From Planctomycetales bacterium (GTDB taxonomy: Bacteria; 4484-113; JAFGCY01), in assembly GCA_022646745.1 (NCBI GenBank), contig CP060262.1, positions 3,930,001-3,962,000 on the forward strand: a DNA stretch of 32,000 nucleotides, written 5' to 3'. The stretch's first letter is position 1. Every line of letters starts with the position of its first letter. Under the pieces are notes generated by a model. It saw only the letters and a program-made list of their open reading frames with translations, had not been told where the DNA came from and searched no databases. The position numbers were made by a program, and so were the translations under genes. Below, piece by piece: positions 1 through 32,000 of this stretch.

Positions 1-599
1 ATGCTCACGCTGGAGAAATCGTTGCACAGGAAGCTGTAGCTGCCGGCGTACTCGAAATAGCTTGGCAGCCCAAACGGGTCATACATCTGCCTGGTATTGA
101 CAACCCAGCATGGCTCGCCGGCCGCGCTGATTCCGTAGAGCAGGATGCCCTGCTTGAGGAAGGCGACCGCCTGGCTGCCTTCCCGTGGCTCAAGCAATTC
201 ACGGTACCGCTGCGGATCGGGCCGGCAGTTCCACAGTTCCTGTCCCTGTGCATCGAGGGCAAGCAGCTCACCCTTGCCTGTGGTCAGGTAGGTGATGGCA
301 TCTACCCGCTGGATCGGTGAGCGGATACTGTCAATCGTGTGCTCCCGGCTCCATAACACCCTGCCATCGGGAGTGATCATCTGGAGCTGTCCGGCCAGCA
401 TGTCCTGGGTGTAGACAAGGCAGCCATCTTCGGATGCATCCACTACGGCACACCATGTCGCATCAAGCTGCCTGCTCCAGAGCTGCGTGAGCCCACTGTC
501 CCTGCCGATTGCCAGCCTGAGCGTAATCCAGCCAGCCGCCCACAGCACGGCGTAAACTGCAATTGCCAGCACCATTTTCCGGTGGATCCTGCTTGCCAT
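1..599 (-). CDS. PQQ-like (BamB-like) beta-propeller repeat protein with N-terminal membrane anchor; partial, C-terminus lies beyond the left edge
   Basis: Not in the supplied ORF track because it is open to the edge. My hand translation of the minus strand from ATG 599 (second in-frame ATG at 575) gives MASRIHRKMVLAIAVYAVLWAAGWITLRLAIG...ITPDGRVLWSREH...LALDAQGQELWNCRP...GISAAGEPCWVVNT with no stop down to position 1. It has the same hydrophobic N-terminus and the same '(A/L)xDxxGxxxW' repeat signature as the four upstream paralogs. Confidence 0.7.
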   Translation of the reverse strand, partial: MASRIHRKMVLAIAVYAVLWAAGWITLRLAIGRDSGLTQLWSRQLDATWCAVVDASEDGCLVYTQDMLAGQLQMITPDGRVLWSREHTIDSIRSPIQRVDAITYLTTGKGELLALDAQGQELWNCRPDPQRYRELLEPREGSQAVAFLKQGILLYGISAAGEPCWVVNTRQMYDPFGLPSYFEYAGSYSFLCNDFSSVS

Positions 600-697
600 G
601 TTTCCCTGCCAGTCCCTGCAAAGATGCCCGTTCAGTTATTGCTCCGGGCAAACAATGGTTCAATTGTAAATCAGGACGCTGCCGGACCGTCCCGGGT

Positions 698-1879
698 TCA
701 GAAGCCACGCCACATGGAACCCGGCGGGCCATGGAAGGTGAGTACGCTGTTGTTCCCCACCTCGAACTGGCCGATCAGACCACCGGAGAAGGTCAGGGCT
801 CCGTGGCTGCGCACCATCTCCCCATCGGCGGCCTGCCAGATGACCTGCCCGTCGGGATCCACACAGAACCCAAGCTCAGAGATGCGGAACGGGAACATCC
901 CTTCGCGCTCGACAGAGCCGTTGTAGGCTTGCTGGTAACGGACAAAGGCAAACATATGACCGTCCGGCGCACCAACGAAGTAGGAGAAGCCGGTGTCGCC
1001 AACCGGCAGTTCGGTACGCCACAGCTCCTCACCTGCCGTGCTGATGCATAGTGCGGTCCTGCGATAATCGTGAGCAAAAATCCGTCCATTGGACACGGCG
1101 GTCGGCAGGCAGGTAATGTCCATCTCGAGCTCCCATAGCAGCTTGCCATCGCTGTCCAGGGCTCGAAGCCTGCCGTCAGTGCTGTAACCGTAGAAGCTGC
1201 TGCCATCCGTCACGCAGCTCTGCATTTCGGGATTGCTCCAGAGCAATTCTCCGTTCCCGTCCAGCGCAAGGATCATCCCGTAGAAGCAGCTGATATACAG
1301 CCTTTCCCCATTCGTACTCGATTGGAGTTGGGCATTGCTCCCTACATTGAATTCCCAAAGCGGATTGCCCTGCAGGTCGAATGCTCCGAGCATCTGTGCG
1401 TCATCGTCGGCAATCACCACCATCCCGTCCAGGAACGCCGCCTCATTGCCAAACTGGCAGTCAAAGGAACGGCCATAGGTTGACAGCGTAAGTTCGGTTT
1501 CCAGCGGCACCATCACGGACGGGTCCGCCCGCGACACAAGCAGGGGCCGGGAGTATGAATCAGTGATGGCCAACCAGTCGTCATTCCAGCCGCGGATCTC
1601 GAGTCGACCGGGATTGAATGTCATTTCCGAGCCATCCGGCCAGACGGCATCCATGCCTGTACCCTGTGCAATCAGCTGCTCCGGTTCACCGGGCACCATG
1701 CGATAAAGGCTGAAAGTCGGCATGTCCAGTGAAAGGATGCTGCCATCCTCCAGCTCGGCATAGTAGTAACCGGAGAGGGAGTAACTGCGCGTGTCTGATG
1801 CCGGCAGCACTTCAGGCTGGGCTTGCAACATAGCTGATGGGATGGCAACAAGCAGCAGTGCGATGACGAGCGCTTTCAT
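698..1879 (-). CDS. secreted PQQ-like (BamB-like) beta-propeller repeat protein
   Basis: 393-aa ORF with a type I signal peptide, MKALVIALLLVAIPSAMLQA/QP. Repeats: GAFDLQGNPLWEF, ILALDGNGELLWSN, LRALDSDGKLLWEL, CISTAGEELWRT, CVDPDGQVIWQA. GGAGG lies 7 nt before the ATG. The start overlaps the upstream stop as ATGA (1876-1879). Confidence 0.8.
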   Translation of the reverse strand: MKALVIALLLVAIPSAMLQAQPEVLPASDTRSYSLSGYYYAELEDGSILSLDMPTFSLYRMVPGEPEQLIAQGTGMDAVWPDGSEMTFNPGRLEIRGWNDDWLAITDSYSRPLLVSRADPSVMVPLETELTLSTYGRSFDCQFGNEAAFLDGMVVIADDDAQMLGAFDLQGNPLWEFNVGSNAQLQSSTNGERLYISCFYGMILALDGNGELLWSNPEMQSCVTDGSSFYGYSTDGRLRALDSDGKLLWELEMDITCLPTAVSNGRIFAHDYRRTALCISTAGEELWRTELPVGDTGFSYFVGAPDGHMFAFVRYQQAYNGSVEREGMFPFRISELGFCVDPDGQVIWQAADGEMVRSHGALTFSGGLIGQFEVGNNSVLTFHGPPGSMWRGF

Positions 1880-3075
1880 AGTCCCGCCTCCAGACCATAT
1901 ACCCAGACGCCTTGCCTCGCATGCCAGACCACTATGCCTCCTCCCGCAATCGCTGACATGTGATAGTCCTCGGAAAGTACGGGGCCAAACAGCGACTGCT
2001 GCCAGGCGATCCGATCGTCTGAAACCTCAAGCATGATGATGTCACTTACGAATGCTGATCCATCCTTGCCCGCAGGTAGCTCCTCGGCGGCAGGCAGGCC
2101 CACGAGAGCAGTCCCGGCTGCCTGGCCATCCGCCAGTGGCGTGCTGCCCAGCAGCAGCACGCGAGTCCCGGACTGCACCACATCAAGCACCTGCCCTGGC
2201 AGGTCCAGCGCGTCACTGTGAACCACCAGGCTGTCGTCAAGCAGGCCAAACACCCTGCCCCAGCGCCTGCCTCCCCAGCCAATGTTGCCAGTTCCGAACT
2301 GGAAGTCCTTGAATCCGCCGCTGTCAAGCGACTCCGTGCGCATGCTCGACTCCAGCGAGAAGCTGAGCTGTTGGTCCAGCAGCTGCATACGGCCATCATC
2401 GCCATACACCAGCATCCGTCCGTCCGGCAGCACCGCCGCATGGTCCCCCCAGCGGGTGCCTTCCGGGCCGTTGATACTGTGCTTGATGCCTTGGCTGTCC
2501 AGCCAAAGGAGCTCCCGGTCCGGCGTACGATACATCCACAGCAGGTCCAGCGGCAGCTGCTGCGGGTCAAATGGATCCAGCCAGGTGTCGTAGAGTTCTC
2601 CGTTGTCAGACATCCAGCACAAGCCGCCGCTGCTGTCCAGTCCGTAATCGAAGCGCCCGTCGGAGGTCCGCACTACTGCAGGCGCTGCGTCCGTCCCCGG
2701 CAGGTGCTCCAGTGCTTTCCACGGTTCGGGATGGAATTCCCAGGCCGGCTGCCCTTGCCTGTCCACTGCCCAAGCCTGGCCACCCATGCCGGTGAATATC
2801 GTGAACCCGGGAAACTCGTAGCAGCGCCAGGCAATGTTCCAGCGCAGCCAGTCCGCATGCCAGATGTGCTGTCCCGTGGCATCATAGTGGGAGATGCCAA
2901 GGTTGACATCCTTGACATACAGGCCGCCCTTGTTGCCAACGACCACGGATGATTCGCCTGCTGCCGCTGGCAGGCTCCACTTCAGCTGCAGCGGATCATC
3001 CTGCGCCATCGCCACCCCGCCAGCCAGCAGGCATGCCAGCAAGGCCATAAGTCCCGTCACCCTTGTTCGTGTCAT
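1876..3075 (-). CDS. secreted PQQ-like (BamB-like) beta-propeller repeat protein
   Basis: 399-aa ORF with signal peptide MTRTRVTGLMALLACLLAGGVAMA/QD. Repeats: HYDATGQHIWHADW, WAVDRQGQPAWEF, GLDSSGGLCWMS. Paralogous to its neighbours. Confidence 0.8.
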   Translation of the reverse strand: MTRTRVTGLMALLACLLAGGVAMAQDDPLQLKWSLPAAAGESSVVVGNKGGLYVKDVNLGISHYDATGQHIWHADWLRWNIAWRCYEFPGFTIFTGMGGQAWAVDRQGQPAWEFHPEPWKALEHLPGTDAAPAVVRTSDGRFDYGLDSSGGLCWMSDNGELYDTWLDPFDPQQLPLDLLWMYRTPDRELLWLDSQGIKHSINGPEGTRWGDHAAVLPDGRMLVYGDDGRMQLLDQQLSFSLESSMRTESLDSGGFKDFQFGTGNIGWGGRRWGRVFGLLDDSLVVHSDALDLPGQVLDVVQSGTRVLLLGSTPLADGQAAGTALVGLPAAEELPAGKDGSAFVSDIIMLEVSDDRIAWQQSLFGPVLSEDYHMSAIAGGGIVVWHARQGVWVYGLEAGL

Positions 3076-3128
3076 GGATGGATTGTAAGGCAGGGACGCT
3101 TACTATGCACAATCGCTGTTCTACCGGC

Positions 3129-4292
3129 TTATTGTTGGCTTCCTGATGAATCGACCGGATCGAGGCAGACCAAGGTTTCCGGCTTGCGCTCATAGACGTA
3201 CAACCGGCCATCATAACCAGGCAGGTAGTTGCCATTGTGAGAAGCAGTCTTAGTCGAACTCCAGAGGAACCTGCCCTGTGGATCAATGCAGCTCCACCGA
3301 CTATCCCTGACGGTACTACCTGTTGTGAATCTCGATAAAAACATGCTGCGTCCAATACTCCAGTCAATTCGCCAGATAAAGACATATCCATCCGGACTGA
3401 TGTAATACGGCGAAGTGAACTCGTCGCCCATGTCATACACCCATTGTTCCTTGCCTTCCCGGTCATAGGCATGCAGGAACTGGCCACTGCCGACAACGCA
3501 CAGCGGGCTGCGTGGCTCCGTCAGCAGGCGTGGGAATTCCATGTCCAGAAGTGGAACCTGCCACTGCTCTTTGCCATCCCAATCAAGGCACAGCAGGTTT
3601 CCCTTATCGTCCAGCGTAACCAGCCTGTCACCCATGGACAGGGTGGAGAAGCAGCCCATGCGCTTCCAGAGCAGCTCTCCCTGCGGGCTGAGGCAATGCA
3701 ACGAGCCGGACTGGCAACCAAGAGCAATTCGCTTGTCGTCATCTGCCCTTAGCAGGTAGCTGCCTGCGTCGCCGTTGAAGCGCCAGGCAGGCTGCAGCGC
3801 AGAGTCATATGCCTGCACGAACTGGCTGTTGTAGAGGATGACCGGATTGCCATCTAGGGAGCATGCGTCAAAGCGGTCACTCATGTTTACTCGCGGGGGC
3901 CAGCCGGATCCTTCCGGAATGCCGAGTTCGACATATTCATTGCCAGCATTGCCATCCAGCACCCAGGTCCGTCCGTCAGCGGCGACGATGTAGCGTCCCT
4001 CACCGATCGGGACGAGCTGGTTGAGGCCCTGGCTCCTGAGGGCATCCGGCAGCAAAGGACTTCCGGATCCAGCGGAGCTGGCCTGCCCCAGGTCTACGCC
4101 GGAAAACTCACCAGCTGCTGAAACCTCTGCCATTCCCCTGCCGTGGTAAAGCCGCAGGCTGTTGTCAGGCAGCACTTCCATGCTGCCATACAACCTGGTC
4201 TCATATGTGTGCTGTACGTTCTCCTCTTCCGCACGGGACATATCGCAGGCGGACAGGATCATTGCGCAAAGCAGCAGGGCGATGATCCTCAC
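3129..4292 (-). CDS. PQQ-like beta-propeller repeat lipoprotein
   Basis: The track ORF is 3129..4325 with a TTG start. An internal GTG at 4292 overlaps the upstream stop as GTGA and follows GGAG. It yields a clean lipoprotein signal, (M)RIIALLLCAMILSAC. Repeats: AYDSALQPAWRF, HCLSPQGELLWKR, LCLDWDGKEQWQV, HAYDREGKEQWVY, CIDPQGRFLWSS. Confidence 0.75.
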   Translation of the reverse strand: MRIIALLLCAMILSACDMSRAEEENVQHTYETRLYGSMEVLPDNSLRLYHGRGMAEVSAAGEFSGVDLGQASSAGSGSPLLPDALRSQGLNQLVPIGEGRYIVAADGRTWVLDGNAGNEYVELGIPEGSGWPPRVNMSDRFDACSLDGNPVILYNSQFVQAYDSALQPAWRFNGDAGSYLLRADDDKRIALGCQSGSLHCLSPQGELLWKRMGCFSTLSMGDRLVTLDDKGNLLCLDWDGKEQWQVPLLDMEFPRLLTEPRSPLCVVGSGQFLHAYDREGKEQWVYDMGDEFTSPYYISPDGYVFIWRIDWSIGRSMFLSRFTTGSTVRDSRWSCIDPQGRFLWSSTKTASHNGNYLPGYDGRLYVYERKPETLVCLDPVDSSGSQQ

Positions 4293-5563
4293 TGGCCTGC
4301 TCCAATCACATAGCAGTCCAGCCAATCTCCATTGCTTATGTACACCCGGGAGCCGCTGACTGCCAGGCGAAACCTCACATTCCCGATGTACGGGATGCTG
4401 ATGCTGCCAAGTATCCGCTCATCACTGACGAGCTGTAACCTGCGGTCCGTGTTATAGCCGTAGAACCCCTGGCTTTTGAGGTACTGTGTCTTGCCGGGGA
4501 ACAGGAAGCTGTCCAGTGGCTTGATGCTGTCACCGAGTTTGCGCAGGCTGCGAGCAATGTTGTCAGCATCCTGGGTCATCAATACGAAGCCGGCGTCACA
4601 GGGCTTCACTTCGTCAATCCGGCTGCTGATCGGTGCATGCTCCGCAATCTGCCGGCCCTGCAGGTCAAGGATTGCCAGGCTGGAATCATTGAACAGCACG
4701 AGCAGGCGATTGCCGCCACAGAATGACTTATCAATCCTGACAGCGGTGGAGGGAATTGGAACCGTGAAGATCTGTGCGTCCTTGCCATCCATTAGCTGGA
4801 AGCGATCCTCACATCGCAGCAGGGGCACCTCTCCTTCAGTCAGTCCAACCAGCTGGACCAGCTCAGGAGCTGGTGCCAGTGAAGCATGCTCAACCGGCTT
4901 TGGCTCACTGAGCAATTCAGTGGACGGAACGGAGACGCTGCCATCCGGCCAGGCAGTTGTCATGTTGGCCCAGTTGATCACATAAGCCGCCTGCCCGTTG
5001 ATTGTCATCCGGGAGTGCAGGTGCTCGATCCACGGGTCTGCTCCAGGGTTGACCGTCCAGCACAATTCTCCATCAGTCCTCAGGCCGTACAGCATGGAGC
5101 CATTCTGGCTGTATAACTCGGCAGTTGGCGCAGTTGCCAGTTTCAGTGGGTCGCTGAATTCGCGGGACTGCTCATCGTATGACCACTGCCTGTTCCCGGC
5201 TGCATCCACTGCATACATCCGGCCGTCAGTCAGGCTGATGTAGCAGTTGCCATCCTGCTCATGGACGCAGTCCTTCAAGTAGACTCCTGACTCGCGAAAC
5301 GTCCAACGGACCTCTCCACTCTGTGGGTCGATCGAGATTACGCCTGCACTTATTCCACGGTTGTCCAGCAGGTACAGCCCGCCCTCATTTCCAGCCTGCA
5401 GATTCATGTACTCGTAAGCCAAGGGGATCCGCCAGGCGTGTGTGAATGGGGATTGCTCGCGTCGGCCCTGCCCCAGGTACAGCGCTCCCGCCAGCCACAG
5501 CAGCAGGCAGGCCAGCATCGTGCCGGCAATCAGCCTGTGCTCGCGGGATGTCGCTTGCTGCAT
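4289..5563 (-). CDS. membrane-anchored PQQ-like beta-propeller repeat protein
   Basis: The track ORF is 4289..5659 with a GTG start that overlaps the upstream gene by 73 nt. The in-frame ATG at 5563 gives MQQATSREHRLIAGTMLACLLLWLAGALYLG, a signal anchor, and removes the overlap. Repeats: ISIDPQSGEVRWTF, YAVDAAGNRQWSY, YGLRTDGELCWTV. The start is uncertain. Confidence 0.7.
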   Translation of the reverse strand: MQQATSREHRLIAGTMLACLLLWLAGALYLGQGRREQSPFTHAWRIPLAYEYMNLQAGNEGGLYLLDNRGISAGVISIDPQSGEVRWTFRESGVYLKDCVHEQDGNCYISLTDGRMYAVDAAGNRQWSYDEQSREFSDPLKLATAPTAELYSQNGSMLYGLRTDGELCWTVNPGADPWIEHLHSRMTINGQAAYVINWANMTTAWPDGSVSVPSTELLSEPKPVEHASLAPAPELVQLVGLTEGEVPLLRCEDRFQLMDGKDAQIFTVPIPSTAVRIDKSFCGGNRLLVLFNDSSLAILDLQGRQIAEHAPISSRIDEVKPCDAGFVLMTQDADNIARSLRKLGDSIKPLDSFLFPGKTQYLKSQGFYGYNTDRRLQLVSDERILGSISIPYIGNVRFRLAVSGSRVYISNGDWLDCYVIGAGQ

Positions 5564-5586
5564 CTGCTGCAAGCATAGCGCAGAAG

Positions 5587-5982
5587 CTAGTGTTCCTCCC
5601 AGACGATCAGCGCCGCATCCGCCAGGTCGTTGTCTGGCATTCCGAACAAGCGCCGCCACATCTGCTTGAACTCGGCCTCGTCATGCGGCCACTGTTCCAG
5701 CCACTCCCTGAATTGCGGCCACTGGAACAGCGTCGGGATGTCCCCCACCCCGCGGCAGTAGTCGTGGATCATCTCCCAGCAGATCGGCACCACCGTGCCC
5801 GGCTTCTGTGCCGTGCTGCCGCGCATGAAATTCACCAGCACGCCGCGCTCGGGCTTGTCCTCGCCGCGCACCATCGCCACCCCGGTGCCCCGGTCCACGG
5901 CGTAGTAATGCGGCTCGATGTATACGATCTGCACGGCTAGGATGATAGCCGAGGGCGGCTGCTGGGAACCTCTGGCTTGCAC
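5587..5982 (-). CDS. hypothetical small soluble protein (family not recognised), first gene of the minus-strand array
   Basis: 131-aa ORF with a GTG start and globular-looking composition (IVYIEPHYYAVDRGTG...PICWEMIHDYCRGVGDIPTLFQWPQFREWLEQW). The two ORFs overlapping it in other frames are Arg/Pro-rich junk. It has no signal peptide. The start codon is uncertain. Confidence 0.5.
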   Translation of the reverse strand: MQARGSQQPPSAIILAVQIVYIEPHYYAVDRGTGVAMVRGEDKPERGVLVNFMRGSTAQKPGTVVPICWEMIHDYCRGVGDIPTLFQWPQFREWLEQWPHDEAEFKQMWRRLFGMPDNDLADAALIVWEEH

Positions 5983-6050
5983 TCTGTAACGATTTGCCCA
6001 ACAATTGCATCAGGTAATCGGACAGTCCGTGGGAAGGAGGGGAACAGCAG

Positions 6051-7229
6051 ATGGATGGATTGCAGGAGCAGGCCGGTATCCGGCGAAAGGGCCTGACAAT
6101 TCTGCCGGCCTGGCTGCAGGACAACCCCCTGCCCGCAATCTGGCAGCTGACCCTGCTGAAGCGCAGGCGCAAGCGCCCGATCTTCCAGTTCTACTCCGCC
6201 GCTGTGCTGTTCTTCCAGGTGCTGGCGCTGCTCTGTGTCCCGGCCTACCTGATTGACTGGTACACCAATGCCTACTTCCTCACCGAGCTGCTGATGGCGG
6301 AATCGCTTCTCTCATTCTTCTGGCTGCTGCTGGAATTCACGTCATGCCTGAACTTCGCCGGCAACCTGATGCGCAGCGAGACTTCCTCCACCTTCCCGAT
6401 CATCGACGAGGCGCTGGCGGCCAGCAGCCTGCAGGACCGGGACTTCATCCTGGCAATGCTGCAGGCCAGCCTGCCGCGCCTGATGATTCCATCCGCGCTG
6501 CTCTGTCTCGCGGTGGTGATGCTATTCCAGACTGACTTCCTGCTGTATTCATACGGGTACAACGGGCTTGGCATAGCACAGTGGCTTTCACTGACAACAT
6601 TGTCAATGGTTTCGATGTCCGGCCTGCTGCTGCTGCACTTCGGCCTCGGGATGCAGCAGGAGAAACGCTTCGCCGCCAGCACCGGGACAGTGATGGCCGG
6701 ACTGGCCCAGCTGCTGACAATCGCCAGTTGGTTCCTGACCTACGACGAGGAGTGGATGACAGATTTCAGCAGCTACTGGCGCTACCAGTATTTCAACCCG
6801 CACCTGCTGGATCTCCAGAATTACTACTGCAATTCGCAGCTTGGGATGCTGCTGATCCAGTTCATGCTGGTGCTGCTGCTGCTGCACCTGGCAACGCACA
6901 ACGGATGGCTGCGCCGCCTGCTGCTGCTGGGCTGGCCGGCGCTCTGCGGCATCCTACTGACAACCTTCCTCCTCAGTCTGCAGTACATCGATCCAGAGAA
7001 TTTCTCCTACCTGACCGGACTAAGGTTCATCAGCCGCGCAGGCCAGCCGCTGTCCTTCGTCAACCTGGATGTGATATACATGCATTTTGTCGGTAACGAC
7101 ACCTCCGTGCAATCTGCCCATGTCGGCAGGCTGCAGGCATTGACGGTGCTGCTGCAGTTCGCATACGCGTTCACTTTCCTGCAGTTCGCCAGGAGAATGC
7201 TGTCCATCCATCGAAGGGGGACAGCATGA
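6051..7229 (+). CDS. polytopic membrane protein, divergent ABC-2 (NosY/GldF-type) permease-like, paralog 1
   Basis: 392-aa ORF with GGAGG at 6036-6040. About 7-8 hydrophobic spans. N-terminal amphipathic motif NPLPAIWQLTLLKRRRK starts at 6123. The loop after TM2, IIDEALAASSLQDRDFILAML, resembles the ExGTLExLLxxPhSxxEIxxGK loop of ABC-2 permeases. The stop overlaps the next start as ATGA (7226-7229). Confidence 0.6.
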   Translation: MDGLQEQAGIRRKGLTILPAWLQDNPLPAIWQLTLLKRRRKRPIFQFYSAAVLFFQVLALLCVPAYLIDWYTNAYFLTELLMAESLLSFFWLLLEFTSCLNFAGNLMRSETSSTFPIIDEALAASSLQDRDFILAMLQASLPRLMIPSALLCLAVVMLFQTDFLLYSYGYNGLGIAQWLSLTTLSMVSMSGLLLLHFGLGMQQEKRFAASTGTVMAGLAQLLTIASWFLTYDEEWMTDFSSYWRYQYFNPHLLDLQNYYCNSQLGMLLIQFMLVLLLLHLATHNGWLRRLLLLGWPALCGILLTTFLLSLQYIDPENFSYLTGLRFISRAGQPLSFVNLDVIYMHFVGNDTSVQSAHVGRLQALTVLLQFAYAFTFLQFARRMLSIHRRGTA

Positions 7230-8467
7230 TCAACAGGCTCATTGCTCATATCATGCGTATCACCCGCGGCTGGGTCACTGCCCTGCTGGATATCCGCCGC
7301 AATCCGTTGCCCGCGGCCTGGGGCATGTCCGAATCACGCGGCAATGCGGCCTACCTCAAGCGCTTCGCGATCGGGATGGGCCTGTACGGCATTGCCAGCT
7401 GGCTTGGGATCATCGCGAGCGCTAGTTACCTGACCGGTGACCAGCTGGCCAACAACAAACAGAGCTTCGTGAACAACTACTTCTTCGAGCTGGAGGACCT
7501 TGGCAACTGGCTGCTGCAGCAGCCCGGCGCTGCCTGGTGCCTGCTGCTGGCCCTGGCCTGGCTGCTTGTAACTTTCCGCAAGGCAATCACCACTTCGCTG
7601 GGCTTCCTCGACAGCGAACCACGCCAGCAGACGCATATCACCTATGACGACATGCTGGCCTGTTCGCAACTCAACGAGTACGAGGTGCTGCTCGGTGCGC
7701 TTTACTACTGTGTCCGCCTCGTGTTCCTGCCCCTGCTGGCATTCTCAATCTGTTGTGCCTATTCCACATACAGCTTCTTCGAGGCTGAGATTGCCGGCAA
7801 TTTCAACGGCGGACTCGCCGGCCTGCTGGCGCACATGTTCGCTGCAGTGCCACTGCTGTTCACCTCCGGCATGCTGGCGGCAATCGCATTGTTCCTGCTG
7901 ACAATCAGCCTGAGCCTGAGCTCCCGCCAGCGTACCGCTCCGCAGGTCGGCGGCTTCCTGCACACCACGGTGCAGTTCCTGCTGATCGTGCTGGCAGCCT
8001 ACCTGCTCTACTCGCAGTTCCAGTACTGGGGCTTCACGAATGACGCAGTGTTCCGCGATTTCGGCAACGTGATGTTCAGCATCAGCTTCCTGGTGACAAC
8101 CCTGATGCTCTACCTCGCCCGGCGGCTGAACTGGCTGCGCATGCTGCTGCAGCAGGGCTTCCCGGTGCTGCTTGGAGCCTTCCACCTGTTCTGTGCACTG
8201 CCGCTGGCCTATGCCTATACACTGGACAGCGACTGGCTGAACATGCTCAGCATTGCGGCTGACGGCCTGCGTCCACTGAGCCTGTCAGCCACGGCGCTAC
8301 AGGCCAGCTGGCTGCAGCAGATCCAACATCCCTACTGGGCGCGGGGCGACCGCGGCTTTGAGTACTACGCGATCGTCTCGCAGCTGATCGTGCAGTTGGC
8401 CTACCTCGCCCTGTTCGCTGAGTTTGCCCGTGACGCAGTGCGCCGTCGCAAGTGGGGCGTGATGTGA
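7226..8467 (+). CDS. polytopic membrane protein, ABC-2 permease-like, paralog 2
   Basis: 413-aa ORF with AAGGGGG 5 nt upstream of the ATG. Motif RRNPLPAAWGMSESRG starts at 7301. Loop: TYDDMLACSQLNEYEVLLGAL. Multiple hydrophobic spans. Confidence 0.6.
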   Translation: MINRLIAHIMRITRGWVTALLDIRRNPLPAAWGMSESRGNAAYLKRFAIGMGLYGIASWLGIIASASYLTGDQLANNKQSFVNNYFFELEDLGNWLLQQPGAAWCLLLALAWLLVTFRKAITTSLGFLDSEPRQQTHITYDDMLACSQLNEYEVLLGALYYCVRLVFLPLLAFSICCAYSTYSFFEAEIAGNFNGGLAGLLAHMFAAVPLLFTSGMLAAIALFLLTISLSLSSRQRTAPQVGGFLHTTVQFLLIVLAAYLLYSQFQYWGFTNDAVFRDFGNVMFSISFLVTTLMLYLARRLNWLRMLLQQGFPVLLGAFHLFCALPLAYAYTLDSDWLNMLSIAADGLRPLSLSATALQASWLQQIQHPYWARGDRGFEYYAIVSQLIVQLAYLALFAEFARDAVRRRKWGVM

Positions 8468-11100
8468 ATCAGGGCTGGATCGCTGCGTTTCGTGAGGCAT
8501 GGCATAGCCCGCTGCTGGAGCTCTGGCAGCGGCAGGATTCACGGCGAAGCACCCGTGGTTTCTGGCTGTCCAGCCCGGGACTGCTGCTGCTGGCCACTCC
8601 GCTTGTAATCCTGCTCTACTGGCTTCTGGTCCGCCAGCTGGGCATCCTTGCACATGCAGCTGGCAATGAAGGCATGAACCCGATCCTCGCATCGGCAGTA
8701 TTCTGGCTGGCAATCAATGCCAGCATCAAATACCTGGTCCTCATCGTTACCTTCATCTGCTGCGCCAGGCTGTATCGCGTGCTGGCGGACAGTGGCAGCC
8801 TGCTGGATGGAAGGAGCGGCAAGCGTGCACAGCTTGACAATGCAATGGCTGTCAGCATGCTGGATGACCGGCACCTGGTCGCCGCCCAGCACATCAGCAA
8901 CTTCCGCCTGCTGTATCCATGGATCGTCCTGCTGTCCCTTTTGCTGGGCCTGCACCGGGTTGTGTGCGCATTTGGCCACGCCGCTGTCGAAGCCCCGGAT
9001 GCCATCGGGCTGGCAGTCCGGCTTGTGCTTCATCCGCTTTGGTCCAGCCTGCTGGCGGCAGTGGCCCTGTTGATCCTCGGCAACTTCGCCATCGCGGCCG
9101 GCAGCGCAGCAGCAGCAAGCCGCCTGTTCCTGATTGGTGTTGCTGGGATGTCTGTCTGCCAGTTCGGCGTGGCGGCGACGCTCTACTATTTCGCAACTGA
9201 CAATTTCATTGGCATTGACGACTGCCTGGTCATGCTGCCAGCCCTGACGGGCCTGTTGCCCGGCCTGCTGCTGGTGTTCGTCGCCGGCTTCGCATCCAGA
9301 TCCGCAGGCTTGCTTCGCATTTTTTCCAGCGGGCTGGGTATGATCCCACTCGCCGGCATTGCCCTGGCGGGCCTGCTCTGTGACAGGATGTTCATGTTGA
9401 GTTTCAGCGACCAGAACATCGAGTCGGGCCTCTGCGTCTTCCAGGCCTGCGTGAACCTCCAGGCAATCTCGGTATTGCCTGTTCTGCCGGACACGCTCGA
9501 ATTCATGGGCCTGGTTGGCAATCCATATGGCAGCCCGGATGCAGTGTTCCCGGGGATGATGCTCAGCTTTCTCGTCGGGATGCAGCTCCTGCTACTGCGT
9601 GTGTCCTCCCATTTTGCTACCAGCTGCCTTGCTGAGCGCCGCGCACGACAGGAATCCGCCAATGAATCCCCCCGAAGCACTGCAAGCAAGGCAAGGAAGC
9701 AATCAGGGAATCCTCAACGAGTAGATGCAGTGTTCGCTGTCCTGCTCGTCGGTATTCCACTGCTGCTGACTATGGCAACGATGATCTCCGCCAGGTTGAT
9801 TCGTCCCCCATTGCTGGAGTCAAAAGATCCCTTCGAGCAATGGTTCCTGGACTGTTTCCAGCGCGGACAATCGCAGGCAGCATGGACCAGCGGCCTGCGC
9901 AACGGCACGATGAGCCTGCGGATGTCGGAGGTCCTTGGACAGGATTATAGCTACACTGACGACCTGATCGACCAGTCAATCCACTACCTGATGCAGGATG
10001 CTGCCGTCCGGCTCGAAACCGGCAATCCCGGCGATGTAGATCCCAGGCTGGCTCGCCTGTGCTTCATCGCCTATGAAACCAATCACTCCGTGGCTTATCC
10101 CCAGCTGACAGAGGAATGGAACAAGTTATATGAGCAGTATCCATGCCTGCAGCATGACCCCCAGGCGATTGCCATCATTGCCGAGATCAGATTGCAGAAG
10201 CTTGGCTGGGAGGATTTCGCGCCGGCGTACATGAATACGCGGCCGGCCTTTTCGTCAGATCCGAAATCAGCTTTCTACAGCCGCGACTGGATGCCGGAGG
10301 ATGACTACCAGGCACTGAAGCAGCTTTATGCCTCAATTGACGATTCGCTCGCAGACAATGCATTTCCATACCATCTGGAGGTCTGCCGCCGTTTGGCAAA
10401 TGACGACCTGAATGGGGCAATGGAAGTGATTCGTGGCAGCAGCAAAGCCCAGCTGGCAGACACGCGGCTCAATCTGCTCGCCGCGCTTGCGTTGGACGAA
10501 CCAGAGAAATTTGATCCATTGAGCCGATACTGCCTCTACTGGCCGGGGTTCAATCGGATACAGAGCATGAATAATCAATATTTCTCAGACTTCTTTTCAG
10601 CCAGTCGCCAGCTTTGTAAGGAAAGCCGTACAGACGACCTGCAACTCCTGCATGACTACATCCTCCGATTCAGCAAGCTGCTTGGGCCATATGATGCCAA
10701 CGAGATCCACCGAGCCATGCTGCAGGGGATTCCGGCAAACTACATTGGCATTGAAAGTAACCGTGCATTTAAGGATGCCAAGTCTGCCGCCAACAGCCTG
10801 CAGTACTCCGAGGCTCTATATGGTCCCAGTCCCTCAATCATCTATGGGAATAATCACACGGTGGGCATACAGTTGCTGGAAGGACATCTGGCATTTACCC
10901 GCCCTCATCCGGATTCCGTTGCGATGTATACATATTTCCTGGGACTGAATGATGAGAAGCTCGTACTGGAAGCAATGACTCAGGCTGAGCAAAGGGAATA
11001 TGAATCCATCATCTCACTTGACTGGACAGCACTGGATTGCTCACCGGCGGCGGACTCGACTGATTCCGCTGAGGAAGCAGGAGAATCGCAATCCCCTTAA
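8464..11100 (+). CDS. fusion protein: ABC-2 permease-like polytopic module (paralog 3) plus TM-anchored soluble helical module
   Basis: The track ORF starts at GTG 8452. The GTG at 8464 overlaps the upstream stop as GTGA and follows a GTGGGG SD-like run, so either start is possible. N-terminal motif HSPLLELWQRQDSRRSTRGFWLSSP starts at 8506. Loop: LDNAMAVSMLDDRHLVAAQ. From about 9715 there is a charged linker, then a TM segment VDAVFAVLLVGIPLLLTMATMI, then a soluble domain of roughly 400 aa. That domain is paralogous to the 12524 and 13948 products and shares the ending LDWTALD plus an acidic tail. Confidence 0.65.
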   Translation: MNQGWIAAFREAWHSPLLELWQRQDSRRSTRGFWLSSPGLLLLATPLVILLYWLLVRQLGILAHAAGNEGMNPILASAVFWLAINASIKYLVLIVTFICCARLYRVLADSGSLLDGRSGKRAQLDNAMAVSMLDDRHLVAAQHISNFRLLYPWIVLLSLLLGLHRVVCAFGHAAVEAPDAIGLAVRLVLHPLWSSLLAAVALLILGNFAIAAGSAAAASRLFLIGVAGMSVCQFGVAATLYYFATDNFIGIDDCLVMLPALTGLLPGLLLVFVAGFASRSAGLLRIFSSGLGMIPLAGIALAGLLCDRMFMLSFSDQNIESGLCVFQACVNLQAISVLPVLPDTLEFMGLVGNPYGSPDAVFPGMMLSFLVGMQLLLLRVSSHFATSCLAERRARQESANESPRSTASKARKQSGNPQRVDAVFAVLLVGIPLLLTMATMISARLIRPPLLESKDPFEQWFLDCFQRGQSQAAWTSGLRNGTMSLRMSEVLGQDYSYTDDLIDQSIHYLMQDAAVRLETGNPGDVDPRLARLCFIAYETNHSVAYPQLTEEWNKLYEQYPCLQHDPQAIAIIAEIRLQKLGWEDFAPAYMNTRPAFSSDPKSAFYSRDWMPEDDYQALKQLYASIDDSLADNAFPYHLEVCRRLANDDLNGAMEVIRGSSKAQLADTRLNLLAALALDEPEKFDPLSRYCLYWPGFNRIQSMNNQYFSDFFSASRQLCKESRTDDLQLLHDYILRFSKLLGPYDANEIHRAMLQGIPANYIGIESNRAFKDAKSAANSLQYSEALYGPSPSIIYGNNHTVGIQLLEGHLAFTRPHPDSVAMYTYFLGLNDEKLVLEAMTQAEQREYESIISLDWTALDCSPAADSTDSAEEAGESQSP

Positions 11101-11121
11101 CATGCTCGTCTGTGGGCGGGA

Positions 11122-12531
11122 TTGAATGCCGGGCAGCCCTCGGCTATGATCAAGGAAGAGTACCGGAGATGGCTGGAGCCATCGTATCCGGGTGGGAGCA
11201 GTATGGCGGTTCGACAACATGAACCTGAAGCAAAGCTGGACGGAGCTGTCCGGCCTGCTGCTGCGCCAGCAAAATTCCCCTCTTCACTGCGGCAGGAAAG
11301 TGGGAAAGCAGGCAGCTGGCTCGGAGCTGCCCTTGCCATCCGCCAGAATCCATTGCTGAATCTCTGGATCCTGCAGGAGAGGCGCAGGGCGGAATCCAGA
11401 AGCTTCTGGCTGTCAAACCCGGCGCTGCTGGCGGGAACATCAATTGTCAGCGTGCTCGCCTGCATCATACTGGTCCGGCAGTTACTGGCACTTGTCGAGG
11501 CCCGGACCGCCGGTGCAGTCAACCCGATGCCGGCCTCAGCCGCCTTCTGGACTGCAGTCAATGCGATCCTCTGGCTGGCGATAATCTACTTCGGCATGCT
11601 CTCCATCGGGCGGATCTTCCTCGCGATGCGCAATTCAGTCGCGCTACTGGAGACCGGCCAGGGCAACCAGCGCCTGCGGCTCGATGACAACCTCGTGATC
11701 ACGGAAATGGGCAGCCACCAGATCATCATGGCCCAGATCGCCGACAACCTGCGCCTGGTGCTGCCGGCCAACATCCCGCTGACCCTGTTGCTCGGGCTGC
11801 AGTCCCAGCTCAGCGGCTATGCAAGAATCCTTGACAACCTGCCAGGCGCGATGGACAGCCTGCAGAACCTGCTGCTGATTCCCCTGCTGTCGATAATCGG
11901 CAGCATCCTTGGCACTGTGCTCCTGGGCGCAATCCTGATCGGGGCCGGCCTGCTGGCTGACAGCACCCGCCTGCAGGTCGGGGCGGCGGTCGGTGTTTTA
12001 CTGATCCAGGCCTGGCTGTTGTTCCTGATGGCAACCGGCAGGGAGGTATTCAATCTAGGTATGGTTGAGGGCAGCGGCTGGGTGATCTCAGCGCTTGGGC
12101 TGTTCCCCCTGCTTGTAATGATGCTGCCGGTTTTCCTCGCTGGCTTCAGCCCCTTGTTTAGGCGTATCCTGGCAGGCGGACTGATCCTCTGGATGGGTTT
12201 TGCCCTGACCCTGCTGTATGGCATCTGCCTGTTGTCAGACCTGCGCATCTGGCTGGCAGAACCGAATGCTGTCGGGATGGGCCTGCAGGTCGGAAAGCAG
12301 AGCTTGCAGGTCTTCAGTTGCACGCCCCTGACAGGGATTGTCTACCAGCACTTGCAGGCGGTCATCCTCGGCAACCGGCAGGATCCTGCATTCTTCCTGA
12401 GTGTCTGGCAACCTGTCTACACCTATAGCGTCCCGCTGGCAGGATTCCTTCTGCAGGCAGCCTGCATCACCGGAGCCCTGCGCTTTGCGCTCTTGATGAT
12501 GGACAAACGGAGGCTTGGCAGCCATGACTGA
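11122..12531 (+). CDS. polytopic membrane protein, ABC-2 permease-like, paralog 4 (closest to paralog 3)
   Basis: 469-aa ORF from TTG 11122. Alternative ATG starts lie at 11146 and 11203 (GGGAG 4 nt upstream), so the start is uncertain. Motif IRQNPLLNLWILQERRRAESRSFWLSNP starts at 11347. FWLSNPALL...LVRQLLAL...AVNPMPASAAFWTAVNA aligns with FWLSSPGLL...LVRQLGIL...GMNPILASAVFWLAINA of paralog 3. Loop: LDDNLVITEMGSHQIIMAQI. Confidence 0.6.
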   Translation: MNAGQPSAMIKEEYRRWLEPSYPGGSSMAVRQHEPEAKLDGAVRPAAAPAKFPSSLRQESGKAGSWLGAALAIRQNPLLNLWILQERRRAESRSFWLSNPALLAGTSIVSVLACIILVRQLLALVEARTAGAVNPMPASAAFWTAVNAILWLAIIYFGMLSIGRIFLAMRNSVALLETGQGNQRLRLDDNLVITEMGSHQIIMAQIADNLRLVLPANIPLTLLLGLQSQLSGYARILDNLPGAMDSLQNLLLIPLLSIIGSILGTVLLGAILIGAGLLADSTRLQVGAAVGVLLIQAWLLFLMATGREVFNLGMVEGSGWVISALGLFPLLVMMLPVFLAGFSPLFRRILAGGLILWMGFALTLLYGICLLSDLRIWLAEPNAVGMGLQVGKQSLQVFSCTPLTGIVYQHLQAVILGNRQDPAFFLSVWQPVYTYSVPLAGFLLQAACITGALRFALLMMDKRRLGSHD

Positions 12532-13951
12532 CAACCATTCGGCCATGCCAGTCGAACACTCACCTGCACCTGGTCCTCCGCGGCGCTTCCTCAGGTTCGA
12601 CCGTGCACTCAGCCTGCTGCTGTTTGGGCTGCCCGCATTGCTTGCATTCACAGTCTCACTTACTGCAGTTACGGTGCCTGTTGTTCATTTCAACAGCGGT
12701 GATGAGTTTGCCGACTGGCTGTTCAATGCCGCCCTGCAGGCCCAGCATGATGCATGCTGGCAGGGTGTGAAGGCGAGCCGGGCTGCGGATAACTGGCTTC
12801 CGGAGAGCTACTATTTCAGGTCAAATGCATACTATCGGGAAAGCGTCCTCTTCGGCAACAAGCTGGCAGACGCGATCCAGCAGCAGCTGGATCTTGACCC
12901 GCATGATCCGCGGGTGATCTGGCTGGCTGCAGCTGGAATGCCCATTGATTATCGCGATTATGACAACAGCTTGCAGACAAAGTCGCGTTTCCTTCTCGAG
13001 CAGGATGCAGGGGGGATGCTGGACCGCCAGGGCCTGGAACTGCTGGCATATTTCATCAACCAGGTCGGACCGTTTGAACTGGTTGAACAGGAACGCTGGC
13101 GGGGACTTAACATTTCCTACTTCGACCTCGGCGATCCATCACAATCTGCCCTGACAGCCGAAGTCCGTGAGCAGGTGACCGATATTCTGCGGCGGGTTGA
13201 CAGTCTGCCTCCCGGCAATGCCCAGCACCTTGAACTGCGGTTCACTCAGCTGATGAACAACGACGACTTTGCCGAGGCCCTGGCACTGCTTGGCCGGTAT
13301 CCCGGGCTCGAGGCAGCGCCCAGTGACGTTGGCATGCTTGCCAGCCTCGGACTGCAGGAACCGGACGGCCTGGATGACATAACGCGTGCCCAGCTGCAGT
13401 TCTTCGGGCTTGCCAACTGGAACAACACCCTGCGCATGGACTACCAGAAAGTGCAACAGGCCAGCCGTGAGTTGCTGGCAAGCGGCAGCCTTGACAAGCT
13501 TCAGCAGCTCCACGAATTCCTCTGGAAACTCGGAGGGATGGGCAGCCCGGGCGACCAGCTTGGGCACACAGCTGAAATGCTGTCTGCCTTGCCACCATCT
13601 GTCCTGCATGACCCTGCCAACCAGGAATTCCGACTTTCACAGCAGGACATATATGCGCTGACCTCCAATTCGTGGACGGCTAATGACCCAGGCCTGCTGC
13701 AGCAGGCTGTCCTGCTCCTCGATTACCAACTCAGCGGAGAAAGGCTCGGTCTGTATGGACCGAACCCCATGTACCAGGATTACTACACTTCACAGCCAAC
13801 TCGTTCCAGGATAATCGAACAACTTGGCCCCAATGCTGCAGAACAGTTTGAGCGGATCCGCAATCTCGACTGGACATCCCTTGACCTCAGCTCAGCCCAG
13901 CCTGCTGACTTCGTTGATCCAGCTGAACAGGCCGCCTCGACTGATACATGA
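12524..13951 (+). CDS. single-pass membrane-anchored protein with large soluble (probably all-alpha) domain of unrecognised family, copy 2
   Basis: The track ORF starts at TTG 12515. ATG 12524 sits 10 nt after GGAGG (12509-12513) and overlaps the upstream stop by 8 nt. Anchor: FDRALSLLLFGLPALLAFTVSL. Then SGDEFADWLF...ELRFTQLMNNDDFAEALALL...QFERIRNLDWTSLD, which is colinear with the C-terminal half of the 8464 product. Confidence 0.6.
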   Translation: MTDNHSAMPVEHSPAPGPPRRFLRFDRALSLLLFGLPALLAFTVSLTAVTVPVVHFNSGDEFADWLFNAALQAQHDACWQGVKASRAADNWLPESYYFRSNAYYRESVLFGNKLADAIQQQLDLDPHDPRVIWLAAAGMPIDYRDYDNSLQTKSRFLLEQDAGGMLDRQGLELLAYFINQVGPFELVEQERWRGLNISYFDLGDPSQSALTAEVREQVTDILRRVDSLPPGNAQHLELRFTQLMNNDDFAEALALLGRYPGLEAAPSDVGMLASLGLQEPDGLDDITRAQLQFFGLANWNNTLRMDYQKVQQASRELLASGSLDKLQQLHEFLWKLGGMGSPGDQLGHTAEMLSALPPSVLHDPANQEFRLSQQDIYALTSNSWTANDPGLLQQAVLLLDYQLSGERLGLYGPNPMYQDYYTSQPTRSRIIEQLGPNAAEQFERIRNLDWTSLDLSSAQPADFVDPAEQAASTDT

Positions 13952-15366
13952 GACAATCAGCAACGGGGATGGATACAGCAGGCACACAACCTGGAGCGAG
14001 GAGCCGCCCACGCTGGCAGCTGATAGACCGCGCGCTGGATCTGCTGGTTGTCGGGCTGCCCCTGCTGCTGGCGCTTGCCTGTGTGATTGCCAGTTACGTC
14101 GTCAAGCCCTACCGCATGGATACCGGAGATCCCTACCTGAACTGGTATGGCAACCAGCTGATGGACAGTGCCGACCAGGTGCTGGCAACGGATCCGCTCC
14201 TGCCGGATTACTACAGCACAGGCGACTACTATCTGTTGCCTGATTTCCGCAAGCGCTTCGAGGAAGCACGAACCTCTTTCAGTGGCGATCCACGCTACTG
14301 GATGGAGTATGCCGATCTGACACGCGCCGAGATCTGGTTCGGAAGTGGTGACAACTATTCCGAACAGGACTCGGAAGCGGCTTATGAGGCAGTGATGCGT
14401 GAGGGCCTGTCCAGCCCCGGCGCCAGCCCTGAAATGTTCATCCCGCTTGAGTGCCGCCCGATCGAGACCTCAGTGCTGGCGGACGGTGTGACCCGCGGCA
14501 ACAAGGAAGGCCGACCGAATTTCCTCTGGAACCATCCGGAAGAAGTGACAGCAATGCTTGAGCAGGCCGGACGGCTGCCGGTGCAGGATACCGTCAGCCG
14601 CCTGCTGCAGGCAACATACTGGAGCTGCGGCGGGGAGTACGGGCGCGCCCGTGAACAGCTGCTGGCAATCCGGGACCAGCCGGGCCCTTCCCTGCCTGAC
14701 ATGAATGAGCTGATGATCAAGTCGGCAGCCAGACCAAACACGGCGGTCATGGCCAGCCGGGGCTGGTCCATGCAGTATCCGTCCAGCATTTACGTGGTGA
14801 ATTCTGACCTGCGCAGCGGACTGGACGAGCTGGCGGAACAGGCCTGGCTGGCCGGAGACTACGAGGTGATTGACATCCTGCGCCAGTCCATCATCGATGG
14901 CAGGGGCGCTTCCGGCACGATCCTCGGCCAGCTGATGACGACTGTCAACCTCGGCAAGGTTGACAGCCGCATCTACAAGGTCACTACCGACCCTGCTGAA
15001 CTGTCAATGATGCTAGAGCTGCGTGCCCGCAAGAATGTGTGGCGAGACAAGGTCCGCTCAACAATCGGGCGGGAACTCAGTCCCTGGGTGGTCGGACGCT
15101 GCACGCTGGAAGGTGCCCTCAGCGGTGGACGGGGCTTTCACAGCGGATACGGTATTGCCTATGGCCGTCTGCTTCAGGATGAGTATGCCGACCTGCTGGG
15201 CATCCAGCCCCAGTGGGATGCGGTTGCGAATTTCAGTTACAGCAAATTGGCCTTCCCAGACGGCTGGACACCATCTGAATCGGACCTGCGGATTGCCGAG
15301 GGAGAAATTGCCAACAATCCCGGCGAGCGCCTGTACCGCGAGGTTTCCGACGGTGAGCAACCGTGA
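13948..15366 (+). CDS. single-pass membrane-anchored protein, same soluble-domain family, copy 3 (more divergent)
   Basis: 472-aa ORF with an ATGA overlap to the upstream stop. Anchor IDRALDLLVVGLPLLLALACVI, then TGDPYLNWYGNQL. These match the anchor and first helix of copies 1 and 2. Confidence 0.55.
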   Translation: MRQSATGMDTAGTQPGARSRPRWQLIDRALDLLVVGLPLLLALACVIASYVVKPYRMDTGDPYLNWYGNQLMDSADQVLATDPLLPDYYSTGDYYLLPDFRKRFEEARTSFSGDPRYWMEYADLTRAEIWFGSGDNYSEQDSEAAYEAVMREGLSSPGASPEMFIPLECRPIETSVLADGVTRGNKEGRPNFLWNHPEEVTAMLEQAGRLPVQDTVSRLLQATYWSCGGEYGRAREQLLAIRDQPGPSLPDMNELMIKSAARPNTAVMASRGWSMQYPSSIYVVNSDLRSGLDELAEQAWLAGDYEVIDILRQSIIDGRGASGTILGQLMTTVNLGKVDSRIYKVTTDPAELSMMLELRARKNVWRDKVRSTIGRELSPWVVGRCTLEGALSGGRGFHSGYGIAYGRLLQDEYADLLGIQPQWDAVANFSYSKLAFPDGWTPSESDLRIAEGEIANNPGERLYREVSDGEQP

Positions 15367-16571
15367 GTGCCAACTGGACCAGCGCAATCCGTGGCCTGCG
15401 TGACAATCCCCTGCCGGCACTGTGGCAGCTGCAGGAACTGCGCCAGCACGGGCAGCGCAGCCGCTGGCTGTCCAGCCCCGGCTATATGCTGCTTGCCATC
15501 CTGGTCAGTGCGCTGGCCTGTTACCTGCTGCTGCTGCAACTCGGAATGGCAGGTGCGGTCTGGCAGGAGGGAGCGCACCCGGTGATTCGCCACAGCCTGC
15601 GCGGGATGGGCTTTGGCGTGTCCCTGGCTTTCACCGGAGCCATCTCCTTTCTACTGGCAATGGCCCGGCTGCACCATGGAATCCTGTTCTGCGGCAGCCT
15701 GCTGGCAATGCGGGACAGCCGCCGGCGCTGGGCCTTTGATGAGGTTGTGGCATCAACTGAGCTTGGCAACCGGGAGATCATCGCCGCGGCGATCTGGCAT
15801 TCGCTGCGCCGCGTGATGCCACCACTCGCACTCAGCCAACTGGTGTTTTCGGTGATGTCCGGCATCTGGGTGGCTGACATGCTGCATGACCACTCCCTCC
15901 CGGATGCAGCATGGCGCTGGCTGCTGCCCCTACTGTTCCTGCTGGGCATGCTGCTGCTGTCCACGCTGGCTGTCGCCACCCTTTGCGCCCTCTCGATCTC
16001 CACCAGCAGTCCTGACCAGCACCCGGCCCAGCCAATGCTGCTGGCAGCGAATGCCTACCCGCTGCAACTGCTGATGCTGGCGGCCCAGCTTCTGTTGCCG
16101 ATCTGGCGTCCAGATGAGTATTACACCGAAGCCCCATCTTTACTGGTGGTGAATCCACTGGATGTCGTCTCGCTGGGGTTCGGAATGCTGATGCCCGTCA
16201 TCATGGTCCTGCTGCTGGAACTGATGTGCCGGGCTGGCAACACCCGAAGTTATGCGGCCTTTGCCCTGCTGCCGGTGGTCGGCCTGCTGCTTGCCTTTGG
16301 CTGGGGCGTGATGTCAATTGTCTATGACGAGCTGCTGTCCTCCACATATCCGCTGGATGGACCCCTTTTCAGCCTCGCATCCAACTGGTGCATCTTCCCG
16401 TTGTACCTCAGCTATCCACTGCAGGACCTGGCCCGCAACGGTATTCCAGGCTATGCGATTCACTGGATGAGTCTCTGCCTGTTTCCCGTACATTTGCTCC
16501 TGCTCCTAGGTGCCCTTTACAAATTTGCGCAACGAGCAGCCGGGAACCTGGACCGCGAACTGCGGGTCTGA
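15363..16571 (+). CDS. polytopic membrane protein, ABC-2 permease-like, paralog 5
   Basis: 402-aa ORF with a GTGA overlap to the upstream stop. Motif LRDNPLPALWQLQELRQHGQRSRWLSSP starts at 15405. Loop: FDEVVASTELGNREIIAAAI. Multiple hydrophobic spans. Confidence 0.6.
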   Translation: MSANWTSAIRGLRDNPLPALWQLQELRQHGQRSRWLSSPGYMLLAILVSALACYLLLLQLGMAGAVWQEGAHPVIRHSLRGMGFGVSLAFTGAISFLLAMARLHHGILFCGSLLAMRDSRRRWAFDEVVASTELGNREIIAAAIWHSLRRVMPPLALSQLVFSVMSGIWVADMLHDHSLPDAAWRWLLPLLFLLGMLLLSTLAVATLCALSISTSSPDQHPAQPMLLAANAYPLQLLMLAAQLLLPIWRPDEYYTEAPSLLVVNPLDVVSLGFGMLMPVIMVLLLELMCRAGNTRSYAAFALLPVVGLLLAFGWGVMSIVYDELLSSTYPLDGPLFSLASNWCIFPLYLSYPLQDLARNGIPGYAIHWMSLCLFPVHLLLLLGALYKFAQRAAGNLDRELRV

Positions 16572-16663
16572 ACCAGCGCTTCTCCCGGGATTGTGGCGGG
16601 AACCACTGCTCCGGGTTAGAATCAAACGGCTGAAATCTGTTTCGATACTTGGGGGTATCGGAT

Positions 16664-19600
16664 ATGCGAACTGGTACTGCAGGCCATAAAAGAATGTGGC
16701 CAATTGTCGTGCTCGCCCTTGCATTGAGTGCCTGCGGCGGCAACATGGGTTCGGGCATTGTCCCTGGACCGGCACAGATAAGAAATGAAACCGCACCGGT
16801 CTATCGCAATGCGATTGGCGAATCCGAAATCGGCACACTGAATGACTGGCAGCGAGCGCTGCTTGCCGACCCAGGCTGGAATGAAGCCCCTGCTCCGGTT
16901 GAGCGGGATGGGTTTAACGCGCTGCCTGCTCCGAGCACTGAACTGCTATTGGAGCTGCTCCAGCAGCAGGCAGTTGCAGGCATAGATCAAGCTGGATTCG
17001 TGCGTGGCACTTCCGCGCTTGACCCGGTTCCGGTCGGCGCGTACAAGCCTGGCGATGTTGATGTTAATGGCATTCCCGCTTTCGGCTGCAATGCCGACCC
17101 GGCAATGATCGACATTTACCACATTGAGGATGTGATTGGCAATTACAGCCTGGATGCTGATCTGCAATTGCAGTCACCAGTTGGTTACGTTATGTATGGC
17201 GTACCTACAGTCAACCATTTCAACAAGCATGGAGACTCAGCCTCGATTCCGGCTGCCATTTCACAGGTGCTGGCCCAGCAGGACGACCAGTCCCAGAACA
17301 TTGCGATCAGCAGCATTGCTTATCTCGCTGCGCAGGATTTCTCCGTCTCACCCGGTGAGGGCAGTGGCCCTGGAGGCCCGAATGACTGCGGCCTGGCGGC
17401 ATACAGTATCCGCAATGCCTACTGGATGAGCTGGAATGAGAAATCCTTCGCTCTGCCTTCGGGCCAGACCACTGCGCTATTCAACATTTTGCCTGGTCCG
17501 TTGGATGAAGCACAGACCGGGCTAACCAACCCCATCACTTCCACCACGGCGGGCCAGCAGCCCTTCCTGTTCGGTTCCTGGATCGAGCATTATGGCAAGT
17601 CCTACATCGTCGGCATAGAATCTGCCAACAGCGGTTGCCAGATGTTCGATGACATTGCCAACACCGAATGGCGCCACAGGGTGATCGGTGGCGACCAGCC
17701 CTACCCGAACATCCTGCACAACCCGCTGTACGGCATCCTTGCGGAACGCTGGCAGCAGTCAGCCATTCCGGATACGGAGGAATGGAACAGCCAGCTCGGC
17801 TGGCCCGTGGCCCGTCCCTTTGCCTACAACAATGGAGCGCAGCTGCTCAGTGCGGACGGCCCCTACTATGCATTTGGACAGTTCTTCGAGCGGGGATTCA
17901 TCTGGTGGCTGGACTACGACCAGCAGGCCAATCCGACAGCAAGCGACCGGGCAATCCTCTACACTTTCGATGGCAGCAACACATTCTGCGATGGCACGTT
18001 TACGCGCAGCTACCCTTACCTGCATTACAACAATCAAGCAAGTGCCCCGCTTGCCGCTGACCTGCTGGTGGACCAGTATCTCGCGGGTGGCTCCGACTGG
18101 CGCCAGATCAGCCAGCAGCCTGATGGCCGCCTGCTGCGGGTTCCCTGGACTGACGAGGGAGCCAGCCAGCGCAGTGCCACTGTCCGCGCCCTTGCCAACC
18201 CCAGTGGAGGGGTGACCATCAACGGTGACGACATCGGCCATCCGGAATGGGGCAAGGGCCTGTACCGCAGCTGCACATGGCTGTGGCAGGATGGCACTGT
18301 CACCCCTGCCGGCATGGATTACGACCCGGCGCAGTTTGACATGCAGCACACCTACCTTGGCGACGGAGCTGGCATTGAAGCCATCCGCCGCATCAGGGCG
18401 CAGGTGGTGGATGCCGACGGCAACATCGCCTATGTGGACAGCCTGCCGCTGCAGATCGGCGACGGCAGCCCGGGGGCCGCCCCGGCACTGAGCGTGCTGC
18501 GGGCTGACAACGGCATGTTCCCGGATGGCTACGAAGCCCTGATTGATGATCTCGGTGAACTCGGCCTGCCCTTCAGCACCCGCAGCTGGGAAGCGGGTAT
18601 CGAACAGCAACTCGCAGACGAGGGCTGCCAGCTGGCAATCTGGTACGACGGCGGACCGGGCAGCCAGGCTGAACTTGGAAACACACAGGCCGGCTGGACC
18701 GCTGGGGAAAGGGACTCACTGATCGGCCTGCTGGAGAAGGGCATTGACGTGCTGCTGCTCAGCCAGGATGTCGCTGACAACCCGGACCCCAACCCGGGAA
18801 ACTCATGGACAGACCGCTTCGGTATGCAGCTGCTGCCCGGCGGCCAGTCCGGCACCGGCCTGCAGGGTGCATGGGGGCAGTTGCCCGGTGGCCGGATTGC
18901 CGATTTCGGCGGCGGATGGCTTCCCTCGTCCGCCCAGTACATGTCTGCCGCTTCACTGGCTTCGCTCGAGGCGATCTGTGGCGCCGTGGAACGCGGCTCC
19001 GCCGATGATGGTACCCAGCCGATGCTTGTGTCAGTCGACCCCGCCCTGCCCGTCTGCGGCATTGGCAGCGCCACCAACTGGCCGGGAGCCAGCCCCGCAT
19101 TCACTGCGGGCAGCTTCCTGTCTTCAACATCCACAGGTCCGGCCCAGGCCCTGCTGAGCTGGGGCAGCAGCGCAGCTCCGCATTCCATTGATGGCAACCT
19201 GCCTGACCCGGTCATCGCCGATGGCAATGCGCACCTGTGGGTCTATGGCCTCAGCTGGGCAGCCAGCTCTCCCGTAGGCTACCAGGGCAGCGATCGCGTG
19301 CCCGTTGCCAGGAGCAGGATGCTTCAGAATATCCTGAGCTGGCTGGACAATGATTCCCGCTACTTTGACCCGCTGCGACCACGTGGCTATTCAGGTGAGC
19401 CGGAAATCCTCTCGGTCACGCCATACCTGATCCAGTCAGACGGGCAGATCACTCCCGGCTCGACTTCACATACTGGAGTTGACTATCCGGACCCGAGCGG
19501 CAGCGATGTGCTGCGCAGCAGCCCCAACCTGCCGGATGAGAAGCACCTCGTTGTCAGTCCGGAGCATGACTCGGATGAGGACGGCATCAATGCCAATGAC

Positions 19601-20761
19601 CTTGACCTGCAGTTCCCCTTCTACGCCTACATCACCTGGGATGACAGCAAGGGGCAGGCAAACGGCGTGATCGAACCTGAAGAGATCCTCGACATCAGCT
19701 ATGGCGGCCTGCTGCTGAAGGACGATATTGACTGGCAACGGGCCAATCCCAATGCCGGCAATTATGTCCAGCCGAGCCAGCTCAACATTCAGCGTCCAGT
19801 GGCCGGTTACTACCTGTCATTCACGGGCGACAGCGGCGATGAGCTGCGCGCTTCCTATGGCTCTGCAGCGCCGCAACTTGTTACAACTCAGTACAGGCCA
19901 AAGCTGCTTGTGGAGGCAGTTGCCCACTGGCCGGCAGATGCAGCCTACGGTGGCCAGACACCAGTGCTGCGCTGGAGTATGTTCCCTGGCCATAAGGTCC
20001 AGTCTCGCAACTACATCACCGGCACCAGCTGGGTTGATGGATATGCCGGTGAATCCCCCATCCCCTGGGGCTTCTTTGTCGGAACGAACGATATCGACCC
20101 CGGCATGAAGAATTTCAGCGATGCAGATGTACTTCGCCTGCATGGAGATTTCAGCCATGTCGGCGATGGCAATGGCCGCAGCATGCTGTTTGATTACGCT
20201 ACGGTACTGGCCTTTGACGGTGACCTGGATGATGACAATGCTGCCGGCACGGCAGACAAGATTCCGATTCGTGTCCGCCTGATCACTGATTACGAAGCAT
20301 ATGGCAAGTATGCAGCTGAGGGCGGGACCTGGCCTGACCAGTTCCCCCCGGCGGACAGCTTCATTGAAGGAGGCTGCTATGTATCCCTTGCGGGCAAGGG
20401 CAACAGCTGCATGGTTGTGATGGACAATCCGGAGAAGTACGATCCCCATGAGCTGATTACCAAGGATGAAGATGGCCAGTATAGATTTGACGTCGAACTG
20501 CACTTCATCGTCGACTGCGCACCCGGACCGCTGGATGTTGATTTGGACTGGAATTACGATGGAATTGCATGGGGCAACTCCGGAAACACGCAGTATGTAG
20601 GCGTTTTCCCAGTCGAAGGCGAACTTGATGAAACAGTGAATGTGGATTTCACACCGGCAGGTGGACCTGGTACCTACTATTTCTCAATCAAGGTTTCTGA
20701 TGGTTCCGTACCTTCCCAAACTGCAACCTACACCTGGCCGGTTCCAGTTGTAATAGAGTAG
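16664..20761 (+). CDS. giant surface/periplasmic lipoprotein A (about 1365 aa), unrecognised family with an LGFP-like motif and PKD/Ig-like segments
   Basis: The track ORF starts at TTG 16649. ATG 16664 gives MRTGTAGHKRMWPIVVLALALSACGG, a lipobox LSAC. It is colinear with the 21206 product along its whole length; conserved blocks are listed in the findings. GWPVARPF...YAFGQFFERGFIWW resembles an LGFP repeat. Confidence 0.7.
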   Translation: MRTGTAGHKRMWPIVVLALALSACGGNMGSGIVPGPAQIRNETAPVYRNAIGESEIGTLNDWQRALLADPGWNEAPAPVERDGFNALPAPSTELLLELLQQQAVAGIDQAGFVRGTSALDPVPVGAYKPGDVDVNGIPAFGCNADPAMIDIYHIEDVIGNYSLDADLQLQSPVGYVMYGVPTVNHFNKHGDSASIPAAISQVLAQQDDQSQNIAISSIAYLAAQDFSVSPGEGSGPGGPNDCGLAAYSIRNAYWMSWNEKSFALPSGQTTALFNILPGPLDEAQTGLTNPITSTTAGQQPFLFGSWIEHYGKSYIVGIESANSGCQMFDDIANTEWRHRVIGGDQPYPNILHNPLYGILAERWQQSAIPDTEEWNSQLGWPVARPFAYNNGAQLLSADGPYYAFGQFFERGFIWWLDYDQQANPTASDRAILYTFDGSNTFCDGTFTRSYPYLHYNNQASAPLAADLLVDQYLAGGSDWRQISQQPDGRLLRVPWTDEGASQRSATVRALANPSGGVTINGDDIGHPEWGKGLYRSCTWLWQDGTVTPAGMDYDPAQFDMQHTYLGDGAGIEAIRRIRAQVVDADGNIAYVDSLPLQIGDGSPGAAPALSVLRADNGMFPDGYEALIDDLGELGLPFSTRSWEAGIEQQLADEGCQLAIWYDGGPGSQAELGNTQAGWTAGERDSLIGLLEKGIDVLLLSQDVADNPDPNPGNSWTDRFGMQLLPGGQSGTGLQGAWGQLPGGRIADFGGGWLPSSAQYMSAASLASLEAICGAVERGSADDGTQPMLVSVDPALPVCGIGSATNWPGASPAFTAGSFLSSTSTGPAQALLSWGSSAAPHSIDGNLPDPVIADGNAHLWVYGLSWAASSPVGYQGSDRVPVARSRMLQNILSWLDNDSRYFDPLRPRGYSGEPEILSVTPYLIQSDGQITPGSTSHTGVDYPDPSGSDVLRSSPNLPDEKHLVVSPEHDSDEDGINANDLDLQFPFYAYITWDDSKGQANGVIEPEEILDISYGGLLLKDDIDWQRANPNAGNYVQPSQLNIQRPVAGYYLSFTGDSGDELRASYGSAAPQLVTTQYRPKLLVEAVAHWPADAAYGGQTPVLRWSMFPGHKVQSRNYITGTSWVDGYAGESPIPWGFFVGTNDIDPGMKNFSDADVLRLHGDFSHVGDGNGRSMLFDYATVLAFDGDLDDDNAAGTADKIPIRVRLITDYEAYGKYAAEGGTWPDQFPPADSFIEGGCYVSLAGKGNSCMVVMDNPEKYDPHELITKDEDGQYRFDVELHFIVDCAPGPLDVDLDWNYDGIAWGNSGNTQYVGVFPVEGELDETVNVDFTPAGGPGTYYFSIKVSDGSVPSQTATYTWPVPVVIE

Positions 20762-20770
20762 CAACCTACC

Positions 20771-20812
20771 AATCATATCAGTTTCACGGGATCTCGTGAA
20801 ACTGATATGATT
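20771..20812. terminator. perfect 18-bp AT-rich inverted repeat (hairpin) 10 nt after the stop of lipoprotein A; possible terminator or attenuator without a canonical U-tract
   Basis: aatcatatcagtttcacg (20771-20788), loop ggatct, cgtgaaactgatatgatt (20795-20812). The arms are exact reverse complements. The hairpin is followed by aaaggtactt rather than a T-run. Confidence 0.4.
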
Positions 20813-20820
20813 AAAGGTAC

Positions 20821-20849
20821 TTGAAATTTGATTAATGTGTACGTATACT
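20821..20849 (+). promoter_or_regulatory. candidate sigma70-type promoter for lipoprotein B
   Basis: TTGAAA (20821-20826), 17-nt spacer, TATACT (20844-20849), in an AT-rich island directly after the hairpin. It would give a leader of about 350 nt to ATG 21206. Confidence 0.4.
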
Positions 20850-21205
20850 GTTTCCATAGCTTCGGCTGCGCTCTGGGAGCCAGCTGGAAGACACGCGCAA
20901 TTGAGGAAGTAGGAATTGCTTGATCAGCATTCGAACTTTCGGATCACAGGGGCTGCTGTGAACCTCGCAGTCCTTTGCGCGCATATTTACTACCCCGGCA
21001 CCGCATGCAATTGCCGTGCTGCGACACATGCTTCCCAGTACTCCGGCCGTCCTGGACCGGTCGAGATAATCCGGCTGAAACATACTGCATGAGGAGGTAT
21101 CTGATGTCCAGTCGTGGCAGCAGTGTTGCCACTCGAAACCCTGCCTACCGGGCGGGTCAATTGCGCTTATTAATTATTTCCATACCAACATCTATAGGAG
21201 TTATC

Positions 21206-24200
21206 ATGAAGACTCATGTGAACTGGTGTAAGCATCTCGGGCTAACGCTTGTGGCGCTTACGGTAGTCTTCGTAGCAGCTTCCTGCGGTGGTAGTGGTAG
21301 CAACGGGCTCACTTCAAATGTTGAGCTGGGAACTACCACTTCTGTTGCCCCGGGCAATGATGTCCGCGGCAATGTTTCCGCTGAGATGACCGTCTCTGAG
21401 AACGAGATCGGCCAGCTCAGTGCGGAGCAGCAGGCTCTGCTTTCAGACGCGGGCTGGAACCAGCCCTACATCGTCCCCAAGGCCGGCACCCCGATCCAGG
21501 GCCCGAGCCATGAGATGCTGATGGCACAGCTTCGTGAGATGGCTGAGCGCGGCGTCGAGATGCTGCCCCGCGGCGTCGAGGGAGAAGGCACGAAGGGAGC
21601 CAGCTGGCTTGACCAGCGCGGCTTCAACCCGGGTGTTGACAGTGGCCTTGTGAAGGGCCAGTACAAGCCCGCCGACACCGGCGCCAACGGCGTGCCGGAC
21701 TTCGGTTGCAACGCCTCCGGTGCACTGATGGCTGACAACGGCCAGTCCGACATCGAGGACGTGATCTTCGCCTACGGCGGCAGCATGCCGGCCCAGGCGA
21801 TCAGCTGGGTGGCTGAGGGTCTTTCGACCATCAACCACTTCAACAGCGTCGGTGGAGGTGGTGACGATGCGTACACCGCCGTTTACCAGCTGTTCGCTGA
21901 CAGCGAGACCGCGAACCCGAACAACCAGGGCAACAATGACATCGGTGAGATCGGCTACCGTGCCGACCTCGGCCCATATGGCGTCGGTTACGGCCAGGGC
22001 AGCGGCCCCAGCGGCACGCTGTGCGACGGAACCGCCTACGGTGTCCGCAATGCGTTCTGGATGACCTTCAACGAGAAGTTCTTCGCCCTGCCGAGCGGCC
22101 AGGCGACTGCCCTGTACAACGTGCTGATCGCCCCCAGCGGTGATGAGGGTGCGGACCAGGTCAGCCCGATGGACACCTCCGCGAACTTCCAGACCTTCTA
22201 CTTTGGCAACGTGTCCTCCTGCTATGGGGATGCGATGATCGTCGGCATCAACGCCGCTGACAGCGGTTGCGACATGTTCGACGAGGCCTCCAATGCGCCG
22301 TGGCAGGACCGTACGGCGGATGGCAACAGCTACCCGAACATCCTGCACAACCCGATCTTCGGCGTGATCCTGGCCCGCTGGGCCGGCGGCAACGCCAACT
22401 CGGACAGCCAGTTCTTCGGCGACGGCAGCTTCCCGAGTGCGGCAAGCATCGTCGGCTGGCCCGTGGCCCGTCCGTTCGCATACAACAACGGCGCCGCGCT
22501 GCTCAATGCCAACGGTGCCTACTACGCCTTCGGCCAGTTCTTCGAGAAGGGTTTCATGTGGTGGATCGACTACGACCAGAACAGCAACCCGACCGCGAGC
22601 GACGAAGCGCAGATGTACGTCTACGATGGCAACAACACCTTCTGCGAGGGTGAGTACTCCAAGGTCGAGCCCGACGTGTTCTACGGCGGCAGCGGCGACC
22701 TCGGTGTCGGCGTGACCGTGGACGGCGTGCGCTACGGTGCCGGCGACTGGTCCGCCCCGCAGCTGTCCGACGACGGTACCTATTACCAGATCGGCATGCT
22801 GCTGGACGAGAACACCGGCATCAGCAGCGTGACCATCGCTGCCAGCGCGCACGGCTTCGGCGGTGTGACGGCTGATGGCCTTGACATCGAGCACCCCGAG
22901 TGGGGCGCCTGCCTGTACAAGCACAGCACATGGTCATGGCGTGACGGTACGGTCACGGCAGCCGGCACGGCTTTCGATCCGAGCCAGTTCGCCCGTACCC
23001 ACACCTACAGCAGCAATGCGATCAAGACCAATGTCGAGGGTGTGTACACGATCCGTAACCAGGTCGTGGACGCCGATGACAACATCGCCTACGGTGACAG
23101 CCTTCCGATGCACCTCGGACACGGCGGCGCCGGTGGTGGCGGTGGCGACACCGAAGTCTGGGTCATCCGCAACGACGGCGGTGACTTCCAGCTCAACCTC
23201 GACGCCCTGACCGGCGACCTTGACGCCCTTGGCGTTGGCTACAGCGTGGTCGACTACAGCGCAACCGTCGCTGACGACTTCGCCGCCAACCCGAACGCGA
23301 AGGTCGCGATCTGGTACCGTGGTGGACCGGGTGGCGCGGGTGAGTCCGCGACCTACACCACCGCCTGGACCAGCGGTGAGATGGACAACTACATCCAGCT
23401 GATGAGCGACGGCTTCGGCGTGATGCTGATGAGCCAGAACCACGGCTACGATGGAGACCTGTTCTTCACCAACGGCTGGAGTGGCATCTACGGTTATGCG
23501 ACCCTGCCGGCCTCCGTCCCGGATGCCGACCGCCGCATGCCCTGGGCCTCCAGCCTGTGCACCGATGACGGTATCGGTTTCGGTGGTTCGCTTGGTTTCA
23601 TCCCGACCGCCCCGAGCAACTTCATCGGTAACCCGAGCGGCGCTAACTTCGGTGCCGACGGTACCAACGCCGCGGAGCGCTACACCGGTAGTGGTTCCTC
23701 GGGTGAGCTGCCGATCAGCTTCGGCATGGCAACCGGCCGCCAGTACTGCGGTATCGGTTACTACAGCTCCTTCTTCGCGGGCTCCTGCGCAGGTCCGGCC
23801 TTCCGTGCCGGTATCGGCCACCAGCCCAACGCGCTTGGCTTCGACCTGGGCTTCCTGTCCTGGGGTAACAGCCAGGCCCCGGATGCCAACATCGGCTTCT
23901 TCCCGAGCTACAGCCACAGCTTCGGCACCGGCAAGGTGTGGAACGTTGGCTACAGCTGGGCAGGCACCAGTGTGACGGCTTCCGCTTCCGGCACGATGGA
24001 CCGCGCCGACCTGCTGAACAACATCCTCGGTTGGCTGGATGACAGCCTGACCTTCGGTGGTGGCGGCGGCGGTGGCGCCGGCTTCGAGGAGTACGATGGT
24101 CCTCCGGAGATCGTCTGCGTGACCCCGATCGCCTGGGACAAGGTGAACGGCGCCGTGACGCAGGGTACCGCCGGTGTGGGTGGCCAGAACTACCCCGACC

Positions 24201-26227
24201 CGAACGGTTCCAACGTCTTCGGTCCGGATGTGACCCCCGGCTTCGATTACGCTGTCGAGTACGACACCGGCGTCCGTACCCCGGGCGACGATGACGGCGG
24301 CGTGAATGGCAACGACATGGACTTCCAGTTCCCGTTCTACGGCTTCCTGCAGTGGGACGACACCCTCGGCGCCATCCCCGGCGACGTGGAGGCTGCTGAG
24401 ATCATCGATGTCAACTACAGCGGTATCGCCCTGAGCGACATCTCCGCTGACTGGACCAAGTTCTCCGCCCCCTACGGTGGTGTGTTTGATCCTTCCGCCC
24501 TCGGCCTTGGCCGCGCAGCCGCGTGGTTCCTGACCGAGACCGACACCTTCGGTAACATCAACACCGCCAGCTACGGCGATGCCTTCGGCCCGAACCTGGT
24601 GTTCAACAACGACACCGACCTGGTTGCCACCGAGGCGATCGCGCACTGGGCACAGGGCACGATGTACGGTGGCTCCCCGGCGTACCTCGCCTGGGCGATG
24701 TATCCCGGCCACAAGTCCGTCCAGTACGACAACTCCGACACCCCCGTGGGTTACTACGGTGAGGGTGGCATCCAGTGGTACGAGTTCATCGAGGACCACG
24801 ACATCCAGGTCGGACGTGACCTGTATGCCTACCTGCGCAGCGACTACTCCTTCACCACCCCCGGTGAGGGCCGCACCGTGGACTTTGACTACGCAGTGGT
24901 CAAGGGCTGGGATGGCGACCTGAACCGTAACGGCGTGATCAGCGAGGCCGCTGACAAGTTCCCGGTCCGTGTCCGCTTCTTCACCGATGTGGATGCCTAC
25001 GATGATTACTTCGATGACCTGAACGGCTACCCGAACTTCTGGCCTGATGGCGACTCCTTCATCGAGGGTGGTTGCTACATGGTGGACGAGGGCGACCCGA
25101 ACTATCCGGTTGCAATCTTCGATGATCCGGACCTGGATGATCCGATGGCTACCGTCACCGGTTCCGGCCCGGCCTATGATGTGACCCTGAGCTACATCAT
25201 CGCCAACGGCTTCCCGAACTACGACATGAGCCTTGACTGGAACTACGACTTCATCTCCTGGGGCAACAGCGGCAACGTGATCAATGACTATGTCAGCCAC
25301 AATGCCAACGGTGCCTGGAGTGATGTCGTCAGCGTCGACCCGACCGCTGCCGGCGGCGATGGAGACTACTTCTTCGCCCTCAGGGTCGATGACGGTGACG
25401 TGCCCTCCGCCAGCGCTAACTTCTTCTGGCCCGATGCGGTGCCGCTGAAGCCCGGCCTGAGCTATGCGATCGTCGATGACAACCTCAACGCCCTCGACGA
25501 CAGCCCGGCCCAGATGCTGGCTGCGATTGACAGCTTCCTGCCCGGCCAGACCGTGATCCCGCGCGCCAGCGTCACCGCCGGCAGCGACCTCTACGGTTAT
25601 GACCTGGTGATCTGGCTCACCGAGCATGAGTGGTATGGCCTTGGTAGCCCGGGTATCCTGGCTGCCGAGATGACGATCCTCAAGGACTACCTGAACAATG
25701 GTGGTTCCGGCGGGACCGGTGGTAACCTGATCCTCTTCATGCCCGGCGAAACCGCCTGGGAGACCTTCGACGTCGGTCTGGACATGCACATCAACTACAT
25801 GGGTGGTGGTACGTCCTTCATGAACGAGCGTCACCAGTTCGACAGTGAGTGGTACAACCAGCACATCACCAACGCCGGCCTGCAGAACGGACCCGGTGGA
25901 TCCGGCATGATGATGGTTGACCATTACAGCCAGGTCGGCCCGAACCCGGGTGTCGATCCCTGGTACACCAGCGGTTACTTCGACACTCCGGCCCTGACTG
26001 CCGGCGCCGTCCAGGCGTCCTGGCTGTTCAGCACGGACCGTTCCGACGTGACCAAGTTCGACAAGAACGGCGGCGGCACCCCTGGTGGTGTCTGCGTCTG
26101 GGTTGGCCACTACTTCAAGGGCTGCATCCCCTACTTCGGCGGTGACATCTTCACCGGTGTTGCCGGAACGCAGGGCCAGTACATGCAGAACCTGATCAAC
26201 TGGACCGATCCGACCCTGCTTCCGTAG
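21206..26227 (+). CDS. giant lipoprotein B (about 1673 aa), paralog of lipoprotein A with extra N-terminal sequence and an extra C-terminal domain of roughly 260 aa
   Basis: The track ORF is open from 20975. ATG 21206 lies 5 nt after AGGAG (21196-21200) and gives MKTHVNWCKHLGLTLVALTVVFVAASCGG, with lipobox-like AASC. An alternative in-frame ATG at 21104 follows GAGGAGG (21091-21097). Codon bias is strong. A canonical terminator follows the stop. Confidence 0.75.
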   Translation: MKTHVNWCKHLGLTLVALTVVFVAASCGGSGSNGLTSNVELGTTTSVAPGNDVRGNVSAEMTVSENEIGQLSAEQQALLSDAGWNQPYIVPKAGTPIQGPSHEMLMAQLREMAERGVEMLPRGVEGEGTKGASWLDQRGFNPGVDSGLVKGQYKPADTGANGVPDFGCNASGALMADNGQSDIEDVIFAYGGSMPAQAISWVAEGLSTINHFNSVGGGGDDAYTAVYQLFADSETANPNNQGNNDIGEIGYRADLGPYGVGYGQGSGPSGTLCDGTAYGVRNAFWMTFNEKFFALPSGQATALYNVLIAPSGDEGADQVSPMDTSANFQTFYFGNVSSCYGDAMIVGINAADSGCDMFDEASNAPWQDRTADGNSYPNILHNPIFGVILARWAGGNANSDSQFFGDGSFPSAASIVGWPVARPFAYNNGAALLNANGAYYAFGQFFEKGFMWWIDYDQNSNPTASDEAQMYVYDGNNTFCEGEYSKVEPDVFYGGSGDLGVGVTVDGVRYGAGDWSAPQLSDDGTYYQIGMLLDENTGISSVTIAASAHGFGGVTADGLDIEHPEWGACLYKHSTWSWRDGTVTAAGTAFDPSQFARTHTYSSNAIKTNVEGVYTIRNQVVDADDNIAYGDSLPMHLGHGGAGGGGGDTEVWVIRNDGGDFQLNLDALTGDLDALGVGYSVVDYSATVADDFAANPNAKVAIWYRGGPGGAGESATYTTAWTSGEMDNYIQLMSDGFGVMLMSQNHGYDGDLFFTNGWSGIYGYATLPASVPDADRRMPWASSLCTDDGIGFGGSLGFIPTAPSNFIGNPSGANFGADGTNAAERYTGSGSSGELPISFGMATGRQYCGIGYYSSFFAGSCAGPAFRAGIGHQPNALGFDLGFLSWGNSQAPDANIGFFPSYSHSFGTGKVWNVGYSWAGTSVTASASGTMDRADLLNNILGWLDDSLTFGGGGGGGAGFEEYDGPPEIVCVTPIAWDKVNGAVTQGTAGVGGQNYPDPNGSNVFGPDVTPGFDYAVEYDTGVRTPGDDDGGVNGNDMDFQFPFYGFLQWDDTLGAIPGDVEAAEIIDVNYSGIALSDISADWTKFSAPYGGVFDPSALGLGRAAAWFLTETDTFGNINTASYGDAFGPNLVFNNDTDLVATEAIAHWAQGTMYGGSPAYLAWAMYPGHKSVQYDNSDTPVGYYGEGGIQWYEFIEDHDIQVGRDLYAYLRSDYSFTTPGEGRTVDFDYAVVKGWDGDLNRNGVISEAADKFPVRVRFFTDVDAYDDYFDDLNGYPNFWPDGDSFIEGGCYMVDEGDPNYPVAIFDDPDLDDPMATVTGSGPAYDVTLSYIIANGFPNYDMSLDWNYDFISWGNSGNVINDYVSHNANGAWSDVVSVDPTAAGGDGDYFFALRVDDGDVPSASANFFWPDAVPLKPGLSYAIVDDNLNALDDSPAQMLAAIDSFLPGQTVIPRASVTAGSDLYGYDLVIWLTEHEWYGLGSPGILAAEMTILKDYLNNGGSGGTGGNLILFMPGETAWETFDVGLDMHINYMGGGTSFMNERHQFDSEWYNQHITNAGLQNGPGGSGMMMVDHYSQVGPNPGVDPWYTSGYFDTPALTAGAVQASWLFSTDRSDVTKFDKNGGGTPGGVCVWVGHYFKGCIPYFGGDIFTGVAGTQGQYMQNLINWTDPTLLP

Positions 26228-26259
26228 TCACGAGCCTGATCAACTGAACTGATCAAACT

Positions 26260-26295
26260 GCCCCGGGGCCCTGTGCCCCGGGGTTTCCTTTTTTC
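26260..26295 (+). terminator. rho-independent terminator of lipoprotein B
   Basis: Stem ccccgggg (26261-26268), loop ccctgtg, stem ccccgggg (26276-26283), then tttccttttttc. Confidence 0.8.
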
Positions 26296-26414
26296 TACAC
26301 GTATAAGCTCCTTGCGTTGCCCAGTGCAGAAGGGCCAACTTCTCTAGTCCCAGACTGGTCTCAGCTCAGTTGGCAAACCTCAGACCCTCCTGAAACTTCT
26401 CGGAATTCTACTAA

Positions 26415-26432
26415 TTTTCGAATTTTTTCGAA
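26415..26432. repeat. direct repeat TTTTCGAA-tt-TTTTCGAA (10-bp period; each copy contains the palindromic TTCGAA) upstream of the BsuPI-like gene
   Basis: Copies at 26415-26422 and 26425-26432, in an AT-rich patch about 100 nt upstream of ATG 26532. Confidence 0.3.
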
Positions 26433-26531
26433 ATATCTGTTTAGAACCTCCCGGGGGCGGGAATTACAGACGGTTTGGAAAAGGAAGCAGGAACTTCCCC
26501 GAACTGAATAATCTAATCTGAGGTGACTGAC

Positions 26532-27176
26532 ATGGAAGCTAAGAAGAACATCAACGGAAACGACAACAAGCAGAACAGTGGCGTGATCATCGTGATCCGC
26601 AACCTGATGGCCCTGGTGGTCATGCTGGCCCTGGGCCTCCTGGCCTCCTGCGGTGGCGGCAGCTCAGCGATGGCTGAGCTGGATGCCCCGGCGGATGACG
26701 CCAAGGCGGTGGACTACACGATGGCCCCCTCATTGGATGAGGTGGTCGCGGACCGCGAGGCCAGCTCCAGCTGGTACGTCGCCACCAGCGATGCGGCCTA
26801 CATCGACGGCATCGACTACCTCTACCAGCTGCTGACGGACGGCAACGGCAAGTACCAGTTCGTGATGAAGGTCACCAACAACTCCAGCCAGGCCCGCCAC
26901 ATCACCTACAACAGCACCAAGCGCGCCGACTTCTCGATCGTGAAGAACGGCCAGGAGCTGTACCGCTGGAGCGAGGGCCGCTTCTTCGGGTTCGTCTTCG
27001 AGACCCGCACGCTGAGCCCGTACCAGACCTTCGAGTACAAGGCTGACTGGAACGGACGTGACCGCCACGGCAACCCGATCAGCGGCAACGTGATGGCCAA
27101 CGGCTTCCACACAAGCGTCAGCAACCCGGCCAGCCTCGGTCAGGTGGCCTACCTGAACGGCAAGGTCAGCAACTAG
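26532..27176 (+). CDS. lipoprotein with BsuPI-like (intracellular proteinase inhibitor, Ig-like fold) domain
   Basis: The track ORF starts at GTG 26523. ATG 26532 lies 8 nt after GAGG. Lipobox: LGLLASCGGG. YQFVMKVTNNSSQARHITYNSTKRADFSIVKNGQELYRWSEGRFFGFVFETRTLSPYQTFEYKADW parallels B. subtilis Ipi, recalled from memory as [65 protein letters not shown]. Confidence 0.6.
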   Translation: MEAKKNINGNDNKQNSGVIIVIRNLMALVVMLALGLLASCGGGSSAMAELDAPADDAKAVDYTMAPSLDEVVADREASSSWYVATSDAAYIDGIDYLYQLLTDGNGKYQFVMKVTNNSSQARHITYNSTKRADFSIVKNGQELYRWSEGRFFGFVFETRTLSPYQTFEYKADWNGRDRHGNPISGNVMANGFHTSVSNPASLGQVAYLNGKVSN

Positions 27177-27199
27177 CCCCGGCCTCCCCCTCGGAAACA

Positions 27200-27226
27200 A
27201 AAGCCCCGCCACGGCGGGGCTTTTTG
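27200..27226. terminator. bidirectional rho-independent terminator between convergent genes
   Basis: aaaa gccccgcc ac ggcggggc ttttt. The GC stem is flanked by an A-run on the left and a T-run on the right. It lies between stop 27176 (+) and stop 27248 (-). Confidence 0.8.
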
Positions 27227-27247
27227 TATTTCTGGATCTGCTTGCTG

Positions 27248-27853
27248 CTACTCAGCGACAGCTGGCTGCAGGTTGAAATGTTCCTTGTCCTGCAGCATCC
27301 GCACACCCGGCGGCCGGTGGAAGTACCGGCGCTGGAAGAAGGCGATGCTTCCGTCAGGATTCACACCGACAACGCTGCGCTCCTGCAGCACGGTCCCGCC
27401 ATCCTTCGAAGCGCAGCCGTACTGCTCAGAGATCTTCAGCCCGGGATCGTACAGGACGGGAACAGTAATCCCCTCTTCCTGCATGAACTGCCTGGTTTCA
27501 GCCTTGTCGGCTGGATTGATGGCGAAAATCCTGATCCCGAGACCTTCCTTGTCCAGGTCATCCTGCAGCTTCCCCAGCTGCCTGAGCTGGTTTGCACTGT
27601 TGGGCGTATTGTTCGCCGGATAGAAGAACAACACCACCGGACCGGCCTGCAATGCTTCCGAGAGTTCAAATGCAGCTCCATCCTGGTCAGTGGTCGAAAT
27701 GGCCGGAGCCTTCTGGCCAGCTTCAGGATGGACGTAACCTTCCTTCTCCAGCTTCGCTTCATTGACGGCGATCTGGTGCTTGTAGTCCGGCATCATGCAG
27801 CTGCTGAGCATGCCCAGGGCCGCCAGCAACACTATTAATAACAGGCTTTTCAT
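27248..27853 (-). CDS. peroxiredoxin-fold (AhpC/TSA, BCP-like) lipoprotein lacking the peroxidatic cysteine
   Basis: The track ORF starts at 27895. ATG 27853 gives MKSLLLIVLLAALGMLSSC, a lipobox. VVLFFYPANNTPNSANQL aligns with the canonical VLxFYPxxxTPGCTxE, but Cys is replaced by Ser (codon AGT). The conserved Arg context (ERSVVGVNPDG) is present. Confidence 0.65.
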   Translation of the reverse strand: MKSLLLIVLLAALGMLSSCMMPDYKHQIAVNEAKLEKEGYVHPEAGQKAPAISTTDQDGAAFELSEALQAGPVVLFFYPANNTPNSANQLRQLGKLQDDLDKEGLGIRIFAINPADKAETRQFMQEEGITVPVLYDPGLKISEQYGCASKDGGTVLQERSVVGVNPDGSIAFFQRRYFHRPPGVRMLQDKEHFNLQPAVAE

Positions 27854-27950
27854 GAAGGCAAAGTATAACAGACCAGACCATCCCACCTGGCTCAAACGGT
27901 TTTCCCACTGTTATCCACACATGCGACCGGATTGAGCATTTCCATGACAG

Positions 27951-27967
27951 AATGTGGTTTCCACATT
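27951..27967. promoter_or_regulatory. 17-bp perfect palindrome AATGTGG-TTT-CCACATT in the divergent prx-like / nrtR intergenic region; candidate operator
   Basis: Arms 27951-27957 and 27961-27967 are exact reverse complements. The palindrome lies about 15 nt upstream of a perfect TATAAT (27982-27987). Confidence 0.3.
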
Positions 27968-28002
27968 GCAATTTATTTAGCTATAATCTAACTGGGGTAC
28001 AT

Positions 28003-28017
28003 TTAACTGTCGGTTAA
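28003..28017. promoter_or_regulatory. inverted repeat TTAAC-TGTCG-GTTAA between TATAAT (27982-27987) and the nrtR start; candidate autoregulatory operator
   Basis: 5-bp arms with a 5-nt spacer, read directly from the sequence. The position downstream of a -10-like hexamer is typical of repressor operators. Confidence 0.25.
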
Positions 28018-28035
28018 CTCAATCGACAATTATGT

Positions 28036-28752
28036 GTGCACCAGATGACACACCAGGTGGGTCAACTGGACTACACGGGGCAAGTTACAGGCGGAATCGG
28101 GATTTCGGTGGTGATCATCCTGCTCACCATCCGTGATGATGCGCTCAAGACCCTGCTGGTCCGGTCGGACGGCGGAACTTGGCGCCTGCCCTCCGGTTCA
28201 CCGGGAGTTGCGGAGCCGCTCAGGCGGGCGGCTGAACGAGTTGTGCGGGAGTTTGCCACGATCAGCGTGGATTACCTCGAACAGCTCTATACCTTCGGGA
28301 ACCGCATCCCCGATGGACAGCAGAGGGTGATCGAGATCGCCTACTACGGTCTGGTTCCTCCTGACCTGATTCCCGGTGTGGAGCAGCATGCGGCCGGCCA
28401 CCTTGCCTGGTTCTCTGAAGAGGACGAACCGGACTTGCAGGGTGAGCATGGCCTGATCGTGCGTGTTGCGCGCAACAGGCTGCAGGGCAAGCTGGCCTAT
28501 ACCGCGGTCGGCTTTGAGCTGCTGCCTGAGCTGTTCACGATGGCTGAACTGCAGAGGCTGTACGAAATCATCCTCGGCAGGGAGCTGGACAAGAGGAACT
28601 TCCGCAAGAAGATCCTCGACCTTGGCATCGTTGAGGACACGGGTGAGTTCCGTGCCGCAGAACACCAGCGCGGGAGACCGGCGGCGCTTTACCGCTTCCA
28701 GTCCCAGGTGTTCCGCAACCTCGAGGCCAAGCGGGATATCCTTGCGTTTTAA
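28036..28752 (+). CDS. nrtR: NrtR-family transcriptional regulator (degenerate Nudix domain plus C-terminal winged helix)
   Basis: LPSGSPGVAEPLRRAAERVVREFATI is a degenerate Nudix box: G-x5-E-x7-R is kept but the REUxEE glutamates are partly lost. The C-terminus, FTMAELQRLYEIILGRELDKRNFRKKILDLGIVEDTGE...RGRPAALYRF, matches the NrtR wHTH signature. The start is uncertain (GTG 28036 or ATG 28045). Confidence 0.75.
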   Translation: MHQMTHQVGQLDYTGQVTGGIGISVVIILLTIRDDALKTLLVRSDGGTWRLPSGSPGVAEPLRRAAERVVREFATISVDYLEQLYTFGNRIPDGQQRVIEIAYYGLVPPDLIPGVEQHAAGHLAWFSEEDEPDLQGEHGLIVRVARNRLQGKLAYTAVGFELLPELFTMAELQRLYEIILGRELDKRNFRKKILDLGIVEDTGEFRAAEHQRGRPAALYRFQSQVFRNLEAKRDILAF

Positions 28753-28762
28753 GGAGCGACGG

Positions 28763-30058
28763 ATGTACGAACAGGATGTCAAACTCGCCAGGATGCTGGT
28801 GGAGAAGATCAAGGCCCTGCGGTCTGAGGAGGACTCAGTCAAGCATGACCTTGACCAGGCCCGCCAGGAGCTCTCGAGGGTTGAGCAGATCCGTGAGGAA
28901 CGCGATGCCTACCTGGCGATCCTCTCTGAGGCCGCTGACCTGCTGGACAGCAAGGACCTCGTGGTGGACAACCCGGACACCACTGAGCAGAAGGAACAGG
29001 TTGACAACCTGGAATTCAAGCTCGAGGAGCTTGATGAGGAATCGCAGAAGTACAGCCGCCTGATCGACGCCCTGCGCGAGAAGGCCCCGCAACTGTTTGA
29101 GTCCGTCAATGAGGACGATCCGGATGCCGCCCCCGAGCTGAGTGAGGAAGCCCGCGAGGCCAGCAGCGAGGAGACGGTTGCCAGCGCGGAAGTCGCTGAT
29201 GCCGTCGCCGAGCCGGTTGAGCAGGATGAGGATGAAGAGGAAGCCGGGGAGGAAGTGGCAGAGGCCGGTGAGGCTCCGGCCGAAGAGTCAGCCCCCGAGG
29301 AGGAGCCTGCCGTCGAGGTGAACGCAGGTGAGGACCAGTCCGAAGACCAGCAGGAAGAGGATGATGATGAAAGTGCTGAAGATGAGCAGCCCGAGCCCGA
29401 GACGCTTGAGGTGCACGTCAGCAGCAACGGCCATGCCGGTGATGCCGAGCATGTGAATGGCAACGGCGCGCACGAAGCCGTTGCCATCGACGAGGACGAC
29501 TCCGCCGACATGCCTGCCGCGGCTGCCGAGGCTGAGGACCAGCCGGCCCCGGGTGAGGCCACCCAGGTAGAAGCCACCGTCGTCAAGGTGGCGGTTGAGA
29601 GTCCCGAACGCACGCTGAGTCGCTTCAACCTGGACCACCTGAAGAAGAAGGAAGCCTTCACATTCGGCCGTGGTGCCGCATACATCGTCGACGGGGACAG
29701 CGTGCTTGATCGCCTGCCCTACTACGATTACAGCCTGCGTGGCGTGCTGGAAGCGCAGACCCGTGATGAGCTGGCGCGTGACATCGACGTGCTGTCAACC
29801 GAGCTGCACGGCAAGTTCCACATCGTCTACAGTTCACAGTACAACCCGAGCATCCAGCTCGGCGAGCATGTCAGCCTGAGTTGTGCGAATGGCGAGGGAG
29901 GCAAGGAAGCAGCGGATGATCACATTCGTGAGTTGGTCAGTGAACTGATCGCCAAGCACACCTGTGTCTGCGTGATCACTGGCGACGTGGCCCTTGCTGA
30001 CAGCGTCCGCGGCCAGAGCATCCACATCCTGCAGCTGCACGATTTCTTCCGCGCCTGA
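28763..30058 (+). CDS. coiled-coil / polyacidic protein with C-terminal NYN (YacP/Rae1-like PIN-type) domain
   Basis: The track ORF is open from 28463 but overlaps nrtR out of frame. ATG 28763 lies 6 nt after AAGGAG (28751-28756). N-terminal heptad-like region (MYEQDVKLARMLVEKIKALRSEEDSVKHDLDQARQELSRVEQIREERD). A D/E/A-rich tract of roughly 150 aa follows. The C-terminus, AAYIVDGDSVL...ARD...GKFHIVYSS...EAADDHIRELV...VCVITGDVALADS, is colinear with YacP as I recall it: LLVDGYN...ARD...VIVVFDA...ADERIE...HVATSD. Confidence 0.45.
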   Translation: MYEQDVKLARMLVEKIKALRSEEDSVKHDLDQARQELSRVEQIREERDAYLAILSEAADLLDSKDLVVDNPDTTEQKEQVDNLEFKLEELDEESQKYSRLIDALREKAPQLFESVNEDDPDAAPELSEEAREASSEETVASAEVADAVAEPVEQDEDEEEAGEEVAEAGEAPAEESAPEEEPAVEVNAGEDQSEDQQEEDDDESAEDEQPEPETLEVHVSSNGHAGDAEHVNGNGAHEAVAIDEDDSADMPAAAAEAEDQPAPGEATQVEATVVKVAVESPERTLSRFNLDHLKKKEAFTFGRGAAYIVDGDSVLDRLPYYDYSLRGVLEAQTRDELARDIDVLSTELHGKFHIVYSSQYNPSIQLGEHVSLSCANGEGGKEAADDHIRELVSELIAKHTCVCVITGDVALADSVRGQSIHILQLHDFFRA

Positions 30059-30106
30059 TCAAAGAACGAACCCGTCCCGATCCTGCGCCTGCACTATAAT
30101 CAGTGC

Positions 30107-31003
30107 GTGCACAGACTGCTACACATCGCCCTGCTGCTGAGCCTGCTGGCAGCAGGCTGCTACAAGCCCGAGGCTGAATCCCACGCCCTCGGCTCCGAGA
30201 AGAACCCCATCACCATGGCCTTCGTGCCCTCGACAGAGGCGGAAAAGGTCGTCAGCTCCGGCGACGAACTGTGCGAGCTGCTTGGTGAGCAGACGGGACT
30301 GCACTTCAAGTCAATGGTGGCAACCTCCTACGTAGGCATCGTCGAGGCAATGGCTGCTGACAAGGTACAGGTCGGCTGGCTGCCTCCGATGGCATACGTC
30401 TTCGCGCATGAGCGCAACGGCGACCAGGCGATCCTCAAGGTGGTGCGCCACGGCAAGAGCAGCTACCGCGGACAGATCCTCGTTGGCACTGACAGCGGCA
30501 TTGAAAGCATCGCCGACCTGAGGGGCAAGCGCATCGCCTACCCGGAGCATGCTTCCACCAGCGGGCACCTCTACCCGGCCACACTGCTGATCGAGGCCGG
30601 GCTGGACCCCGAGGTTGACCTGGAGGAAAGCTACAGCGGCAGCCATGACGCGGCCGTGCTGGCACTGGCCAAGGGCAGCGTTGACGCCGCCTGCTGCTTC
30701 GAGGATGCCCGCCAGAAGCTTGTTGACAACGGCATGGATGACCTGATGCAGACGACGCGCGTGCTGGCATACACGCCTGAGATCCCCGCTGACAACGTGT
30801 CGGTCAGCGCCGGGCTGGACCCGGAACTGACGTCGAAGATCAGCAGCGGGCTGCTCGCGCTGGCAGCCAGCGAGGAAGGCAAGCGGGTGCTGTTTGAGCT
30901 GTATGAGGTGGAAGGGCTGGTCCCGGCGGCTGATGCGGACTACGATCCGGTGAGAAACATGGCGAACCTGCTCGGCCTGGATGTTGAAAAGGAAATTGAC
31001 TGA
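30107..31003 (+). CDS. PhnD-family (phosphonate/phosphite/phosphate-type) ABC substrate-binding lipoprotein, orphan
   Basis: GTG start. Lipobox: LLLSLLAAGC. NPITMAFVPS...YVGIVEAMAADKVQVGWLPPMAYV...YRGQILV...SIADLRGKRIAYPEHASTSGHLYP...GSHDAAVLALAKGSVDAA is the typical PhnD/PBP-2 pattern. No permease or ATPase gene is adjacent. Confidence 0.65.
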   Translation: MHRLLHIALLLSLLAAGCYKPEAESHALGSEKNPITMAFVPSTEAEKVVSSGDELCELLGEQTGLHFKSMVATSYVGIVEAMAADKVQVGWLPPMAYVFAHERNGDQAILKVVRHGKSSYRGQILVGTDSGIESIADLRGKRIAYPEHASTSGHLYPATLLIEAGLDPEVDLEESYSGSHDAAVLALAKGSVDAACCFEDARQKLVDNGMDDLMQTTRVLAYTPEIPADNVSVSAGLDPELTSKISSGLLALAASEEGKRVLFELYEVEGLVPAADADYDPVRNMANLLGLDVEKEID

Positions 31004-31166
31004 ACCCGTTTGACTATTGGCCTTCACGTACGCTTTACCCAATCCACATATTCCCATTTTGCTGAATTCCCTGTATTGATGCGGGCTGAGGCTGCATCTT
31101 CACATACTTCTGTTACACTTCACACAGTGCCGACACATAGTGTGGCGGACGAAGGAGACCATCTAC

Positions 31167-31850
31167 ATGGCTAAGAAGCAGAAGAAGAGTGCCAAGGTCC
31201 ATGCCGGCAAGGGCATCCTGCGCAAGATCCCCAAGCGCAAGCTGAAGGCTGACAAGAAGATCCACAAGCTGGCCCAGCTCACCAACGACGCTGCCGCAGC
31301 TGTCAACAAGGCGATTGCCAAGGCGAAGCAGCACGACAGCCGCGTTTCCAAGCTGGCAGCCAAGCTGCGCACCGAGCTGAAGAAGGCCCGCAAGCAGGCG
31401 CAGAAGGCCCAGAAGGCGATTGACAAGGCCCGCAAGGCCGAGAAGGCCGCCGAGAAGAAGCTCAAGGCCGCAGTCAGCGCTGAACTGAAGAAGATGGCGC
31501 AGGCAGCCAAGAAGGCCAAGGCCGCCAAGGCGAAGAAGCAGAAGGCTGCCAAGGCCGCCAAGCAGCGCGCCCGCAAGCAGCAGAAGGCCGTTGCCAGGAT
31601 GATCAGCAAGCGCCAGCCGGTGGCACTGCTAAATGGCAACATGGGCAAGGGCAAAAAGAAGAAGGGCAAGCAGAGCCTGAAGAAGCTCAGCTCCAAGAAG
31701 CTCATCAAGGCCGCCAGCAAGCTGAAGCTGAACCCGATCAAGGGCAAGCAGAAGGACCGCCAGCTGAAGAAGCTGAAGTATAAGGGCAAGAACGGCAAGG
31801 CCGTGCTGTTCGACATGCGCAAGCTGAAGAAGGGCAAGGTGCCGGTCTAG
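31167..31850 (+). CDS. Lys/Ala-rich histone H1-like (Hc1/AlgP-type) basic nucleoid-associated protein
   Basis: The track ORF starts at GTG 31140. ATG 31167 lies 9 nt after GAAGGAG (31151-31157). The 227-aa product is dominated by K, A and Q (KKAKAAKAKKQKAAKAAKQRARKQQK). It has no hydrophobic core region. A terminator follows. Confidence 0.6.
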   Translation: MAKKQKKSAKVHAGKGILRKIPKRKLKADKKIHKLAQLTNDAAAAVNKAIAKAKQHDSRVSKLAAKLRTELKKARKQAQKAQKAIDKARKAEKAAEKKLKAAVSAELKKMAQAAKKAKAAKAKKQKAAKAAKQRARKQQKAVARMISKRQPVALLNGNMGKGKKKKGKQSLKKLSSKKLIKAASKLKLNPIKGKQKDRQLKKLKYKGKNGKAVLFDMRKLKKGKVPV

Positions 31851-31884
31851 GTTCCTTACCGAGAGTGGTTGAATGAGGAAACAA

Positions 31885-31913
31885 GGGGAGTCCATTACGG
31901 GCTCCCCTTTTTC
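31885..31913 (+). terminator. rho-independent terminator of the H1-like gene
   Basis: ggggagtcc (31885-31893), loop attac, gggctcccc (31899-31907) with one mismatch, then ttttt (31908-31912). Confidence 0.7.
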
Positions 31914-32000
31914 GTGAGGGATCCGGGAAGGGGAATGTGGGATTGGCACAGCCTCCAGTCATAGTGCCCCTCCTTTCTTAGTTAAGCTTCTCAGCCAGTG

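Follow-up and report, generated by a model that had tools for sequence, protein, structure and literature searches.

Giant paralogous lipoproteins of a Planctomycetales bacterium: predicted modular envelope proteins of a rare, unnamed family

Introduction

Transmembrane helices on either side of a large periplasmic domain anchor GldG. The N-terminal domain of IFT52 is a GldG/IFT "GIFT" domain (PMC9582644). SusE and SusF are surface glycan-binding lipoproteins of the Bacteroidota, in which Ig-like or other β-sandwich domains are strung together behind an N-terminal lipid anchor and binding is presumably distal. In Rhs and CdiA proteins, near-identical cores are joined at a sharp junction to unrelated C-terminal modules. 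A further type is represented by PKD-repeat lipoproteins, which have lipobox-type N-termini and an extracytoplasmic modular build with canonical Pfam PKD repeats.

Here, two large genes, A and B, from the H7A35 genome of a Planctomycetales bacterium are compared with these systems; the window is the whole stretch of 32,000 nucleotides that was analysed (Table 1). Their products look like genuine, related giant membrane-anchored envelope proteins, and modular binding or scaffolding seems a likelier role for them than enzymatic catalysis. The PKD-repeat lipoproteins P0040, P0047, P0050 and P0066 resemble them in their N-termini and general build, and carry at their C-terminus a homologue (domain HMM, E 1e-40 to 1e-81) of the ~300-aa domain called MID below. 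They possess this domain without the rest of the A/B architecture: N-domain, all-β C-region and terminal Ig-like domain are all missing, and their PKD repeats are canonical whereas A and B have no PKD match. The likeness to SusE/SusF is one of working principle only: there is no sequence homology, SusC/SusD genes are absent, and A and B are far larger and have MID and a Cys-rich N-domain. A levan utilisome chain (8aa2_G) was the top Foldseek match of the N-terminal A model, to which a pLDDT of 35 gives little weight. The Rhs/CdiA analogy concerns the architecture of the B paralogues; unlike those proteins, A and B are lipid-anchored and have no Rhs/YD or filamentous haemagglutinin repeats and no toxin domains.

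Table 1. Features of the A/B locus (window coordinates; aa, residues of the respective protein).
Feature	Position	Strand	Basis
g1-g7, upstream genes (H7A35_15855-15885)	6051..16571	+	
g cassette, five paralogous polytopic membrane proteins	6051-7229, 7226-8467, 8452-11100, 11122-12531, 15363-16571	+	
g cassette, three paralogous helical domains, putatively periplasmic	C-terminal half of 8452-11100; 12515-13951; 13948-15366	+	
Gene A (H7A35_15890, UNM08310.1), predicted giant lipoprotein	16664..20761	+	ORF, translation, paralogy with B
A, predicted signal peptide and lipobox MRTGTAGHKRMWPIVVLALALSAC24, then Gly-rich tether	16664..16735	+	direct sequence reading
A, N-domain, aa 110-465, four conserved Cys (142, 242, 325, 442)	16991..18058	+	domain HMM boundaries, 21-member conservation
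A, PKD-like β-sandwich, aa 466-604	18059..18475	+	domain HMM; motif; β-strands in low-confidence model
A, MID, aa 605-905, α/β, first ~100 aa flavodoxin-like (AIWYDGGPG ... LLLSQ ... LQNILSWLD)	18476..19378	+	domain HMM, model, Foldseek
A, C-region, aa 906-1250, predicted all-β sandwich modules	19379..20413	+	domain HMM; model of B counterpart
A, Ig-like β-sandwich, aa 1251-1365, C-terminal	20414..20758	+	domain HMM; B model; Big_9 E 0.12
Perfect 18-bp inverted repeat, 6-nt loop, 10 nt 3' of A stop	20771..20812	+	dG -30.2 kcal/mol, z = -7.5
Gene B (H7A35_15895, UNM08311.1), predicted giant lipoprotein, 1673 aa	21206..26227	+	ORF, translation
B, predicted signal peptide and lipobox MKTHVNWCKHLGLTLVALTVVFVAASC27, then GGSG	21206..21286	+	direct sequence reading
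B, N-domain, aa 126-501	21581..22708	+	domain HMM
B, PKD-like domain, aa 502-644	22709..23137	+	domain HMM
B, MID α/β domain, aa 647-963	23144..24094	+	domain HMM
B, all-β C-region, aa 964-1302	24095..25111	+	domain HMM, model, Foldseek
B, Ig-like domain, aa 1303-1415, ends in junction motif FFWPDAVPL	25112..25450	+	domain HMM, model
B, tip, aa 1416-1673, second compact MID-type flavodoxin-like domain	25451..26224	+	hhalign, iterated search, model
Strong intrinsic-terminator-like hairpin and T-run, 3' of B	26260..26294	+	

Two Colinear Members of a Rare Family

The open reading frame of A runs from an ATG at 16664 to a stop at 20759-20761 and encodes 1365 residues. NCBI places the start at the second Met (16694), which gives 1355 residues and keeps the lipobox as well. 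In B, the ATG at 21206 is preceded by AGGAG, and the stop is at 26225-26227. BLASTP aligns the two proteins colinearly across the entire length of A (764 bits, 538/1435 identities or 37%, E = 0.0), with an identity of 46% in the N-domain, 46% in the PKD-like domain, 32% in MID, 38% in the C-region and 39% in the Ig-like domain. All the conserved blocks quoted in the initial annotation of this DNA are found in this alignment, and its description of two colinear paralogues is thereby borne out.

Each translation has a single N-terminal signal and lipobox (L-S-A-C24 in A, A-A-S-C27 in B, both directly followed by GG), and no further hydrophobic segment is evident. A positively charged n-region, a hydrophobic h-region and a lipobox Cys within ~40 residues are present in both, and this type-II signal peptide, together with the lipobox Cys and the Gly-rich stretch, marks A and B as predicted lipoproteins, in agreement with the earlier proposal. 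Six of the 12 Cys residues of A align with a Cys of B, namely the lipobox Cys, C142, C242, C325, C442 and C1238. The conservation previously claimed for the Cys positions thus holds only in part: for these six, and not for the remaining Cys of A.

The family is indeed an unrecognised one. With the whole proteins as queries, Pfam gave sub-threshold noise only, NCBIfam no match and PDB sequences no match at E <= 1; neither did Pfam, NCBIfam, PDB sequence and profile searches or Foldseek lead to a confident assignment of the whole protein to a known adhesin, enzyme or S-layer family. HExxH, GDSGG and GTSxA are absent from both A and B, as had been reported. An exhaustive profile search was needed to reveal the relatives: word-indexed homology searches found only 4-7 proteins, while the exhaustive search yielded 118 matches in 1.84 billion representative proteins, every one of them in a UBP7/Planctomycetales-type MAG. 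The members have a length of 1,100-2,100 residues, and nearly all the full-length ones have in common a lipobox with CGG(G). Within this rare and so far unnamed family of giant lipoproteins of UBP7/Planctomycetales-type bacteria, A and B are two members that have diverged.

The N-Domain and the β-Sandwich Modules

In both proteins, a short helical segment is followed by an N-domain of ~350 residues, a PKD-like β-sandwich, the α/β MID domain (~300 residues), an all-β region of ~345 residues and an Ig-like domain. The N-domain is the most conserved of these regions and in A holds the block GWPVARPF...YYAFGQFFERGFIWWLDYDQ. In 21 diverse family members, its four Cys residues are either invariant or conserved to 90% or more, which would fit an oxidising extracytoplasmic site, and a set of polar residues (E155/D156, N184, Q201, E409, D417 and D428 in A numbering) is invariant or near-invariant. 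A profile search of the PDB gave no match for this domain, and no Pfam family was found at E <= 1 for the 21 N-domain sequences. The LGFP repeat (PF08310), which the GWPV...YYAFGQFFERGFIWW (GWPV...FIWW) block resembles by eye, was rejected on the same Pfam result. AlphaFold, run on residues 100-910 of A with a 9-sequence alignment, gave a model with a pLDDT of 34.8.

The conservation of this domain and of its polar residues, the acidic ones in particular, could point to a secreted or anchored enzyme, in which a novel catalytic domain, the N-domain (or MID), would degrade polysaccharides or peptides, for instance, and the PKD, Ig, β-sandwich and α/β modules would be accessories that bind the substrate, as in many multi-modular CAZymes; the β-sandwich modules are similar to GH2 and CBM proteins. 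Such an enzyme seems unlikely. Neither single-sequence nor profile searches of Pfam, NCBIfam and the PDB hit a catalytic family, a classical catalytic motif is absent, and a set of several near-identical copies, distinguished by nothing but a non-catalytic tip, suits recognition better than catalysis. With a model of pLDDT 35 for the N-domain, a new catalytic domain keeps a share of the probability, and this conservation counts against a role in binding or scaffolding, as do the lack of significant similarity between A or B and any characterised binding protein, the low TM-scores in Foldseek and the sub-threshold level of the MID matches described below.

The PKD-like domain of A displays the motif W-x-W-x-DGT...HTY...QVVDADGN, while A and B have no match to PKD (PF00801 / PF18911) at E <= 1 in Pfam; only the homologue P0013 shows one, at the position equivalent to the PKD-like region of A, where its 21.2 bits fall short of the cut-off of 27. 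Because the motif and the predicted β-strands are compatible with a PKD fold and the Pfam threshold is not reached, the domain is called PKD-like and is not counted as a member of the HMM family. The C-region of A includes the blocks DLQFPFYAYITWDD and SFIEGGCYV. In a model of the C-terminal half of B, the pLDDT is mostly 60-90 in the C-region and 81-94 in the Ig-like domain, and Foldseek returned for this model only GH2 sugar-binding/Ig domains, a CBM and Ig/FnIII proteins, at a low TM of ~0.1 over the whole model. Of the Ig/PKD-like segments that had been annotated, the Ig part is thus moderately supported by a predicted β-sandwich and the PKD part weakly, by a visible motif and the sub-threshold match of a single homologue.

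The MID Domain

Two separate models predict the β-α-β-α-β-α-β order of a flavodoxin-like three-layer α/β/α core, in MID with a pLDDT of 50-78 and in the tip of B with a pLDDT of 50-70. This agrees with the flavodoxin-like segment "AIWYxGGPG...LLSQ" of the initial annotation, although the Foldseek matches of the low-confidence A 100-910 model are only generic for flavodoxin-like folds (e.g., PurE and PTS IIB, E ~5e-3). The domain is missing from the family members P0022 and P0024 according to the domain HMM.

A more specific relationship, to GldG, ThuA or DUF4350, had been suggested as well. None of the profile matches to ThuA, DUF4350 or ABC_transp_aux (GIFT) is significant, all lying at E 0.01-0.4: MID matches DUF4350 at E 0.037 in 1 of 28 members, ABC_transp_aux at E 0.031 and BPL_N at E 0.011, and its PDB matches are to 4jqs (E 0.027) and to the GIFT domain of IFT52 (E 0.12). 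Searches of the PDB with the MID profile and with a combined flavodoxin-like profile found nothing. These links to ThuA, DUF4350 and GldG/IFT52 (GIFT) agree in direction and are mutually consistent, and they stay weak, with every one of them below threshold (E 0.011-0.12). What MID seems to share with those domains is the predicted core, an extracytoplasmic location, a non-catalytic character and the motif "hydrophobic strand - W/F - ... helix ... - GG(N) - strand", which aligns with "FEQYMENGGGWVGFH" in 4jqs and "LKKFVKNGGSILILM" in IFT52. Unlike them, it has no Cys-His-Glu triad and no ABC partner genes, and its second half of ~200 residues is specific to the family (…SWGN..APD…LWV.GY.WA…LQNIL.WL).

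Genomic Context

It had been proposed that the two genes close an operon. This does not hold as stated and is doubtful for B, as 445 bp lie between the two genes. Besides the inverted repeat, which is a possible terminator or regulatory site, this spacer contains promoter-like hexamers. Conservation of the 395 bp that precede B extends to a relative without A. In the MAG AC1.30, the upstream region of B is kept and the block of g1-g7 and A is replaced; homology with this MAG resumes at 20811, at the edge of the hairpin. On the basis of the hairpin, the hexamers and the independently conserved upstream region, B seems to form its own transcription unit, and the two genes are probably transcribed separately.

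In each of the three contig lineages that contain A, the g cassette precedes it, and a B orthologue of 90% identity occurs in a locus without any g membrane genes; the cassette is genetically linked to A and not to B. Its five polytopic paralogues have in common an N-terminal W...NPLP..W motif. None of g1-g7 matched Pfam, NCBIfam or a PDB chain. No ABC-2 family appeared for any of them even at E <= 10, nor did any other Pfam family for the five polytopic paralogues at this cut-off, and a PDB profile search for the g-family and Pfam scans of each member were equally negative.

These data bear on the link to ABC-2 permeases suggested earlier, by which A and B would serve, like GldG, as auxiliary subunits of a transporter of the ABC-2 type built from the upstream polytopic proteins. 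The weak matches of the α/β domain to ABC_transp_aux, DUF4350 and the IFT52 GIFT domain, and the constant presence of a polytopic membrane gene set ahead of A, would agree with such a link. It is nevertheless very unlikely: no ABC ATPase gene is found among the scanned ORFs of the window, the g proteins do not match ABC-2, A and B have a lipobox where GldG has transmembrane helices, MID is dispensable in some members, B orthologues occur without nearby g genes, and every similarity is below threshold. The tempting ABC-2/GldG annotation of A and B has been dropped as unsupported.

No gene partner is common to the distant family members at L007, L009 and L010. An AhpC/TSA-like gene adjoins the member at L009, and one is also present near B.

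The Tip of B and a Proposed Role

The C-terminal 258 residues of B, which are absent from A, are by profile comparison a second copy of the MID-type α/β domain (MID against B-tip profiles in hhalign: 98.4%, E 5e-15; an iterated search agrees). The same genome holds at least five further B-type copies, with cores that are 89-93% identical over 1415 residues. At the FFWPDAVPL motif there is a sharp junction between core and tip, beyond which the paralogues have either a tip 30-33% identical to that of B or an unrelated module. A "choice-of-anchor J"/MAM-like jelly roll was considered as a candidate for the alternative tip type, for which a profile search of the PDB found nothing. Neither the additional tip nor the near-identical copies had been noticed in the initial annotation.

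Such a build recalls polymorphic effectors of the Rhs/CdiA type, in which variable C-terminal toxins or effectors would be displayed on the conserved core, each with its cognate immunity gene downstream. Small variable genes do lie downstream, a BsuPI-like lipoprotein gene after B and an ankyrin protein gene after P0004. Effector delivery is nonetheless highly improbable, as the tips are flavodoxin-like or unrecognised and unlike known toxin domains, the proteins have an N-terminal lipid anchor with no secretion system encoded nearby, and in AC1.30 the gene downstream of B is not conserved jointly with the same tip. A structural role in the envelope, as S-layer-like wall components that are abundant, self-assemble and have no specific ligand, would account for the size, β-richness, modularity, lipid anchor, several genomic copies and missing enzymatic signature. 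This role is quite unlikely too: Pfam and NCBIfam give no S-layer family, the family is missing from most Planctomycetota (118 representatives only), and exchange of only the distal tip on a 90%-identical core would be unexpected for a lattice protein.

The reading that we prefer, with a probability of roughly 45%, is that A and B are lipid-anchored modular binding or scaffold proteins, of which B has an exchangeable distal tip. After Sec export and lipidation, the proteins would be anchored in a membrane by their N-terminus, with the modules reaching into the periplasm or out from the cell surface. These modules would be non-catalytic and serve as spacers and as binding surfaces for glycan or protein ligands. 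Because at least six B-type copies combine near-identical cores with divergent or unrelated tips, ligand specificity is placed in the membrane-distal C-terminal tip, and it may also reside in the Cys-stabilised N-domain. The tipless A would probably form an envelope complex with the products of the g cassette, while B would be autonomous, having a conserved upstream region and a terminator of its own.

It could further be imagined that the B genes constitute a polymorphic surface-recognition system. A stalk of ~1400 residues would be kept uniform in at least six copies, probably by gene conversion, and would carry tips of at least two unrelated types; the N-domain would have a new fold, and the tipless A would be the periplasmic or surface partner of a new, fast-diversifying g1-g7 cassette that is swapped block-wise between close relatives. 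This elaboration is speculative and, taken as a whole, rather doubtful.

If the binding or scaffold reading is true, a family of giant envelope lipoproteins that had no name is thereby defined, with at least two domains that are absent from Pfam, the Cys-rich N-domain and MID, the latter reused by the PKD-repeat lipoproteins. The conserved stalk and swapped tip would then suggest how an uncultured activated-sludge UBP7/Planctomycetales lineage varies its surface recognition, which would bear on floc formation, the capture of particles or polysaccharides and the evasion of phages or predators. The domain boundaries are now concrete and can be used in structural genomics.

Finally, the H7A35 genome contains the array H7A35_07550-07575, and tandem arrays of family genes are also found elsewhere, at L010 (three copies) and L008.

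Two paralogous lipoproteins of a rare, unnamed family

The initial annotation had described A and B as long, colinear and paralogous lipoproteins, and both parts of that description hold. The two proteins align with 37% identity over 1435 columns (BLASTP, 764 bits, E = 0.0), colinear across the whole of A and with all the conserved blocks listed earlier inside the alignment. As read from the translations, A opens with MRTGTAGHKRMWPIVVLALALSAC-GG and B with MKTHVNWCKHLGLTLVALTVVFVAASC-GG, in each case a signal peptide with a lipobox. An exact look-up identifies B as UNM08311.1 (H7A35_15895; Planctomycetales bacterium, 4,112,261-bp contig) and A, counted from its second methionine at 16694, as UNM08310.1 (H7A35_15890). 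Both, like the upstream genes H7A35_15855-15885, are labelled "hypothetical protein". The start of A is ambiguous between 16664 and 16694: NCBI and other gene callers use the second methionine (MWPIVV..., 1355 aa), whereas only the longer form carries the positive charges (HKR) expected in the n-region of a signal peptide.

For A and B, Pfam gives nothing above cut-off (the best, Big_9 at E 0.12 and TY-Chap3 at E 0.0098, lie far under their cut-offs), NCBIfam gives no match, and no PDB sequence is found at E <= 1. A word-indexed search of 5.8 billion proteins returned 4-7 relatives. An exhaustive profile search (query residues 25-1200) of 1.84 billion representatives returned only 118 proteins at E <= 1e-3, 67 of them at E <= 1e-30 and about 20 full length (1,300-2,100 aa); a signal peptide followed by "...C-G-G-G" opens nearly all full-length members. 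The close relatives come from metagenome-assembled genomes labelled "bacterium AC1.30" and "UBP7 HKST-UBA01", the farther ones are labelled Planctomycetales. This is a genuine family, rare and as yet without a name. Large modular lipoproteins with PKD and Ig domains are a familiar class, and Planctomycetes-like genomes often encode giant hypothetical surface proteins; new here are the family itself, which brings at least two domains not yet catalogued, a paralogue set with conserved stalk and variable tip, and a block-swapped cassette of novel membrane proteins.

Domain architecture

Domain HMMs, cut from a six-sequence alignment and run on all collected homologues, give the series of domains in the table.

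Features of the window and domains of A (nucleotide positions, or residues in A numbering where marked aa)
Feature	Position	Strand	Remarks
BamB/PQQ_2-like β-propeller genes, four in tandem	698-5659	-	signal peptides or lipobox; divergent from cassette
g1-g7	6051-16571	+	seven genes upstream of A
A	16664-20761	+	ATG 16664, stop ends 20761; 1365 aa (ORF/translation)
Helical segment	aa ~50-109		ESEIGxLSxxQQxLLxDxGWN
N-domain	aa 110-465
PKD-like domain	aa 466-604
MID domain	aa 605-905
C-region	aa 906-1250
Ig-like domain	aa 1251-1365
Inverted repeat	20771-20812		perfect, 18 bp, 6-nt loop; 10 nt 3' of A stop; RNA dG -30.2 kcal/mol, z -7.5; without T-run
B	21206-26227	+	ATG 21206 with AGGAG before start, stop ends 26227; 1673 aa (ORF/translation)
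BsuPI-domain protein	26523-27176	+	"...LLASCGGGS" lipobox; directly after B terminator
AhpC/TSA (thioredoxin-fold) protein	27248-27895	-	lipobox
NrtR-like ORF	28036-28752	+
Long ORF ending in NYN domain	28463-30058	+

The N-domain is the most conserved part (46% between A and B), with four conserved cysteines and invariant polar residues; it has no PDB match with a 21-sequence profile and no Pfam match member by member. The conserved cysteine pattern proposed before holds in part, at six positions common to A and B: the lipobox cysteine, the four of the N-domain and one in "EGGCY". Those invariant polar residues could belong to a new catalytic domain. A motif scan, in agreement with the initial annotation, found no HExxH, GDSGG or GTSxA in either protein, and we consider a catalytic N-domain unlikely.

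A structure model of A 100-910 from nine sequences failed (pLDDT 34.8). Its sole moderately confident unit, at about 610-700, has the order β-α-β-α-β-α-β and matches generic flavodoxin-like folds in Foldseek (PurE, PTS IIB), in line with the flavodoxin-like segment proposed earlier. In the model of B 955-1673 (26 sequences), the C-region and the Ig-like domain are usable (pLDDT mostly 60-94) and all β. This agrees with the suggested Ig-like segment. The Foldseek matches of this model are all of a generic β-sandwich kind. They comprise GH2 glucuronidases (Ig and sugar-binding domains, E 8e-5), a CBM that binds porphyran, and Ig/FnIII proteins, with a TM of about 0.1 over the whole model.

A second α/β domain in B and the affinities of MID

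An iterated search links the extra C-terminal 258 aa of B with one or two homologous domains in seven distant proteins (P0082, P0087, P0093, P0095, P0100, P0107, P0114), in all of which one tail-type copy occupies the position of MID. A profile of 28 MID sequences aligns with one of 15 such compact domains over the first 90 columns (hhalign 98.4%, E 5e-15). The α/β domain is therefore present twice in B, and the model of B's tail has the β-α-β pattern of MID. MID is absent from some members (P0022, P0024), and canonical PKD-repeat lipoproteins (P0040, P0047, P0050, P0066) have it at their C-terminus without other family domains; it is thus a mobile extracytoplasmic module outside Pfam coverage.

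All weak matches of MID point in the ThuA/DUF4350/GldG direction indicated by the initial annotation, but none is significant. DUF4350 matches 1 of the 28 MID sequences (E 0.037). The compact copies match BPL_N (E 0.011), ABC_transp_aux (E 0.031), DUF2194 and DUF4960, and against the PDB the profile finds 4jqs (E 0.027), IFT52 (E 0.12 and 0.3) and a flavodoxin (E 0.37), all sub-threshold. The helix-GG(N)-strand motif falls inside these PDB alignments. At its N-terminus, IFT52 has the GldG/IFT "GIFT" domain (PMC9582644). Combining the flavodoxin-like halves into one profile brought no improvement. MID is therefore called flavodoxin-like only and is not assigned to a ThuA, DUF4350 or GldG-type family; it probably belongs to the glutamine-amidotransferase-like class, without the catalytic residues.

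Linkage of A and B and the membrane cassette

The order g-type cassette, A and then the start of B at a contig end is also found in the two other A-containing lineages (loci L001 and L002/L003), and the B-like KDL44_05315 adjoins the A-like KDL44_05320. In AC1.30 (locus L005), DNA identity with the window is 88% for 5557-6047, 84% for 20811-26295 and 80% for 27269-31912, while 6048-20810 (14.8 kb, g1-g7 and A) is swapped for a divergent 8.3-kb block (L005 1120-9420) with five g-type genes (32-55% protein identity) and without A. On this comparison the whole block of g1-g7 and A is a variable cassette. In UBP7 HKST-UBA01 a B orthologue, 90% identical, stands with unrelated upstream genes. The 395-bp leader of B is conserved and contains promoter-like hexamers, and a strong terminator-like hairpin follows the gene. 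Contrary to the initial annotation, B thus probably does not close the operon: A goes with the membrane cassette, whereas B looks like a unit of its own. The inverted repeat behind A, which coincides with the right-hand edge of the variable block, may serve as a terminator or operator, or mark a recombination boundary. The B-type genes of AC1.30 have frame changes, one in L005 (~12154) and many in L008 (1-3537, 9821-13964), which may reflect either errors of long-read assembly or true pseudogenes.

The g1-g7 genes have no Pfam or NCBIfam match. Five of them encode polytopic membrane proteins, paralogous to one another, that share a W...NPLP..W...R motif conserved at the N-terminus. There are also three paralogous helical domains, of which one is joined to a membrane paralogue and the other two lie behind single anchors; these are two further unannotated families. 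The charge distribution suggests an N-in topology, which would place the helical domains in the periplasm. No Pfam, NCBIfam or PDB match was found for the three helical domains. The ABC-2 permease partnership raised at the outset is not supported: the membrane family has no PDB match with a 10-sequence profile, no member matches an ABC-2 family at E <= 10, and no ABC ATPase is present among the ORFs scanned. Despite the direction of the weak MID matches, a GldG/ABC-2 system is very improbable.

Conserved cores and variable tips

At least five further B-type paralogues occur in the same genome as B: H7A35_07550 (P0006), 07555 (P0138), 07560 (P0005), 07575 (P0131) and 15075 (P0141). Over the first ~1415 residues they share 89-93% identity with B. 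Beyond FFWPDAVPL follow tips of ~200-260 aa: in 07550, 07555 and 15075 a domain of B's type with only 30-33% identity, in 07560 and 07575 (and in the homologue P0004) an unrelated module of ~200 aa without PDB match. Tandem arrays exist elsewhere, with three 2,100-aa copies in locus L010 and two in AC1.30. With anchoring at the N-terminus, the variable module would lie at the end farthest from the membrane. The contrast suggests that the core evolves in concert while tips are exchanged, and the near-identical cores probably explain metagenome contig breaks inside B.

Our preferred reading, with a probability of roughly 45%, is that these are lipid-anchored, non-enzymatic modular binding or scaffold proteins whose distal tip has been diversified among paralogues, with A, which lacks a tip, as partner of the membrane cassette; the place of the proteins in the cell, their lack of catalysis, the binding of ligands and the assembly into complexes are predictions of this reading. 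An S-layer-like structural role, which their β-rich build might accommodate, is improbable beside tips that differ so much among paralogues. Exchange of C-terminal modules could also recall a polymorphic-toxin-like system, which in lipobox-anchored proteins is scarcely credible.

Neighbouring genes

The divergent β-propeller genes have the same layout in L001. Downstream of B lie genes for a BsuPI-like lipoprotein, which is missing from the corresponding place in AC1.30, an AhpC/TSA-like lipoprotein, NrtR, an NYN protein and PhnD. The NrtR-like and NYN ORFs overlap by ~290 nt in different frames, and the true start of the NYN-domain gene is probably further downstream. A second AhpC/TSA protein (L009 9167-9832) lies directly upstream of a distant family member; such proteins could be thiol-disulfide partners of the cysteine-containing family proteins, or their proximity could be a coincidence.
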